A stretch of DNA of 64,000 nt. It comes from Escherichia coli (GTDB lineage Bacteria > Pseudomonadota > Gammaproteobacteria > Enterobacterales > Enterobacteriaceae). The stretch is taken from assembly GCF_036507355.1 (NCBI RefSeq), contig NZ_AP027877.1; one strand, given 5' to 3'. Position 1 is the stretch's first letter. Each line of letters starts with the position of its first letter. The translations under genes were made by a program, and so were the position numbers. A model generated the notes under the pieces. That model worked only from the letters and a program-made list of their open reading frames with translations. It did no database searches and was not told the DNA's origin. Positions 1 through 64,000 of the stretch are shown in pieces.

Positions 1-80
1 TGCCTGATGCGACGCTGCGCGTCTTGTCAGGGCTACGGTGATTCATCGGATACGCCACTCTGACGGCGCATCCGACAATT
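1..80. repeat. REP/BIME-type extragenic palindromic repeats downstream of aroG
   Basis: gcctgatgcgacgc...gtcttgtcagggctacgg motif typical of E. coli REP units; same motif recurs at 36.6 kb and 54.1 kb. Confidence 0.5.
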
Positions 81-85
81 AAACT

Positions 86-1138
86 TTACCCGCGACGCGC
101 TTTTACTGCATTCGCCAGTTGACGTAACAGAGCATCGGTATCTTCCCAGCCGATGCAGGCATCGGTGATGCTCTTACCGTAGGCCAGCGGCTCCCCGCTC
201 TCGAGGCTCTGATTGCCTTCAACCAGATGACTTTCCACCATCACGCCAATAATGGCCTTTTCGCCACCGGCAATCTGCTGGCAAACGTCAGCACAAACAT
301 CCATCTGCTTTTTGAATTGTTTTGACGAGTTAGCATGGCTGAAATCGATCATCACCTGTGCTGGCAGGCCTGCTTTGTTCAGCCCTTCTTTCACTTCAGC
401 AACGTGCTTCGCGCTGTAGTTAGGCTCTTTACCGCCGCGCAGAATGATATGGCAATCGCCGTTACCGCTGGTATTCACAATCGCCGAATGCCCCCATTTC
501 GTTACGGACAGGAAGCAGTGCGGCGCACCGGCGGCATTAATAGCATCGATAGCCACTTTAATCGTACCGTCGGTGCCATTTTTGAAGCCGACCGGACAAG
601 AAAGCCCTGATGCCAGTTCGCGGTGCACCTGCGATTCGGTGGTACGTGCGCCAATTGCGCCCCAGCTCATCAGGTCAGCGAGATACTGAGGAGTGATCAT
701 ATCGAGAAACTCACCCGCCGCTGGCAGACCGCTGTCGTTAATATCAAGCAGCAATTTACGGGCTATACGCAGACCGTCGTTGATCTGGAAGCTGTTATCC
801 ATATGCGGATCGTTAATCAGCCCTTTCCAGCCCACCGTGGTACGCGGCTTTTCAAAATAGACGCGCATTACGATTTCCAGCTCATCTTTCAGCTCTTCAC
901 GCAGCGCCAGCAAGCGAGTGGCATACTCTTTAGCCGCGACAGGATCATGAATTGAGCACGGGCCAATCACCACCAACAGGCGATCATCATTACCTTTCAG
1001 GATCTTATGGATCGCTTTTCGGGCATGGGCAACCGTATTCGCGGCATTTTCAGTAGCGGGGAATTTTTCCAGCAATGCGACAGGAGGAAGTAACTCTTTG
1101 ATTTCTTTGATGCGTAAATCGTCGTTCTGATAATTCAT
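86..1138 (-). CDS. aroG: DAHP synthase, Phe-sensitive (3-deoxy-7-phosphoheptulonate synthase)
   Basis: 350-aa ORF MNYQNDDLRIKEIKELLPPVALLEKFP... matches remembered E. coli AroG along its length. Confidence 0.95.
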   Translation of the reverse strand: MNYQNDDLRIKEIKELLPPVALLEKFPATENAANTVAHARKAIHKILKGNDDRLLVVIGPCSIHDPVAAKEYATRLLALREELKDELEIVMRVYFEKPRTTVGWKGLINDPHMDNSFQINDGLRIARKLLLDINDSGLPAAGEFLDMITPQYLADLMSWGAIGARTTESQVHRELASGLSCPVGFKNGTDGTIKVAIDAINAAGAPHCFLSVTKWGHSAIVNTSGNGDCHIILRGGKEPNYSAKHVAEVKEGLNKAGLPAQVMIDFSHANSSKQFKKQMDVCADVCQQIAGGEKAIIGVMVESHLVEGNQSLESGEPLAYGKSITDACIGWEDTDALLRQLANAVKARRG

Positions 1139-1207
1139 GTCTGTTCCAGTGTTGCCATACTTATCTTAGTGAATGCAATACTTCCAATCTATATCTTCCG
1201 TCAGAAT

Positions 1208-1225
1208 GTGTAAACGGGGTTTTAC
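1208..1225. promoter_or_regulatory. TyrR box upstream of aroG
   Basis: TGTAAA-N6-TTTACA palindrome (tgtaaacggggttttaca) about 70 bp upstream of the aroG start. Confidence 0.6.
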
Positions 1226-1453
1226 ACTATGAACGGATTAATCCTGGAATTAGCAAGAAAAACGCCAGATTGTCGCGAAAAACGAGATCTCTCCTACAAT
1301 TTCTAACTGTAACTCCTTTGTTTGTTAATTATTTCAAGATTCTCTGCTGCGTTTCATAACCTGGCTGAAATCTTAAACCAATGCCTTATATTCACCTGCA
1401 AATGCACTGTTGGAAGAGGTTATCCGACATAACGACCATAACAGGAGCATCCT

Positions 1454-1834
1454 ATGAAAATGACAAAACTGGCCACATTATTTCTGACTGCCACTCTAAG
1501 CCTTGCCAGCGGTGCCGCACTGGCTGCCGATAGCGGAGCGCAAACTAATAACGGCCAGGCAAACGCCGCCGCTGATGCGGGCCAGGTAGCCCCTGACGCC
1601 CGTGAAAATGTCGCGCCAAATAACGTCGACAATAACGGGGTAAATACCGGTTCTGGCGGCACAATGCTGCATCCGGATGGTTCTTCAATGAACAATGACG
1701 GCATGACCAAAGATGAAGAGCACAAGAACACCATGTGCAAAGATGGTCGCTGTCCGGATATCAATAAAAAGGTACAAACCGGTGATGGCATCAATAATGA
1801 TGTCGATACCAAAACCGACGGTACCACGCAGTAA
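1454..1834 (+). CDS. ybgS: secreted Ala/Asn/Asp-rich small protein YbgS
   Basis: 126-aa ORF with signal peptide [24 protein letters not shown]; conserved position between aroG and zitB. Confidence 0.85.
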
Positions 1835-1855
1835 CCCTGCAAAATAGCCAATAAT

Positions 1856-1886
1856 GGGAGAGCGGAGTCTCTCCCTTTTAATTTTT
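1856..1886 (+). terminator. intrinsic terminator after ybgS
   Basis: gggagag-cggagt-ctctccc hairpin followed by ttttaattttt. Confidence 0.7.
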
Positions 1887-1947
1887 CCCTTCTAAAAGCA
1901 GTATGATGTCATAAAGTTAAGTGAGAATAATTAAGGGATGACTCGTC

Positions 1948-2889
1948 ATGGCGCACTCACACTCACACACGTCCTCACACCTGCCAGAAGATAATAATGC
2001 TCGTCGCTTGTTGTATGCTTTCGGCGTGACTGCCGGGTTTATGCTGGTAGAAGTCATTGGTGGTTTTCTTTCTGGTTCTCTGGCTTTGCTGGCCGATGCG
2101 GGTCATATGTTGACCGATACTGCCGCCCTGCTTTTCGCCCTACTCGCCGTGCAATTTTCACGTCGTCCTCCCACCATTCGCCACACTTTCGGTTGGCTAA
2201 GACTGACCACGCTCGCGGCGTTTGTGAATGCCATCGCCCTCGTGGTAATTACCATTTTGATTGTCTGGGAGGCGATAGAACGCTTCCGCACGCCGCGTCC
2301 GGTCGAGGGCGGCATGATGATGGCAATTGCCGTGGCTGGGTTGCTGGCAAATATACTTTCTTTCTGGTTACTTCATCACGGCAGCGAAGAGAAAAACCTC
2401 AACGTACGAGCAGCGGCACTGCATGTGCTCGGGGACCTGCTGGGTTCGGTTGGGGCTATTATTGCCGCGTTGATTATTATCTGGACCGGCTGGACACCTG
2501 CTGACCCCATTCTCTCGATACTGGTGTCGCTTCTGGTTCTGCGTAGCGCGTGGCGACTGTTGAAAGATAGCGTGAATGAATTACTTGAGGGTGCACCGGT
2601 ATCGCTGGATATCGCTGAACTGAAGCGTCGTATGTGCCGGGAAATCCCGGAAGTCCGCAATGTGCACCATGTGCATGTATGGATGGTAGGCGAGAAGCCG
2701 GTGATGACGTTGCATGTGCAGGTGATCCCGCCACACGATCACGATGCCTTGTTGGATCAGATCCAACACTACCTGATGGATCACTATCAGATTGAGCACG
2801 CCACCATTCAGATGGAATATCAACCTTGTCATGGGCCAGACTGCCACCTGAATGAAGGGGTGTCTGGCCATTCACATCATCACCATTAA
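1948..2889 (+). CDS. zitB: Zn(II)/Cd(II) cation-diffusion-facilitator efflux transporter
   Basis: 313-aa ORF, His-rich N and C termini ([11 protein letters not shown]...HSHHHH), CDF-family membrane protein. Confidence 0.9.
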
Positions 2890-3605
2890 TGGGACAGCGC
2901 GCGTGAGCCTCTTTCACATGCGCTGTTGATCCACATCCGGCTGCCGTTGAGCGCAATAAAGGTCAGGATGATGTACTCCAGAGACATGGCGTAAACGCCC
3001 TGAAGTGCAAAAATAACGACGCTAATCACGTTAATAATCACCCACAACAGCCAGTTTTCCACATACTTACGCGTCATCAGAATCATTGCCACGATAGATA
3101 ACACCATCATGCATGAATCCCAAAACGGGAAAGCGTCCGGTTGCAGTTCAGGCATCACAACCTGTAATCCTAATGCTTGCATGATCATGACTGCCACGCG
3201 GGTCAAAAATGCAAACACCGGATTGATAAATACCGTCATCAGACCAATCGAAACAACGCAAACCGCCAACCAGCTTAGCGCCTTCGGCAATGGCAACCAG
3301 CGAATTTTCAACTCCGCCTCGTTCTGACTGGTTTGTCGCGACCACGCATACCAACCGTAAATATTCGCGGCAAAGAAAAACACCTGTAATAGCAGGCTGG
3401 CATACAGCTGAATCTGAAAGAAAATAATGCCAAACAAGGTGACGTTGATCAGGCCAAAGAAGTAGTTGCTGATCTTCTCCAGACTGGCAAGGCCAATACA
3501 CAGCAACCCGGCGATCGTGCCTACCGCTTCGATCCATGAGAGATCATAACCGCCTGCTCCTATTGGTATATGTACCAGGATATTCTGCACACTAAAAAAA
3601 TCCAT
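2886..3605 (-). CDS. pnuC: nicotinamide riboside transporter
   Basis: 239-aa polytopic membrane ORF immediately downstream of nadA, matches PnuC. Confidence 0.9.
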
Positions 3606-3642
3606 CTTTCCCCCAAAGCGTAACGTTACGCCTTATTATTCG

Positions 3643-4686
3643 TTATCCACGTAGTGTAGCCGCAAAATCCAGCATACGATTGAGCGGCACCAGCGCCCTC
3701 TCTCGCAGCCTTTCATCAACATGAACCTCGTGATTGCTTCCTTCCTGTTCTAATGCCTCTGCGATGGCCTGAAGGCCATTCATGGCCATCCACGGACAAT
3801 GCGCGCAGCTGCGGCAGGTTGCACCCTCACCTGCGGTTGGTGCTTCCAGTAACTCTTTATCTGGCACCGCCTGCTGCATTTTGTAGAAAATACCCCGATC
3901 GGTTGCCACAATAAGCCTCTGATGTGGCAATGTTTTCGCAGCAGCGATCAGTTGACTGGTGGAACCGACCGCATCCGCCATATCGACAATAGCTTGTGGT
4001 GATTCTGGATGCACCAGTATGGCAGCATCCGGGTATTCTTCTTGCAAGCGGGTTAACGCCTGAGTCTTAAATTCATCATGCACAATGCAGGCCCCCTGCC
4101 AGCATAAAATGTCTGCGCCCGTCTGTTTTTGCACGTAACGCCCCAGGTGTTTGTCGGGTGCCCAGATGATTTTTTCACCCAAACTATCCAGATGATCAAT
4201 AAGTTCGACGGCAATGCTTGAAGTTACCACCCAATCTGCCCGCGCTTTTACCGCAGCAGAAGTGTTGGCGTAGACGACGACAGTATGATCGGGATGGGCA
4301 TCGCAAAATGCGTTAAATTCTTCAACAGGGCAGCCGAGATCCAGTGAACATTCAGCCTGAAGTGTCGGCATCAGAATTGTTTTTTCCGGACTGAGAATTT
4401 TGGCGGTTTCTCCCATAAATCTCACCCCAGCGACTAACAACGTAGAAGCGGGATGCTTTGCACCGAAGCGCGCCATTTCCAGAGAATCAGAAATACAGCC
4501 ACCGGTTTCTTCTGCCAGTTGTTGAATTTCGGGATCGGTATAGTAATGGGCAACCATCACCGCATTACGTTCTTTTAGCAGACGTTTTATCTTCTCGCGG
4601 TAATACGCTTTTTCATCAATGCTTAACGGCGTCGGCTTCGGGGGGAAAGGATAAATCGCCGTGTCTGGATCAAACATCACGCTCAT
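3643..4686 (-). CDS. nadA: quinolinate synthase A
   Basis: 347-aa [25 protein letters not shown]... matches E. coli NadA. Confidence 0.95.
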
Positions 4687-4758
4687 CTTACCATCTCGTT
4701 TTACAGGCTTAACGTTAAAACCGACATAAGCGTCATATTCGCTGTTATCGGTGTAATT

Positions 4759-4776
4759 TGTTTTATATACTAAACA
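4759..4776. promoter_or_regulatory. putative NadR operator (NAD box) upstream of nadA
   Basis: palindrome tgttttatatactaaaca (TGTTTA...TAAACA type) about 75 bp upstream of the nadA start. Confidence 0.45.
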
Positions 4777-4932
4777 AGATAGTCGAATGGTGGGGAAAAG
4801 TCACTCGAATTACGCCTAATGTGCAGGATGCGTCATTTTACGCCTAATTCCACCGACATAGAGTTGCTTGCACAGTAAGCTCTGACTATGTCATCAGGTT
4901 TACAAAGTTAAATTGAGGGATGCCTGAATAGC

Positions 4933-4959
4933 AAAAAAGCGTCTTTAGGGCGCTTTTTT
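4933..4959 (-). terminator. duplicated copy of the lysT-operon terminator hairpin
   Basis: aaaaaagcgtctttagggcgctttttt; near-identical to the hairpin at 5089-5115. Confidence 0.6.
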
Positions 4960-4963
4960 ACAT

Positions 4964-4980
4964 TGGTGGGTCGTGCAGGA
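4964..4980 (-). repeat. tRNA-Lys 3'-end fragment (17 nt) within a duplicated terminator unit
   Basis: tggtgggtcgtgcagga identical to the 3' end of the tRNA-Lys genes, followed by a non-tRNA stretch tgactcgcttcgctcgccct... Confidence 0.6.
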
Positions 4981-5088
4981 TGACTCGCTTCGCTCGCCCT
5001 TCGGGCCGTCGCCGCGAGCGGCTCCGTTGTTTCGCTGCGCTCAACTCGAACCTGCTGCAGGTTCGAATCTTTGAATATCTCAGATAGC

Positions 5089-5115
5089 AAAAAAGCGCCT
5101 TTAGGGCGCTTTTTT
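5089..5115 (-). terminator. intrinsic terminator of the lysT tRNA operon
   Basis: aaaaaagcgcctttagggcgctttttt hairpin immediately 3' of the last tRNA on the minus strand. Confidence 0.75.
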
Positions 5116-5119
5116 ACAT

Positions 5120-5195
5120 TGGTGGGTCGTGCAGGATTCGAACCTGCGACCAATTGATTAAAAGTCAACTGCTCTACCAACTGAGCTAACGACCC
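5120..5195 (-). tRNA. lysQ: tRNA-Lys (UUU)
   Basis: 76-nt exact reverse complement of the E. coli tRNA-Lys sequence including 3' CCA. Confidence 0.95.
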
Positions 5196-5228
5196 CTTGC
5201 GGGATTATGCTGCTTTAATCATTCAGGA

Positions 5229-5304
5229 TGGTGGGTCGTGCAGGATTCGAACCTGCGACCAATTGATTAAAAGTCAACTGCTCTACCAACTGAGCTAACG
5301 ACCC
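5229..5304 (-). tRNA. lysZ: tRNA-Lys (UUU)
   Basis: 76-nt tRNA-Lys sequence. Confidence 0.95.
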
Positions 5305-5352
5305 ATACGGGTGTTACCTGAAAGATTTCTACTCGGAACCAATCTTTAAAAT

Positions 5353-5369
5353 TGGTGGGTCGTGCAGGA
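5353..5369 (-). repeat. tRNA-Lys 3'-end fragment (17 nt) in the lysY-lysZ spacer
   Basis: second copy of tggtgggtcgtgcagga plus the same tgactcgcttcgctcgccct-cgggccg continuation seen at 4964. Confidence 0.6.
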
Positions 5370-5450
5370 TGACTCGCTTCGCTCGCCCTACGGGCCGTTG
5401 CTGGCGCAACGTTATCCTTCACGCTTAACATCTGAGTTTGATGTTAAAAT

Positions 5451-5526
5451 TGGTGGGTCGTGCAGGATTCGAACCTGCGACCAATTGATTAAAAGTCAAC
5501 TGCTCTACCAACTGAGCTAACGACCC
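5451..5526 (-). tRNA. lysY: tRNA-Lys (UUU)
   Basis: 76-nt tRNA-Lys sequence. Confidence 0.95.
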
Positions 5527-5529
5527 GAG

Positions 5530-5605
5530 TGGTGGGTGATGACGGGATCGAACCGCCGACCCCCTCCTTGTAAGGGAGGTGCTCTCCCAGCTGAGCTAAT
5601 CACCC
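5530..5605 (-). tRNA. valZ: tRNA-Val (UAC)
   Basis: 76-nt reverse complement of E. coli tRNA-Val (GGGTGATTAGCTCAGCTGGGAGAGCACCTCCCTTACAAGGAGGGGGTCGGCGGTTCGATCCCGTCATCACCCACCA). Confidence 0.95.
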
Positions 5606-5656
5606 GATACTGCGCTGGATACTACAAACTACTTCCACCGAACCCACCGTAATTAG

Positions 5657-5732
5657 TGGTGGGTCGTGCAGGATTCGAACCTGCGACCAATTGATTAAAA
5701 GTCAACTGCTCTACCAACTGAGCTAACGACCC
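5657..5732 (-). tRNA. lysW: tRNA-Lys (UUU)
   Basis: 76-nt tRNA-Lys sequence. Confidence 0.95.
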
Positions 5733-5734
5733 GG

Positions 5735-5810
5735 TGGTGGGTGATGACGGGATCGAACCGCCGACCCCCTCCTTGTAAGGGAGGTGCTCTCCCAGCTGAG
5801 CTAATCACCC
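5735..5810 (-). tRNA. valT: tRNA-Val (UAC)
   Basis: 76-nt tRNA-Val sequence. Confidence 0.95.
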
Positions 5811-5845
5811 GATACTACGCTGGATACTACAACTAACTAGGTTAG

Positions 5846-5921
5846 TGGTGGGTCGTGCAGGATTCGAACCTGCGACCAATTGATTAAAAGTCAACTGCTC
5901 TACCAACTGAGCTAACGACCC
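5846..5921 (-). tRNA. lysT: tRNA-Lys (UUU)
   Basis: 76-nt tRNA-Lys sequence; first gene of the operon on the minus strand. Confidence 0.95.
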
Positions 5922-6085
5922 ACTTTTTCGTTGCTTTCGGTTTGTTTGATATCCCGTGGCAACGGCGGCATATATTACTGATTTCAGACTTGAGCGCAAC
6001 AAAAATTTCGATGTAGATCACTCAACTGCTTATGATTCGCACGACACGACCAGAAATAATGCGACTTCTGGTCGTGTGTTATGCA

Positions 6086-6877
6086 TTACATCGCGTTCAG
6101 ACGTTTTTGTGCCTGTTTAGCGCCATCAGTACCAGGGTATTTACTGATAACCTGCTGGTATACGGCTTTCGCTTTTGCGGTGTCACCTTTGTCCTGCATG
6201 ATGACGCCGACTTTAAACATCGCATCTGCAGCCTTTGGTGACTTCGGATAGTTTTTCACTACCGAAGCAAAATAGTACGCCGCATCATCTTTTTTACCCT
6301 TGTTGTAGTTTAACTGACCCAGCCAATAATTGGCGTTTGGCAGGTAAGTTGAATCAGGGTAATTTTTGATGAAATTCTGAAATGCCACCATTGCGTCATC
6401 CTGGCGGGATTTATCCTGCACCAGCGCAATAGCTGCATTGTAATCCGTGTTTGCATCACCGCTTTTCACCGGCGCGCCAGCATTCGCAGTACCAGCATCA
6501 GCTGTCGGCGTCGTTGATGCCGCCGCACCGCTTTGATCACCGCTGGTTGATTGCGCCGCTGCACCACCGCTGCTGAGGCTGTCGATCTGCAACAGGATCT
6601 GCTTTTGCCGCTCCACGACCTGATTCAGTTGATACTGATTTTCCTGAATCTGACCACGCAGGGAATCAATATCGGATTGATTATCAGAGAGTTGTTGCTG
6701 GAGTTGGGTTAAAAGCTGGCTGTGAGCATTAGAAATACGCTCAAGTTGAGTGACGCGGTCTTCGACCGAGCCTGAGCCGACACTACTGATTGGTGCCTGA
6801 GCAAAAGCGGCCCAGGGGGCCGCTATACCAACCAGTAACGACAGACTCAATAGTTGATGTCTGAAGTTACTGCTCAT
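6086..6877 (-). CDS. cpoB: cell-division coordinator CpoB (YbgF), TPR-repeat periplasmic protein
   Basis: 263-aa ORF with signal peptide, coiled-coil and TPR region; last gene of the tol-pal cluster. Confidence 0.9.
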   Translation of the reverse strand: MSSNFRHQLLSLSLLVGIAAPWAAFAQAPISSVGSGSVEDRVTQLERISNAHSQLLTQLQQQLSDNQSDIDSLRGQIQENQYQLNQVVERQKQILLQIDSLSSGGAAAQSTSGDQSGAAASTTPTADAGTANAGAPVKSGDANTDYNAAIALVQDKSRQDDAMVAFQNFIKNYPDSTYLPNANYWLGQLNYNKGKKDDAAYYFASVVKNYPKSPKAADAMFKVGVIMQDKGDTAKAKAVYQQVISKYPGTDGAKQAQKRLNAM

Positions 6878-6886
6878 GCAATTCTC

Positions 6887-7432
<546 letters not shown>

Positions 7433-7442
7433 TTAATTATTA

Positions 7443-8735
7443 TCACAGATACGGCGACCAGGCAGGGAATTTGACCTGTCCATCAGTTGCCGGAAGACGC
7501 GCTTTGAAACGCCCATCTGTAGAAACCAAATTCAGCACGGATCCCATCCCCTGAGAAGAGCTGTAGATTACCATAGTGCCGTTAGGTGCCAGACTTGGCG
7601 TTTCATCCAGGAACGTGGACGACAGAACTTGTACGCCTCCCGTTGCCAGATCTTGTTTGGCAATGTGCTGCTGCCCACCGTTGGAGCTGACCATTACCAT
7701 AAATTTACCGTCGCTGCTGACATCCGCATCCTGGTTCTGCGAACCTTCCCAGGTAATACGTTGTGGCGCACCGCCGTTGATATTCACTTTATAAACCTGT
7801 GGACGACCGGCCTGGTCAGAAGTAAATGCCAGGTTCTGGCTGTCCGGGAACCAGGTCGGTTCGGTATTGTTACTGCGACCATCAGTCACCTGGCGGATCT
7901 GACCAGAAGCCAAATCCATTACGTACAGGTTCAGGCTACCGGTTTTCGACAAGGCGAATGCCAGTTTGCTGCCGTCTGGCGAGAATGCAGGCGCACCGTT
8001 GTGACGCGGGAATGAAGCCACCTGACGTACAGCGCCGTTTGCCAGCGTTTGGATAACCAGCGCGGAACGACCGCTTTCGAAGGTCACATAAGCCAGTTTA
8101 GAACCGTCTGGTGACCACGCCGGGGACATCAGCGGCTGTGGTGAACGGTGAACGACAAACTGGTTGTAACCGTCATAGTCAGATACGCGCAGTTCATACG
8201 GGAACTGACCGCCGTTGGTCTGAACAACGTAGGCAATACGGGTACGGAACGCACCTTTAATACCGGTCAGTTTTTCAAACACTTCATCACTGGCGGTATG
8301 ACCAGCATAACGCAGCCACTGCTTGTTCACTTTGTACGCGTTCTGAGCAAGTACAGTACCCGGTGCGCCGCCAGTGTCAACAAGTTGATAAGCAACATTG
8401 TAAGAACCATCCGGATTCGGAGTGACCTGACCGACAACTACAGCGTCAATACCCAGCGCGGACCATGCAGCTGGTTGTACTTCCTGCGCACTACCCGGCT
8501 GCTGTGGCAGACGAGCGCGATCTAACGGATTAAATTTACCGCTGTTACGCAAGTCGGCAGCAACGATGCCGCCAATATCTTCAGGTGCCGCACCAGGGCC
8601 CGCCCACTGGAAAGGAACAACTCCAATAGGACGACCGGAATCTACACCGCTGTCGATCACAATGCGGACTTCAGCATGAAGAACTGATGCCCACAATATG
8701 AGAAAACCAAATGCTACTCGTAATGCCTGCTTCAT
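7443..8735 (-). CDS. tolB: Tol-Pal system periplasmic beta-propeller protein
   Basis: [26 protein letters not shown]... matches TolB (430 aa from the second Met). Confidence 0.95.
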
Positions 8736-8867
8736 CATATCTCCCTTATCTGGACCGATGGCCCACGATAATTTAGCAGAATGTTAACAAACTAAAATAC
8801 ACAAAACTACCAGAACCCCGTGGCAACCGGTGCCTGATGTTGACCGTCGGAACAGTCAGCATCGCGA

Positions 8868-10133
8868 TTACGGTTTGAAGTCCAATGGCGCGTTTTTGAA
8901 CACTTCATATACTGCCTGGCTTGGTGGTTTCGGGATCTTCGCAAGTTTAGCTGCTGCCAACGCAGCTTGACAAAGTGCGGGATCGCCACCTTCAGGTTTG
9001 ATATCCAGTAACATACCATCGGGTGCCAGTTTTATGCGCAGCGTACAGGTTTTGCCTGCATAGGACGATGCGTCATAGAACTTACTTTCGATAGCAGATT
9101 TAATCTGCCCGGCATAGTTATTGATATCGGCCCCTGATGCGCCATTGTTTTTAGTATTACCACTCCCGGCAGGCGAAGCATTGTTCCCTTTCGCCCCTCC
9201 CCCCGTTTTCGGTGCATTCTTACCAGAGCTTAGCTCACCGAAAATATCATCTGCCTCTGCGGCAGCTTTTGCTGCAGCGGCTTTTTCAGCTGCTGCTTTT
9301 GCAGCTGCCGCTTTTTTGTCTGCGGCGGCTTTTTCTGCCGCTGCTTTCTTATCAGCTGCTGCCTTTTCTGCAGCCGCTTTTTCTGCTGCTTTTTTGTCGG
9401 CTGCAGCTTTCTCTGCTGCCGCTTTCTTATCAGCTGCAGCCTTTTCAGCAGCCGCTTTCTTCTCAGCTTCTGCCTTGGCTTTTTCAGCAGCTTCAGTTGC
9501 CGCTTTCTTTCTTGCTTCAGCTGCAGCTGCTTCTGCCGCTTCCGCTTTCTTCTTCAGCGCCGCAGCGGCTGCCTCGGCTTTTTTCTGCGCTTCGGCTGCG
9601 GCTTTGGCGGCTTCTGCTTCTGCTTTTTTCTTCGCATCTGCAGCCGCTTTCTTCGCTGCATCTTCCGCAGCTTTAGCATCCGCTTCGGCCTTCGCTTTAG
9701 CATCTGCCGCCGCTTTCGCTGCCGCCTCTTCCGCTTGCTTCTGCTTTAACTCGGCCTGTTTTGCGGCTTCTTCAGCCTGCTTTTTCTGTTCCTGAGCAGC
9801 TAACCGCTCTTTCTCAAGTTGCTTCAGGCGTTCCTGTTCAGCCGCTTGTTTCTCACGCAGTTCTTCAGCAGCCTGCTGTTCCTTCATCTTGCGCTGCTCA
9901 TCAGAACGCTTCGCGCTTGATTCCTGGCTTTGCATGCGTTTGTACTGCTCAACTACCGCACCTGAATCAACCATGACAGCGTCGATGGACGAACCACCGC
10001 CGCCTCCAGCTGAAGCTTCTATATTCTCATCGAACGAACTCCAGATCAGCGCCGCAAATAAGATGACATGCAGCACTGCTGAAATAATTATCGCCCGCTT
10101 GAGCTTGTCGTTTTGTTCGGTTGCCTTTGACAC
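8868..10133 (-). CDS. tolA: Tol-Pal system protein TolA
   Basis: 421-aa ORF with N-terminal TM anchor and long Ala/Lys/Glu-rich helical domain II. Confidence 0.95.
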   Translation of the reverse strand: MSKATEQNDKLKRAIIISAVLHVILFAALIWSSFDENIEASAGGGGGSSIDAVMVDSGAVVEQYKRMQSQESSAKRSDEQRKMKEQQAAEELREKQAAEQERLKQLEKERLAAQEQKKQAEEAAKQAELKQKQAEEAAAKAAADAKAKAEADAKAAEDAAKKAAADAKKKAEAEAAKAAAEAQKKAEAAAAALKKKAEAAEAAAAEARKKAATEAAEKAKAEAEKKAAAEKAAADKKAAAEKAAADKKAAEKAAAEKAAADKKAAAEKAAADKKAAAAKAAAEKAAAAKAAAEADDIFGELSSGKNAPKTGGGAKGNNASPAGSGNTKNNGASGADINNYAGQIKSAIESKFYDASSYAGKTCTLRIKLAPDGMLLDIKPEGGDPALCQAALAAAKLAKIPKPPSQAVYEVFKNAPLDFKP

Positions 10134-10197
10134 TCTCGGTTTCCAAAAACTGTTCGCCTGTTACCCGCTCTCTTTCAAGCAAGGGAAACGCAGATGT

Positions 10198-10626
10198 TTA
10201 GATAGGCTGCGTCATTAAACCAACCGATTTCACACCCGCACTATGTAACAAGTTCAGTGCTTTAATTATTTCATCGTAAGGCACATCTTTTGCGCCACCG
10301 ATCAGAAAGACCGTTTTCGGGTTGGCCTTGAAACGGCTGGACACTTCCGCCACCACCTGCTCTGGTGGTAAACGCTCAAGGCGATCTTTCTCAACCACTA
10401 CGGTGTACTGACCAATACCAGACACTTCAACAATCACTGGCGGATTATCGTTACTGCTCACCGCCTGTGATTCAGTTGCGTCTGGCAGATCGACCTCCAC
10501 GCTCTGGGTGATGATGGGCGCTGTCGCCATAAAGATCAGCAACAGCACCAGCAGTACGTCCAGCAACGGTACAATGTTGATTTCGGACTTGAGATCGCGA
10601 CGACCTCGTCCACGCGCTCTGGCCAT
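10198..10626 (-). CDS. tolR: Tol-Pal system protein TolR
   Basis: 142-aa ExbD/TolR-family ORF. Confidence 0.95.
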   Translation of the reverse strand: MARARGRGRRDLKSEINIVPLLDVLLVLLLIFMATAPIITQSVEVDLPDATESQAVSSNDNPPVIVEVSGIGQYTVVVEKDRLERLPPEQVVAEVSSRFKANPKTVFLIGGAKDVPYDEIIKALNLLHSAGVKSVGLMTQPI

Positions 10627-10629
10627 GGC

Positions 10630-11723
<1,094 letters not shown>

Positions 11724-11872
11724 TTTACATCCCGGTAATGCAACAAAAGTTAGAGCTTTTAAACGCTGCTACTATACGCGCGCGATTGAGGTTTGGGAAT
11801 GAGGGCAAGTTAAGGGAGCGTAAAAATTTATGGGCCTGGAGCGGCCCATAATTTTTTAAAGAGAATTCTGAT

Positions 11873-12166
11873 TTAAAAGAAGAAGAAAATCAGCCCGACA
11901 ATGAGAACAATATCGGCAAGCAATGGGCAAAAAATCCCTTGCCAAAGAACCTTCTGCGGACGAAAGCCCACGCCGTGAATCACACCAGCACAGACGGCCC
12001 ACATCAGCAATAAACCATGCCAGATTTCCAGTTCACTGGTCTTCGCGGCAAAACGAGATGGGTCCCAAAACATACATCCTGCTAACAGAAGCGCCATCAC
12101 GAAGGAAAGCGCCCGCAGGGGGCGCTTGTCCATTACCGCATACAAGGTCGCGATAATCTTACTCAT
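11873..12166 (-). CDS. ybgE: cyd operon membrane protein YbgE
   Basis: 97-aa membrane ORF directly downstream of cydX. Confidence 0.85.
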   Translation of the reverse strand: MSKIIATLYAVMDKRPLRALSFVMALLLAGCMFWDPSRFAAKTSELEIWHGLLLMWAVCAGVIHGVGFRPQKVLWQGIFCPLLADIVLIVGLIFFFF

Positions 12167-12279
12167 CAGATGTCTTCTTGACCGGCTTTGCCTGATTCGA
12201 CGTGCTCAAGCGCCAGCGCGGTGATTACCCCAAACGAACAGGCAAGAAGCGTTCCCAGAATCCATGCGAAATACCACAT
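12166..12279 (-). CDS. cydX: cytochrome bd-I small subunit CydX (YbgT)
   Basis: 37-aa ORF MWYFAWILGTLLACSFGVITALALEHVESGKAGQEDI read by hand from the minus strand; absent from the ORF track because of its size. Confidence 0.85.
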   Translation of the reverse strand: MWYFAWILGTLLACSFGVITALALEHVESGKAGQEDI

Positions 12280-12293
12280 TTTTAGCTCCTTAC

Positions 12294-13433
12294 TTAGTAC
12301 AGAGAGTGGGTGTTACGTTCAATATCTTCTTTGGTGATACGACCGAACATTTTCCAGTAACACCAGGCGGTGTAGAGCAGAATGATCGGTACCAGAACCA
12401 CCGCAACCCAGGTCATGACGTTAAGCGTCAGCTGGCTGGAAGTTGCATCCCACATTGTCAGACTTGCGTTCATCATGGTGCTGGACGGCATCACAAACGG
12501 GAACATTGCGATACCGGCTGTCAGGATGATGCAGGCCAGCGTCAGGGAGGAGAACACAAACGCCCACGCGGCTTTATCCATACGTGCAGTCAGGATGGTC
12601 AGCAGCGGCAGAACCACACCCAGTGCCGGAATAGCCCACAGAATTGGCGTGTTGTTGAAGTTAACCAGCCATGCGCCAGCTTCACGAACCACTTCTTTAT
12701 TCAGTGGGTTAGAGGCTGCGTAATGGTCCATTGTCGATTTCACGACATAACCATCGATACCGTACATCACCCATACGCCAGCCAGTGCGAAGCAGACCAG
12801 TGTCACCAGTGCCGCCACCTGAGCCGTTGCACGGGTACGCAGGTGCAGTTCGCCCACGGTACGCATTTGCAGATAGGTTGCGCCCTGAGTAATGATCATC
12901 CCTACGCTCACCACGCCAGCCAGCAGGCCGAACGGGTTAAGCAGCTGGAAGAAGTTACCGGTGTAGTACAGACGCAGATATTCATCAACGTTGAACGGTA
13001 CGCCCTGCAACAGGTTACCGAACGCTACACCAATCACCAGCGGCGGAACGAAGCTACCAATGAAGATGCCCCAGTCCCACATGTTACGCCAGCGGGTTTC
13101 TTCAATCTTGGAGCGGTAGTCAAAACCGACCGGACGGAAGAACAAAGACGCCAGCACGAGGATCATCGCCACATAGAAGCCGGAGAACGCAGCGGCATAG
13201 ACCATCGGCCAGGCAGCAAAGAGTGCGCCGCCCGCGGTGATCAGCCAAACCTGGTTACCGTCCCAGTGTGGAGCAATGGAGTTAATCATAATTCGACGCT
13301 CGGTGTCGTTACGACCGAGGAAACGGGTGAGCATGCCCACCCCCATGTCGAAACCGTCAGTGACTGCAAAACCAATCAGCAGAACGCCAACCAGCAGCCA
13401 CCAGATAAAACGCAATACTTCATAATCGATCAT
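12294..13433 (-). CDS. cydB: cytochrome bd-I ubiquinol oxidase subunit II
   Basis: 379-aa ORF matching CydB. Confidence 0.95.
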   Translation of the reverse strand: MIDYEVLRFIWWLLVGVLLIGFAVTDGFDMGVGMLTRFLGRNDTERRIMINSIAPHWDGNQVWLITAGGALFAAWPMVYAAAFSGFYVAMILVLASLFFRPVGFDYRSKIEETRWRNMWDWGIFIGSFVPPLVIGVAFGNLLQGVPFNVDEYLRLYYTGNFFQLLNPFGLLAGVVSVGMIITQGATYLQMRTVGELHLRTRATAQVAALVTLVCFALAGVWVMYGIDGYVVKSTMDHYAASNPLNKEVVREAGAWLVNFNNTPILWAIPALGVVLPLLTILTARMDKAAWAFVFSSLTLACIILTAGIAMFPFVMPSSTMMNASLTMWDATSSQLTLNVMTWVAVVLVPIILLYTAWCYWKMFGRITKEDIERNTHSLY

Positions 13434-13448
13434 TTGACGACTCCTGTC

Positions 13449-15017
13449 TTAGCGTGCCGGCTGAGTAGTCGTGGAAGACTGCTCAAAGTGATAGCGACCG
13501 GTTTTCAGGCTGCTTGGGCCGAGGCGTGCAAACTTGAACATTAAGAACAATTCTGCCACCAGGAACAGGGTATACAGGCCGCAAATCAGCACCATTGAGA
13601 AGATGAGATCGCCTGCGGTCAGTGACGAGTTCGCCACAGCTGTCGGCAGCACTTCACCGATAGCCCACGGTTGGCGGCCATATTCAGCCACGAACCAGCC
13701 CGCTTCTACAGCAATCCACGGCAGCGGAATACCGTACAGCGCGGCGCGCAGCAGCCATTTTTTCTCGCCAATGCGGTTGCGGATAACACTCCAGAAAGAG
13801 AGCGCGATGATTGCCAGCAGCAGGAAGCCACACGCCACCATGATACGGAACGCGAAGTACAGCGGCGCTACACGCGGAATGGAGTCTTTGGTTGCCTGTT
13901 GAATCTGAGCTTCAGTCGCATCAGCCACGTTTGGCGTATAGCGTTTCAGCAGCAGACCATAACCGAGGTCTTTCTTCATGCTATTGAACTGGTCACGAAC
14001 CGCCTGGTCGGTAGAACCAGAACGCAGCTGTTCGAGCAGAGAGTACGCCTTCATCCCGTTACGAATGCGTTCTTCATGCTGCACCATCAGTTCTTTCAGG
14101 CCGATAACTGGAGTATCCACGGAACGCGTTGCAATGATGCCCAGCGCGTAAGGGATCTGGATCGCAAATTTGTTCGTCTCCTCTTCCTGATCAGGAATGC
14201 CGAACAGAGTAAAGGCAGCAGGCGCAGGTTGCGTTTCCCACTCGGCTTCAATAGCAGCCAGTTTGGTTTTCTGCACGTCGCCCATTTCGTAGCCGGATTC
14301 ATCACCCAGAACAATAACAGACAGAACGGCAGCCATACCGAAGCTGGCAGCGATAGCAAAGGAGCGTTTAGCGAAGGCGAAGTCACGACCTTTCAGCATA
14401 TACCATGCGCTGATACCGAGGATGAACATCGCGCCAGTCACATAACCAGACGCTACAGTGTGAACGAATTTCACCTGAGCAACCGGGTTAAGCACCAGCT
14501 CGGAGAAGCTCACCATCTCCATACGCATAGTTTCAAAGTTGAAATCGGACGCGATTGGGTTTTGCATCCAGCCGTTCGCAACCAGAATCCACAGTGCGGA
14601 CAGGTTTGAACCGAGCGCCACCAGCCAGGTGACACACATATGCTGAACTTTACCCAGACGATCCCAACCGAAGAAGAACAGACCTACAAAGGTGGATTCG
14701 AGGAAGAAGGCCATCAGACCTTCGATTGCCAGCGGCGCACCGAAGATATCCCCTACATAGTGGGAATAGTAAGACCAGTTAGTCCCGAACTGGAACTCCA
14801 TGGTCAGACCGGTAGCCACACCCAGAGCGAAGTTGATACCAAACAACTTGCCCCAGAACTTGGTCATATCTTTATAAATCTGTTTGCCGGAAAGGACGTA
14901 GACCGTTTCCATAATGGCCAGCAGGAACGCCATACCGAGCGTCAGTGGCACAAAAAGGAAGTGGTACATCGCGGTCAAGGCAAACTGTAAGCGCGACAGT
15001 TCGACTATATCTAACAT
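13449..15017 (-). CDS. cydA: cytochrome bd-I ubiquinol oxidase subunit I
   Basis: [41 protein letters not shown]... matches CydA; start at the second Met gives 522 aa. Confidence 0.95.
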
Positions 15018-15823
15018 CATGACTCCTTGCTCATCGCATGAAGACTCCGAGAGTGAACCCCGTTAGAAAGGGTCACACGCATGCCCCAATACAAAATTAT
15101 TTGCTCGCCTCTATCGTTGCCATTTCATCAAAAGAGGAAAAGACAATGATAAAAAAAGTTACAAATATGTTAATGAATAAACCAAATTGATCCCGTAATT
15201 ATATTACGCCGCAAAATCCTTACAATAAACAGGTTTTTATTGAGCAAATTTGCATTTTTCGACAGTGATCAATTTATAGCGAAATTGTCACGATCTCACC
15301 AATTTGATCTACGACAATTTATCGTGTTTTGCAGAATTTTTTCAAGAATTAAAAATTGATTTATATCAAAACCAATCAAATATGTTAATTATGTATAAAC
15401 CATAGATCATTGGTGATTTTATTGTTAATTTATTGTGAAATATTTATGCAACACAATTATTACAATGAAAAGGTATAGATAAAAAACCAGTATTTTATTT
15501 AACAGAACCGCCTTATCCACTTTTTATAATACCAATTGATTAGAGTAGCCAATTTGTTGCTATTTTACATAACATATTTTTATCAAAGTTAATTGATTGT
15601 TACCTTTATGAGCACCGACCGTAAGCCCGTTATGTTATTGTTTCATTAGTAATAATCACTTAAATGTATCGATGAAACAGGTATGACTTACCGGGAGTGA
15701 TTGTTTCTGAGTGAACAGAGGCCACTTTCGCCTGATAAATGAAAAATGAGCGATTTTTGCAAGTTAGTTTTTCTATAGCCGAGTACGCTCAGCGCCTCGC
15801 TTGATTACAATGAGGTTGCTGCT

Positions 15824-16768
15824 ATGAGTCCTGATAATATCGGTTCGGCTGTCAATCGCTTCTCAGGTTGGCCATCTAATGATTCTCTAAAAACAGATAA
15901 AGAATCAATGACATCACCCGTGACTGTGCAGGTAATAAAGATGATTGCCGCCATCCTTGACCCACATCGGATAGTCGTTGGAATCGATACACTTTATACA
16001 ACGCAGCGCGAAACATTTACCTCAGAGAGTCAACAGCTCATTGAATCAGCATTGCAAACACTTCATGTGATGAATTTAAATAATCTGGAAACAAATCGCG
16101 ATGAAGAAGGTCACTATCTGGCTTTTGAATATAACGTTGACACCTCTGACAGAATAACCGTTTCTGCTTATAATGAAAAAAAGCCTGGCTGCTATGGCCA
16201 ATGTCTTGTAATACAGGATGACGAAACAGACTTATTTAACCTGATAAAAATTAAAATTTTCGAAGCCAGGCATAATTATGTCGCTCAATTGATGAGCGAT
16301 CCGGAATTTATGTTCAAATTCAGTTATAGCGCTCAACAAAATAGATTAGAACCTCATCTTCTGGTTCCCGCTTATTTCCCTCTAAAAACAAACGAACCGG
16401 TTACGCAAGAGGATGTACTGTTACTTTATCGTTTCTTTAAAATGAATGATGATTTTAATAAATTAACATCAGATGAATACATGAGTATCCTGACACCTCT
16501 GATGAAGTGTGAGCGTAGCGTCCACGACAACAACAGGTATGTGACGGGCAAAGATACCCTTCTTCTGGACTATCCTCCTTCTGGTAACCAGATACATTTC
16601 CATGTTTTCCCTGACGAATCAGCAACACTAGTCCTTTATTTTTCAAACAATGACCTTGAATGTTTCGTCTTTGAAAGAGATATTCCTAGCCAGTATCGCT
16701 TTTTCAAAATGTTTACCAATCTGGCACTGGTTATAGATCAGTTAACCGAAGCCAATAAAATACTTTAA
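15824..16768 (+). CDS. hypothetical protein (314 aa), AT-rich island ORF of unknown function
   Basis: long ORF in AT-rich DNA at the edge of the island; no family recognised by eye; not part of the K-12 backbone as I recall it. Confidence 0.55.
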   Translation: MSPDNIGSAVNRFSGWPSNDSLKTDKESMTSPVTVQVIKMIAAILDPHRIVVGIDTLYTTQRETFTSESQQLIESALQTLHVMNLNNLETNRDEEGHYLAFEYNVDTSDRITVSAYNEKKPGCYGQCLVIQDDETDLFNLIKIKIFEARHNYVAQLMSDPEFMFKFSYSAQQNRLEPHLLVPAYFPLKTNEPVTQEDVLLLYRFFKMNDDFNKLTSDEYMSILTPLMKCERSVHDNNRYVTGKDTLLLDYPPSGNQIHFHVFPDESATLVLYFSNNDLECFVFERDIPSQYRFFKMFTNLALVIDQLTEANKIL

Positions 16769-16848
16769 TTTTCTATATATCCCTATGGCTAATATTGCTA
16801 AACAATGCCTGGGGATTAATTTTTATTACTCACGGAAAGATTTAAATA

Positions 16849-17271
16849 ATGATACCATCTCAGATCTCTTTCAATACCCTTCCAGTCAATGCAACATACG
16901 CTTCAGAGACAACAGTTGACACACAAAAATTCTCTGACATCCTCTACTCAGCGGGGTGTTCCCTAAAGGATATGGCTTATCTGAGCAGATGTCTGGCATC
17001 AATACACCCGACTATCGCCAAAAACATTTATGAAACAGAAAATCTCAGCGATCAAAAATTACTGCATATTGATTGCCGTAGTACAAATGAAATCAAGATA
17101 AATATCTTTTTTGGTCAGCAAAGAGAAGGGTTAATTGAAATTAGTTCTGACACAGTTATTTTTTCGATACTGTCTTCATTGATTGACTCCGCCATTTCTA
17201 AATTTCAACACCAAAACCCGGTTAACGGTTTAGTTAATCCTGAAATATTGTATGAGGATTATACTGATTAA
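16849..17271 (+). CDS. hypothetical protein (140 aa), small acidic protein of unknown function
   Basis: co-oriented 80 bp downstream of the 314-aa ORF, same AT-rich composition. Confidence 0.5.
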   Translation: MIPSQISFNTLPVNATYASETTVDTQKFSDILYSAGCSLKDMAYLSRCLASIHPTIAKNIYETENLSDQKLLHIDCRSTNEIKINIFFGQQREGLIEISSDTVIFSILSSLIDSAISKFQHQNPVNGLVNPEILYEDYTD

Positions 17272-17818
17272 ATCCACCCTGTCGCGAAAAATGGCCTGCG
17301 TTATTGCCAGACGTAATAAAACCTTTGATTAACGTTACTCATACTGGTAGCACCTTCATGTACCTCTCTTTTTTACGAAAAATCAAAAGAGCTAACTAAG
17401 GTCATAATTCGCATGAATCATTAACCATTTGTTATTTTCAACATTATTTTTACATTAAGCAGAGATGAATTGCAGTGAAATTCGACTTAAATCTTATGAA
17501 ATGCATTTACTCATGGCTAAAACCACGTCACAAAAATGCAAATTAGAAGTAGATCACAATTATCTCAATACATTAAATCAAGTTAATTTTAAAAATTTAA
17601 CATTCATGACATTAGTTGACATAACACACTGAATTAACATGGAAATTTAAAAACACACTTTAAACAATCATTTCCCGAAAGACATTTTGAAAATAGATCA
17701 ATTGCAACATTACGGTCAGATAAAGACACTCCTGTGATATTAAACCTGTGCCGTTATGAACGGCCATAAATACGACGTGTGTAACTTATTTTACTCTCTG
17801 TCTTACAAAGGATTACCC

Positions 17819-18268
17819 ATGAAGAAAGCAACACTTGTGATTGGCGTTATTGGCGCGGACTGCCATGCAGTAGGCAATAAAGTTCTGGACCGCGTTTTTA
17901 GCAACCACGACTTCAGAGTCATTAATCTGGGCGTAATGGTCAGCCAGGACGAATATATTGATGCTGCCATTGAAACTGGCGCTGACGCGATTGTCGTCTC
18001 CTCTATCTATGGGCATGGCGATATCGACTGTCTGGGCATGCGCGAACGCTGCATCGAGCGTGGACTGGGGGACATCCTGCTCTATGTGGGCGGTAACCTG
18101 GTGGTCGGAAAACATGACTTCGCTGACGTGGAAACCAAATTCAAAGAGATGGGATTTGATCGCGTCTTTGCCCCAAGTCATGACTTAGAAGATGTTTGTC
18201 AGCTGATGGCCCACGATATCAACCAACGTCATGACATTGATACTCGTATTCTTGAAGAGGCTATCTGA
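17819..18268 (+). CDS. glmS: glutamate mutase sigma (S) subunit, B12-binding (methylaspartate mutase small subunit)
   Basis: [24 protein letters not shown]... contains the DxHxxG cobalamin-binding motif and resembles Clostridium GlmS/MutS; start set at the Met preceded by aaaggatt. Confidence 0.88.
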
Positions 18269-19656
18269 TGCAAATCGTCTCTGTCGATATTGGATCGACG
18301 TGGACCAAAGCAGCCCTCTTCACCCGGGAGGGGGACGCGTTAACGTTGGTTAACCACGTACTGACCCCAACCACCACCCATCATCTGGCGAAGGGGTTTT
18401 TCTCCAGCCTGAACCAAGTGTTAAACGTAGATAATGCCCTCCCCCTGTTAAACAGCGGTGAGGTTGCATTGAAGTATTCCTCCTCTGCCAAAGGTGGGCT
18501 GGCGGTTGCCGCAATGGGATTGGTGCCTTCTATCACCCTGGAAACCGCGAAAGTAACCGCTCACTCTGCGGGTGCTAAAATTGCGCAATATTACGCCTAC
18601 AAGCTGAACCGCCGTGATATCCAGGCACTGGAAGAAACGCAGCCCGATATTCTCTTGTTCACCGGCGGCACCGACGGCGGAGAAGAAAGCTACGGACTGA
18701 ATAACGCCCGTGTGCTGGCAGAATCCAAACTCGACTGCGCCATTATTTATGCCGGAAACCGGGATATTCAGGACGAGGTGCAGGAGCTCCTCGGGCATAA
18801 AGACCTGACCATCGTCGACAATGTTCTGCCCGATCTTGACCATCCGAACCCTTTAGCCGCACGCCAGGCTATTTGCGACATATTCCTTAAACGCATCGTT
18901 AAAGGGAAAGGGCTGGATGTCATTGTTGATAAAACAGGCGAAGAACCAATGCCGACACCATGGACGGTCTTTGAACTGGTCAAGGCAATCAGTAACGTCG
19001 ATCACAGCTGGAAAGAGTTCATGCTGATCGACATGGGCGGCGCAACCACCGATGTTTATTCCGTCTGTGCCAACACGCTCTCGCCCGACACCGTTTTACA
19101 CGGCGTACCGGAACCCTTCGTAAAACGGACGGTGGAAGGCGATCTGGGAATGCGCGTCTCGGCAGTGGTGGTTGGTGAAAGTGCGAAAGAGTTAGTCAAT
19201 GTGAATTTTGCTCAGCAACCCGCACAGCTGGACGCTTTTTATCATTACCTCCGTCATCTAGTCGCTCATCCCGACTACTTACCCGCAAATGCAGAAGAGA
19301 AATATTTCGATACCGTCCTGGCCGGACTGTGTGTGGGTTATGCCACCGAAAGACATGCGGGCACCAAAAAAGAGGTCTGCACCTGCGTCGGCAATGTCGA
19401 TTTACAGATGGGACGTGACCTGACAACCGTGCGTAAAGTCGTCGGATCCGGCGGATGGCTCTCGCGTGCCAGTCAGTTCGATATGCATCACTGGTTGAAA
19501 TACCGCGAGTTAAACGACGACGGTAAACGCATTCTCTTACCGACCGAATTTGAATATTACCGCGATTCCCGGGGGCTATTACCACTGCTGGCAAACGTCG
19601 CCAGAGTCGATCCGCTGGCCGCCGCGCGCACCAGTATTCAATGCTTAACCCTATAA
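18268..19656 (+). CDS. glmL: glutamate mutase accessory protein GlmL/MutL (actin-fold ATPase)
   Basis: 462-aa ORF between the S and E subunit genes as in clostridial mutS-mutL-mutE operons. Confidence 0.8.
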   Translation: MQIVSVDIGSTWTKAALFTREGDALTLVNHVLTPTTTHHLAKGFFSSLNQVLNVDNALPLLNSGEVALKYSSSAKGGLAVAAMGLVPSITLETAKVTAHSAGAKIAQYYAYKLNRRDIQALEETQPDILLFTGGTDGGEESYGLNNARVLAESKLDCAIIYAGNRDIQDEVQELLGHKDLTIVDNVLPDLDHPNPLAARQAICDIFLKRIVKGKGLDVIVDKTGEEPMPTPWTVFELVKAISNVDHSWKEFMLIDMGGATTDVYSVCANTLSPDTVLHGVPEPFVKRTVEGDLGMRVSAVVVGESAKELVNVNFAQQPAQLDAFYHYLRHLVAHPDYLPANAEEKYFDTVLAGLCVGYATERHAGTKKEVCTCVGNVDLQMGRDLTTVRKVVGSGGWLSRASQFDMHHWLKYRELNDDGKRILLPTEFEYYRDSRGLLPLLANVARVDPLAAARTSIQCLTL

Positions 19657-19674
19657 CAATTAAGGCTGCAATCA

Positions 19675-21120
19675 ATGGAACTTCGAAATAAGAAATTAAC
19701 CCATGACGAATTCATGACCGAGCGGCAACAGGTACTGAAAACCTGGGAAACCGGCAAGGATGTTGAAAACTTTGAAGATGGCGTTAAATACCAACAAACC
19801 ATCCCTGAGCATAAACGCTTCTCTCTTGCGCTGCTGAAAGCAGACAAGGAAGGTAAAACCCTTAGCCAACCGCGCGCAGGTGTGGCGCTGATGGACGAAC
19901 ACATCGAACTGCTGAAAACACTACAAGAAGAGTGCGATCTGCTGCCAAGCACCATCGATGCATATACCCGTCTGAATCGGTACGAAGAAGCGGCTGTAGG
20001 GATTAAAAAATCCATCGAAGCCGGAACCTCTAAACTGAACGGTTTACCGGTAGTTAACCATGGTGTCGCAGCTTGCCGTCGCCTCACCGAAACCCTGCAA
20101 AAACCGCTACAGATCCGCCACGGCACGCCAGATGCGCGTCTGCTGGCTGAAATCTCAATGGCCAGCGGCTTTACCAGTTATGAAGGCGGTGGCATTTCCT
20201 ACAACATTCCGTATGCCAAACGCGTAACGCTGGAAAAATCGATCCGCGACTGGCAGTACTGCGACCGTTTAATGGGGATGTATGAAGAACACGGGATCCG
20301 CATCAACCGCGAACCGTTTGGCCCACTAACGGGTACGCTGATCCCGCCGTTTATCTCGCATTCTATCGCGATAATCGAAGGCTTGCTGGCACTGGAACAG
20401 GGTGTGAAATCTATCACCGTTGGTTATGGCCAGGTCGGCAGCCTGACGCAGGATGTTGCGGCGATCCAGTCTCTGCGTGAACTTGCACACGAATATTTTC
20501 AGAGCTATGGCTATACCGACTATGAATTGAGTACCGTGTTTCACCAGTGGATGGGCGGCTTTCCGGAAGACGAATCGAAAGCGTTCGCTATTATCTCCTG
20601 GGGTGCAGCCGTCGCGGGGATGTCTGGTGCCACCAAAGTCATCACCAAAAGTCCGCACGAAGCCTGGGGTATCCCGACTGCCGCTGCCAACATTCAGGGG
20701 CTGAAAGCCTCCCGCCAGATGCTCAACATGGTCAATGAGCAGAAATTCCCGCCGTGCCCTGCGGTTGAACTGGAAATTGAACTGATTAAGAGCGAGGTTC
20801 GCGCTGTACTGAATAAAGTGTTCGAACTGGGTAATGGTGATATTGCGCGCGGTACGGTGCTGGCATTTGAAGCGGGCGTACTGGATGTGCCATTTGCGCC
20901 AGCCGCCTGCAACGCGGGCAATATTCTTCCGGTCCGTGACAACACCGGCGCGATACGCGTACTGGAAGCCGGAGCCGTTCCATTGCCAAAAGATATTCTC
21001 GATCTCCACCACGATTACGTTGCGGAACGCGCACGCTTTGAAGGACGCCAACCGACATTCCAGATGGTTGTAGATGACATCAATGCTGTATCCCACAGTA
21101 AATTAATAGGAAGACCATAA
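19675..21120 (+). CDS. glmE: glutamate mutase epsilon (E) catalytic subunit
   Basis: 481-aa ORF MELRNKKLTHDEFMTERQQVL... with extended similarity to clostridial GlmE (QPRAGVALMDEHIELL, PSTIDAYTR, GGGISYNIPYAK, REPFGPLTGTL, FQMVVDD). Confidence 0.9.
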   Translation: MELRNKKLTHDEFMTERQQVLKTWETGKDVENFEDGVKYQQTIPEHKRFSLALLKADKEGKTLSQPRAGVALMDEHIELLKTLQEECDLLPSTIDAYTRLNRYEEAAVGIKKSIEAGTSKLNGLPVVNHGVAACRRLTETLQKPLQIRHGTPDARLLAEISMASGFTSYEGGGISYNIPYAKRVTLEKSIRDWQYCDRLMGMYEEHGIRINREPFGPLTGTLIPPFISHSIAIIEGLLALEQGVKSITVGYGQVGSLTQDVAAIQSLRELAHEYFQSYGYTDYELSTVFHQWMGGFPEDESKAFAIISWGAAVAGMSGATKVITKSPHEAWGIPTAAANIQGLKASRQMLNMVNEQKFPPCPAVELEIELIKSEVRAVLNKVFELGNGDIARGTVLAFEAGVLDVPFAPAACNAGNILPVRDNTGAIRVLEAGAVPLPKDILDLHHDYVAERARFEGRQPTFQMVVDDINAVSHSKLIGRP

Positions 21121-22361
21121 TGAAAATAAAACAGGCTCTGTTCACCGCTGGCTACTCCTCATTCTATTTCGATGACCAGCAGGCGATAAAAAACGGAGCG
21201 GGTCATGACGGCTTTTTTTATACCGGGGAGCCGGTAACACAGGGGTTTAACGCCGTTCGTCAGGCCGGGGAGTGCGTATCGGTACAGTTGATTCTGGAAA
21301 ACGGCGCGGTCGCTGTAGGTGACTGTGCTGCCGTACAGTATTCCGGGGCAGGTGGTCGCGACCCACTGTTCCTCGCAGAGCTCTTTATTCCGTTCCTCAA
21401 CGACCATATCAAGCCATTACTGGTAGGCCGCGATGTGGATGCTTTCCTGCCGAATGCCCGTTTCTTCGACAAATTGCGTATTGACGGCAACTTGCTGCAT
21501 ACCGCCGTGCGCTACGGATTATCACAGGCGCTGCTTGATGCTACCGCGCTGGCAACCGGCCGTCTGAAAACTGAAGTGGTCTGTGATGAATGGCAGTTGC
21601 CACGCGTGGCGGAATCCATTCCATTATTTGGTCAGAGCGGCGACGATCGATATATCGCCGTCGATAAGATGATCCTTAAGGGCATCGACGTGCTGCCCCA
21701 TGCGCTGATTAATAACGTCGAAGAGAAGCTGGGCTTTAAAGGTGAAAAACTGCGCGAATATGTCCGCTGGTTGTCGGATCGCATTCTAAGCAAGCGCACC
21801 AGCGCACGCTACCACCCAACCTTGCACATCGATGTATACGGCACTATCGGTCTGATCTTCGATATGGATCCGCTTCGCTGTGCGCAATACATCGCCAGCC
21901 TGGAAAAAGAAGCGCAAGGCCTGCCGCTCTACATTGAAGGGCCGGTCGATGCCGGTAACAAGCCCGATCAAATTCGCCTGCTGACCGCGATTACCAAAGA
22001 GCTGACGCGCCTCGGTTCCGGCGTGAAAATTGTGGCCGATGAATGGTGTAACACCTACCAGGATGTTGTTGATTTCACTGATGCCGCCAGTTGTCACATG
22101 GTGCAAATCAAAACCCCGGATCTGGGCAGTATTCACAACATCGTCGATGCGGTTCTTTACTGCAACAGCCACAGCATGGAAGCGTACCAGGGCGGCACCT
22201 GCAATGAAACTGATGTCAGTGCCCGCACCTGTGTCCACGTCGCCCTTGCCGCTCGCCCTATGCGTATGCTGGTAAAGCCAGGGATGGGCTTTGACGAAGG
22301 CCTCGATATCGTCTTCAACGAAATGAATCGTACTATCGCGCTGTTGCAGGCTAAGGATTAA
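21120..22361 (+). CDS. mal: 3-methylaspartate ammonia-lyase
   Basis: 413-aa ORF; motifs GDCAAVQYSGAGGRDPLF, PHALINNVEEKLG, HMVQIKTPDLG match clostridial methylaspartase (enolase superfamily). Confidence 0.9.
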   Translation: MKIKQALFTAGYSSFYFDDQQAIKNGAGHDGFFYTGEPVTQGFNAVRQAGECVSVQLILENGAVAVGDCAAVQYSGAGGRDPLFLAELFIPFLNDHIKPLLVGRDVDAFLPNARFFDKLRIDGNLLHTAVRYGLSQALLDATALATGRLKTEVVCDEWQLPRVAESIPLFGQSGDDRYIAVDKMILKGIDVLPHALINNVEEKLGFKGEKLREYVRWLSDRILSKRTSARYHPTLHIDVYGTIGLIFDMDPLRCAQYIASLEKEAQGLPLYIEGPVDAGNKPDQIRLLTAITKELTRLGSGVKIVADEWCNTYQDVVDFTDAASCHMVQIKTPDLGSIHNIVDAVLYCNSHSMEAYQGGTCNETDVSARTCVHVALAARPMRMLVKPGMGFDEGLDIVFNEMNRTIALLQAKD

Positions 22362-22364
22362 CAA

Positions 22365-22565
22365 ATGGCTCGTTCTTTTAAAGTCTTATCGCCAACAGCA
22401 ATCCTCGGGTATGGATTCCCGGAAGAGAGCTTCCGCAAAGCGATGGCAGAATCACCCGATCTGATCGCCGTTGATGCAGGCTCTTCCGATCCAGGCCCCC
22501 ACTACCTCGGGCAGGCAAACCGTTTACCGATCGCGCAGGGGTCAAGCGCGATCTGCGCTATATGA
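22365..22565 (+). CDS. N-terminal segment of a DUF1446 (AtuA-like) protein, separated from the main ORF by a frame change
   Basis: 66-aa ORF ending in ATGA overlap with the next ORF; the next ORF's frame is open upstream to 22475, so the two likely form one gene. Confidence 0.45.
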   Translation: MARSFKVLSPTAILGYGFPEESFRKAMAESPDLIAVDAGSSDPGPHYLGQANRLPIAQGSSAICAI

Positions 22566-23734
22566 TCACCGCAGGCGTGCAAAATAATATACCGGTGGTG
22601 ATCGGAACGGCCGGCGGTTCTGGTGCCGCTCCACACCTGGAGTGGTGCCGAGAAATAATTCATGAGATTGCCCAGGAAGAGCACCTCTCGTTCTCGATGG
22701 CGTTGATCCCGGCAGACGTTGACAAAGCCATCGTCCACCAGGCGCTGGATAACGGCAAAATCACGGCGCTGGATTTTGTCCCGCCGTTAACCCACGACGC
22801 GATTGACGAAAGTACGTATATCGTCGCGCAAATGGGCATCGAACCCTTCCAGCGGGCGCTAAAAGAAGGCGCGCAAGTGGTGCTGGGTGGGCGCGCTTAC
22901 GACCCGGCCTGCTTTGCTGCGCTACCGATCATGCAAGGCTTTGATGAAGGTCTGGCGCTGCATTGTGGGAAAATCCTTGAATGCGCGGCAATCGCCGCAA
23001 CGCCCGGCTCAGGCTCTGACTGTGCGATGGGCATCATTGATGACAACGGCTTTACGCTGAAGACATTTAATCCGAAGCGTAAATTTACCGAAACGTCAGC
23101 AGCTGCACACACACTGTATGAGAAATCCGATCCCTACTTCCTGCCAGGACCTGGCGGCGTGTTGAACCTGAAAGGCTGCACATTTAAAGCAGTCAATGAC
23201 GGCGAAGTCTACGTCAGCGGTTCTAAGCATGAAGAAACGCCGTATGCCCTGAAACTGGAAGGTGCACGACGGGTGGGCTTCCGCTGTCTGACCATCGCCG
23301 GAACGCGCGACCCGATTATGATCGCCGGGATCGATAAACTCATCGATGAAGTCAAAACCAGCGTTTCGCGTAACCTGTCGCTCGACGATGACAGCATTCG
23401 CATCAATTTCCACCTGTACGGCAAAAACGGGGTGATGGGAGACCATGAACCGATGCAAACTGCCGGGCATGAGCTGGGGATTGTTCTTGATGTAGTTGCA
23501 CCGACCCAGGAAATTGCCAATAGCGTTTGCTCGCTGGTGCGCTCTACCATGCTGCACTACGGCTATGAAAACCGCATCGCTACCGCAGGTAATCTGGCGT
23601 TCCCGTTCTCCCCTTCTGATATCCAGGGCGGGCCGGTATACGAATTTTCCATATATCACCTGATTGAAGCCAACGACGCTCTGCGTTTTGATTTCCATAT
23701 TGAACAGGTGACGCCAGAAGGAGTTCAGGCATGA
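22562..23734 (+). CDS. DUF1446 (AtuA-like) family protein, main part
   Basis: 390-aa ORF; combined with the upstream 66-aa ORF gives about 456 aa, the usual DUF1446 size; followed by its usual small DUF4387 partner. Confidence 0.65.
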   Translation: MITAGVQNNIPVVIGTAGGSGAAPHLEWCREIIHEIAQEEHLSFSMALIPADVDKAIVHQALDNGKITALDFVPPLTHDAIDESTYIVAQMGIEPFQRALKEGAQVVLGGRAYDPACFAALPIMQGFDEGLALHCGKILECAAIAATPGSGSDCAMGIIDDNGFTLKTFNPKRKFTETSAAAHTLYEKSDPYFLPGPGGVLNLKGCTFKAVNDGEVYVSGSKHEETPYALKLEGARRVGFRCLTIAGTRDPIMIAGIDKLIDEVKTSVSRNLSLDDDSIRINFHLYGKNGVMGDHEPMQTAGHELGIVLDVVAPTQEIANSVCSLVRSTMLHYGYENRIATAGNLAFPFSPSDIQGGPVYEFSIYHLIEANDALRFDFHIEQVTPEGVQA

Positions 23735-24048
23735 AACAGTCAATTGTCTCACTGGCGCAAGTCATTCGTTCGAAAAATGCCGGACCTTACGAACTGGTTT
23801 TAGATATTTTATTTAAAACGAAAGAAAACTATGAGCGAGTTAAATCATCAGGGCAATTAACCCCAGAACTGATTGCGCGCTTATATCATGTTGAACCTGA
23901 CTTTATTCATCGTATTGTCTGGTTTGATCCTTCTAACGCAGTAAAAATCGTCATGCCACGAGATATTATCTCCGGGAATGTAGGTGACAATGATGTCTAT
24001 GGTGCACAGCAACATGCACCTTTATTAAATATGAGTTTCGATTTGTAA
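23731..24048 (+). CDS. DUF4387 family small protein (partner of DUF1446/AtuA-like proteins)
   Basis: 105-aa ORF translationally coupled (ATGA overlap) to the DUF1446 ORF. Confidence 0.6.
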   Translation: MKQSIVSLAQVIRSKNAGPYELVLDILFKTKENYERVKSSGQLTPELIARLYHVEPDFIHRIVWFDPSNAVKIVMPRDIISGNVGDNDVYGAQQHAPLLNMSFDL

Positions 24049-24131
24049 AAATCCGAATACTTTTAGCCAACTGACATCCCGTCACTTATTGCAGTTCAAC
24101 ACTTCAGCTATTTGTAAGGTTGTAATAGCAG

Positions 24132-24163
24132 GTAGATGCCTGAATCTCTATTCAGGCATCTAC
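24132..24163 (+). terminator. strong stem-loop between the DUF4387 gene and the transporter gene (terminator or attenuator)
   Basis: perfect 14-bp inverted repeat gtagatgcctgaat/attcaggcatctac with 4-nt loop, followed by a T-rich stretch. Confidence 0.4.
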
Positions 24164-24208
24164 TTCTCCTGATTCTGATTTATCGCCGTGCACCTGATGG
24201 AGGAAAAA

Positions 24209-25489
24209 ATGAAGAAAATAAGTTTAACCACGATGATTCTTTTGGCGCTGGTACTTGGAATGATTATCGGCGTAGTGCTCAATAACACTGCTTCACCGGA
24301 AACAGCAAAACTCTATGCGCAAGAAATATCGATATTCACGACGATTTTCTTACGACTGATAAAAATGATTATCGCTCCGTTAGTGGTCTCTACCCTGGTG
24401 GTAGGTATTGCTAAAATGGGCGATGCCAAAGCCCTTGGTCGTATTTTTTCTAAAACACTCTTTTTATTTATTTGCGCCTCATTGCTGTCAATTGCCTTAG
24501 GCTTGATAACGGTAAATTTCTTCATGCCAGGCACAGGAATTAATTTTGTTGCACACGGTGCCGAAACCACAGGAGTGGTCGCGTCAGAACCCTTTACGCT
24601 AAAAGTATTTATTTCGCATGCTTTCCCCACCAGCATTGTCGATGCCATGGCGCACAATGAAATTTTGCAAATCGTGGTGTTCTCAATTTTCCTCGGCTGT
24701 AGCCTGACGGCGATTGGCGAGAAAGGCAGCGCCATCGTTCACGCCTTAGATTCGCTGGCACATGCCATGTTAAAGCTCACTGGCTACGTCATGCTCTTCG
24801 CTCCCCTGACCGTATTCGCCGCTATTTCAGCATTGATTGCTGAACGAGGACTGGCAGTTATGGTGAGCGCCGGGATCTTTATGGGTGAATTTTATTTCAC
24901 CATGTTATTACTTTGGGTGCTGCTTATCGGTCTGGCCATCGTTTATGTCGGCCCCTGCATCAGACGCCTGACCCGCGCCCTTTCGGAACCCGCCCTGCTG
25001 GCATTTACCACATCCAGTTCTGAAGCGGCTTTTCCGGGAACGCTTGAAAAACTGGAGCAATTTGGCGTTTCCCCCAAAATTGCCAGCTTTGTCTTACCCA
25101 TTGGCTACTCATTTAATCTCGTTGGATCAATGGCCTACTGCTCCTTCGCCACAGTTTTCATCGCCCAGGCCTGCAATATCCATTTATCCATCGGTGAGCA
25201 AATCACCATGCTGTTGATCCTGATGTTGACCTCGAAAGGAATGGCTGGCGTACCACGCGCCTCAATGGTGGTTATCGCCGCCACGCTCAACCAGTTCAAT
25301 ATTCCGGAAGCGGGGCTGATCTTGCTGATGGGCGTTGATCCGTTCCTTGATATGGGGCGTTCCGCGACAAACGTCATGAGCAACGCAATGGGCGCTGCGA
25401 TGGTGAGTCGGTGGGAAGGCGAACATTTCGGCGAGGGCTGTCGGGGTAAAGCATTAAAACCCAATGAATCGAACGTTGCTCTGCCCTGA
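24209..25489 (+). CDS. dicarboxylate/amino acid:cation symporter (DAACS family; glutamate/aspartate or C4-dicarboxylate transporter)
   Basis: polytopic membrane ORF with DAACS-like N-terminus; start chosen at MKKISL preceded by a GGAGGA ribosome-binding site (ORF track starts 21 nt earlier at 24188). Confidence 0.8.
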   Translation: MKKISLTTMILLALVLGMIIGVVLNNTASPETAKLYAQEISIFTTIFLRLIKMIIAPLVVSTLVVGIAKMGDAKALGRIFSKTLFLFICASLLSIALGLITVNFFMPGTGINFVAHGAETTGVVASEPFTLKVFISHAFPTSIVDAMAHNEILQIVVFSIFLGCSLTAIGEKGSAIVHALDSLAHAMLKLTGYVMLFAPLTVFAAISALIAERGLAVMVSAGIFMGEFYFTMLLLWVLLIGLAIVYVGPCIRRLTRALSEPALLAFTTSSSEAAFPGTLEKLEQFGVSPKIASFVLPIGYSFNLVGSMAYCSFATVFIAQACNIHLSIGEQITMLLILMLTSKGMAGVPRASMVVIAATLNQFNIPEAGLILLMGVDPFLDMGRSATNVMSNAMGAAMVSRWEGEHFGEGCRGKALKPNESNVALP

Positions 25490-25596
25490 GGGGGATCTTA
25501 AGCAATCAGAAGCCAATGACTACGCATTTTTATAAGCCGGATCATGAAGTTAGACGGCAATTAAGTAACACTAACGTTTAAGGTGAAAAGTGAAAT

Positions 25597-27249
25597 ATGT
25601 CCAAACCATTTATCTGGCAAGAACCGTTTCTACAAAATAAAGACGGTACAGAATATACATTAATTAGCGATCAACATATTACAGTAACGGAATTAGACGG
25701 CGAAGAAGTGATAAAAATCGCTCCTGAAGCATTAACGCTGCTTGCCCGGCAGGCATTTTATGAAGCCTCTTTTTTCTTACGTTCCGCTCATTTGCAACAG
25801 GTCGCCAGCATTCTTAACGATCAGCAGGCCAGCAGTAATGATAAATACGTTGCGTTGCAGTTATTACGTAATGCTGAAGTCTCAGCAAAAGGGGTATTAC
25901 CCAACTGTCAGGATACCGGCACCGCAACTATTGTTGCCAGTAAAGGGCAACAGATATGGACCGGAAGTAACGACGCCGAAGCTTTAAGTAAAGGCATTTA
26001 CAGTACTTTCCAGGAAAATAATCTGCGCTTTTCACAAAATGCGCCGCTGGATATGTATACCGAAGTCAATACGCAAACCAATCTCCCGGCGCAGATTGAT
26101 ATCAGCGCTGTCGCTGGTGATGAGTACCATTTTCTCTGTGTTAATAAAGGGGGCGGCTCCGCCAATAAAGCCGCGCTTTATCAGGAAACCAAATCCTTAT
26201 TGCAACCAGAAAAACTGACCGCATTTTTAATCGAAAAAATGAAATCGCTGGGCACCGCTGCCTGCCCGCCTTACCACATCGCCTTTGCCGTCGGAGGGCT
26301 TTCAGCCGATCAAACCTTAAAAGTTGCCAAGCTGGCCTCAACGAAATATTACGACAATTTGCCCACCAGCGGAAACGAGCAGGGACAAGCATTCCGTGAT
26401 ATTGAGCTGGAAAAAGCGTTGCTCGAGGCCAGTCAGCAATTTGGTATTGGTGCACAATTTGGGGGGAAATATTTCGCTCATGATATTCGCGTCATTCGTC
26501 TGCCGCGTCACGGTGGCTCTTGCCCGATAGCTATGGCGCTCTCCTGTTCTGCCGATCGCAATATCAAAGCAAAAATTAACAAACACGGTATCTGGCTAGA
26601 AAAACTCGAACACAATCCGGGGCAATATATTCCAGCCTCATTGCGGGAAGAAAATCACGCGCAACATGTACAACTGGATCTAAACCGTCCGTTGCGTGAC
26701 GTGATGCTGGATCTCGCCAGATTACCGGTAGGTACCCGCGTGTCGTTAAGTGGTCCCATCGTAGTGGCGCGCGATATCGCCCACGCCAAAATAAAAGCGC
26801 GGCTGGATAGCGGCGAATCGATGCCGGAGTACCTGAAGCATCATATTGTCTATTACGCTGGCCCGGCGAAAACACCGGAGAACATGGCCTGCGGTTCACT
26901 GGGTCCAACCACGGGCGGTCGAATGGATGGTTATGTCGATACCTTCCAGGCGGCCGGCGGCAGTCTGGTGATGTTATCGAAAGGTAACCGCAGCCAGCAG
27001 GTCACCGATGCCTGTCACAAACATGGCGGCTTCAATCTGGGAAGTATTGGCGGTGCAGCTGCGTTACTGGCGCAAGAATATGTCAAAAGTCTGCGTTGCC
27101 TGGAATACCCGGAGCTGGGTATGGAAGCGGTGTGGATGATGGAAGTGGAAAATCTGCCCGCATTCATCCTGGTAGATGATAAAGGCAATAATTTCTTTAG
27201 TCAGTTTGAGCAGCAACACCGCTGCGCCAGTTGCCCTGCGGGACATTAA
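25597..27249 (+). CDS. fumD: class I (Fe-S) fumarate hydratase homologue, mesaconase/fumarase FumD type
   Basis: 550-aa ORF collinear with E. coli FumA ([40 protein letters not shown]); clustered with glutamate mutase and methylaspartase as described for fumD. Confidence 0.85.
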
Positions 27250-27258
27250 GGAAAATGA

Positions 27259-27861
27259 ATGGAAGCGCGAATTTCAACTGAACGGCATGTGCAGCGCCAA
27301 CAGAAATTGAAGGAACAGGTCGATACGCGCGTCGCGGCGGCGATAGAGAAAAAAGGGATCTTGATTGTTTTCACCGGCAACGGCAAAGGGAAATCCACTG
27401 CCGCGTTTGGTACTGTGACGCGCGCGGTGGGTCATGGCAAAACGGTGGGGGTTGCGCAGTACATCAAGGGGCAATGGGACAACGGCGAATACAACCTTCT
27501 CCAGCCGCTGGGGGTTGAGTTTCATATTATGGGAACCGGTTTTACCTGGGAGACACAGAACCGGCAAGCGGATATCGACGCGGCGAAAGAGGTCTGGTCG
27601 GAAAGCAAACGGATGCTGGCTGACAAGCGTTACGACTTAGTGGTGCTTGATGAGCTGACCTATATGCTGGCTTACCATTATTTGGATACCGAAGAAGTGA
27701 TCGCTTCTCTGCAAAACCGCCCGGCACAACAAAGTGTCATTGTCACCGGACGCGGTTGCCACAGTCAGATATTAAAAATGGCGGATACGGTAAGCGAAAT
27801 CCGCCCCGTCAAACATGCTTTTGATAACGGCATTCAGGCCCAGCCGGGTATAGACTGGTAA
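27259..27861 (+). CDS. cob(I)yrinic acid a,c-diamide / cob(I)alamin adenosyltransferase (BtuR/CobA family)
   Basis: 200-aa ORF with P-loop GNGKGKSTAAFG and high overall similarity to E. coli BtuR. Confidence 0.85.
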   Translation: MEARISTERHVQRQQKLKEQVDTRVAAAIEKKGILIVFTGNGKGKSTAAFGTVTRAVGHGKTVGVAQYIKGQWDNGEYNLLQPLGVEFHIMGTGFTWETQNRQADIDAAKEVWSESKRMLADKRYDLVVLDELTYMLAYHYLDTEEVIASLQNRPAQQSVIVTGRGCHSQILKMADTVSEIRPVKHAFDNGIQAQPGIDW

Positions 27862-27864
27862 TAA

Positions 27865-27897
27865 CTGCGCCTGGCATCCCGCCAGGCGCAGGTTTTA
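27865..27897. terminator. bidirectional intrinsic terminator between the adenosyltransferase gene and the convergent LysR gene
   Basis: ctgcgcctggc-atcc-gccaggcgcag hairpin followed by gtttta. Confidence 0.6.
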
Positions 27898-28557
27898 CAT
27901 CTCCTGCGGTACGACCGATTTCGCCAGCAACCATTCACGAAATTGCTGCAAGTGCGGTGAGTCAGACTTCTCTTCCTGCCACGTCATAATAAAACGATTA
28001 CCGGTACGAATAGGCACATCACAGGGAATCACCATATCGCCACTATCCAAATCATGTTGAATAGCGAAACGTGGTAACAGCGCCACGCCGAGATTAGAGC
28101 GCACGGCGGCAATCAGCATTGAAAGCAAATCGAAACGTGGTCCGTTATTGACCAACGGACTGCTAACGCCAGATAAAGCAAACCACTCTTCCCAGCCAGT
28201 AATACGGGTGCTTTGATGCAGAAGCGGTAACTCAGTAAGCAGTTCTGCCACTGACAGCTTTTGATCGGACATTGCAAGCAAACTGCCGCTGCATACCGGC
28301 AAAATCTCCTCATCAAAGAGATATTCTACTTCCGCCCAGGGCGCGCAAAAATTTTCGCGCATAATGACAGCATCGTACTCCCGATTAAGAAAATCGCCGT
28401 TATTAGCTAAAGAATGAATATTAACAATAATATCGGGATGTAACTTTGTGAATTCATGTAAATTTGGGATCAACCAGTGGGTACTAAAAGTAGGATTAAC
28501 GGCAAGTTCAATAACCTGAACCGTAGGCTGCCAGGTCATAATGGTATTGGTATCGCG
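27895..28557 (-). pseudogene. LysR-family transcriptional regulator, C-terminal effector-domain portion (gene interrupted by IS1)
   Basis: 214-aa ORF from an internal Met; reading frame continues upstream (RDTNTI) to the IS1 junction. Confidence 0.8.
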
Positions 28558-28612
28558 GGTGATGCTGCCAACTTACTGATTTAGTGTATGATGGTGTTTT
28601 TGAGGTGCTCCA

Positions 28613-28888
28613 GTGGCTTCTGTTTCTATCAGCTGTCCCTCCTGTTCAGCTACTGACGGGGTGGTGCGTAACGGCAAAAGCACCGCCGGACATCAGCGCT
28701 ATCTCTGCTCTCACTGCCGTAAAACATGGCAACTGCAGTTCACTTACACCGCTTCTCAACCCGGTACGCACCAGAAAATCATTGATATGGCCATGAATGG
28801 CGTTGGATGCCGGGCAACAGCCCGCATTATGGGCGTTGGCCTCAACACGATTTTACGTCACTTAAAAAACTCAGGCCGCAGTCGGTAA
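28613..28888 (+). CDS. insA: IS1 protein InsA
   Basis: 91-aa [46 protein letters not shown]... identical in character to IS1 InsA. Confidence 0.95.
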
Positions 28889-29310
28889 CCTCGCGCATAC
28901 AGCCGGGCAGTGACGTCATCGTCTGCGCGGAAATGGACGAACAGTGGGGCTATGTCGGGGCTAAATCGCGCCAGCGCTGGCTGTTTTACGCGTATGACAG
29001 GCTCCGGAAGACGGTTGTTGCGCACGTATTCGGTGAACGCACGATGGCGACGCTGGGGCGTCTTATGAGCCTGCTGTCACCCTTTGACGTGGTGATATGG
29101 ATGACGGATGGCTGGCCGCTGTATGAATCCCGCCTGAAGGGAAAGCTGCACGTAATCAGCAAGCGATATACGCAGCGAATTGAGCGGCATAACCTGAATC
29201 TGAGGCAGCACCTGGCACGGCTGGGACGGAAGTCGCTGTCGTTCTCAAAATCGGTGGAGCTGCATGACAAAGTCATCGGGCATTATCTGAACATAAAACA
29301 CTATCAATAA
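28807..29310 (+). CDS. insB: IS1 transposase InsB frame (expressed as InsAB' by -1 frameshifting)
   Basis: 167-aa ORF in the -1 frame overlapping the insA 3' end, typical IS1 organisation. Confidence 0.9.
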
Positions 29311-29325
29311 GTTGGAGTCATTACC

Positions 29326-29577
29326 GGTATCGCGTTCCAGCTTATTTAATGTTTCTTTTACTATCCCCAGGTAATACTTCCCAGCATCATTAAGAAAAAT
29401 GCGTTTTTTAGAGTGTGAAAATAACGGAGTACGTAAAAATTCCTCCAGCGCACTTACTTGTCTGAATACTGCACTTTGGGTTAACGCTAACTCCTCTGCC
29501 GCTCTGGTATAACTTTCATGACGTGCGACGACCTCAAAAGTCACCAGCAGTTCCGTTTTAGGTATTTTCCCTCGCAT
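29326..29577 (-). pseudogene. LysR-family transcriptional regulator, N-terminal HTH portion (gene interrupted by IS1)
   Basis: MRGKIPKTELLVTFEVVARHESYTRAAEELALTQSAVFRQVSALEEFLRTPLF... is a LysR-type HTH; the frame runs into IS1 after ...KLERDT. Confidence 0.8.
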
Positions 29578-30243
29578 AATGCCGTCCCTTAAAAATAGTT
29601 TAAACCATCAAAAATACATTACTTATTACGAAGTAATGGTAACCAAAGCAGCAATAAATAATTTATAAGAATCATGATTGACATTTATAAACCAGTAAGC
29701 CTGGCGTGACAAATATCTTAATCAGATAATAATAATCCGAAAAGCACAGCGCCTTTCGAATTATCCGGAATCACATTAAGTGAAAATTATTAAATTGATA
29801 TCATTTATCATATCTGTGGATATTATGATAAACAATCAACAAAGATTTTATTTTTGATTTATAGCATATCCCTCTAAGAATTTTTGCGATGCTGCAATAT
29901 CCGGGGTAAAGACCCGATCCTGGCTGACAAATGGCACGACTTGACGAAAAGCGGTGAACATCGCTTTTGTTGATTTACTTAACGCTACGGTCAAACGCTG
30001 GGAAGCCAGTGCATCAGGTAACGATTCGAAATTCGCCGTCGTTCTTATTCGTGGCTTGCGGTCGGTTGCGGCAATCCACAGTGGCTGTGGTCATGCAGTC
30101 AAGCCTGCAGTCAGATTTCGACCGTGGTTAACCGTTTAAGGCATAAAAAAGGCCATCATACGATGGCCAACCATGTCGAAACCGACAGCCCTTCGCCATT
30201 CCTGTAGAGGGAAGCGGCGAGGGCTATTTCTTATTACAGATAT

Positions 30244-31113
30244 TTATTTCAGAACAGTTTTCAGTGCTTCACCGATATCCGCCAGGCTGCGAACGGTTTT
30301 CACGCCTGCGGCTTCCAGAGCAGCGAATTTCTCATCCGCAGTCCCTTTCCCACCGGCAATGATGGCACCCGCGTGGCCCATACGTTTGCCTTTCGGCGCA
30401 GTCACACCAGCGATGTAACCCACAACTGGCTTGGTAACGTGCTCTTTGATGTACGCAGCTGCTTCTTCTTCAGCGCTACCGCCGATCTCACCGATCATCA
30501 CGATCGCTTCGGTCTGCGGATCTTTTTCGAACATTTCGAGAATGTCGATAAAGTTAGAGCCAGGGATCGGGTCACCGCCGATACCGACACAGGTCGACTG
30601 ACCGAAACCGTAATCCGTGGTCTGTTTAACCGCTTCATAGGTCAGTGTACCGGAACGGGAAACGATACCCACTTTACCCGGTTTGTGAATGTGACCCGGT
30701 TGGATACCAATTTTGCATTCACCCGGGGTGATAACGCCTGGGCAGTTCGGGCCGATCATACGAACGCCGGCTTCATCCAGTTTCACTTTCACAGTCAGCA
30801 TATCCAGCGTCGGGATGCCTTCAGTGATGGTGATAATCAGTTTGATGCCTGCGTCGATGGCTTCCAGAATGGAGTCTTTGCAGAACGGTGCTGGTACGTA
30901 GATAACAGAAGCGGTAGCGCCAGTAGCAGCAACAGCTTCACGCACGGTGTTGAACACCGGCAGGCCGAGGTGGGTAGTACCGCCTTTACCTGGAGTTACG
31001 CCACCAACCATTTTGGTGCCGTATGCAATGGCCTGTTCAGAGTGGAAAGTCCCCTGGCTACCGGTAAAGCCCTGGCAGATAACCTTGGTGTTTTTATCAA
31101 TTAAAATGGACAT
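30244..31113 (-). CDS. sucD: succinyl-CoA synthetase alpha subunit
   Basis: 289-aa ORF matching SucD. Confidence 0.97.
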
Positions 31114-32279
31114 TATTTCCCCTCCACTGCGGCAACAACCTGCTGAGCTGCATCCGTCAGACCTTTTGCTGCAATAATATTCAGGCCGCTGTCAGCCAGT
31201 TTCTTCGCGCCGAGTTCGGCGTTGTTACCTTCCAGACGTACCACGACCGGTACGTTAACACCCACTTCCGCTACCGCGCCGATGATACCGTCAGCGATCA
31301 GATCGCAACGAACGATACCGCCGAAGATGTTAACCAGAACGGCTTTCACTTTGTCGTCAGAGAGGATGATTTTGAACGCTTCGGTTACACGTTCTTTGGT
31401 TGCGCCGCCGCCAACGTCCAGGAAGTTAGCCGGTTCTCCGCCGTGCAGTTTAACGATGTCCATCGTACCCATCGCCAGACCTGCGCCGTTAACCATACAA
31501 CCGATGTTACCGTCCAGCGCAACGTAGTTCAGTTCCCACTGTGCAGCCTGTGCTTCACGTGGATCTTCCTGCGACTGGTCACGCATTTCGCGCAGATCAG
31601 GCTGGCGGAACAGGGCGTTGCCATCAGCGCCCAGTTTGCCGTCGAGGCAAATCAGATCACCCTGTTTGGTGATGACCAGCGGGTTGATTTCGATCAACGC
31701 CAGGTCGCGCTCCAGGAAAATGGTCGCCAGGCCCATGAAGATTTTGGTGAACTGCTGAACCAGTTTACCTTCCAGACCCAGTTTGAACGCCAGCTCGCGT
31801 CCCTGATACGGCATCGGGCCAGTCAGCGGATCAAGCGCAACTTTGTGGATCAGGTGCGGAGTTTCTTCCGCCACTTTTTCGATTTCCACGCCGCCTTCGG
31901 TAGAGGCCATAAAGACCACGCGACGTGAACTACGGTCTACAACGGCACCGAGATACAGCTCTTTAGCGATATCGGTCGCCGCTTCAACCAGAATCTGGTT
32001 AACCGGTTGGCCATTGGCATCTGTTTGATACGTTACCAGACGCTTGCCCAGCCAGTTTTCTGCAAAAGCACGGATGTCTTCTTTACTGTTTACAACTTTC
32101 ACACCGCCCGCTTTACCGCGGCCACCAGCGTGAACCTGACATTTCACTACCCACGGACCGGCACCGATTTTTGAAGCGGCTTCTTCTGCTTCGCGCGGAG
32201 TAGTACAGGCATAACCCACCGGTGCTGGTAAGCCATAGCGGGCAAAAAGTTGTTTTGCCTGATATTCATGTAAGTTCAT
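31113..32279 (-). CDS. sucC: succinyl-CoA synthetase beta subunit
   Basis: 388-aa [23 protein letters not shown]... Confidence 0.97.
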
Positions 32280-32372
32280 GTGTTCTGTCCATCCTTCAGT
32301 AATCGTTATCTTTTAAACCGTAGACCGACACCCTATCCACGTCGGTCTACAGTGCAGGTGAAACTTAAACTA

Positions 32373-33590
32373 CTACACGTCCAGCAGCAGACGCGTCGGA
32401 TCTTCCAGCAACTCTTTGATCGTTACCAGGAAGCCCACGGATTCGCGACCATCGATCAGACGGTGATCGTAGGACAGCGCCAGGTACATCATCGGCAGGA
32501 TCTCAACCTGACCATTCACCGCCATCGGACGATCTTTGATAGCGTGCATACCCAGAATTGCGCTCTGCGGCGGGTTGATGATCGGCGTAGACATCAGGGA
32601 ACCGAACACACCACCGTTGGTGATGGTGAAGTTACCACCGGTCAGATCTTCAACCGTCAGCTTGCCATCACGGCCTTTGACTGCCAGCTCTTTGATTTTC
32701 TTCTCGATGTCTGCCATGCCGAGGGTATCGACATCACGCAGAACCGGCGTCACCAGGCCGCGCGGCGTAGAAACCGCCATGCTGACGTCGAAATAGTTGT
32801 GGTAAACCACGTCATCGCCGTCGATAGAAGCATTCACTTCCGGGTAACGTTTCAGGGCTTCAACCACCGCTTTCACGTAGAAGGACATAAAGCCCAGACG
32901 GATGCCGTGGCGTTTTTCAAACGCTTCACCGTACTGCTTACGCAGATCCATAATCGGCTTCATGTTGACTTCGTTGAACGTGGTCAGCATGGCGGTGGAG
33001 TTTTTCGCTTCCAGCAGACGCTCTGCCACACGCTTACGCAGGCGAGTCATCGGGACACGTTTTTCACTACGTGCAGCCAGAGCCGGTTGCGCCGCCGAAG
33101 CAGCCGCTGCCGGAGCAGACTCTTTCGCCGGAGCTTTCGCCAGATGTTTTTCCACATCTTCACGGGTCAGACGACCACCCACACCGGTGCCTTTAATGGC
33201 GCTGGCGTCGAGGTTGTGTTCAGCCAGCAGGCGACGGATCGCCGGGCTTAACGCATCGTTGTTTTGCTCTTCCAGAGACGCCTGCTGGCGTTGCGCCGGA
33301 GTGGACGCTTTCTCTTCAGATTTGGCGCTGGTTTCTTTACCGGCGCTGTTGCCTTCACGCAGGCGACCAAGGATCTGACGAGACGTTACCGTTGTACCTT
33401 CATCTTCCAGAACCGCATCCAGAATGCCGTCTGCTGATGCCGGTACTTCCAGTACCACTTTGTCAGTTTCGATTTCTACCAGCACTTCATCACGTACGAC
33501 TGCGTCGCCGGGTTTTTTATGCCAGGTTGCGACGGTGGCATCGGCTACGGATTCAGGCAGGTCAGGGACCAGAATATCTACGCTACTCAT
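32373..33590 (-). CDS. sucB: 2-oxoglutarate dehydrogenase E2 (dihydrolipoyl succinyltransferase)
   Basis: 405-aa [32 protein letters not shown]... Confidence 0.97.
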
Positions 33591-33604
33591 TGTGTATCCT
33601 TTAT

Positions 33605-36406
33605 TTATTCGACGTTCAGCGCGTCATTAACCAGATCTTGTTGCTGTTTCTGGTGAACGGACATATACCCTACCGCCGGAGAGGCGGAGGCCGGGCGGCC
33701 TGCATAACGCAGAGAAGCCCCAAACGGAATCACTTCACGGAAATGATGCTGGCTGCAGTACCATGCGCCCTGGTTGAGCGGCTCTTCCTGGCACCAGACA
33801 AAATCCTTGACGTGAGCAAACTGCTGCAACACTTCCTGCATCGCTTTATGCGGGAACGGGTAGAGTTGCTCGATACGCACAATGGCGACATCGTGTTGAT
33901 TGTTCTTACGACGCTGTTCCAGCAGGTCGTAATAAACCTTACCAGAACACATCACTACGCGCTTCACGCCCTTCGGATCAAGCTCGTCGATTTCACCGAT
34001 GGCTGGCAGGAAGGTGCCGTTCGCCAGTTCTTCGAGGCTGGAAACCGCCAGCGGATGACGCAGCAGGGATTTCGGCGACATCACGACCAGCGGACGACGC
34101 ATCCCGCGCAGCGCCTGACGACGCAGCATGTGGTAAACCTGTGCCGGGGTAGACGGTACGCAAACCTGCATGTTTTGCTCAGCACAAAGTTGCAGATAAC
34201 GTTCCAGACGCGCGGAGGAGTGCTCCGGCCCCTGCCCTTCGTAACCGTGCGGCAGCAACATCACCAGCCCACACATCCGGCCCCATTTCTGTTCGCCAGA
34301 GGAGATGAACTGGTCGATAACCACCTGCGCGCCGTTGGCGAAGTCACCGAACTGCGCTTCCCAGATAGTCAGAGTGCGTGGTTCTGCGGTGGCATAACCG
34401 TATTCAAACGCCAGCACTGCTTCTTCAGAAAGTACGGAGTCCCAGACACGGAACGCGCCCTGGCCGTTATGAATATGTTGCAGCGGCGTGTAAGTAGAAC
34501 CGTTAGACTGATTGTGGATCACCGCGTGGCGGTGGAAGAAGGTACCGCGACCGGAGTCTTCACCCGACAGGCGAACCGGAATGCCTTCATCAACCAGCGT
34601 GGCGTAAGCGAGGTTTTCCGCGCCGCCCCAGTCGAACAGTTTCTCACCGGCAGCCATCGCCTGGCGATCGCCATAAATCTTGGCAACGCGAGACTGCATT
34701 TCAACTGCTTCCGGCACCGTGCTGATGCGTTTCGCCAGCTCCTGCAGGCGCTTCATCTCAACTTTGTTCGGGTACTCTTCGTCCCATTCGTGGTTGAGGT
34801 ACGGCGACCAGGTGAAAGAGTGCATGTTCATCGGACGCCACTCTGCCACTACGCAATCGCCAGCATCCAGCGCATCGCGGTACAGGTTAACCATCTCGGT
34901 GGCATCTTCCAGCGTCGCCACTTTTTCCTGCTCCAGCTTGTCAGCGTAGATTTTGCGCGGTGTCGGATGTTTTTTGATTTTCTGATACATCAGCGGCTGG
35001 GTTGCGCTCGGCTCGTCGGCTTCGTTGTGGCCGTGACGGCGGTAGCACACCAGGTCGATGAAGACATCACGTTTAAAGGTGTTACGGAAATCGAGCGCCA
35101 GACGGGTCACAAAGGCAACGGCTTCCGGATCATCCGCGTTAACGTGGAAAATCGGTGCCTGAACCATCTTACCGATATCAGTACAGTACGGTGTAGAACG
35201 GGCATCCAGCGGGTTAGAGGTGGTGAAGCCAACTTGATTGTTGATAACGATACGTACCGTACCGCCAACTTCATAACCACGCGCTTTCGACATGTTCAGG
35301 GTTTCCTGAACCACGCCCTGCCCGGTCACTGCGGCGTCACCGTGGATGGTGATTGGCAGCACTTTGTTGCTGCTCGGCTCATCAAGTCTGTCCAGACGGG
35401 CACGAACAGAGCCGATAACAACCGGGCTTACAATCTCAAGGTGAGACGGGTTAAACGCCAGCGCCAGGTGTACCAGGCCGCCATCGGTCTGGAAGTCAGA
35501 CGAGAAGCCCATGTGGTATTTCACGTCACCCGTGCCGAGGTGTTCTTTATGTTTACCGGCGAACTCGTCGAACAAGTCTTGCGGTTTTTTACCCAGCACG
35601 TTCACCAGCACGTTCAGACGACCACGGTGCGCCATCCCGAGAACCACTTCCCGGGTGCCGCTGTTGCCAGCGTGGCGGATCATCTCTTTAAGCATCGGGA
35701 TTAACGCGTCACCGCCTTCCAGCGAGAAGCGTTTTGCACCAGGGAATTTTGCACCGAGGTAACGTTCAAGGCCTTCAGCGGCGGTCAGTTCGCTTAAGAA
35801 GCGTTTTTTCTCTTCGCTATTGAAAGTCGCGCGACCAGACTCGATACGCTGTTGGATCCAGCGTTTTTCTTCGGTGCTGGTGATGTGCATATACTCGGCA
35901 CCAATCGGGCCGCAGTAGGTTTGCTTGAGGGCTTCCAGCAGCTCGCCGAGTTTCATGGTTTCTTTGCCGCTGGCAAATGAACCGACGTTGAAGGTCTCCT
36001 GGAAGTCTGCTTCGGTCAGATCGTGGAAAGACGGATCCAGATCGGCCACTTTATCTTGCTGCCACAGTCCCAGCGGATCGAGATTCGCATGCTGGTGACC
36101 ACGGAAGCGGTATGCGTTAATGAGCTGCAGGACTTTAACCTGCTTCACATTGGTGTCAGGGTCGGAGATCGTTGAAGAGTAACGTGAAGCGTCTTTCGCC
36201 AGGCGGCGGAAATATTCACGAGTTTGAGAGTGGAATTGATCCGGTTTGACTCCCGTACCAGGTAACTGCTGGAACGTCGAACGCCAGTTAGCGTCAACCG
36301 AGTCAGGATCGGTTAAGAAGTCTTCATAGAGCTGTTCTATCCAGCTCTGGTTTGCGCCAGAGAGGTAAGAAGAGTCCAACCAGGCTTTCAAAGCGCTGTT
36401 CTGCAT
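33605..36406 (-). CDS. sucA: 2-oxoglutarate dehydrogenase E1 component
   Basis: 933-aa [33 protein letters not shown]... Confidence 0.97.
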
Positions 36407-36584
36407 CGTGATCCCTTAAGCATCTTTTTTATGCTTACTTCGCCGTGGATACTACCACGCACAGTGATGTGCGTGCCGGGGTTCACTTGCGAGCTCTTGT
36501 CTACGTAGTGGCTCGCGAAGGAACCTTTAAAAACTGTCTTAGTGTCAGGGGCAGTTTTTAAAGATTTCCTGCATTTCTTTGTTA

Positions 36585-36702
36585 CGCCTGATGCGCTGCG
36601 CTTATCAGGCCTACGGGTAATGACTTGTAGGCCGGATAAGACGTTCACGCCGCATCCGGCACTGGTTGCCTGATGCGACGCTTGCGCGTCTTATCAGGCC
36701 TA
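36585..36702. repeat. REP/BIME palindromic repeat cluster between sucA and sdhB
   Basis: several gcctgatgcg...cttatcaggcctacg units in alternating orientation. Confidence 0.7.
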
Positions 36703-36706
36703 CGGT

Positions 36707-37423
36707 TTACGCATTACGTTGCAACAACATCGACTTGATATGGCCAATGGCGCGCGTCGGGTTCAGCCCCTTCGGACATACACTGACGCAGTTCATGATG
36801 CTGTGACAGCGGAATACACTGAATGCATCGCTCAAACCGTCGAGGCGGCTGTCAGTCTCGGTATCACGGCTATCGATCAGGAAACGATATGCCGCTAACA
36901 AGCCTGCCGGGCCGATAAACTTATCGGGATTCCACCAGAAAGACGGACAAGAGGTTGAACAACATGCGCAGAGAATACATTCATACAGCCCGTCGAGTTT
37001 TTCGCGCTGCTCTGGCATCTGTAAATGCTCACGAGCTGGCGGATTTTGTCCATTATTCAACAGGTAAGGCTTAATTTTCTCATATTGCGCATAGAATTGT
37101 CCCATGTCTACCACCAAATCGCGGATCACCGGTAAACCTGGCAGCGGGCGAATCACAATCTTCTTGCCCGGCTGGTTGAGTGCCGAAATAGGGGTAATAC
37201 AGGCCAGACCATTCTTGCCGTTCATGTTCAGACCGTCGGAACCGCACACACCTTCACGGCAGGAGCGACGGAACGACAGGCTGGGATCTTTCTCTTTTAG
37301 CTGGATAAGCGCATCCAGCAGCATCATGTCGCGACCTTCTTCCGCTTCCAGGGTGTAATCCTGCATACGCGGAGCATCATCAACATCCGGGTTATAGCGA
37401 TAAATTGAAAACTCGAGTCTCAT
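36707..37423 (-). CDS. sdhB: succinate dehydrogenase iron-sulfur subunit
   Basis: 238-aa ORF with Fe-S cysteine clusters. Confidence 0.97.
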   Translation of the reverse strand: MRLEFSIYRYNPDVDDAPRMQDYTLEAEEGRDMMLLDALIQLKEKDPSLSFRRSCREGVCGSDGLNMNGKNGLACITPISALNQPGKKIVIRPLPGLPVIRDLVVDMGQFYAQYEKIKPYLLNNGQNPPAREHLQMPEQREKLDGLYECILCACCSTSCPSFWWNPDKFIGPAGLLAAYRFLIDSRDTETDSRLDGLSDAFSVFRCHSIMNCVSVCPKGLNPTRAIGHIKSMLLQRNA

Positions 37424-37438
37424 TTTCCTGTCTCCGCA

Positions 37439-39205
37439 TTAGTAAGTACGAATCTTCGGCGGGAATGCCGGGCGCAGTTTCGGTTCCATGTTGACGCTTC
37501 GGCGCGTCATGGATTCCGACTCTGGCAGATACAGGGAGTGGCACAGCCAGTTTTCATCATCACGATCCGGGAAGTCGAAGCGGCTATGTGCGCCACGGCT
37601 TTCGGTACGGAAGTTGGCAGAAACAGCCGTTGCATACGCCGTTTCCATCAGGTTATCCAGTTCCAGGCACTCAACGCGCTGGGTGTTGAACTCGCTGGAA
37701 GTGTCATCCAGACGGGCATTTTTCAGACGCTCGCGGATAACTTTCAACTGCTCAAGCCCTTTCGCCATCGCATCACCTTCACGGAAGACCGAGAAGTTAT
37801 GCTGCATACATTCTTGCAGCGCTTTACGAATCGCCACCGGATCTTCACCGTTACGATTATTGTTCCAGCGGTTCAGACGATCCAGAGACGCTTCAACATC
37901 AGACTCGCTGGCATCGCGCAGTGCGCCCTGCTCGGCGATAGACTCTTGCAGATGCAGACCTGCCGCACGACCAAAGACCACCAGGTCCAGCAGCGAGTTG
38001 CCGCCCAGACGGTTAGCGCCGTGTACCGATACACAAGCGATTTCACCTACCGCGAACAGCCCCGGAACAACCACATCTTCGCCTTTCTCATTCACAGTCA
38101 GCGCCTGACCGGTAACTTTGGTCGGAATACCGCCCATCATGTAGTGACAGGTTGGGATAACCGGAATCGGCTCTTTCACCGGATCAACGTGAGCGAAGGT
38201 ACGGGAAAGCTCCAGGATACCCGGCAGACGGGATTCGAGAACTTCTTTACCCAGGTGATCGAGTTTCAGTTTCGCGTGTGGCCCCCACGGACCATCACAG
38301 CCGCGACCTTCACGGATTTCGATCATGATGGAACGCGCCACCACATCACGGCCCGCCAGGTCTTTGGCGTTCGGCGCATAACGCTCCATAAAGCGTTCGC
38401 CATGTTTGTTCAGCAGATAACCGCCTTCACCACGGCAACCTTCGGTGACCAGTACGCCCGCACCGGCAATGCCGGTCGGGTGGAATTGCCACATTTCCAT
38501 ATCCTGCACCGGTACACCTGCACGGATAGCCATGCCGACGCCGTCGCCAGTGTTAATGTGGGCGTTAGTGGTGGACTGATAAATACGCCCTGCTCCGCCA
38601 GTCGCCAGCACGGTAGCGCGGGCTTTGAAATAAACCACTTCACCGGTTTCGATGCACAGTGCGGTACAACCCACCACCGCGCCATCCTGGTTTTTCACCA
38701 GATCCAGCGCATACCACTCAGAGAAAATGGTGGTGTGGTTTTTCAGGTTCTGCTGATAAAGCGTGTGCAACAGTGCGTGACCGGTACGGTCAGCCGCTGC
38801 CGCAGTACGTGCCGCCTGCTCGCCGCCGAAGTTTTTCGACTGACCGCCAAACGGACGTTGATAGATACGACCATCATCAAGACGCGAGAACGGCAGGCCC
38901 ATGTGTTCGAGTTCCAGAATCGCTTCCGGCCCGGTTTTACACATATATTCAATCGCGTCCTGGTCACCGATATAGTCCGACCCTTTCACGGTGTCGTACA
39001 TATGCCATTCCCAGTTATCTTCATGGGTATTACCCAGCGCAACGGTAATGCCGCCTTGCGCAGAAACGGTATGGGAACGGGTCGGGAAGACTTTAGAGAG
39101 CAGCGCACAGGTCTGGCCGCTCTGGGAAATTTGCAGCGCCGCGCGCATACCTGCGCCGCCGGCACCAATCACAACTGCATCAAATTCTCTGACTGGCAAT
39201 TTCAT
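37439..39205 (-). CDS. sdhA: succinate dehydrogenase flavoprotein subunit
   Basis: [24 protein letters not shown]...; start set at the Met overlapping the sdhD stop (TGATG), 588 aa. Confidence 0.97.
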
Positions 39206-39552
39206 CACACACCCCACACCACAACGAATCCATAAATCACGTAAACCACCAGTGCAACGACAATCACCAGTTGCAGCATCAGGCGCAAGGCCAGCGGTTT
39301 AACGTAGTCGGTCAACACCTGCCACATGCCGATCCAGGCATGGATCAAGATAGAAAACAGCGCCAGCAGGGTGAACACTTTGGTGAACGCAGAGGCGAAG
39401 AAACCGATCCAGACTTCATATGTCAGTTCGCCACTGGTAGCGAAAAAACCGACCATATAAATGATGTAGAGCGTCAGGACGATAGCGGTAGCGCGAACGA
39501 GGATGAAATCATGTACGCCATTGCGTCCTAATGCGGAGGCGTTGCTTACCAT
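39205..39552 (-). CDS. sdhD: succinate dehydrogenase membrane anchor subunit
   Basis: 115-aa membrane ORF. Confidence 0.95.
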
Positions 39553-39935
39553 ACGAGGACTCCTGCGAGAAGTGAAAGCACGACAGTAATAACAAAGGAG
39601 ATTTTGGCGGAGCGTTTACCCGCTTCGAATGTTTCTTCCAGATAGCCAAAATCCATCATCATGTGGCGAATACCTACGACGACGTGATACGCCAGAGCGG
39701 TAAGGATGCCCCACATGATAAATTTGACGAAGAAGCTGCCCATAATCGCGGAAGCTTGCTCGAAACCTTCAGGGGAAGAGAGGCTGGTACCCAGAAGCCA
39801 CAGCAGGATGCCCACTGCAACAAAGGTGATCACACCGGAAACGCGATGGAGAATGGACGCTATCGCCGTGATGGGGAACCGGATGGTCTGTAGGTCCAGA
39901 TTAACAGGTCTTTGTTTTTTCACATTTCTTATCAT
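39546..39935 (-). CDS. sdhC: succinate dehydrogenase cytochrome b556 subunit
   Basis: [35 protein letters not shown]...; start at the internal Met giving 129 aa. Confidence 0.93.
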
Positions 39936-40643
39936 GAATAACGCCCACATGCTGTTCTTATTATTCCCTGGGGACTACGGGCACAGAGGTTAACTTTCTG
40001 TTACCTGGAGACGTCGGGATTTCCTTCCTCCGGTCTGCTTGCGGGTCAGACAGCGTCCTTTCTATAACTGCGCGTCATGCAAAACACTGCTTCCAGATGC
40101 GAAAACGACACGTTACAACGCTGGGTGGCTCGGGATTGCAGGGTGTTCCGGAGACCTGGCGGCAGTATAGGCTGTTCACAAAATCATTACAATTAACCTA
40201 CATATAGTTTGTCGGGTTTTATCCTGAACAGTGATCCAGGTCACGATAACAACATTTATTTAATTTTTAATCATCTAATTTGACAATCATTCAACAAAGT
40301 TGTTACAAACATTACCAGGAAAAGCATATAATGCGTAAAAGTTATGAAGTCGGTATTTCACCTAAGATTAACTTATGTAACAGTGTGGAAGTATTGACCA
40401 ATTCATTCGGGACAGTTATTAGTGGTAGACAAGTTTAATAATTCGGATTGCTAAGTACTTGATTCGCCATTTATTCGTCATCAATGGATCCTTTACCTGC
40501 AAGCGCCCAGAGCTCTGTACCCAGGTTTTCCCCTCTTTCACAGAGTGGCGAGCCAAATAACAAACGGGTAAAGCCAGGTTGATGTGCGAAGGCAAATTTA
40601 AGTTCCGGCAGTCTTACGCAATAAGGCGCTAAGGAGACCTTAA
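39936..40643. promoter_or_regulatory. divergent sdhC / gltA regulatory intergenic region
   Basis: about 700-bp AT-rich non-coding interval between divergent sdhC and gltA; includes a TATAAT hexamer at about 40327-40332; individual promoters and binding sites not resolved. Confidence 0.5.
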
Positions 40644-41927
40644 ATGGCTGATACAAAAGCAAAACTCACCCTCAACGGGGACACAGCTGTTGAACTGGAT
40701 GTGCTGAAAGGCACGCTGGGTCAAGATGTTATTGATATCCGTACTCTCGGTTCAAAAGGTGTGTTCACCTTTGACCCAGGCTTCACTTCAACCGCATCCT
40801 GCGAATCTAAAATTACTTTTATTGATGGTGATGAAGGTATTTTGCTGCACCGCGGTTTCCCGATCGATCAGCTGGCGACCGATTCTAACTACCTGGAAGT
40901 TTGTTACATCCTGCTGAATGGTGAAAAACCGACTCAGGAACAGTATGACGAATTTAAAACTACGGTGACCCGTCATACCATGATCCACGAGCAGATTACC
41001 CGTCTGTTCCACGCTTTCCGTCGCGACTCACATCCAATGGCAGTCATGTGTGGTATTACCGGCGCGCTGGCGGCGTTCTATCACGACTCGCTGGATGTTA
41101 ACAATCCTCGTCACCGTGAAATTGCCGCGTTCCGCCTGCTGTCGAAAATGCCGACCATGGCAGCGATGTGTTACAAGTATTCCATTGGTCAGCCATTTGT
41201 TTATCCGCGCAACGATCTCTCCTATGCCGGTAACTTCCTGAATATGATGTTCTCCACGCCGTGCGAACCGTATGAAGTTAATCCGATTCTGGAACGTGCT
41301 ATGGACCGTATTCTGATCCTGCACGCTGACCATGAACAGAACGCCTCTACCTCCACCGTGCGTACCGCTGGCTCTTCGGGTGCGAACCCGTTTGCCTGTA
41401 TCGCAGCAGGTATTGCTTCACTGTGGGGACCTGCGCACGGTGGTGCTAACGAAGCGGCGCTGAAAATGCTGGAAGAAATCAGCTCCGTTAAACACATTCC
41501 GGAATTTGTTCGTCGTGCGAAAGATAAAAATGATTCTTTCCGCCTGATGGGCTTCGGTCACCGCGTGTACAAAAATTACGACCCGCGCGCCACCGTAATG
41601 CGTGAAACCTGCCATGAAGTTCTGAAAGAGCTGGGCACCAAAGATGACCTGCTGGAAGTGGCTATGGAGCTGGAAAACATCGCGCTGAACGACCCGTACT
41701 TTATCGAGAAGAAACTGTACCCGAACGTCGATTTCTACTCTGGTATCATCCTGAAAGCGATGGGTATTCCGTCTTCCATGTTCACCGTCATTTTCGCAAT
41801 GGCACGTACCGTTGGCTGGATCGCCCACTGGAGCGAAATGCACAGTGACGGCATGAAGATCGCCCGTCCGCGCCAGTTGTACACCGGCTATGAAAAACGA
41901 GACTTTAAATCAGATGTTAAACATTAA
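40644..41927 (+). CDS. gltA: citrate synthase
   Basis: 427-aa [39 protein letters not shown]... Confidence 0.97.
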
Positions 41928-41954
41928 TTATCTGATTTGAACCATATATCGTTT

Positions 41955-41987
41955 AGCCCGCCTGAATATCTGGCGGGCTTTTTTTTG
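41955..41987 (+). terminator. intrinsic terminator after gltA
   Basis: agcccgcc-tgaatatct-ggcgggct hairpin followed by tttttttt. Confidence 0.8.
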
Positions 41988-42313
41988 TTCGTTAGTTATG
42001 TCTATCGACAAAAAAACGTAATCGGACACAAATACATAATTACACGTTACAAGAATACATATCCGATAACTAAATAAAATCCTAATTTTTCATTCACCAC
42101 CACCGTTATCCCGCCAATCGATGTAGAATACATTGGGTAGCACCCACAATTAAATAAACTCGTAATAGGATTAATTCACTTTATTTATGATTCGAGAGCT
42201 TTGAGAAACTCTCAAACATAATGTAGCAACATTAATATTATTACATGAGCAAAAAACCACTATTCTGTCGGAATAATTAGTATACTTTATCATAGCCCAT
42301 GAAGGATTCATGT

Positions 42314-42880
42314 ATGTTTAAAGGACAAAAAACACTGGCCGCCCTGGCCATATCTCTACTATTCGCTTCACCTGTTTTTGCTGCAGATGAAGGATCTGGT
42401 GAAATCCACTTTAAAGGTGAAGTTATTGAAGCACCTTGTGAAATTCACCCTGATGACCTTGATATGAACATTGACCTGGGTGAAGTAACCACATCCCACA
42501 TAAATCGAGAACATCATAGCGAGAAAAAACCTGTCAATATTCGCTTAATCAACTGTGATATTGCAGACTGGGATGATGGCAACGGTGGCGTGGTCTCAAA
42601 GGTAGGCGTGACCTTCGACAGCACAGCTAAAACGACAGGTGCAACGCCGCTCCTTAGTAACATCAGTGCTGGCGAGGCTACCGGCGTTGGCGTACGTCTC
42701 ATGAACAAAGATGAATCATTTGTTGTATTGGGAACAGAAGCGCCAACAATTGACTTATTGGCAAGTTCAACAGAACAAACGTTAAACTTCTTTGCCTGGA
42801 TGGAACAGATGGATAACGCAGTTTCGGTTACCGCGGGGGCCGTTACTGCTAACGCAACTTACGTTCTGGATTACCAATAA
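42314..42880 (+). CDS. ybgD: fimbrial (pilin) subunit, chaperone-usher type
   Basis: MFKGQKTLAALAISLLFASPVFA signal peptide plus pilin-like body; 188 aa from this Met. Confidence 0.9.
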   Translation: MFKGQKTLAALAISLLFASPVFAADEGSGEIHFKGEVIEAPCEIHPDDLDMNIDLGEVTTSHINREHHSEKKPVNIRLINCDIADWDDGNGGVVSKVGVTFDSTAKTTGATPLLSNISAGEATGVGVRLMNKDESFVVLGTEAPTIDLLASSTEQTLNFFAWMEQMDNAVSVTAGAVTANATYVLDYQ

Positions 42881-42888
42881 TCCTTTTT

Positions 42889-42913
42889 AAGGCGGCTGAT
42901 TAGCCGCCTTTTG
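42889..42913 (+). terminator. stem-loop after ybgD (partial terminator or attenuator before the usher gene)
   Basis: aaggcggct-gatt-agccgcctt hairpin followed by ttgcg. Confidence 0.5.
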
Positions 42914-42929
42914 CGAATATTGTTCAGGT

Positions 42930-45389
42930 ATGGATGCCGTGAATATTTATCGACTCTCTGTTCTTTCCTGTCTGGCAATGGTAACCCCTCCTGCGCTGGC
43001 AGCTGAATTTAACCTTAACGTTCTCGATAAGTCGATTCGGGATAGCGTTGATATTTCGTTGCTCAATCAAAAAGGCGTCGTAGCTCCCGGCGATTACTTT
43101 GTTAGTGTTACGGTTAATAATAATAAAATCAGTAATGGGCAACAAATTCGCTGGCAAAAATCTGGCGATAAAATTATTCCTTGTATCAATGAATCGCTGA
43201 TCGAACTCTTCGGACTTAAATCCGACTTTCGTAAAAAATTACCGGCAATAAAAGAATGTGTCGATTTTAGTGTCTTCCCTAAAATCATCTTTACTTTCGA
43301 TCAGGCAAATCAACAGCTCAATATTACAATCCCGCAGGCATGGCTGGCGTGGCATTCAGAAAACTGGACGCCACCCTCAACGTGGAATAACGGTATTCCT
43401 GGCTTCCTGATGGATTACAACCTGTTTGCCAGCACTTATCGCCCACAAAGCGGCAGCAGCAGCAACAACCTGAACGCCTATGGCACCACGGGCCTCAACG
43501 CCGGGGCATGGCGTCTGCGCAGCGATTATCAGCTTAGCCAGTCCGATAGCGGCGACAACCGTGAACAATCCGGGGCGATTTCACGGACCTACCTGTTCCG
43601 CCCGTTACCGCAAATAGGTTCCCGATTAACCCTGGGCGAAACCGATTTTAGCTCTAACATTTTTGATGGTTTCTCCTATACCGGTGCGGCGTTAGCCAGC
43701 GACGATCGAATGCTCCCCTGGGAGTTACGCGGCTACGCGCCGCAAATCAGCGGCATCGCACAGACTAACGCCACGGTCACGATAAGCCATTCTGGTCGCG
43801 TGATTTACCAGAAAAAAGTTCCGCCAGGCCCATTTATTATTGATGACCTGAATCAGTCAGTGCAAGGTACACTGGATGTCAAAGTGAGCGAAGAAGATGG
43901 ACGGGGGAATAACTTCCAGGTTTCAGCGGCCTCTACCCCGTTCCTGACGCGTCAGGGCCAGGTGCGCTATAAACTGGCTGCCGGTCGCCCGCGTTCCTCT
44001 ATGTCGCACCACACCGAGGATGAAACCTTCATTAGCCATGAAGTCTCCTGGGGGATGCTCTCCAACACTTCACTATATGGCGGCATGCTTCTCGCAGGCG
44101 ATGACTATCGTTCCGGCGCGCTGGGTATTGGGAAAAATATGCTCTGGCTGGGGGCGCTGTCGTTTGACGTGACCTGGGCCGACAGCCATTTTGATACTCA
44201 ACAGGATGAGCAGGGTTACAGCTACCGCTTTAACTACAGCAAACAGGTTGATGCGACCAACAGCACCATCTCATTGGCAGCCTATCGCTTCTCCGATCGC
44301 CATTTTCACAGCTACGCTAACTACATTGATCACAAATACAATGACGCCGACGCGCAGGATGAAAAGCAAACCATCAGCCTCTCCTTCGGTCAGCCTATTA
44401 CTCCGCTGAATCTTAATCTCTACGCCAACATCCTGCATCAGAGCTGGTGGAATGCGGATACCTCCACCACGGCCAACATTACCGTCGGTTTTAACGTCGA
44501 CATTGGCGACTGGAAAGATATTTCTGTCTCGACCTCGTTCAACACCACCCATTATGAAGATAAAGATCGCGACAACCAGATTTACTTTTCGATCTCCTTA
44601 CCGATTGGGGAAAGTGGTCGACTGGGTTATGACATGCAGAACAACAGTAATACTACCACCCACCGCATGTCGTGGAACGATACCCTGGATGAACGAAACA
44701 GTTGGGGAATGTCGGCTGGAATACAATCCGATCGCCCGGATAACGGTGCGCAGGTCAGCGGCAATTACCAACACCTCAGTTCGGCGGGGGAATGGGATCT
44801 GACCGGAACCTATGCCGCCAATGATTACACTTCCGCCAGTGCCAGTTGGAGCGGCTCGTTTACCGCGACTCAACATGGCGCGGCATTCCATCGCCGCAGT
44901 TCCACCAATGAACCACGCCTGATGGTCAGCACCGACGGCGTGGGCGATATTCCGATTCAGGGCAATATTGACTACACCAACCGCTTTGGTATTACCGTGG
45001 TACCGTTTGTTTCCAGCTACCAGCCTACGACGGTGGCGGTCAATATGAACGACTTGCCTGACGGCGTTACCGTTTCCGAAAACGTGGTGAAAGAAACCTG
45101 GACCGAAGGCGCCATCGGCTTTAAATCGCTGGCGTCCCGCGCCGGGAAAGATCTCAACGTCATTATCAGCGATGCTAACGGGCATTTCCCGCCGCTCGGT
45201 GCCGATGTTCGCCAGGCTGAAGGCGGTGTCAGCGTCGGGATGGTTGGCGAAAACGGTCACGCATGGCTGAGTGGGGTCGATGAAAATCAACAATTTACCG
45301 TGCACTGGGGCGACCAGAAAACGTGTGCCATTCATCTGCCGGAACATCTGGAAGATGTGACTAAGCGCCTGATTTTACCCTGTCATTAA
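42930..45389 (+). CDS. ybgQ: fimbrial outer-membrane usher protein
   Basis: 819-aa ORF with usher-family features; K-12 YbgQ starts 3 codons later. Confidence 0.9.
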   Translation: MDAVNIYRLSVLSCLAMVTPPALAAEFNLNVLDKSIRDSVDISLLNQKGVVAPGDYFVSVTVNNNKISNGQQIRWQKSGDKIIPCINESLIELFGLKSDFRKKLPAIKECVDFSVFPKIIFTFDQANQQLNITIPQAWLAWHSENWTPPSTWNNGIPGFLMDYNLFASTYRPQSGSSSNNLNAYGTTGLNAGAWRLRSDYQLSQSDSGDNREQSGAISRTYLFRPLPQIGSRLTLGETDFSSNIFDGFSYTGAALASDDRMLPWELRGYAPQISGIAQTNATVTISHSGRVIYQKKVPPGPFIIDDLNQSVQGTLDVKVSEEDGRGNNFQVSAASTPFLTRQGQVRYKLAAGRPRSSMSHHTEDETFISHEVSWGMLSNTSLYGGMLLAGDDYRSGALGIGKNMLWLGALSFDVTWADSHFDTQQDEQGYSYRFNYSKQVDATNSTISLAAYRFSDRHFHSYANYIDHKYNDADAQDEKQTISLSFGQPITPLNLNLYANILHQSWWNADTSTTANITVGFNVDIGDWKDISVSTSFNTTHYEDKDRDNQIYFSISLPIGESGRLGYDMQNNSNTTTHRMSWNDTLDERNSWGMSAGIQSDRPDNGAQVSGNYQHLSSAGEWDLTGTYAANDYTSASASWSGSFTATQHGAAFHRRSSTNEPRLMVSTDGVGDIPIQGNIDYTNRFGITVVPFVSSYQPTTVAVNMNDLPDGVTVSENVVKETWTEGAIGFKSLASRAGKDLNVIISDANGHFPPLGADVRQAEGGVSVGMVGENGHAWLSGVDENQQFTVHWGDQKTCAIHLPEHLEDVTKRLILPCH

Positions 45390-45403
45390 TTAAGGAAAAG
45401 ACG

Positions 45404-46135
45404 ATGACATTTGTTAAAGGATTCCCTTTGATTCTTCTGGTTGCCAGTATGTGCAGCCACGGCGCAGTGCAGCCTGACCGCACGCGCATCATCTTTAATA
45501 GCAAAGATAAAGCAACCAGCCTGCGCGTGGAAAACCGCAGCGATAAACTCCCCTACCTCGCCTATTCATGGATAGAAAATGAAAAGGGAGAGAAAAGCGA
45601 TGAATTTCTCGTCGCCCTGCCGCCTATCCAGCGACTGGAGCCAAAAGCGACTTCGCAGGTTCGGATCATGAAACAAGCCGCCACCGCGAAATTACCCACC
45701 GATCGCGAATCTCTCTTTTACTATAACCTGCGTGAAATTCCGCCTGTCCCGGAAGGCAGCGAGGGCCATGCGATCCTGCAAGTCGCCGTCCAAAGTCGCA
45801 TTAAGCTATTCTGGCGGCCCGCCGCATTACGCAAAAAAATGGGCGATCATGTTGAGCAACAGCTACAGGTTAGCCAGCAGAATAACCAGCTTACCCTGAA
45901 AAACCCGACCGGATACTATCTGACTATTGCCTATCTTGGGCGGGATGAGAAAGGCGTGCTGCCTGGCTTTAAAAGCACGATGGTCGCACCGTTCAGTTCG
46001 GTCACCACCAGCACGGGCAGCTATAGCGGCAAGCAGTTTTATATTGGCTACATGGACGACTACGGCGCATTGCGTATGAACACGCTCTCCTGCCAGCGGC
46101 AATGCCGCCTGCAGCCGGTGGAGAATAAAAAATGA
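45404..46135 (+). CDS. ybgP: fimbrial periplasmic chaperone
   Basis: 243-aa PapD-like chaperone ORF. Confidence 0.9.
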
Positions 46136-47193
46136 GATTCGCCAAAGGCGTGTTGCTCGCCATCTGTCTGATTTTTTTGCCGCTAAAAGCGGCGCTGGCG
46201 CTGAACTGCTATTTTGGTACCACAAACGGTGCTGTAGAAAAATCGGAAGCTATTATGCCCTTCGCCGTTCCGGCCAATTCCAAACCCGGCGATAAAATCT
46301 GGGAATCTGACGATATAAAAATTCCGGTCTACTGTGACAACAACACAAACGGTAATTTTGAAAGCGAGCACGTCTACGCCTGGGTAAACCCTTACCCCGG
46401 TATTCAGGATCCCTATTATCAATTGGGCGTAACCTATGAAGGCGTGGACTATGACGCAAGCCTTGGGAAAAGCCGCATCGACACGAATCAGTGCATCGAC
46501 AGTAAGAATATTGATATTTACACCCCGGAGCAGATCATTGCGATGGGCTGGCAAAATAAACTTTGCTCCGGCGATCCAACCGTTATGCACAAATCGCGGA
46601 CGTTTGTGGCGCGTATGCGGCTTTACGTTAAAGTTCGCGCCATGCCGCCCCATGATTATCAGAGCAAACTCAGCGATTACATCGTCGTACAGTTTGATGG
46701 CGCAGGCAGCGTGAACGAAGACCCTACCGCGAAGAGTCTGAAATATCACATTACCGGTCTGGAAAATATCCGCGTGCTGGATTGCAGCGTCAACTTTGCT
46801 ATCTCACCTGAAACCCAGGTCGTTGATTTTGGCCGATTTAACGTGCTGGATATTCGTCGCCATACGATGTCGCAGCAATTTAAAATAACTACAACCAAAT
46901 CACAAAACGACCAGTGTACCGACGGTTTTAAAGTCAGCTCTTCGTTTTATACCGATGAAACCCTTATCGACGAAGATAAATCACTGCTCATTGGCAATGG
47001 CCTGAAGCTTCGATTGTTGGATGAAAATGCCTCACCCTATACTTTCAACAAATACAGTGAATATGCCGATTTTACCAGCGACCTGTTAGTGTATGAAAAA
47101 ACCTACACGGCAGAATTGTCATCCACGCCGGGTACGCCCATCGACGTTGGTCCCTTTGATACAGTGGTACTTTTCAAAATTAACTACAACTGA
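46132..47193 (+). CDS. ybgO: fimbrial adhesin-like tip protein
   Basis: 353-aa ORF with signal peptide, last gene of the fimbrial operon. Confidence 0.85.
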
Positions 47194-47341
47194 TTTAGCC
47201 TATTGCCCTTTCCAGCCGGAGAGGGCTTCTTCGGTTAATTGCCAATTTTCCGGCTTTTATTGATTACCGTTATTTTTTCCATGCCCGGCATTCTTTATGC
47301 TGTATCGATACACCAAAGAGTAAATAATGAGGGAGCAAAGG

Positions 47342-48388
47342 ATGCCAGTTTTGCAGTGGGGAATGTTATGTGTGCTATCACTTCTCCTTTCTATTGGTTT
47401 ACTCGCGGTACATCTCCCGGCGGCATTATTACTTGGGCCGATGATCGCCGGGATCATCTTCAGTATGCGCGGGGTTACCCTGCAACTCCCCCGCTCCGCT
47501 TTTCTCGCCGCGCAGGCCATTCTTGGCTGCATGATTGCGCAAAACTTGACCGGTTCGATCCTGACCACGCTGGCGGTTAACTGGCCGATTGTGTTAGCTA
47601 TTTTACTGGTGACGTTGCTTTCCAGCGCTATCGTGGGATGGCTACTGGTGCGCTATAGCTCACTGCCCGGAAATACTGGTGCCTGGGGCTCCTCGCCTGG
47701 CGGCGCGGCGGCAATGGTCGCTATGGCGCAAGATTACGGCGCAGATATTCGCCTGGTGGCGTTTATGCAATATCTGCGAGTGCTGTTCGTCGCGGGGGCC
47801 GCGGTCCTGGTCACCCGCATGATGCTGGGTGATAACGCTGAAGCGGTTAACCAGCAAATCGTCTGGTTCCCGCCAGTGAGCATTAATCTCCTGCTTACGA
47901 TTTTGCTCGCGGTCGTTGCCGGTACGGCGGGATGCCTGCTGCGTCTTCCTTCCGGCACGATGCTCATCCCGATGCTGGCGGGCGCAGTGCTCCAGTCTGG
48001 TCAGCTCATCACCATCGAACTACCAGAATGGCTGCTGGCGATGGCGTATATGGCAATTGGCTGGCGGATTGGTCTTGGTTTCGATAAACAAATCTTACTG
48101 CGGGCACTACGCCCGCTACCGCAAATCCTGCTGTCGATTTTTGCTCTGCTGGCTATTTGTGCGGGTATGGCGTGGGGGCTGACCCGGTTTATGCACATTG
48201 ATTTTATGACTGCCTACCTCGCCACCAGCCCCGGCGGGCTTGATACCGTGGCGGTCATCGCCGCAGGGAGCAATGCCGATATGGCGCTCATTATGGCGAT
48301 GCAAACCCTACGCCTGTTCAGTATTTTGCTGACAGGGCCTGCCATTGCGCGGTTTATTTCAACCTATGCACCGAAGCGATCGGCCTAG
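47342..48388 (+). CDS. abrB: AbrB-family membrane protein (AidB regulator, YbgN)
   Basis: [19 protein letters not shown]... polytopic membrane protein; 348 aa from this Met. Confidence 0.9.
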
Positions 48389-49176
48389 TGCTGGCAGCCA
48401 GGGCACCAGTAAAACGGGCGAGATGACAGCGTGGTTTTCTCAATGATGCCGCCACAACGTTCGCACGGTTCTCCATCACGATGAAAAACCTTAAAGCGGA
48501 ACAGCGCGCCGTGATGTTTTTTCTCATCCACCTGCCCCCGCGTAGCGTAGGAAAATCGAGGAATATCCAGTAACGCGTGTGCGAGTGCATCCAGTTGCGC
48601 CGCATTGAGATCTTTCGCTTTATGATTTCCAGTCACCCCAACCTGCCAGAGGATCTCCACCCGCAAATAATTGCCAAGCCCAGCCAGAAACGCCTGATCG
48701 AGCAGTAATCCAGCAAACTGACGGTTACGAAAGCGCGGCGACAATAACCGTTCTTTCACCACCTCCGGCGTCAGATTCGGATCCAGCACATCGGGACCAA
48801 CGCGTTGTAAAAACGGATGCGTGGTCAGTTGTTCCGGGGTCAACATCTCAATATCCGAGGCGCTATAAAGCAGAATGGTTTTGTCAGCCGTTTGCAGTTT
48901 TACCCGCAATACTCGCGTGGTCTGCGGCTCTTCGCCGGTATCAACCACGCGCCAGACGCCGTAAAGCTGATTATGGCTGTAGAGCGTTAAGTCGTTGGAA
49001 AAATGAGTTAACAGCGCCTTACCACGCGTTTCCACATGGGTAACGTGTTGACCGATAAGTGGTGATTGATAAGATTTTAACTGCGGGAAAGCAAACCAGA
49101 CATCAGTTAGTGGTTTGCCTTTGATCGCCGCCTCCAGGTTATCCGCTGCACGGCGGATCTCCGGGCCTTCAGGCAT
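48385..49176 (-). CDS. nei: endonuclease VIII (DNA glycosylase/AP lyase)
   Basis: 263-aa [31 protein letters not shown]... with C-terminal zinc finger CxxC...CxxC. Confidence 0.95.
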
Positions 49177-49211
49177 GGTGATATCCTTTTTTCATTCTTT
49201 ATTAAACGGGG

Positions 49212-49946
49212 TTATGCTGCGACAACAATCCCCTTTTCGGCAAATGCAGAGCGTAGTCGGCGGGCGAACGCCAGTGCGTGCTCGCCGTCGCCATGCAGGC
49301 AGACCGTTTGCGCCGTGACCGTTGCCCATTCGCCGGTGATACTTTTGACTCTGCCGTGTTGCACCATCTCCAACGTTTGCGCCAGCGCCTGTTCTTCGTT
49401 TTCAATCAACGCGCCTGACTGGCTTCGCGGCACCAGCGAGCCGTCAGCCTGATAACCGCGATCGGCAAACACTTCCTCGCGCGTTGTCAGGCCATATTGC
49501 TTGCCTGCACGAATCAGCTCGCTTCCTGCCAGCCCAACGAGAACCAATGCTGGATCGCAAGCGTATACCGCTCTGGCGATGGCGTCTGCCAGTTGTGCTT
49601 CTTTCGCCGCCTGGTTGTACAACATGCCGTGCGGTTTGACATGACGCATTACGCCGCCTTGCGCACGGGTAATCGTTGCCAGCGCGCCAATTTGATACAG
49701 CGTCTGGGCGTAAACGGTTTCTGGCGGCAGCTGCATAGCGCTGCGACCAAAATTTTCCCTGTCGGGAAAACTCGGATGAGCGCCAATCGCGACACCATTT
49801 TTTATTGCTTCACGCACGCAAGCCTGCATGGTTTGCGCATCGCCTGCATGAAATCCACAGGCAATATTGGCAGAGGAAACCAGCGTTAATAGCTCTGCGT
49901 CGCTGGTGCAGCCTTCGCCCAGATCGGCGTTCAGGTCAATTTTCAT
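49212..49946 (-). CDS. pxpA: 5-oxoprolinase subunit A (LamB/YcsF family)
   Basis: 244-aa [15 protein letters not shown]... Confidence 0.93.
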
Positions 49947-50868
49947 TGTGCAGCCGCCACGCTAATTGTTCGAAATAACGTTGCTGATCTTGCCGCGCTT
50001 TCAGTGCCTCTTCCAGTGAACACTGGACAAAATGAATCGGCTGACCGAGCGGAATTTGCGCCAGATGGTACATATCAGCCTCAATGATACAGGCAATACG
50101 CGGGTAACCACCGGTGGTCTGTGCGTCGTTCATCAACACAATGGGCTGCCCGTTATGCGGCACCTGCACCACGCCCGGTAACAAACCGTGAGATAACAGT
50201 TCGCGATCGGTGGTGCGTTTTAAAATTTGCCCCTGTAAGCGATAGCCCATGCGGTTACTTTGCGAGCTAAGCTGCCAGGGCGAACGCCAGAATGCATCCT
50301 GCGAGGCGCGATCGAACTCATGATATTCCGGGCCCGGCAAGGCGCGAATGCGGTTGCCCCACAGCAGCTGTTTAACGCCCTGCGCTTCCATAAAATCACG
50401 CTTCGATTTGCCAATCGGGAGTCGGTCACCATCCTTCAGTAAACGGCCTTCCAGCCCGCCAATCCCCACTTTGAGATCGGTGCTGCATGACCCCATTACC
50501 GGCGGAACATCAATACCACCCGCGACCGCCAGATAACTGCGCATCCCGTGCTGCGGGCGTTTAAGCGTTAAACGCTGGCCTGCTTTCATCGGCAATCGCC
50601 AGCCGGTCCAGACGGCATTATCATCCAGCAGCGCTTCGCAACCGGCACCCGTCAGAGCAAACCCCCCATCAGTTTCGAACTCAACCGTTAACTGACCGAG
50701 CGTGATCTCCAGCGCGGGGGCATTGGCGTCATTACCCACCAGCAGGTTAGCAATGCGCAGCGCAGGCATATCCAGTGCGCCGCAGTGGCTGATACCCGAC
50801 TGGCGAAAACCGTGACGACCGCCATCTTGCACAGTGGTATACATGCCCGCACGAATAATCTTCAGCAT
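49936..50868 (-). CDS. pxpC: 5-oxoprolinase subunit C
   Basis: 310-aa ORF, middle gene of the pxp cluster. Confidence 0.9.
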
Positions 50869-51518
50869 ACTCCCTCCTTTTGCGGTACAAAGCGCACGCT
50901 GTCTCCCGGACGTAATAAGATGGGTTCGTCACGCGCCGGATCAAACAGGCTGAGTGAGGTATGACCAATCAACTGCCAGCCACCCGGCGTTGCCAGCGGA
51001 TAAACACCAGTCTGCGGCCCGCCGATCCCGACAGAACCTGCCGGAACGAGCAAGCGCGGTTCAGCGCGCCGTGGCGTGTGTAGTTGTTCCGGCAAACTCC
51101 CGAGATACGGGAAGCCCGGTTGAAAACCTAAAAACCAGACCACGTATTCCACGGAGGAGTGCAATTCAACAACCTGTTTTTCGCTCAACCCGCAATGCGC
51201 CGCGACCACCGCCAAATCCGGTCCGCCTGCACCACCGTAAACCACCGGAATTTCAATAAAGCGAGACTCAGGTTCCAGGGCCTCGCTCTCCTCCCACCAG
51301 CGTTGCAAACGCTCTATGGCATCCAGCGCCAGCGACTCAGGATTACGCAAAATCACCGTGATATTGTTCATGCCGGGAATGGCTTCAACCACATTCGGCA
51401 TATCCACCAGACGCTGCGCCAGTCGCCAGATCCGTTTCTGGCTAGCCAGCGTCACCGGCGGTTCCAGTTCCAGCACTACCGCCGTTTCACCTATCAGATA
51501 ACAACGCGCTCGTTGCAC
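50862..51518 (-). CDS. pxpB: 5-oxoprolinase subunit B
   Basis: 218-aa ORF, overlapping pxpC. Confidence 0.9.
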
Positions 51519-51540
51519 TTTCGATCCCTCTGATTATTCG

Positions 51541-52284
51541 TTATGCAGGATTAGGAATATCAATAAAGGTCACATCAAGATCGGTATTTTCATTCAGCCA
51601 CTCGCTCAATGCGCGAATACCACCGCGTTCAGTGGCATGGTGACCTGCAGCATAAAAATGCAATCCCTGCTCGCGGGCTGAATGAATGGTCTGTTCAGAA
51701 ACTTCGCCAGTAATAAAAGCATCCACGCCAAAACGCGCGGCGCTATCGATAAAACTTTGCCCGCCGCCCGTGCACCAGGCGACGCGCTGGACCACCTCAG
51801 GTCCGGTATCGCCACACCATAACGGCTTACGTCCCAGACGCGCTTCAATCCAGGAAGCCAGCTCCAGTCCCGGCACAGGCATGGTCAGTTCGCCCCACGG
51901 CACCAACGGCTCAATTTCGCCCATGACCGTAATCCCCAGTAACGCCGCCAGCTGTGCGTTATTGCCCAGCTCAGGATGTGCGTCAAGCGGCAAATGCCAG
52001 CCATACAGGTTGATATCATTCGCCAGCAACGTTTTTAAACGGTTACGCTTCATGCCGCGAATGACCGGAGATTCGCCTTTCCAGAAGTAGCCATGATGCA
52101 CAATGACCGCATCCGCGCCCAGACGCACTGCCTCATCGAGCAAAGCCTGGCTGGCAGTGACACCGGTAACAATTTTTTGCACCGTCTCTTTGCCTTCCAC
52201 CTGCAAACCATTCGGCGCGTAATCACTAATCGCCGCGCTGTTCAGTTTTTCGTTAATCAGTTGTTCCAGTTCGGTGTTTTTCAT
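51541..52284 (-). CDS. ybgI: Nif3-family metal-binding protein (GTP cyclohydrolase 1 type 2 homologue)
   Basis: 247-aa ORF MKNTELEQLINEKLNSAAISDYAPNGLQVEG... Confidence 0.93.
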   Translation of the reverse strand: MKNTELEQLINEKLNSAAISDYAPNGLQVEGKETVQKIVTGVTASQALLDEAVRLGADAVIVHHGYFWKGESPVIRGMKRNRLKTLLANDINLYGWHLPLDAHPELGNNAQLAALLGITVMGEIEPLVPWGELTMPVPGLELASWIEARLGRKPLWCGDTGPEVVQRVAWCTGGGQSFIDSAARFGVDAFITGEVSEQTIHSAREQGLHFYAAGHHATERGGIRALSEWLNENTDLDVTFIDIPNPA

Positions 52285-52371
52285 CTTCGCGCCTTCCGTA
52301 TTCTGATAGCTACACCGTTAACATAGCGTTACCTCGCCTGTTCGTCGATAGCCAATCTTTTGACATATTAA

Positions 52372-54036
<1,665 letters not shown>

Positions 54037-54044
54037 CAGGTCAA

Positions 54045-54183
54045 ACCGATGCCTGATGCGACGCTTAACGCGTCTTATCAGGTCTACGTATTTCCTGCAA
54101 TTTATTGAATTTGCACAAATTTGTAGGCTGGATAAGGCGTTTACGCCGCATCCGGCATCTGGGCTCGATTGCCTGACGCGTCT
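54045..54183. repeat. REP/BIME palindromic repeat cluster between dtpD and phrB
   Basis: gcctgatgcgacgcttaacgcgtcttatcaggtctacg and related units. Confidence 0.7.
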
Positions 54184-54184
54184 G

Positions 54185-55603
54185 TTATTTCCCCTTCCGC
54201 GCCGCCTCATACGCTGCCAACGTTTGTACTCTCGCCTCTTTGTGATCGACTATCGGTTGCGGATAATCCAGCGTCACACCTGCTTTCTGCGCCCACTTCC
54301 ACGGCTCATGCACCGCTTTCCCCGGTACATTGCGCAGTTCCGGTAGCCACTGGCGGATAAACTCGCCTTCGCGGTCAAATTTCTCGCCCTGGGTTGTCGG
54401 GTTGAAAATACGAAAATACGGCGCTGCATCAGTACCCGTAGAAGCCGCCCACTGCCAGCCACCGTTATTGGCTGCCAAATCACCATCAATCAGCTGCGAC
54501 ATGAAATATCGCTCGCCTTCGCGCCAGTCGATCAACAAATCTTTCACCAGAAAACTGGCTGTAATCATCCGTAGCCTGTTATGCATCCAGCCAGTGCTAT
54601 TAAGCTGACGCATGGCAGCATCGACAATCGGGTATCCCGTTATGCCTTCCTGCCAGGCCTTTAAATGGGCGGGATTGCTTTGCCACTGTACACGATCCGT
54701 CCAGGCAATAAACGGACAATGTTTACACAACGAGGGGTAATATGTCATCAGATGACGGTAAAACTCGCGCCAGATCAGCTCATTAAGCCAGACACTACCG
54801 GCCCCACCGTCCAGCGCCTGCGGCTGTTCCGCCAACAGGCGATGCAAACACTGGCGAGGTGATAACCCGCCCGTTGCCAGGCTGGCGGACAAACGACTGG
54901 TGCCTTCCACTGCCGGAAAATCTCGTTGTTGCTCATATTCTCCGGCACCGTTCTGGCAAAACTGGCGTAATTGCGCAATCGCCGCTTTTTCTTCCACCGG
55001 GAAATGCGCAGTATCGAAAGACTGACGAGGATAATTCAGCGTAATGGATGGCGCGGGCTTTATCGATCCGCTACTACGAACTTTTGGTGCAGCGACGCAC
55101 TCCGGCATCCCTTCCCGCAGCCGTTTCAGCCAGGCATTCTTAAAAGGCGTAAAGACTTTGTACATCTCATGATTGCCGGTCATCACCGCGCCAGGCGGCA
55201 GGATCACGCTGTCATCAAATCCTTCACACACCACGTTACGCAGCGTTCTCTCAACCTGCACATCCCGCGCCCGCTCATTCACCTCATACTGATAGTTATA
55301 AAAAAGATGAGTAACGCTGTTTTCCGCGCACACCTGTTTAACTATTTCGACGCTGGCGGCAAAGTCATCCACTTCACGGAACAATAAAGGAATGCCTTTT
55401 TCCGCCAGCGCGATTTGTAGCCCGTTCAGTTGAGCATTGATAAGTTCAGCCTGACGCGGCGACATATTATGCGCCGCCCACTGGCGTGGTGTAGCGATAT
55501 ACAACGCCAGCACGCGTGCAGACGAATTGCGGCAGGCGGCAGCCAGCGCGAGATTATCGTGCAGACGTAAATCCTGGCGAAACCAGACCAGATGAGTAGT
55601 CAT
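54185..55603 (-). CDS. phrB: deoxyribodipyrimidine photolyase
   Basis: 472-aa ORF MTTHLVWFRQDLRLHDNLALAAAC... Confidence 0.95.
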   Translation of the reverse strand: MTTHLVWFRQDLRLHDNLALAAACRNSSARVLALYIATPRQWAAHNMSPRQAELINAQLNGLQIALAEKGIPLLFREVDDFAASVEIVKQVCAENSVTHLFYNYQYEVNERARDVQVERTLRNVVCEGFDDSVILPPGAVMTGNHEMYKVFTPFKNAWLKRLREGMPECVAAPKVRSSGSIKPAPSITLNYPRQSFDTAHFPVEEKAAIAQLRQFCQNGAGEYEQQRDFPAVEGTSRLSASLATGGLSPRQCLHRLLAEQPQALDGGAGSVWLNELIWREFYRHLMTYYPSLCKHCPFIAWTDRVQWQSNPAHLKAWQEGITGYPIVDAAMRQLNSTGWMHNRLRMITASFLVKDLLIDWREGERYFMSQLIDGDLAANNGGWQWAASTGTDAAPYFRIFNPTTQGEKFDREGEFIRQWLPELRNVPGKAVHEPWKWAQKAGVTLDYPQPIVDHKEARVQTLAAYEAARKGK

Positions 55604-56109
55604 AAAACTCCTGAATGGCGCAAGTTAATCACACGCGGCCAAAGTTCGAAATAACGCTGCCCTGAAAGCCAGGCGTCAGGATAAAGCGCCATATAGTGTT
55701 TGATACGCATCAGCGGCGCAAGAAGTGGTTGCTCGCCACGGCGATAACTGTCGATAAGCGCAGCCAGCTGCTGGCGTTCTGTGGAATCAATATGCGGGCG
55801 AAAATAACCCTGAACGTGCATCAAAACGTTGGTGTGATCGCGCGGGTTGGCGGGATGAGAAAGCAAAACAATTACGCGTTGGCGGTACTGGCTGTAAAAA
55901 TCATCCAGATTTTGCCACTGATGAATATCAGCCACAAACGGGCCAAGTTTGCGGTATTCCGGCTGAGAATGAGCCAGAAAGACGAGTTTATAGCGGCTGT
56001 GATAATCGAGAAGCGCCCCGCGCGTTAAGCCATGTTCTTTCAGTCGATGTAACTCATGAAGGGCGAAGATACGGATTAGGGTGCTGTCATCAAATCGTTG
56101 CTGATTCAT
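55600..56109 (-). CDS. ybgA: DUF1722-family protein YbgA
   Basis: 169-aa ORF overlapping the phrB start. Confidence 0.9.
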   Translation of the reverse strand: MNQQRFDDSTLIRIFALHELHRLKEHGLTRGALLDYHSRYKLVFLAHSQPEYRKLGPFVADIHQWQNLDDFYSQYRQRVIVLLSHPANPRDHTNVLMHVQGYFRPHIDSTERQQLAALIDSYRRGEQPLLAPLMRIKHYMALYPDAWLSGQRYFELWPRVINLRHSGVL

Positions 56110-56339
56110 TACTGCTCCTGAGATATTAACAGGAGTAAGTGTAGACGTTGGGAAATGATTTTTGTGAAGTTAATCCGCTAGCAGGGCAAGATTACGAAAG
56201 CGCGCTCCCCGCAAGCAACTCATCAAGGTAGTTAATCATGGCTTAACACGATATTACGCCAGAAGTCACCATTTCCAAAACACAGCGCCGCTATAAAGTC
56301 GGCTATGTCAGAGCCCGCCACATAAACAGCAAAACCTAC

Positions 56340-56567
56340 ATGACCACGTACTACTCACGACACCCCTGCCTGAACCTTAAGGGCGACTGGCTGAAAGAGG
56401 CCGGATTTGATACCGGGCGGGGTGTCACGGTGAAGATTTCGGAGGGGTGCCTGACCATTATCGCTGACAGTGACGAGGTGCAGGAGCTGCGGGAGGAACT
56501 TTATCAGGTTAAACAGGTGGTTAAGGGGATACGGAGCGGGATGTTTAGTGTGCTGGACGAGAGTTAA
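56340..56567 (+). CDS. SymE-family (type I toxin-antitoxin toxin-like, AbrB/SpoVT fold) protein homologue
   Basis: 75-aa ORF; HPCLNLKGDWLKEAGFDTGRGVTVKISEGCLTIIAD resembles the core of E. coli SymE ([35 protein letters not shown]). Confidence 0.65.
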   Translation: MTTYYSRHPCLNLKGDWLKEAGFDTGRGVTVKISEGCLTIIADSDEVQELREELYQVKQVVKGIRSGMFSVLDES

Positions 56568-56573
56568 ATAATA

Positions 56574-56612
56574 AAAAAGCCGGGAAGATGTTATTTTCTT
56601 CCCGGCTTTTTT
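56574..56612. terminator. bidirectional intrinsic terminator between the symE-like gene and the Rhs immunity gene
   Basis: aaaaagccgggaaga...tcttcccggctttttt hairpin flanked by A and T runs. Confidence 0.7.
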
Positions 56613-56904
56613 AAAGTTTATTTATAGCTTGGTTAATTTCAAATAATAATGAGACAATATCTTTCGCAGAACCATTATAAATGGGGGTATCCCAATCAAA
56701 GTCCTTTATTAAACAAATATAAAAATTCCCATTTAAATTAAAAGATGGTCGCCACCCAACATCCAAAAGATACCCACCAGGATATTCAACTTGGAGCATA
56801 TCTTCCTTAAGTTCATCTCGCTGTTCATTAAGAGGGATGCTTTGTTTCAGGGAGAAGTCATTAAAAATTACATTCCCTTTTTTTCCTAAGAAATCAATGT
56901 TCAT
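56611..56904 (-). CDS. putative Rhs toxin immunity protein
   Basis: 97-aa AT-rich ORF whose start overlaps the Rhs stop (ATGA), the classic position of Rhs immunity genes. Confidence 0.65.
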   Translation of the reverse strand: MNIDFLGKKGNVIFNDFSLKQSIPLNEQRDELKEDMLQVEYPGGYLLDVGWRPSFNLNGNFYICLIKDFDWDTPIYNGSAKDIVSLLFEINQAINKL

Positions 56905-58151
56905 GGTGTTGTTAGCCTTCGGAATTCATCAAGTGATATGGGATGTCCATGTATTGTCCCACCGCTAAGTTCAACTCGAACCCATTGAGATTCTTTACCC
57001 TCACTGGCCCCAATAACTTTCCCCATATCTTTTACTTTCCATGGTTTACCGTTGGTAACAGGTGTGCCTGTATTAAAAACATCGTATTCCAGCGTTTTAA
57101 TATCAATATCGGGAGAATATTTTGCCGGGCCTGATTTTGTTGATTTAATTATATCCTTCCATGATTTGTTTTTTGGAGGAAAATGTTTGTATCCATGATT
57201 TGTCCATTCAGGTTGCCCACACTTTAAACCTAACGGGTCGATCCACCCCAACGGATTCGGCGCGTATTGGTATAAATTTAATCCACCAAGCAGCCCTATC
57301 GGATCCGTTACCATGAACCGCCCGACATCCGGATCATAGTACCTGTGCAGATTGTAGTGCAGCCCCGTTTCCCTGTCGAGGTACTGTCCCTGGTAGCGCA
57401 GGTTCTGCTCCACCCTGCCGTGGTCCTTCTCCTGTATCGTGTTACCCCAGACCTGATACCCCGTCTCCCACACGATTCTCCCGTCGCTGTCCGTCATCTC
57501 TTCCGGCGCACCGTTCACATCCGTGTGAAAATACAGTATCCGGTTCGGGCCCTCTTTGCCTGCCTTATCCACCCGCGCCAGCGGTTCATAACTCCCCGGG
57601 TCCCTGTAGATGTACAGGCTGCCTGTTCCCTCCGGCCTGCTCTCCTGCGCCAGCCGCATTCCGTCCCATAAAAATTTTGTCCGGTTGTACGGTTTACCGT
57701 CAGGGCTGATGTGCTGTTTTTCCGTCCGCCTCCCCAGTGCATCGTACACATACCGGTATGCCCCCCGCGCTGTCGTCACTTCCACCATCCGGTGTTCCGC
57801 ATCATAACGGTAACTCTGCGTTCCGCTCCGGCCCTCCTTTTCCACCGCACGGCCAAATTCGTCATAACGGTAGTGCACACCACGGTAAGACATCAGCCGG
57901 TTGAACGGCACCACGCTGTTTTCTGCCGTGGCCCTTTCCCCCGCGCGCCTCCCCAGCAGGTTTCCCGCCGCGTCGTACTGCCAGCTCGCCAGATACCCCT
58001 CATCCTCCGAACGGCACGCCGTGATGCGCCCCGTGGGGTCGTAGAAGTAATCCGTTTCCCCCCGCCGGCTGTGCCGCGTCTTCAGCAGTTCATCCTCGCC
58101 ACTGTAGCTGTACTGCCGGTCCGTGAACGTCTCCGGTACCACCCCGCGCAT
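56901..58151 (-). CDS. Rhs protein C-terminal part: last YD repeats, DPxGL boundary motif and about 107-aa variable C-terminal toxin domain
   Basis: YD-repeat sequence, then DPIGLLGGLNLYQYAPNPLGWIDPLGL followed by an AT-rich divergent tail; in frame with the upstream Rhs ORF across a single TAG. Confidence 0.85.
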   Translation of the reverse strand: MRGVVPETFTDRQYSYSGEDELLKTRHSRRGETDYFYDPTGRITACRSEDEGYLASWQYDAAGNLLGRRAGERATAENSVVPFNRLMSYRGVHYRYDEFGRAVEKEGRSGTQSYRYDAEHRMVEVTTARGAYRYVYDALGRRTEKQHISPDGKPYNRTKFLWDGMRLAQESRPEGTGSLYIYRDPGSYEPLARVDKAGKEGPNRILYFHTDVNGAPEEMTDSDGRIVWETGYQVWGNTIQEKDHGRVEQNLRYQGQYLDRETGLHYNLHRYYDPDVGRFMVTDPIGLLGGLNLYQYAPNPLGWIDPLGLKCGQPEWTNHGYKHFPPKNKSWKDIIKSTKSGPAKYSPDIDIKTLEYDVFNTGTPVTNGKPWKVKDMGKVIGASEGKESQWVRVELSGGTIHGHPISLDEFRRLTTP

Positions 58152-58220
58152 CCCGCTGTATGTCTCCCTGCGCTTCAGCCGCCCGCCGGGGTCGTAAAGC
58201 TGCCGCGTGCTCAGTCGCCC

Positions 58221-60380
58221 CTAGCTTCTGAGCACCTCACGGTGCAGGTGGTCGCGCGTGAACTCGCTGATGACCTCCCGGTCCAGATTTATCTGCTGGA
58301 GATGGCCGCTGCCGTAGTACAGATGGCGCTGCGTTCTGCCGTCCGGAAAGGTGGTGGCAGTCCGGTTGCCCAGTTCATCGTACTGGTGGGTCAGGATGCC
58401 CTGCGCCGTCTCCTCGCTCAGCATCCGCCCCAGTCTGTCGTAGCTGAAGCAGATAACTTCCGGCGCGTCAGTTTCGTGCCGCTGGCGGCGGATTTCACCG
58501 CCCCGGTCCCCGGTGAACACCACTTCCGTGACCGCGTTCAGCGCGTTGTAGCGGTACGACTGGCGGCAGCCGTCCGGATTTATCTGCTCCGCCAGACGGT
58601 CCAGCACGTCATGGCGGAACCGGTAGCGTTCTCCGTTCTCGTTCGTGAGCGTGACCAGACGCCCGTAAGCGTCGTACCCGAACGCCGTCCTGCGCCCCAT
58701 CGCGTCCGTCCGGCTGCGCACCCGGCCCTGCCCGTCCCGCTGCCAGCGCGTTATCCTCCCCATCGGGCTGGTGTACTTCACCAGACTGCCCGCCGCGTCT
58801 GACTGGTAATTCACCGTGCGGCCGTCCGCCAGTATCACCTCCGTCAGATGACCGCTGTCGTCATACCCGTAGCGCGTGCTGTGGCTCTCCGCATCCGTCA
58901 TTCTGATAAGCCGCGTGCGTTCGTCGTAGAACCACGCCGTCTGCGAGCCGGAGCAGTCCGTGTGCCGCATGAGCTGCCCGTCTTCATTCCACTGGAGGTG
59001 TTTATTCCCCCCGCGCGCATCCGTTATCTGCACCACCTGGCCGTGGTGGTCATACTGATACCGGGTGTTCTGCTGCAGCGGGTCGGTCACGGCAAGAAGG
59101 TTGCCGCGTTCATCGTACACACAGCGCCAGGTGTTTCCCGCCGCGTCCACCTCCGTTTCCGGCTGGTGCCACACCGGGTGCCACTGTGTCTGCGCCACCC
59201 GCCCCAGCGGGTCGTGCGTCTCCGTGATATGCCCCTGCCGGTCATACACATAGCGCCATTTGCCGCCCTGAGGGTCGGTCATCCCCAGCAACAGTCGTTC
59301 TTCGTCGCTCCAGCGGAATGTCGTCACCTGTCCGGCTTCGTCCTGGTACGCCGTCACCTGATTCTGCGCATCCCACTGGTGATAACGTGTGCGCCCCAGT
59401 CCGTCCGTCACGCACAGCCTGCGCTGCGCCAGGTCCCACGCCAGCCGGTACTGTTCACCGCTGTCCGTGTGGTGCCCCGTCACCCGCCATGCCGCGTCAT
59501 CCGGACCGTCATACCAGCCCCACTGGTAATAATACCCTTCGCCGCCCGGCTGGCGGTGCAGCGTCATGCAGTGGTTTTCGTCGTAAGCAAACTCACGCAG
59601 CAGGTGCCCCGTGCTGTCGTACACGCCGTTCAGGTGGCCGGCCTCGTCATAGCTGTAACGACGCAGCAGTAAAGGTGCAGTCTCAGGGAAATGCTGATAA
59701 ATCTGTGTCACCCGCCGGGGATGCGCCGCCAGTTCGTAATACAGACGGATGCACGGACGCTGCTGTTCGCCGCTGATTTCCACAATGCGGCCCCGGTCGT
59801 CGTAGTACAGATTCAGACAGTTGCTGTTACGGTCGCCCAGCATTTTCAGCCGCTGGCGCTGCGGGTGGTGCGGGTCGCCTTCAAACAACCAGTGGATACC
59901 ATCATCGCTGCTGATAAGCCAGTGCCCCTGCTCACCACGCCTTACCGCCAGCCCTTCACCGGGGCTGTAAAACCCGCCCCCCGGCAGTACGGCTTCCATA
60001 TCCAGGCGTCGCCCCATACCCGACACAAAGGTCATGCAGTTTTCGTCTGCGCCACCCGGCAATACAAATGCCACCTGACACTGGTACACCTGCTCGTTAT
60101 CACGGAGAAACTGGCTCTGTATTTCCAGCCCTTGTTCACCGTCATTAATCCCTACCCGTGTTACCTGAACTGGCGTGTAGTGAAGATCCTTTACCTGTTT
60201 CTCCAGTTTTTTCATTTGCTGTTCAATCTGGGAGGCTAATTCGTCTCCTTCCTGCATCTGGCCCCGACTGATAATGAGTGCAGCGTCGGGATCGCTGAGG
60301 CGCAGCATATTAATAGTGCTGTCCTGAATAATATTCCCGGGAAAAGTTACAACAGTTTCATTGAGATAATACTCCGTCAT
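58221..60380 (-). CDS. Rhs repeat protein, N-terminal and core part (terminated by an in-frame amber codon)
   Basis: 719-aa GC-rich ORF with many YD/RHS repeats; collinear with the K-12 RhsC core but with a different first ~110 aa; AGGA ribosome-binding site upstream of the ATG. Confidence 0.85.
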   Translation of the reverse strand: MTEYYLNETVVTFPGNIIQDSTINMLRLSDPDAALIISRGQMQEGDELASQIEQQMKKLEKQVKDLHYTPVQVTRVGINDGEQGLEIQSQFLRDNEQVYQCQVAFVLPGGADENCMTFVSGMGRRLDMEAVLPGGGFYSPGEGLAVRRGEQGHWLISSDDGIHWLFEGDPHHPQRQRLKMLGDRNSNCLNLYYDDRGRIVEISGEQQRPCIRLYYELAAHPRRVTQIYQHFPETAPLLLRRYSYDEAGHLNGVYDSTGHLLREFAYDENHCMTLHRQPGGEGYYYQWGWYDGPDDAAWRVTGHHTDSGEQYRLAWDLAQRRLCVTDGLGRTRYHQWDAQNQVTAYQDEAGQVTTFRWSDEERLLLGMTDPQGGKWRYVYDRQGHITETHDPLGRVAQTQWHPVWHQPETEVDAAGNTWRCVYDERGNLLAVTDPLQQNTRYQYDHHGQVVQITDARGGNKHLQWNEDGQLMRHTDCSGSQTAWFYDERTRLIRMTDAESHSTRYGYDDSGHLTEVILADGRTVNYQSDAAGSLVKYTSPMGRITRWQRDGQGRVRSRTDAMGRRTAFGYDAYGRLVTLTNENGERYRFRHDVLDRLAEQINPDGCRQSYRYNALNAVTEVVFTGDRGGEIRRQRHETDAPEVICFSYDRLGRMLSEETAQGILTHQYDELGNRTATTFPDGRTQRHLYYGSGHLQQINLDREVISEFTRDHLHREVLRS

Positions 60381-61163
60381 AATGATATGAGTCCTTTTTA
60401 ATTAATAAATTATTTAATGATGGTTTTTGTTTATTTTTAGTCATGAAAATGATACCCATCACTGCTTTACAGCACACTTTATCTTTCCAGCCATAATCAC
60501 TAATAATATTAAGCAATTACCAATATTTACACCGACCAGAGCGGATACATAGTTATGTATTTAACAATCCCAATATATTCACTATGCAAATAAAACCACT
60601 AGTAACAGACACGCTACCGCCTCCATATAAAAATGGACACCTTATAAAATTGTATCTTGCATAGAAAAAGCTGAAATATCGGATGCGTTTTAATTATCCA
60701 CTATAAGTCTATAAGCTTTTTATTAACAACAAAACATCTTATTGGATTAGATATGTTAACAATTAATTATTCTTAATATATCAATAAAGTATATATTACT
60801 CTCTTTACTATCTGCTTTTCTTGCGGTAGCGATACTAATAGCAAAATTCGGAATTTATTTAGATGCTGGAATTAGAAAAAGGGATGGCGGCCTTCTCACC
60901 TTACCCTGAAGTCTCAGGAAAGTGTGTAAGGAAGTATGCAACCTAACTGGAGATTTCTGATGATCTAGCCGCTTAGAGCGACAATGAAGGTGACCGCATC
61001 CTGGGTAGCCCTATGAAAGGATACTATTGAAACTTGATGCTAAAACAGTGATGAAATGAATAACACGATGGAAACGTCTTCCATGTTAATTATCATGGAA
61101 GACGTTGATGTAAAATACCTAAACCAGCCCCCTGATACGAGGCTGGCTTAAGCGCGCAGGCAA

Positions 61164-61370
61164 TCAATAAAAATCACCGGTTGCCTTTTCGGCCTGATCC
61201 ATCCAAACCGGTTTATCGCTGGTTTTCGACCAGACGCGATGCAGGTAGCTGTAAAAGCGGGCGCGGTCTTTCCAGAAAAGCATGAAAGGCAGCGCCAGAA
61301 CGCCCGCTGCAACCGCATAAGTACGGCGTAAAAAGATAAGCCATGCAGGATATTCTCTGTAGAGTTCCAT
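61164..61370 (-). CDS. ybfA: DUF2517-family small membrane protein YbfA
   Basis: 68-aa [36 protein letters not shown]... Confidence 0.9.
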
Positions 61371-61579
61371 ACTTTTCTCCCCCTTTTGTATCTACCCGGT
61401 GAATAGCACCGGAAAAATGAATTTGTTTATCTGATGAAAATAGTACCGCTTTTTGTGTAATTTTACTACTCATCCGACCACTTATTTTTGCTTATTGATG
61501 GTTTATTTACATTCACCCTGTAATTAAGTTACACAAAAGTTAAATTAATACTAAACATTAGTTAAATCATGGCTTTTGC

Positions 61580-61609
61580 CATTTTTATACTTTTTTTACA
61601 CCCCGCCCG
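61580..61609 (+). promoter_or_regulatory. KdpE response-regulator binding site in the kdpFABC promoter
   Basis: catttttatactttttttacaccccgcccg, the T-rich direct-repeat box remembered for the kdp promoter, about 75 bp upstream of kdpF. Confidence 0.6.
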
Positions 61610-61682
61610 CAGATTTTTGCGAAATCTTTGCAGCCAGAATTCTACCCTTCCGGTATCACTTTTAGGCCACTGGAGGTGCACT

Positions 61683-61772
61683 GTGAGTGCAGGCGTGATA
61701 ACCGGCGTATTGCTGGTGTTTTTATTACTGGGTTATCTGGTTTATGCCCTGATCAATGCGGAGGCGTTCTGA
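61683..61772 (+). CDS. kdpF: K+-transporting ATPase small subunit KdpF
   Basis: 29-aa peptide (M)[28 protein letters not shown] with GTG start; stop overlaps the kdpA ATG. Confidence 0.85.
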
Positions 61773-63445
61773 TGGCTGCGCAAGGGTTCTTACTGATCGC
61801 CACGTTTTTACTGGTGTTAATGGTGCTGGCGCGTCCTTTAGGCAGCGGGCTGGCGCGGCTGATTAATGACATTCCTCTTCCAGGTACAGCGGGCGTTGAA
61901 CGCGTACTCTTTCGTTTACCTGGCGTCTCTGACCATGAGATGAACTGGAAGCAATATCTCTGTGCCATTCTCGGCCTGAACATGCTGGGGCTGGCGGTGC
62001 TTTTTTTTATGTTGCTCGGTCAGCACTATCTGCCGCTTAATCCACAGCAGTTGCCGGGGCTGTCATGGGATCTGGCGCTGAATACCGCCGTCAGCTTTGT
62101 CACGAATACCAACTGGCAATCTTATAGCGGTGAAACCACGTTGAGCTATTTCAGCCAGATGGCGGGCTTAACGGTGCAAAACTTTCTTTCTGCCGCCAGC
62201 GGGATTGCGGTGATTTTTGCCTTCATCCGTGCATTTACTCGCCAGAGCATGAGCACACTCGGGAATGCCTGGGTCGATCTGCTACGCATCACGTTATGGG
62301 TGCTAGTCCCTGTGGCGTTGTTGATCGCACTGTTTTTTATTCAACAAGGTGCGCTGCAAAACTTTCTGCCCTATCAGGCAGTGAATACCGTTGAAGGAGC
62401 GCAACAGCTGTTACCCATGGGTCCGGTGGCTTCTCAGGAAGCGATCAAGATGCTCGGTACTAACGGCGGTGGCTTCTTTAATGCCAACTCGTCGCATCCG
62501 TTTGAAAACCCAACCGCACTGACCAACTTCGTGCAGATGCTGGCGATCTTCTTGATCCCAACAGCGCTGTGCTTTGCCTTTGGTGAAGTGACGGGCGATC
62601 GCCGCCAGGGGCGCATGTTGCTGTGGGCGATGTCAGTGATTTTTGTCATCTGCGTAGGCGTGGTGATGTGGGCAGAAGTTCAGGGTAATCCTCATCTGCT
62701 GGCGCTCGGCGCAGACAGCAGCATCAATATGGAAGGTAAAGAGAGCCGTTTCGGCGTGCTGGTCAGTAGCCTGTTTGCGGTCGTGACTACGGCGGCTTCC
62801 TGTGGCGCGGTGATTGCGATGCATGATTCGTTTACCGCTCTCGGTGGCATGGTGCCGATGTGGCTGATGCAAATTGGTGAAGTGGTATTCGGCGGTGTCG
62901 GTTCTGGTCTTTACGGCGTGATGCTGTTTGTCCTGCTGGCGGTGTTTATTGCCGGGCTGATGATTGGTCGTACACCGGAATATCTGGGTAAAAAAATCGA
63001 CGTACGTGAGATGAAATTGACTGCACTGGCGATTCTGGTTACTCCAACACTGGTGCTGATGGGCGCGGCGCTGGCGATGATGACCGACGCCGGACGTAGC
63101 GCCATGCTCAACCCTGGCCCGCATGGTTTTAGCGAAGTGCTGTACGCCGTGTCATCCGCCGCTAACAACAACGGCAGCGCCTTTGCCGGATTAAGCGCCA
63201 ACTCTCCGTTCTGGAACTGTTTACTGGCGTTCTGCATGTTTGTCGGTCGCTTCGGGGTGATTATCCCGGTGATGGCAATTGCCGGTTCGCTGGTGAGTAA
63301 AAAGAGCCAACCCGCCAGCTCCGGCACGCTGCCAACGCACGGCCCGCTGTTTGTTGGCCTGTTAATCGGCACCGTGTTGCTGGTTGGCGCACTGACCTTT
63401 ATCCCTGCCCTGGCGCTTGGTCCGGTGGCGGAATATCTCTCCTGA
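61772..63445 (+). CDS. kdpA: K+-transporting ATPase subunit A
   Basis: [38 protein letters not shown]...; 557 aa from this Met. Confidence 0.95.
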
Positions 63446-63467
63446 TGATATTGAGTGAGCACTGAAT

Positions 63468-64000
63468 ATGAGTCGTAAACAACTGGCGCTATTCGAACCA
63501 ACACTTGTCGTTCAGGCGCTGAAAGAAGCGGTGAAAAAATTAAACCCGCAGGCGCAATGGCGCAATCCGGTGATGTTTATCGTCTGGATCGGCAGTCTGC
63601 TGACCACCTGTATTAGCATCGCGATGGCAAGCGGTACGATGCCTGGCAATGCGCTGTTTAGTGCGGCAATTAGCGGTTGGCTGTGGATCACCGTACTGTT
63701 CGCTAATTTCGCCGAGGCGCTGGCAGAAGGCCGCAGTAAAGCGCAGGCCAACAGTCTGAAAGGGGTGAAAAAAACTGCCTTTGCCCGCAAGCTGCGTGAG
63801 CCGAAATATGGCGCTGTGGCAGACAAAGTTCCTGCCGATCAACTGCGTAAAGGCGATATCGTACTGGTAGAAGCTGGCGATATTATCCCCTGCGATGGTG
63901 AAGTTATTGAAGGGGGTGCATCGGTGGATGAAAGCGCCATCACCGGGGAATCGGCACCGGTGATCCGTGAATCCGGCGGCGATTTTGCCTCCGTCACTGG
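63468..64000 (+). CDS. kdpB: K+-transporting P-type ATPase subunit B (5' partial, runs off the window end)
   Basis: hand translation [37 protein letters not shown]... matches the KdpB N-terminus. Confidence 0.9.

Follow-up and report, generated by a model that had tools for sequence, protein, structure and literature searches.

Regulators of the LysR type (LTTRs) such as GcvA, DsdC and PenR/AmpR are mainly inducer-dependent activators. LTTR genes typically, though not obligatorily, lie divergent from the operon that they regulate. The insertion sequence IS1, known from E. coli and from enterobacterial plasmids in isoforms such as IS1A and IS1R, has imperfect terminal repeats, an insA gene, an A6C motif and an insB' frame, and produces a 9-bp target duplication. 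The enterobacterial glutamate-fermentation (methylaspartate) cluster was described by Kronen and Berg (2015; PMC4682846); its inducing conditions and its regulator are not yet established, and an O157:H7 strain did not express the island under any laboratory condition tried (PMC4682846). ECs_0755 of O157:H7 Sakai, labelled 'LTTR' in Figure 5 of that study, is the same gene as the LTTR gene studied here, which we call lysR. It occupies the same place, between sucD and cobO, but is intact in the reference strains and interrupted by IS1 in the E. coli DNA that we analyzed, a stretch of 64 kb (hereafter referred to as the window). The relevant parts of the window are as follows.

17819–27861, plus strand: methylaspartate (glutamate fermentation) module, located by tblastn of the annotated TUM13936 proteins against the window.
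27865–27891, plus strand: GC-rich hairpin terminator of 11 pairs, nine of which are G-C, separating the convergent genes cobO and lysR.
27895–28557, minus strand: 3′ part of lysR, consisting of the repeated codons 82–84 followed by codons 85–301 (effector-binding domain).
29326–29577, minus strand: 5′ part of lysR, codons 1–84 (winged helix-turn-helix, HTH, with the larger part of the linker helix).

Between the two parts of lysR lies the insertion, composed of the following features.

28549–28557: left copy of the 9-bp target-site duplication, GGTATCGCG, corresponding to codons R82-D83-T84 on the sense strand.
28558–29325, plus strand: complete IS1 of the IS1A type, 768 bp, with its left inverted repeat (IRL) at the left, identified by direct sequence reading and nucleotide match.
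28558–28580, plus strand: IRL, GGTGATGCTGCCAACTTACTGAT.
28565–28592, plus strand: inward-facing promoter-like site within IRL, CTGCCA-16-TATGAT, from a consensus scan.
28613–28888, plus strand: insA, intact, 91 amino acids, from the ORF list and the NCBIfam models NF033558 and NF050000.
28807–29310, plus strand: insB' reading frame, open, 167 amino acids, from the ORF list and NF033558.
28864–28870, plus strand: A6C programmed −1 frameshift motif, AAAAAAC.
29303–29325, plus strand: right inverted repeat (IRR), ATCAATAAGTTGGAGTCATTACC.
29326–29334: right copy of the target-site duplication, GGTATCGCG.

The element agrees with the described IS1 in every respect. IRR and the reverse complement of IRL agree at 18 of the 23 positions, IRL occurs once in the window, and all 768 bp are identical (100%) to copies on many plasmid records, where the element is annotated as 'IS1-like element IS1A family transposase'. 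InsA aligned with profile positions 1–81 of NF033558 (IS1 family transposase; 91.3 bits) and InsB with positions 75–199 (145.6 bits, E = 1.8e-42), the cut-off of this model, 100 bits, being set for the whole protein; InsA also matched the zinc-binding domain model NF050000. A −1 shift at the A6C motif yields an open InsAB' fusion of 232 amino acids without a stop, and the promoter-like site at 28565–28592 is at the known position of pIRL, the element's own insA promoter. The copy is intact in all sequence features and may be transposition-competent. Compared with IS1A and IS1R, which have the same length, the element itself shows no differences, and only its insertion site is new. The insertion is a standard, strain-specific IS1 gene disruption of an ordinary kind, not a new kind of system.

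The target site lies in an AT-rich stretch (G+C near the insertion site, 39–42%). GGTATCGCG occurs just twice in the window, both strands counted, and at any one fixed position a 9-mer would match by chance with a probability of about 4e-6. In-silico excision of IS1 together with one repeat copy gave 906 nucleotides encoding an ORF of 301 amino acids, which reads ...KLERDT/NTIMTWQPTVQ... across the junction; IS1 is located between codons 84 and 85 of lysR (27895–29577, minus strand). The reading of this DNA that had preceded our analysis, made from its letters and ORFs (the sequence-only reading), had described a complete 768-bp IS1 with insA and insB intact, perfect 9-bp direct repeats on its sides, and an LTTR frame that is restored on excision. 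Sequence and ORF reading bore out the first point, both GGTATCGCG copies were found, as against one in relatives with an empty site (see below), and the residues at the restored junction are exactly those given there.

The same reading had called the insertion recent, and the public sequence record agrees. The restored 301-amino-acid protein occurs without any difference on at least 1000 contigs in public records, and of 5426 complete E. coli genomes, 1119 have the intact 906-bp lysR over its full length; the match was one unbroken aligned piece in 39/39 full-length matches listed. At the nucleotide level, the restored lysR is 99.1% identical to the O157:H7 copies and 99.9% identical to that of TUM13936. 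Comparison with related strains, which the sequence-only reading had proposed as a check, revealed the uninterrupted regulator in three near-identical relatives (L053, L054 and L055), found by searching with the exact FumD allele. In all three the site is empty, GGTATCGCG is present once and lysR is uninterrupted, at 99.95–100% identity over up to 11.6 kb, and their alignments to the two flanks of the window overlap by exactly 9 bp. The insertion itself was encountered nowhere else: none of the 5426 complete E. coli genomes has IS1 at this lysR site, a 41-nucleotide junction sequence was absent from the GTDB representative genomes of 100,044 species, and exact look-up gave no record of the ORF created at the junction (110 amino acids) or of the truncated AtuA ORF of the island (390 amino acids; see below). 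Among complete genomes, the best match had 99.2% identity in the island and 98.3% in the 42–62 kb flank. These results, taken together with the 100% identity of the element to IS1A, show a genuine, recent and strain-specific IS1 transposition. We assign a probability of about 0.9 to the reading that an IS1A-type copy moved recently into codon 84/85 of the island LTTR gene and made the 9-bp duplication.

The restored protein has the two-domain architecture that GcvA, DsdC and AmpR/PenR share. Pfam HTH_1 (PF00126) matched residues 9–67 (E = 1.2e-16) and LysR_substrate (PF03466) residues 96–293 (E = 5.8e-28). IS1 cuts the linker helix and separates the former domain from the latter, in agreement with the earlier claim of a split between the DNA-binding and the effector domains. 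The N-terminal ORF now present extends through IRR to 29245 and encodes 84 native and 26 IS1-encoded residues, whereas the longest ORF left in the 3′ part starts at M88 (28539) and encodes 214 residues. Since IS1 interrupts the linker helix that joins the two domains, lysR::IS1 is a null allele, though maybe not a clean null with respect to promoter occupancy: the 110-residue fragment, with a complete HTH and the greater part of the dimerising linker helix, may still bind DNA. No gene follows lysR on its strand, so we expect no polar effects.

Among the NCBIfam models, those closest to the restored protein were GcvA, DsdC and PenR. The best of them, the GcvA model NF008352, gave 221.5 bits, below its curated cut-off of 288, and the protein is therefore a GcvA paralogue rather than GcvA, although residues 3–300 aligned with E. 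coli GcvA (PDB 8y6u) at E = 9e-43. The genomic context also differs from that of GcvA. Upstream of the gene, and sharing its strand, lies sucD. At the 3′ end of the module the gene and cobO are transcribed toward each other, an arrangement that is convergent rather than divergent.

What the LTTR controls is suggested by its neighbourhood. The module comprises glmS, glmL, glmE, mal, an AtuA-family gene, a DUF4387 gene, a dicarboxylate/amino-acid symporter gene, fumD and cobO, in an order that matches TUM13936 and Sakai, with amino acid identities of 97–100%. The lysR orthologue adjoins cobO-fumD...mal-glmE in 33/33 species-representative loci with downstream DNA, distributed over nine genera, while the upstream neighbour of lysR varies among these loci; the orthologue is intact in 34 of the 35 species in which it is recognisable. 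Immediately upstream of lysR the window has a remnant of hutH; in some strains a full hut operon is found upstream. The conserved synteny points to the LTTR as a putative regulator of the methylaspartate module. The sequence-only reading had named it as the likely regulator; the adjacency on which this would rest stands, and a literature search, locus tags included, found no experiments that tie the LTTR to the glm, mal or fumD promoters. Neither did a palindrome search combined with a cross-genus comparison upstream of lysR identify a convincing conserved LTTR box. The search for T-N11-A operators returned many short palindromes throughout the AT-rich intergenic regions. The palindrome at 29617–29638 was confined to Escherichia, and a ATAAATTAAAC-TATTTTTG element upstream of the lysR ATG was conserved across genera; neither had a link to the upstream regions of glmS (compared in Escherichia loci only), the symporter gene or fumD.

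One lesion of the island had escaped the sequence-only reading: its AtuA-family gene is frameshifted (G4 to G3), while the eight other island genes are full length. The frameshift predates IS1, as the empty-site relatives L053 and L054 have it in common with the window.

We read the course of events as follows. An intact IS1A-type copy transposed into lysR codon 84/85 and duplicated 9 bp. This split the gene into an 84-residue HTH-plus-linker part extended by 26 IS1-encoded residues and an effector ORF devoid of a promoter and a ribosome-binding site. Loss of this putative activator would then lock the island in a silent, uninduced state, as is expected of an LTTR resembling GcvA, DsdC and AmpR, since such proteins are usually inducer-dependent activators. 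For this last step, the silencing, we consider the odds to be about even. Given the earlier AtuA frameshift in the lineage, the event resembles a further stage of decay in an accessory island that goes unused, rather than a regulatory innovation.

The strongest alternative is that the insertion was phenotypically neutral, either because the island was already defective or silent or because the LTTR controls something else, so that lysR became a plain pseudogene under relaxed selection. The AtuA-family frameshift, being older than IS1, speaks for this view, as do the lack of laboratory expression of the island and the open fate of citramalate (PMC4682846), and the hutH remnant or hut operon upstream of lysR makes another regulatory target conceivable. 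Against it, lysR has kept its place beside the glm-mal-fumD-cobO block in nine genera despite differing upstream neighbours, and eight island genes remain full length in the window. Moreover, loss of the AtuA-family gene need not disable the pathway, since the role of this gene in it is not established. We regard neutrality as a serious possibility, somewhat less probable than silencing by loss of an activator.

A second alternative inverts the sign of the effect, as the sequence-only reading had allowed: were the LTTR a repressor, IS1 would de-repress glm-mal-fumD constitutively, and the resulting gain of expression could be favoured by selection. The silence of the island in O157:H7 (PMC4682846) would be accounted for by a repressor too, and an activator lacking its inducer fits it equally well. 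Lesions of the same gene in other strains are what one would expect if its loss were sometimes advantageous, and several independent ones exist. Strain MEW has IS1 17 bp upstream of the lysR ATG, in the 5′ leader; strain EC2641 has an IS1-adjacent deletion in lysR; and Escherichia sp. MOD1-EC7003 has an IS10-like insertion at codons 153–156. Elsewhere there are at least two nonsense alleles (E75stop and E81stop) and at least five small-deletion alleles. All of them are separate events at other positions, and none is the insertion of the window. They were gathered among the matches listed, without a denominator, and imply no rate relative to neighbouring genes; in addition, the look-up with the 214-residue fragment favours N-terminal lesions by design. 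Intact alleles are far commoner, the exact intact protein being on at least 1000 contigs as against 42 with the 214-residue fragment, and 34 of the 35 species keep lysR intact. The nearest characterised relatives, GcvA, DsdC and PenR/AmpR, are mainly inducer-dependent activators, and the AtuA-family frameshift is more in keeping with disuse than with selection for expression. De-repression is thus unlikely, and we retain loss of an activator as the preferred reading.

The same collection of lesions could be taken to mean that lysR is repeatedly inactivated in Escherichia because selection, and not neutral decay, switches the B12-dependent island, the IS1 allele being able to revert by precise excision and so to act as a slow on/off switch. 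Reversion of this kind is conceivable because neither half of lysR shows any damage and the 9-bp repeats have not diverged; as an account of this locus, we think selected switching improbable.

It is highly improbable that the insertion created a new regulatory output, with a hybrid promoter facing outward from IS1 driving the effector-domain fragment or genes beyond it. The sequence-only reading had suggested that IS1 might supply such activity toward the effector fragment and the adenosyltransferase, and this suggestion had to be abandoned. An outward-facing −35 sequence, TTGGCA, does exist in IRL, but the hexamer 17 nucleotides from it, AATACC, is a poor −10, and the sole acceptable −10, TACCAT, is at 19 nucleotides and ends 1 nucleotide before the ATG, which would place the start of transcription within the ORF. 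A consensus scan detected no outward promoter-like site at either end of IS1, just the inward pIRL, and no Shine-Dalgarno sequence precedes the ATG at 28539 (M88). Because cobO is convergent, read-out from IS1 past the 11-pair hairpin at 27865–27891 would be antisense to it, and an effector domain without an HTH is unable to regulate transcription alone. We rejected the hybrid promoter as a candidate on account of the unusable −10, the lacking ribosome-binding site and the strong terminator before cobO.

It is scarcely credible that the pieces of lysR represent two natural genes or that IS1 is an assembly artefact: the public assemblies that include a separately called 214-residue LysR_substrate ORF behind a short HTH_1 ORF turned out on alignment to carry one colinear gene broken by a scaffold gap, by deletions of 1 bp or 10 bp, or by differing nonsense mutations, on which ground the two-gene candidate was rejected; the uninterrupted lysR was matched at full length in the 1119 complete genomes; and the ends of IS1 are precise, the site is empty in near-identical relatives, and the 9-bp duplication is perfect, which argues against an artefact because assembly error would not make a target duplication. 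In annotation, the two LysR fragments should be treated as one pseudogene and not as two genes.

Beyond this strain the significance of the insertion is small. It is a clean and datable IS1 knockout of the regulator of an accessory island, for which the states before and after the event are both available. This natural lysR-null strain and its near-isogenic lysR+ relatives form a pair with which the control of the enterobacterial methylaspartate cluster could be tested.

Direct reading of 27700-29800, together with a script check, bore out every coordinate that the sequence-only reading had assigned to an IS1 and its target-site duplication (TSD) in the LysR-type regulator gene (lysR), including the intact insA/insB and the perfect 9-bp flanking repeats. 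The features of the region are:

27865-27891, hairpin 3′ of lysR, 11 pairs, 9 of them GC
27895-29577, minus strand, lysR, split by IS1
28549-28557 and 29326-29334, the 9-mer GGTATCGCG, abutting both ends of IS1
28558-29325, IS1, exactly 768 bp
28613-28888, insA, open, 91 aa
28807-29310, insB′ frame, open, 167 aa
28864-28870, A6C slippery motif

The element is a canonical IS1, which starts with GGTGATGCTGCCAACTTACTGAT and ends with ATCAATAAGTTGGAGTCATTACC (inverted repeats matching at 18 of 23 positions) and is 100% identical over its full length to many plasmid copies labelled IS1A family. A −1 shift at the A6C motif gives an uninterrupted InsAB′ of 232 aa, and the InsA and InsB′ products both match NF033558, the curated IS1 transposase model. 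The 64-kb window contains no second left inverted repeat (IRL) of IS1 and, on either strand, no GGTATCGCG beyond the two flanking copies.

With IS1 and one copy of the repeat excised, 906 nt remain, the minus-strand translation of which is a 301-aa protein with the expected in-frame junction, ...KLERDT/NTIMTWQ.... In the restored protein, the Pfam domains HTH_1 and LysR_substrate cover residues 9-67 and 96-293, respectively. The duplicated 9-mer represents codons R82-D83-T84; thus, IS1 cut close to the C-terminus of the linker helix, after codon 84, splitting the DNA-binding from the effector domain as had been proposed. Over its whole length, the restored protein can be aligned with E. coli GcvA (PDB 8y6u; E = 9e-43), and its best NCBIfam match is the GcvA subfamily model, at 221.5 bits vs a cut-off of 288; by its sequence we class it as a GcvA/DsdC/AmpR-like paralogue, not GcvA. 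The 5′ ORF now runs 26 codons into the right inverted repeat, stopping at 29245, and encodes a 110-aa fragment in which the HTH is retained along with most of the linker helix. The 3′ ORF (214 aa) starts at M88, with no Shine-Dalgarno in the preceding ...CGCGATACCAATACCATT, and the HTH and effector domains lie on separate, unlinked ORFs. No gene follows lysR on its strand ahead of the hairpin, so none is open to polarity downstream.

Of 5426 complete E. coli genomes, 1119 have a full-length match (coverage of at least 80%) to the uninterrupted 906-bp gene, the best being TUM13936 (99.9%); the gene was aligned in one piece in all 39 full-length matches listed, and IS1 occupied the same position in none of the 5426. 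The exact 301-aa sequence is present on at least 1000 contigs, and by exact-protein comparison neither half has undergone an amino-acid change since the split. A look-up of the window's exact FumD allele yielded three representative contigs with an empty site, L053 (Logan ERR3330519), L054 (GCA_044688185.1) and L055, which are 99.95-100% identical to both window flanks (1-4 mismatches across as much as 11.6 kb). All three have ...GGTATTGGTATCGCGTTCCAGC... with a single 9-mer and an intact 301-aa gene, and in each the left-flank and right-flank alignments share exactly 9 bp. Judged from these alignments, they form a classic filled-site/empty-site pair with the window, and the insertion is a real one, young and specific to the strain, in agreement with the claim of a recent event.

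The 214-aa C-terminal ORF is recorded as a gene of its own on 42 contigs, a look-up that selects broken alleles by design; such alleles are a small minority. The ten loci that we aligned (L005-L014) each proved to be one colinear gene, broken differently. Within lysR (at about 5740-6645 of these loci), the 5′ third carries at least eight different point lesions among them, all leaving the 214-aa ORF: E81* (L005, L008), E75* (L011), five distinct 1-bp deletions (L006; L009; L010; L013 with L014) and one 10-bp deletion (L007). L012 has a run of N, a scaffolding artefact, and part of the point lesions may be sequencing errors, for instance that of L010, where cobO and the symporter gene are split as well. 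We rejected two naturally separate genes, the ten loci being pseudogene alleles of one.

On the window's plus strand the methylaspartate module reads glmS-glmL-glmE-mal-AtuA family-DUF4387-symporter-fumD-cobO, and lysR converges with it at its 3′ end, followed by sucDCBA; the cluster has been described (Kronen & Berg 2015; PMC4682846), and lysR is an already annotated gene of it. A scan of one representative genome per species identified 35 loci with a recognisable lysR orthologue (79-100% identity), two of which are halves of the MOD1-EC7003 gene, giving 34 orthologous genes. The hosts are Escherichia, Citrobacter, Salmonella enterica subsp. arizonae and diarizonae, Klebsiella, Enterobacter, Raoultella, Pluralibacter, Buttiauxella and Lelliottia. 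In each of the 33 loci that include downstream DNA the orthologue adjoins the module, in the order cobO-fumD-onward in 31; in two Escherichia species fumD directly follows lysR and cobO is not detectable. The upstream neighbour differs (sucD at varying distances, hutH or rtcB). Because the linkage to the module is conserved, we infer that LysR is the island's regulator. The convergent layout is atypical for LysR-type regulators, and we found no experimental paper on LysR in this role. Neither palindromes nor cross-genus alignment of the lysR upstream regions defined an operator. Possible operator/promoter elements are CATTACTTATTACGAAGTAATG (29617-29638, 40-60 bp ahead of the lysR start codon), a palindrome kept in Escherichia alone; ATGCCTGAATCTCTATTCAGGCAT (24136-24159), with 10-bp arms, upstream of the symporter gene; and ATAAATTAAAC-TATTTTTG, just 5′ of the lysR ATG and common to Citrobacter, Salmonella, Klebsiella and Escherichia.

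For effector-responsive regulation the split allele would be a null. This regulator's relatives are mostly inducer-dependent activators, and in an O157:H7 strain the island was not expressed in any laboratory condition tried (PMC4682846). For these two reasons we favour, at a probability of about 0.5, an island that would be locked off and non-inducible without intact LysR. An insertion without effect ranks second, as a possible though less probable outcome, and de-repression of the island, in third place, is unlikely. With its HTH whole and little of the linker helix lost, the 110-aa fragment might still occupy operators.

IS1 had also been suggested to drive transcription outward, toward the effector fragment and the adenosyltransferase. 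Hybrid promoters use an outward −35 box in the IS1 inverted repeat and need a correctly spaced −10 (PMC8764528; PMC9330008). Here the hexamer 17 nt on from the outward TTGGCA in IRL is AATACC, and the sole passable −10, TACCAT, lies 19 nt away, its end a single base short of the ATG (M88). A promoter scan detected only an inward pIRL-like site (28565-28592) and none directed outward at either IS1 end; promoter-like sites in the region are not more numerous than in shuffled controls. As cobO is convergent, transcription toward it would be antisense, into a terminator. An outward hybrid promoter is thus not supported.

Other lesions affect the island in this and other strains:

22365-23734, plus strand, AtuA-family gene (DUF1446 in PMC4682846): 1-bp loss, G4 to G3, at 22509-22511, frameshift at about codon 49, stop at 22563
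Strain MEW (L001, 3924-4691): IS1 17 bp 5′ of the lysR ATG, TSD CCCTTAAAA; an isoform different from the window's, 98.8% identical
Strain EC2641 (L002, 3001-3768): IS1-adjacent deletion from the symporter gene into lysR, taking the lysR 3′ end, cobO, fumD and the greater part of the symporter gene
O157:H7 strain TR01 (L003, 3001-3906): internal stop in lysR
Escherichia sp. MOD1-EC7003 (L048/L049): IS10-like element, ends CTGAGGGATCCCC, at lysR codons 153-156

L053 and L054, which have the empty site, share the AtuA lesion, so it is a genuine mutation of the lineage and older than the IS1 hit. The damage in or beside lysR in the four other strains arose independently of the window's, and together with the AtuA frameshift appears to point to a context of decay. 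Recurrent, selected and possibly reversible switching by lysR inactivation seems very improbable. G+C at the insertion point is 39-42% vs 53% for sucD, in keeping with the preference of IS1 for AT-rich sites.

Strain 14EC033 (NZ_CP024147.1, 4.64 Mb) matches only the first 100 bp of lysR (1566317-1566416, 100% identity), so that most of the gene is missing there; this piece, which carries the annotation of a LysR family regulator, may be a scar of island loss beside sucD. Between sucD and lysR the window has a minus-strand remnant of hutH (histidine ammonia-lyase; 29851-30039), in which 29851-29988 encodes the last 46 aa of HutH (91% identical to that of L007) and 29980-30039 is a second short fragment. 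A complete hut operon occupies this place in some Escherichia strains (L007, L015); thus, the window's sucD-lysR junction arose by deletion. The flank at 42000-62000, with fimbrial (ybgO-Q), RHS, dtpD and phrB genes, matches complete RefSeq E. coli genomes at 98.3% at best and mostly at about 92%, so that the window's lineage is poorly represented among them.

The event is textbook insertional inactivation, of which the allele alone is unrecorded. Its practical value is for work on the regulation of the cluster, as it offers a natural lysR-null strain together with lysR+ relatives that are near-isogenic.

Follow-up and report, generated by a model that had tools for sequence, protein, structure and literature searches.

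In E. coli K-12 and Salmonella, the small RNA SdhX is released from its operon transcript by RNase E processing, binds Hfq, and represses ackA and other mRNAs through a seed sequence (PMC6393394). On the chromosome of K-12 MG1655 its gene (b4764, annotated as ncRNA) occupies positions 765050-765150, immediately downstream of sucD and 2 nt short of the stop codon of mngR, a convergent gene, in a layout that runs from cydA to mngB-mngA-mngR and then sdhX-sucD, with no island. A glutamate-fermentation cluster with FumD, CobA and an LTTR has been described for O157:H7 (Kronen and Berg 2015, PMC4682846); the passages of that paper drawn on here make no mention of sucD, histidine or an island. Two further layouts are found in sequenced strains. 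In AH50, WP2, WB61 and IAI39 the order is island-lysR-hutH-hutG-hutI-hutD-permease-hutU-rtcB followed by sdhX (hereafter hut+), while AR_0372 has island-lysR, ~570 bp of unrelated sequence, and then rtcB-mngB-mngA-mngR followed by sdhX.

The window, by which we mean the whole 64,000-nt stretch of E. coli DNA analyzed here, is colinear with K-12 MG1655 in reverse orientation from nadA, tRNA-Lys, tol-pal and cydAB up to position 15394 (K-12 771085). Colinearity is back from position 30137 (K-12 765155) through sucDCBA, sdhBADC and gltA, with homology restarting at the mngR stop codon (TAAG). The 14.7 kb between the two colinear blocks, comprising the island and the scar described below, stand in place of the K-12 genes mngR-mngA-mngB, and all three are absent from the window. 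In the RefSeq annotation of strain GDSC2227PM, which is identical over the gap, AtuA-family, DUF4387, dicarboxylate symporter, class I fumarate hydratase, cobO and convergent LysR-family genes are listed; wider views of other strains also include glmS/glmL/glmE and methylaspartate ammonia-lyase. At the right edge of the island, the start codon of the lysR-family gene (minus strand) ends at 29577 and the stop codon of sucD (minus strand) lies at 30244-30246, which leaves a gap of 666 bp (29578-30243).

Two other portions of the window depart from the K-12 sequence. On the cydA-proximal flank of the island, positions 15018-15394 show ~80% identity over 381 bp to K-12 771085-771457, against 98% for the neighboring genes, so the left junction region is a diverged allele too. 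Farther away, a 14-kb segment (42302-56233; ybgD-ybgQ fimbrial genes to ~ybgA/phr in K-12 coordinates) is 90.3% identical to K-12 within flanking core sequence of 98-99%.

We are highly confident that the 666-bp gap consists of one working element, the sdhX gene, together with the debris of a lost gene cassette and the old spacer between hutH and lysR (Table 1). Its content is all of known kinds: a characterized 3′-UTR sRNA, pseudogene debris and an intergenic spacer.

Table 1. Features of the sucD-lysR gap and of the adjoining island, in window coordinates; L005 and L007 denote the AR_0372 and AH50 loci used for comparison.
Feature	Positions	Strand	Details and basis
Glutamate-fermentation island	15395-29577		glmS/L/E, mal, fumD-like, cobO, lysR-family gene; the gap lies at its right edge
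Former hutH-lysR intergenic spacer	29578-29847	minus	gapless colinearity with the 270-bp hut+ spacer, L007 22650-22919, 86.3%
Dyad CATTACTT-N6-AAGTAATG, then U5	29617-29638	minus	40-60 nt upstream of the lysR-family ATG; inverted repeat
Candidate sigma-70 promoter, lysR-family gene	29684-29712	minus	-35 TTGTCA (29712-29707), 17-nt spacer, -10 TATAAA (29689-29684)
Orphan terminator-like hairpin	29731-29765	minus	15-bp stem and U-rich tail; downstream of the hutH-like stop
hutH-like 3′ end (last 45 codons and stop)	29848-29985	minus	86% to AH50 L007 22920-23057
hutH-like internal remnant (codons 378-397)	29980-30041	minus	87% to AH50 L007 23401-23461
rtcB internal remnant (codons ~376-393)	30045-30101	plus	91-93% to AR_0372 L005 4001-4057 and AH50 L007 32555-32611
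rtcB 3′-end remnant (last ~13 codons)	30102-30141	plus	92.5% to AR_0372 rtcB, L005 4231-4269
sdhX (RybD), Hfq-dependent sRNA from the sucD 3′ UTR	30143-30243	minus	identity to K-12 b4764
Rho-independent terminator of the sdh-suc operon and SdhX	30145-30168	minus	stem 30151-30168, U6 30145-30150; terminator scan, inverted repeat
SdhX seed UUCGACAUGGU (core CGACAU)	30170-30180	minus	pairs with the ackA start region; published seed (PMC6393394)

The gap is heterogeneous in composition. An earlier note on this DNA had described its left part as AT-rich and its middle as being of ordinary composition with no credible open reading frame, and both descriptions hold: calculated over 100-bp segments, the GC content is 0.25-0.34 over ~29550-29900 and 0.42-0.55 over 29850-30150. 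Inside the gap, the only ORFs of at least 30 aa are one of 48 aa on the minus strand (29848-29994) and two on the plus strand, of 61 aa (29954-30139) and 54 aa (29967-30131). Another plus-strand ORF, of 81 aa (30173-30418), begins in the gap, runs antisense to sdhX and extends into sucD. The gap ORFs have no family match in Pfam.

The middle part was mapped by blastn of the window against the AH50, AR_0372, WP2 and WB61 loci. On this basis we interpret 29848-30141 as a deletion scar of four fragments, a hutH-like pair on the minus strand, joined in one reading frame, and a frameshifted rtcB pair on the plus strand. A sensitive blastn search of 29578-30136 against complete E. coli genomes gave matches of ~86% under the names “histidine ammonia-lyase” and “HAL/PAL/TAL family ammonia-lyase”. 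In the full 28 Gb of E. coli genomes, the 57-nt rtcB piece matched sequence annotated as RtcB family protein (93%, E = 2e-13). From the 5′ end of lysR through the 270-bp spacer to the hutH-like tail, window 29326-29985 matches AH50 L007 22398-23057 at 91% overall. Local tblastn E-values for the fragments were 3e-24 (residues 511-556 of intact HutH against 29848-29985, 87%), 8e-8 (HutH residues 378-397, 90%) and 2e-12, with intact RtcB aligning to the window through residues 376-393 and 451-462. These matches lie well outside what chance would give, and all of the scar pieces are syntenic with the intact genes of other strains. The earlier note had suggested that this segment might be the remnant of replaced genes, for example the mngR 3′ end, or else the right junction of the island. 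Comparison with island-positive genomes bears out the remnant and not its assignment to mngR, and the junction with K-12-like DNA does lie at the right edge of the segment (30137-30141).

Within the hutH-like gene, a 348-bp (116-codon) in-frame deletion separates two pieces that share a 5-nt overlap, AACGC; translated across the join, they give ...LTVALSKSTK.... A deletion of ~9.1 kb (L007 23462-32554), which takes the rest of the hutH-like gene, hutG, hutI, hutD, the permease gene, hutU and ~1.1 kb from the start of rtcB, joins the hutH-like piece to the rtcB piece at 30042-30044. The internal and 3′ remnants of rtcB are separated by a 173-bp out-of-frame deletion, and a +1 C insertion in the 3′ remnant (TTAACCGTTTAAGG vs. 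TTAACGTTTAAGG) leads to a premature TAA at 30137-30139. This last remnant is contiguous with the rtcB/sdhX sequence of AH50 (L007 32787 onward, 97%).

Only 65 of the 556 codons of the hutH-like gene are left, which is not a full-length lyase domain (~466 profile positions). The fragment has no Pfam match and a weak match to the NCBIfam hutH model (E = 3e-4), and we regard it as a pseudogene remnant, not a functional family member. The rtcB remnant consists of ~18 and 12 codons in two different frames and likewise is not a full-length RtcB domain (PF01139), the model for which the intact AH50 RtcB scores 321 bits. We call the lyase gene hutH-like because the AH50 protein, at 277 bits, falls below the cut-off of 539 of the NCBIfam hutH model (TIGR01225) and because its PGAP names are inconsistent; against PF00221 it scores 412 bits (cut-off 27.3). 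Its neighbors hutG, hutI, hutU and hutD point to a role in histidine utilization. The intact AH50 gene (L007 22920-24590) encodes a signal-peptide-like N-terminus, MKGLIRRVTVTVVLWSVCSIAMAKS..., and the substrate and cellular location of its product may differ from those of classical HutH.

The slot between the lysR-family gene and sdhX has at least four contents in E. coli: mngBAR without the island, rtcB plus mngBAR, hut plus rtcB, and the scar, in which the island and lysR are followed by the scar and sdhX. A survey of 5,426 complete E. coli genomes found the scar, counted where at least 80% of the 666-bp query was covered, in 835, including O157:H7 and O145 strains, the full hutH-like gene, representing the intact parent layout, in 145, and a full rtcB at the locus in 290. 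In the hut+ layout of AH50, the stop codon of rtcB falls within the A-run belonging to the sdhX terminator, and the rtcB/sdhX junction, TTTAAGG followed by CATAAAAAAGGCC, is identical in the hut+ strains and the window, from which it follows that the loss (or absence) of mngBAR predates the scar. Relative to the AR_0372 type, the join falls within the shared TAAG, between the penultimate codons of rtcB and the mngR stop codon.

Between mngB and rtcB, AR_0372 (L008 8670-8687) carries a second hairpin, GGCCATC-CGAA-GATGGCC, which has the stem of the sdhX terminator and a different loop; K-12 lacks it. Deletion of mngBAR by way of this second GGCCATC/GATGGCC hairpin was considered and rejected, since the join, at TAAG(G), is to the left of that hairpin.

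The right-hand end of the gap had been left unassigned in the earlier note except for a sucD terminator hairpin at about 30143-30167, with a match to a known intact gene or sRNA named as the finding that would overturn that view. BLASTN against K-12 gives just such a match: the window sequence at 30143-30243 agrees with b4764 at 100 of 101 nt, the sole difference being at 30144, the penultimate nucleotide. The hairpin itself was placed nearly correctly, and the 101 nt are sdhX and not merely a terminator. Its hairpin, GGCCATC-ATAC-GATGGCC, has a 7-bp GC-rich stem and is followed on the minus strand by U6, the terminal U-tract of an Hfq-binding module; the GGCCATC/GATGGCC pattern occurs once in the window, where none is expected by chance. 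Directly 5′ of the stem, the window sequence accatgtcgaa has as its reverse complement the published seed. The predicted fold of the RNA (-41.3 kcal/mol, z = -4.7) keeps the terminator hairpin intact. We therefore identify 30143-30243, by its sequence, as the known sRNA gene sdhX with seed and terminator intact. All but one of the 5,426 complete E. coli genomes (5,425) contain some part of the 666-bp query, evidently its sucD-proximal sdhX end. Positions 27500-32500 matched nothing in Rfam 15 at E ≤ 1; most likely Rfam has no matching family, since the K-12 sdhX is itself nearly identical to the window copy.

On the strength of this 99% identity, we assume that processing, Hfq binding and ackA repression take place in the window strain as well. 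RNase E would thus liberate SdhX from the 3′-terminal part of the sdhCDAB-sucABCD transcript; the sRNA, whose own 3′ end is set at the GGCCATC/GATGGCC terminator, would repress ackA and other mRNAs through the seed UUCGACAUGGU.

The AT-rich left part of the gap, which matches the hutH-lysR spacer of hut+ strains without a gap, retains the terminator-like hairpin that went with the hutH-like gene and, probably, a promoter for the lysR-family gene. The hairpin at 29731-29765 has a predicted fold of -19 kcal/mol (z = -3.5), and its hut+ allele one of -24.1 kcal/mol (z = -5.8); these models suggest an orphaned terminator of the hutH-like gene. The earlier note had placed a probable lysR promoter in this AT-rich DNA. 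The region does lie directly upstream of that gene and a promoter is plausible, in the form of a candidate, TTGTCA-N17-TATAAA, that was read by eye: a consensus promoter scan reported no minus-strand site, and plus-strand matches at chance level only, and as the scan demands T at position 6 of the -10 element, TATAAA is not reported by it. Both hexamers are invariant between the scar and hut+ alleles, while the spacer as a whole is 14% diverged. The arms of the dyad at 29617-29638 are likewise invariant across alleles, with a variable loop (fold z = -0.4; hut+ z = -3.0), and this element might be a leader hairpin or an operator. Just 3′ of the hutH-like stop codon there is also a perfect 9-bp inverted repeat, TTTATCATA-N11-TATGATAAA (29804-29832), of which 7/9 is conserved in hut+.

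What the earlier note missed is that the lysR-family gene whose promoter it invoked is broken. An IS1 element (768 bp, insA/insB, 9-bp target duplication) at 28558-29325 splits it at about codon 84, leaving minus-strand ORF pieces at 27895-28539 and 29245-29577. A search of the 5,426 complete E. coli genomes did not find the IS1 junction, and the insertion appears to be strain-specific.

The divergence of the scar from its intact counterparts is informative as to its origin. Identity to the hut+ strains (L007, L009 and L010) is 99.2% in the 5′ end of lysR and drops to 86% right at the lysR start codon (29577/29578), a change which we read from the alignments as a sharp recombination boundary. 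Beyond it, the spacer and all fragments show 84-91% identity, whichever of the three intact alleles is compared. In the coding fragments, 33 nucleotides differ from the intact alleles, 22 of them at third codon positions, and of the 29 codons affected 21 are changed synonymously. Such a bias indicates that most of the divergence built up while the genes were under purifying selection, and hence that the scar goes back to a separate hut-rtcB haplotype and did not arise by prolonged neutral decay; the fragments therefore appear to derive from a diverged, once-functional allele, ~14% from the known hut alleles.

The parent allele itself was sought in three collections. A “distant” blastn search of the 5,426 complete E. 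coli genomes returned nothing closer than 86% for an intact parent. A degenerate HutH C-terminal peptide pattern run against 100,044 species genomes (GTDB representatives) did not find it either, matching only Escherichia whittamii, which has another scar, and a “Citrobacter sp.” MAG with an ordinary hut+ allele. In JGI/ENA metagenome contigs a scar-specific 24-mer hit two more scar-type contigs and no parent allele. The scar of E. whittamii Sa2BVA5 (L011 1-1100) lies at the same locus with different breakpoints, and retains 315 bp from the 3′ end of the hutH-like gene, 134 bp of hutU and ~115 bp from the 3′ end of rtcB. We take it to be independent, which supports repeated loss of the cassette. 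Both scars keep the hutH-like 3′ end on the side of the lysR-family gene and the rtcB 3′ end on the side of the sdhX terminator.

Other explanations of the scar may be weighed against these data. That 29870-30140 is the decayed 3′ end of mngR could be argued from K-12, where mngR runs towards the same terminator and ends in a TAA that lines up with the one at 30137-30139. However, blastn at word size 7 finds no similarity to mngR left of 30137, tblastn with K-12 MngR gives noise (best E = 0.5), and the bases of the segment match the hutH-like gene and rtcB at 86-93%; the null searches together with these matches rule mngR out, and we give it practically no credence. Scarcely more credible is the proposal that the short form is ancestral and that hut and rtcB were inserted later in other strains. 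The scar-type genomes do outnumber the hut+ genomes (835 to 145), but the scar combines separate stretches, some internal and some terminal, of two coding sequences that converge, with the frame kept and divergence biased to third positions, a pattern that insertion could not create, and E. whittamii has a different fragment set from the same genes, including the hutU piece.

It is also highly improbable that the scar encodes a genuine small protein, be it the 61-aa plus-strand ORF or the 84-aa “hypothetical protein” WP_001309348.1. PGAP does annotate the latter CDS over the scar in a few scar-type genomes, and it joins two hutH-like fragments in frame. Yet it is made up of the last 45 residues of the lyase and residues 378-397, plus antisense rtcB, and has no Pfam match; in the window it is interrupted by TAG (minus strand, ~30093-30091), which leaves the 48-aa ORF, a hutH-like tail with a TTG start. 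Most RefSeq records have nothing annotated over the scar, and in O157:H7-type genomes PGAP leaves the stretch empty. The 61-aa ORF, for its part, is antisense hutH continuing into the frameshifted rtcB tail. A little less remote, though still very unlikely, is that the scar or spacer holds some functional RNA or regulatory element beyond SdhX that has gone unrecognized, such as an antisense or leader RNA for the lysR-family gene. The conserved hairpins at 29731-29765 and 29617-29638 and the perfect 9-bp inverted repeat would speak for this, but nothing in Rfam matched at E ≤ 1, the hairpins are adequately explained as a hutH-like terminator and a leader or operator, and strains of the AR_0372 type have an intact lysR-family gene with only 18 bp of upstream sequence in common, followed by ~570 bp of unrelated AT-rich DNA. 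The spacer region is accordingly not indispensable to that gene.

Returning to loss of the cassette as the preferred account, the ancestor would have had lysR-hutH-hutG-hutI-hutD-permease-hutU-rtcB abutting the sdhX terminator. Three deletions (~9.1 kb, 348 bp and 173 bp) would have removed nearly the whole cassette, and the +1 C insertion would have become fixed. Left over would be ~200 bp of hutH-like and ~97 bp of rtcB sequence, neither of them able to encode a functional protein. As the parent allele was not found intact, the exact order of the deletions is one that we can only infer.

More tentatively, at somewhat short of an even chance in our estimation, the stretch from the lysR-family start codon to the sdhX terminator is a hotspot of recombination and replacement, and the O157-type scar stems from an unsampled third hut-rtcB haplotype. 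Were this so, the independent loss in E. whittamii would suggest that the cassette has repeatedly been selected against or that selection has relaxed, and both 3′ ends might have been kept because deletions reaching the upstream region of the lysR-family gene or the SdhX/suc terminator were purged.

The biology of the region is little changed by these results, for SdhX, the sole functional element, is already well studied, and the remainder is gene debris. Only the multi-allelic replacement slot with its unsampled parent haplotype is mildly novel. The scar shows O157:H7, O145 and many other E. coli to descend from a lineage that once had a histidine-utilization-like operon and a second rtcB beside the glutamate-fermentation island, and it offers a small but clean marker for tracing how this variable locus has changed. 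For annotation, sdhX could be added to O157:H7-type genomes, and the 84-aa “hypothetical protein” is spurious.

Compared with the described systems, the window carries the same cluster as the O157:H7 methylaspartate-pathway island (PMC4682846), and differs from the system portrayed there in that the LTTR gene is split by IS1. The window copy of SdhX shares with those of K-12 and Salmonella the site directly after the sucD stop codon, the length of 101 nt, the seed and the terminator; it differs from K-12 in the U-tract, which reads ...UUUUUUAU in the window and ...UUUUUUGU in K-12, and in its convergent neighbor, an rtcB remnant in the window and mngR in K-12. The 3′ end of K-12 mngR, convergent with sucD/sdhX, has its stop position (TAAG) in common with the window junction, while upstream of the stop there is no similarity. 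Closest of all is the hut-rtcB cassette of AH50, IAI39, ST648, WP2-W18-ESBL-08 and WB61, which occupies the same site between the lysR-family gene and the sdhX terminator in the same orientation and shares the rtcB/sdhX junction sequence TTTAAGGCATAAAAAAGGCC with the window; of its roughly 10 kb, ~300 bp are left in the window, ~14% diverged from the three intact alleles examined.

Follow-up and report, generated by a model that had tools for sequence, protein, structure and literature searches.

A short open reading frame (ORF) beside an Rhs locus of Escherichia coli raises the question of whether it encodes a naturally short SymE-type toxin, and whether an antisense RNA holds that toxin down. 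We analyzed this ORF in a window of 64,000 nucleotides (contig NZ_AP027877.1 of assembly GCF_036507355.1; the window is the whole stretch of DNA that was analyzed). The initial annotation had described the ORF as a 75-aa SymE homologue without the N-terminal ~35 residues of SymE, lying in a small hotspot for toxin-type modules.

The gene order in the window is ybgI, dtpD, phrB, ybgA, the SymE-like gene on the plus strand, a 97-aa ORF and Rhs fragments on the minus strand, ybfA and kdp, and ybgA itself is on the minus strand with its start codon at 56109. The stretch from ybfA to ybgA is a variable Rhs locus of the E. coli chromosome, of RhsC type and with an Rhs ORF adjoining, in agreement with the proposed hotspot. 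The features on the Rhs side are as follows.

56572-56613, no strand assigned: bidirectional intrinsic terminator common to the SymE-like gene and the convergent immunity gene (17-bp stem, T runs on both strands)
56611-56904, minus strand: 97-aa ORF, putative Rhs immunity protein, directly after the Rhs C-terminal domain (CT) and overlapping the CT stop
56901-58151, minus strand: Rhs C-terminal ORF of 416 aa (TIGR03696 at 100 bits, RHS_core, Pfam RHS and RHS_repeat)
58221-60380, minus strand: 719-aa ORF that joins a DcrB/DUF1795 N-terminus to RHS repeats (Pfam: DcrB over residues 18-108, and 10 RHS repeats)

The 416-aa ORF carries RHS repeats and a core end with PLGWIDPLGL, followed by a CT domain for which we found no family match in Pfam, NCBIfam or PADLOC. 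The same three collections returned no family for the 97-aa ORF, which PGAP annotates as hypothetical and whose position alone suggests that it encodes the immunity protein. The locus has the elements of an Rhs cassette, namely a PxxxxDPxGL core, a CT and a small downstream ORF; an intact, full-length, deliverable Rhs protein is not encoded, the N-terminal region found in PapRG-06-5 being deleted and the remainder divided between the 719-aa fusion and the 416-aa ORF. In the former, the DcrB chaperone domain is in frame with the RHS repeats until a stop at 58221, after which the separate 416-aa ORF is found. Compared with the intact PapRG-06-5 element, the 719-aa ORF fits a deletion remnant of the chaperone gene and the main Rhs gene, and the Rhs gene of the window is, to judge from these frames, decayed, as is the SymE-like gene described below.

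A SymE-family gene of 109 codons with a stop at codon 3

The SymE homology of the ORF was confirmed by family models and by formal alignment. The 75-aa ORF matches Pfam SymE_toxin (PF08845) at 54.3 bits (E 1.5e-14, model positions 17-53) and the NCBIfam SymE model at 46.4 bits (E 3e-12), and it aligns with K-12 SymE, whose sequence we took from the annotated K-12 record, at 45% identity over 69 residues, far above chance (E 1e-15). This alignment covers the LKGxWLxxAGFxTGxxVxVKxxEGC core that had been read from the sequence. The repaired 109-aa protein gives 69.9 bits with PF08845 (E 2e-19), spanning model positions 1-53 of 54 over residues 16-75, and a 106-aa translation gives 50.4 bits with the NCBIfam model; the NF010128 equivalog cutoff of 132 bits is reached neither by the 75-aa ORF nor by the 106-aa translation. 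In a full-length alignment, K-12 SymE is collinear with the Rhs-linked family from residue 1, RxxxVGY motif included, showing that the SymE N-terminus is present in this family. Domain positions 1-16, and with them the RRxKVGY motif that K-12 SymE also has, are missing from the 75-aa form. By these models and alignments, the window gene is a SymE-family gene (PF08845, AbrB superfamily) of a distinct subfamily, and not an orthologue of K-12 symE. An AlphaFold2 monomer model, with a mean pLDDT of 55.5, was too weak for a fold search, though its strand-helix-strand order is compatible with an AbrB-like swapped-hairpin fold. A sequence search of the PDB returned no relative, and PADLOC gave no match for the SymE-like protein, the Rhs CT or the 97-aa ORF.

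The features of the gene itself, all on the plus strand, are listed here.

56238-56567, plus strand: full SymE-family gene, 109 codons and a stop, inactivated here (tblastn, PGAP coding sequences of sister alleles, PF08845)
56340-56567, plus strand: 75-codon ORF, ATG to TAA, opening at the internal Met35 of the full gene
56244-56246, plus strand: premature stop TAA at codon 3, GAA in intact alleles (alignment with SCU-113 and PapRG-06-5)
56225-56231, plus strand: Shine-Dalgarno AAGGTAG for the ATG at 56238, read from the sequence; its AGG/GGAG core is kept in all copies with the conserved 5′ block

Several observations place the start of the gene at 56238. A tblastn search with the repaired 109-aa protein covered 56238-56564, and the PGAP coding sequences of sister alleles are 330 nt long and start at the equivalent of this position. 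In the window, the frame is open from the ATG at 56340 back to the TAA at 56244-56246, which is itself preceded by ATG GCT, and translation from 56247 reads ...HDITPEVTISKTQRRYKVGYVRARHINSKTY-M... into the 75-codon ORF. When the stop-to-stop translation was used as a query in a protein search, we found 352 homologues, mostly of 103-109 aa and covering 100% of the query, with the N-terminus MAEHDITPEV...SKTQRRYKVGYV. The N-terminal residues that the protein was said to lack are encoded in frame at 56238-56339, immediately upstream of the 75-codon ORF. With the gene starting at 56238, the interval 56110-56340, which had been considered as the possible source of an antisense RNA, resolves into 128 bp of true intergenic DNA and the first 34 codons. 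Pairwise differences in codons 41-70 were 0.093, 0.097 and 0.267 at codon positions 1, 2 and 3, a pattern indicating a real protein gene under purifying selection.

DNA alignment shows that positions 56238-56246 read ATG GCT TAA in the window and ATG GCT GAA in SCU-113 (two copies) and PapRG-06-5, such that a G-to-T change turns codon 3 into a stop; the PapRG-06-5 allele is nearly identical to that of the window, intact and 109 aa long. Among 5426 complete E. coli genomes, the region 56100-56620 was matched in 487, while the 60-mer bearing the TAA was identical in 4 and differed by 1-3 bases in 114 more. For the broken alleles, PGAP chose ATT starts, at codon 6 in XJ34 and at codon 12 in GF3-3, and these two different choices show that the proper start codon is gone from them. 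As for the ATG at 56340, inspection of the sequence found no purine-rich Shine-Dalgarno upstream, and the corresponding Met35 is unconserved, being A, L, V or I in many homologues. The nonsense codon, the unconserved methionine and the missing PF08845 positions 1-16 all argue against a naturally short protein of 75 aa. As read from the alignment with intact alleles, the window carries a 109-codon SymE-family gene that lost its function recently, and the apparent “short SymE” is an artefact of ORF calling, which passes from a nonsense mutation to the next internal ATG. Low-level reinitiation beyond the stop may occur, at ATT 56253 or ATG 56340; given the TAA at codon 3, we infer that little or no protein is made from this allele in this strain.

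The opposite strand of the SymE-like gene

To ask what the opposite strand carries, we compared it with RNA family models and with other copies of the gene. Four features stand out.

56309-56437, minus strand: match to Rfam isrA (RF01385), antisense to codons 24-67 (112.9 bits, E 5.5e-26)
56268-56608, minus strand: partial, sub-threshold match to Rfam Ssr1 (RF02627), antisense to nearly the whole gene (85 bits)
56226-56290, no strand assigned: highly conserved 5′ block, about -12 to +53 of the ATG, from comparison of copies
56251-56278, minus strand: predicted symR-type antisense promoter, TTGGAA (56278-56273), a 16-nt spacer and TAATAT (56256-56251)

The isrA match spans the whole model, positions 1-129 of 129, and its score compares with a gathering threshold of 51. 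The earlier suggestion of an antisense RNA is upheld insofar as the opposite strand matches isrA over its full length, but the match lies inside the gene and not in the ybgA-proximal interval. The isrA model also finds at least 20 copies of other genera, from seven genera besides Salmonella, each time at the corresponding place of the ORF (about +72 to +200), with scores of 51-141 bits in copies from Citrobacter, Yersinia, Kosakonia, Enterobacter, Atlantibacter, Erwinia and Salmonella. When reverse-complemented and translated by hand, the Rfam isrA consensus reads MTTCYSQIPSLHLKGDW..., a SymE core, which indicates that the isrA family was defined opposite SymE-like genes. IsrA was reported as a 423-nt RNA from SPI-6 of Salmonella Typhimurium (LT2 coordinates 339338-339760), cis-antisense to STM0294.1n and inverse to it in expression (Padalon-Brauch 2008, PMC2330248), and in later reviews STM0294.1n is still without a clear function. 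The E. coli RNA IS061/McaS has also been named IsrA and is unrelated to the Salmonella RNA. In the literature that we searched, we found no description of IsrA as a SymE antitoxin, nor any link between IsrA and the SymE family. Ssr1 was detected by northern blotting and by 5′-RACE in Shigella flexneri and maps between SF0268 (Rhs-family) and SF0269 (hypothetical) of S. flexneri 301 (Wang 2016, PMC4782007). On the minus strand of the window, its model aligns from the terminator through the SymE-like gene. The match lacks 364 model positions, the gathering score being 820, and it represents shared sequence and not a demonstrated identity.

At the other end of the gene, the 5′ block is nearly invariant in Escherichia, Citrobacter and Yersinia copies and is also found in the Erwinia copy, while further upstream than -15 the DNA of one context bears no relation to that of another. 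At third codon positions, the divergence is 0.089 over codons 1-18 versus 0.27-0.41 downstream. Within this block, the TAATAT hexamer occupies +14 to +19 of the ORF, the exact position of the K-12 symR -10 (TAGAAT), where SymR starts at +6 according to the annotated record and where the published -10 mutation changed CATTCT to CACTCC (Kawano 2007, PMC1891008). Variant copies carry ATTCTA, which is TAGAAT on the minus strand, and only positions 3 and 4 of the hexamer vary. Together with the isrA match, this promoter-like element makes antisense control of the gene plausible. A symR-type promoter at this site would start transcription near 56243, and the resulting RNA would span the start codon and the Shine-Dalgarno. 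The predicted promoter scores 8/12, under the scan threshold of 9/12, and a sigma-70 scan of both strands found no site of at least 9/12 near the gene, the only such sites lying in the AT-rich DNA beside the terminator. No minus-strand terminator that could mark the 3′ end of an antisense RNA was found between the SymE-like gene and ybgA. We also considered, as a conserved promoter, a -10-like GATAAT that lies a little upstream of where the isrA model starts, and rejected it, as it varies between copies.

Given that the isrA stretch encodes the most conserved motif of the protein, the Rfam match could be driven entirely by coding conservation. We weighed the possibility that no functionally important antisense RNA exists, that the isrA and Ssr1 matches reflect conservation of the SymE-domain coding sequence, and that the gene is otherwise controlled or silent. 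The coincidence of the Rfam model with codons 24-67, the most conserved protein segment, is in line with this possibility, as are the variation of the GATAAT element and the structural analyses: across 19 copies, 73.7% of cells pair in the isrA structure compared with 73.8% after shuffling (covariation score 0.093 versus 0.099), revealing no compensatory changes, and z-scores of 0 to 0.9 against shuffled sequences, with no terminator, were obtained on folding the 5′ block on both strands, the isrA stretch and the putative short antisense RNA. The lack of covariation means that the isrA match attests homology with an antisense-RNA locus and not a conserved RNA structure. Nonetheless, IsrA has been detected experimentally, with expression inverse to that of the gene it overlaps (PMC2330248), and Ssr1 has been seen by northern blot and 5′-RACE beside an Rhs gene (PMC4782007). 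Moreover, the 5′ block is 3-4 times more conserved at synonymous sites than the remainder of the gene, and it holds a promoter-like element at the symR position. On balance, we regard the absence of such an RNA as rather unlikely, though the best placed of the alternatives, and retain antisense control as the preferred reading.

SymE-like genes at the ends of Rhs cassettes

To determine how regularly the SymE-like gene accompanies Rhs modules, we compared 49 copies, taken from E. coli, from Salmonella and from 19 loci of other Enterobacterales, and looked up to 1.6 kb away for an Rhs core end. In 46 of the 49, such an end lies convergent to the gene, 614-1274 nt past the stop codon (median 759 nt); of the three others, two run off the contig and one has another SymE fragment in between. 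Arrays repeat the unit, with some nine units in 10.5 kb in one metagenome-assembled Enterobacteriaceae genome, and the inner array copies are 5′-truncated and abut truncated Rhs cores. The bidirectional terminator is kept at the 3′ end of nearly all copies. In the sample examined, the Rhs-linked SymE subfamily is the outer end-piece of Rhs CT/immunity cassettes in Enterobacterales. SymE genes were previously drawn beside haemagglutinin and RHS genes (Kawano 2007, PMC1891008), and later genome papers place them near orphan hcp genes, CDI clusters and a T6SS ADP-ribosyltransferase effector locus.

The same comparison bears on whether the unit acts chiefly as DNA, providing with the Rhs core the conserved flanks for exchange or stacking of CT/immunity modules, and with coding being secondary. 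Homology between the window and GF3-3 runs through the SymE-like gene to 56606, is lost over CT and immunity gene, and returns at the Rhs core at 57225, which defines a variable cassette of 56607-57224. Every cassette examined ends in a SymE-like unit, the truncated inner array copies abut truncated Rhs cores, and a single rare 5′ block, the one with the TAA, occurs joined to SymE middles of two different types, implying recombination within the gene; many copies are, in addition, pseudogenes through nonsense, frameshift or truncation. All of these observations would be expected of a DNA role, but intact copies show the codon pattern of purifying selection, and a 100-residue domain protein is conserved across genera, such that we consider a mainly DNA role unlikely. 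A DNA role is also compatible with the toxin/antisense reading.

An equally unlikely alternative, in our assessment, is that the protein is no toxin and serves instead as an AbrB-type DNA-binding or nucleoid-associated regulator of the adjacent Rhs locus. The SymE family derives from AbrB/MazE DNA binders, RefSeq names K-12 SymE “nucleoid-associated protein SymE”, and the linkage to Rhs is strict; we found no toxicity test of the Rhs-linked subfamily in the searched literature. Against a regulatory role, the frequent pseudogenisation and the antisense elements embedded in the gene fit a protein whose expression is costly. Least probable of all is that a functional, N-terminally shortened toxin is still made in this strain, by reinitiation at ATT 56253 (104 aa) or from ATG 56340 (75 aa): PF08845 positions 17-53 are kept in the 75-aa ORF, some annotated homologues start at about residue 12 (MSKTQRR..., 92-98 aa), suggesting that the first 11 residues may be dispensable, and PGAP annotates a 104-aa product in XJ34, but the ATT choice differs between XJ34 and GF3-3 and amounts to annotation rescue rather than evidence, ATG 56340 has neither a Shine-Dalgarno nor a conserved methionine, the 75-aa form lacks the first 16 domain positions with their RRxKVGY motif, and an allele carried by 4 of 5426 genomes is what is expected of a recent loss-of-function mutation.

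Taken together, these results make it likely that the window holds a nonsense-inactivated allele of an Rhs-linked, presumably antisense-controlled, 109-codon SymE-family gene at 56238-56567. The intact product would be a SymE-like small nucleic-acid-binding protein, harmful when over-made, from a gene transcribed convergently to the immunity gene and ending at a bidirectional terminator common to the two. An opposite-strand RNA would hold down its synthesis. This would be a long IsrA-type transcript entering from the terminator side and covering the gene, as has been detected in Salmonella (IsrA) and probably in Shigella (Ssr1), a short symR-type RNA with its promoter in codons 5-14, covering the Shine-Dalgarno and the start codon, or both. 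In the window allele, the TAA at codon 3 would interrupt translation, and the 75-codon ORF is what stays open after the first internal ATG.

A broader proposal, which we advance tentatively and consider doubtful as yet, is that the SymE-like gene and its antisense RNA form an integral, conserved end-piece of Rhs (perhaps also CDI) cassettes in Enterobacterales. IsrA in Salmonella and Ssr1 in Shigella would be two names, unrelated to each other, for this antisense RNA, which would arise at the shared terminator on the Rhs/immunity side or by transcription that reads through it; in that case, the SymE-type toxin would be silenced by transcription of the cassette. The SymE/antisense unit could then act as a stabiliser of the cassette against deletion, or as a distal homology arm for cassette exchange.

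For the window itself these findings carry little weight, as it holds an annotated family member, broken here, beside a decayed Rhs gene: a known kind of module, already annotated, and a pseudogene allele in this strain. Of modest wider value, and worth recording, are the cassette-level linkage to Rhs and the connection to IsrA and Ssr1. IsrA, a curated family of sRNAs, is found opposite SymE-family toxin genes, as Ssr1 probably is; in the papers on both RNAs, the gene that they overlap or adjoin counts as uncharacterised. Among the copies compared here, the SymE subfamily is tied cassette by cassette to Rhs CT toxin/immunity modules. This offers a hypothesis for the role of IsrA and Ssr1, and for the recurrence of SymE-like genes beside Rhs, CDI and T6SS effector loci, a pattern that earlier papers mention only in passing. 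If true, IsrA and Ssr1, sRNAs with reported stress and virulence phenotypes, would be antitoxin RNAs of Rhs-linked type I modules.

Comparison with Rhs arrays, K-12 symE/symR and IsrA

A close match to the cassette architecture is the Salmonella rhs locus, where Koskiniemi and colleagues reportedly described arrays of main and orphan Rhs CT-immunity modules in 2014. These arrays have the same PxxxxDPxGL core end, variable CT and small immunity gene, with orphan modules stacked downstream; they differ from the unit described here in that, in searchable descriptions, the convergent SymE-like gene is not treated as part of the repeating unit.

K-12 SymE belongs to the same protein family and is collinear over its full length, with 33% identity overall and 45% in the core; compared with it, the window gene has a 9-residue insertion after the VGY motif. 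K-12 symE and the window copy are alike in having no neighbouring transcription-factor gene, the situation for which control by an sRNA was predicted (Kawano 2007, PMC1891008). They differ in context, K-12 symE lying in the hsd/mcr region and the window gene at the end of an Rhs cassette, and in nucleotide sequence: blastn against the K-12 symE/symR region returned chance words only, and the Rfam symR model (RF01809) gave no match at E up to 10 in 55500-57200, while finding K-12 SymR itself, our positive control, at 95.3 bits. The expected SOS control likewise finds no support near the gene. K-12 symE has a canonical LexA box (TACTGATGATATATACAGGT), whereas 55900-56700 contains no CTG-N10-CAG, and its best match to the 20-mer consensus is 12/20.

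The IsrA locus has the same arrangement. In the Typhimurium-type locus, a main Rhs gene, an immunity gene, an orphan WHH-type CT and a further immunity gene are followed by a convergent SymE-like gene of 87 aa. IsrA/STM0294.1n and the window have in common an isrA sequence on the strand opposite a SymE-like ORF, a gene convergent to an Rhs orphan CT/immunity pair, and the conserved terminator. By going back the published IsrA length of 423 nt from the one minus-strand terminator of the Typhimurium-type locus (not LT2), we estimate that its 5′ end lies 2 nt past the stop codon of the SymE-like gene, where the hairpin of the shared terminator has its foot. The Salmonella gene at IsrA differs from that of the window in being the 87-aa form with a different 5′ end, without the MAEHDITPEV block or the symR-type promoter. 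From this shared arrangement, IsrA would be the antisense partner of Rhs-linked SymE genes, a modest new point, and Ssr1 probably is as well.

Sequence elements in and around the SymE-like gene

Synonymous divergence in the SymE-like gene (56238-56567, plus strand) is 3-4 times lower in its 5′ block (56226-56290) than elsewhere in the gene. No stable RNA fold was found in this block on either strand, and its low divergence could be caused by an embedded antisense promoter or by recombination. The neighbouring DNA was found to contain a promoter-like element, an inverted repeat and a match to a known small RNA family:

56615-56642, minus strand, promoter-like TTGAAA-16-TAAACT, immediately upstream of a terminator hairpin
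56115-56135, perfect inverted repeat CTCCTG-N9-CAGGAG, across the ybgA ribosome-binding site
54080-54122, minus strand, match to the Rfam sRNA ES036 (CssrF), between dtpD and phrB

The promoter-like element would start an RNA near 56608, where the alignment of the Rfam model for Ssr1, a Shigella sRNA, begins. The element sits within cassette-specific, AT-rich DNA and may be a chance occurrence. The inverted repeat, which is also present in strain SCU-113 with a different loop, bears only a superficial likeness to a LexA box, as its spacer is 9 nt long and a LexA box needs 10. The ES036 match scores 70.5 bits (gathering score, 37.6) and recurs at the homologous position in other E. coli strains (loci L023 and L024).

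Decay of the Rhs gene and of SymE-like copies

Two Rhs gene remnants, separated by a stop codon, are present in the window:

58221-60380, minus strand, in-frame fusion of a DcrB/DUF1795 chaperone-type N-terminus to RHS repeats, 719 aa
56901-58151, minus strand, separate ORF of 416 aa with the core end and a CT domain without assigned family

Compared with PapRG-06-5, the window lacks the Rhs N-terminus and the main CT/immunity/SymE unit; its Rhs gene is decayed. Like the SymE-like gene of the window, many copies from other genomes are broken: those of L013 and L014 (8001-8296 in both) by a 1-nt deletion near codon 20, that of L010 (about 8001-8240) by an in-frame TAG, and that of GF3-3 (L024, 6024-6314) by the same codon-3 TAA as in the window, followed by a different middle segment. 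These broken copies suggest recurrent inactivation of SymE-like genes.

SymE-like copies in other neighbourhoods

In the Enterobacteriaceae bacterium UBA5654 MAG (L017, 1-10600), about nine tandem units occupy 10.5 kb, each composed of a minus-strand Rhs core end, CT and immunity gene and a plus-strand, 5′-truncated SymE-like fragment, which the next truncated Rhs core directly adjoins. In E. coli SCU-113, the region 10216-15900 of L002 contains a second SymE-like copy. The conserved 5′ block has been retained in this copy, and an Rhs core remnant still lies after it. The copy is located downstream of a helix-turn-helix gene and beside genes for a DNA primase and for a XerC-type recombinase, the arrangement described in Kawano 2007 as the cHTH-SymE / Prim-Hel neighbourhood.
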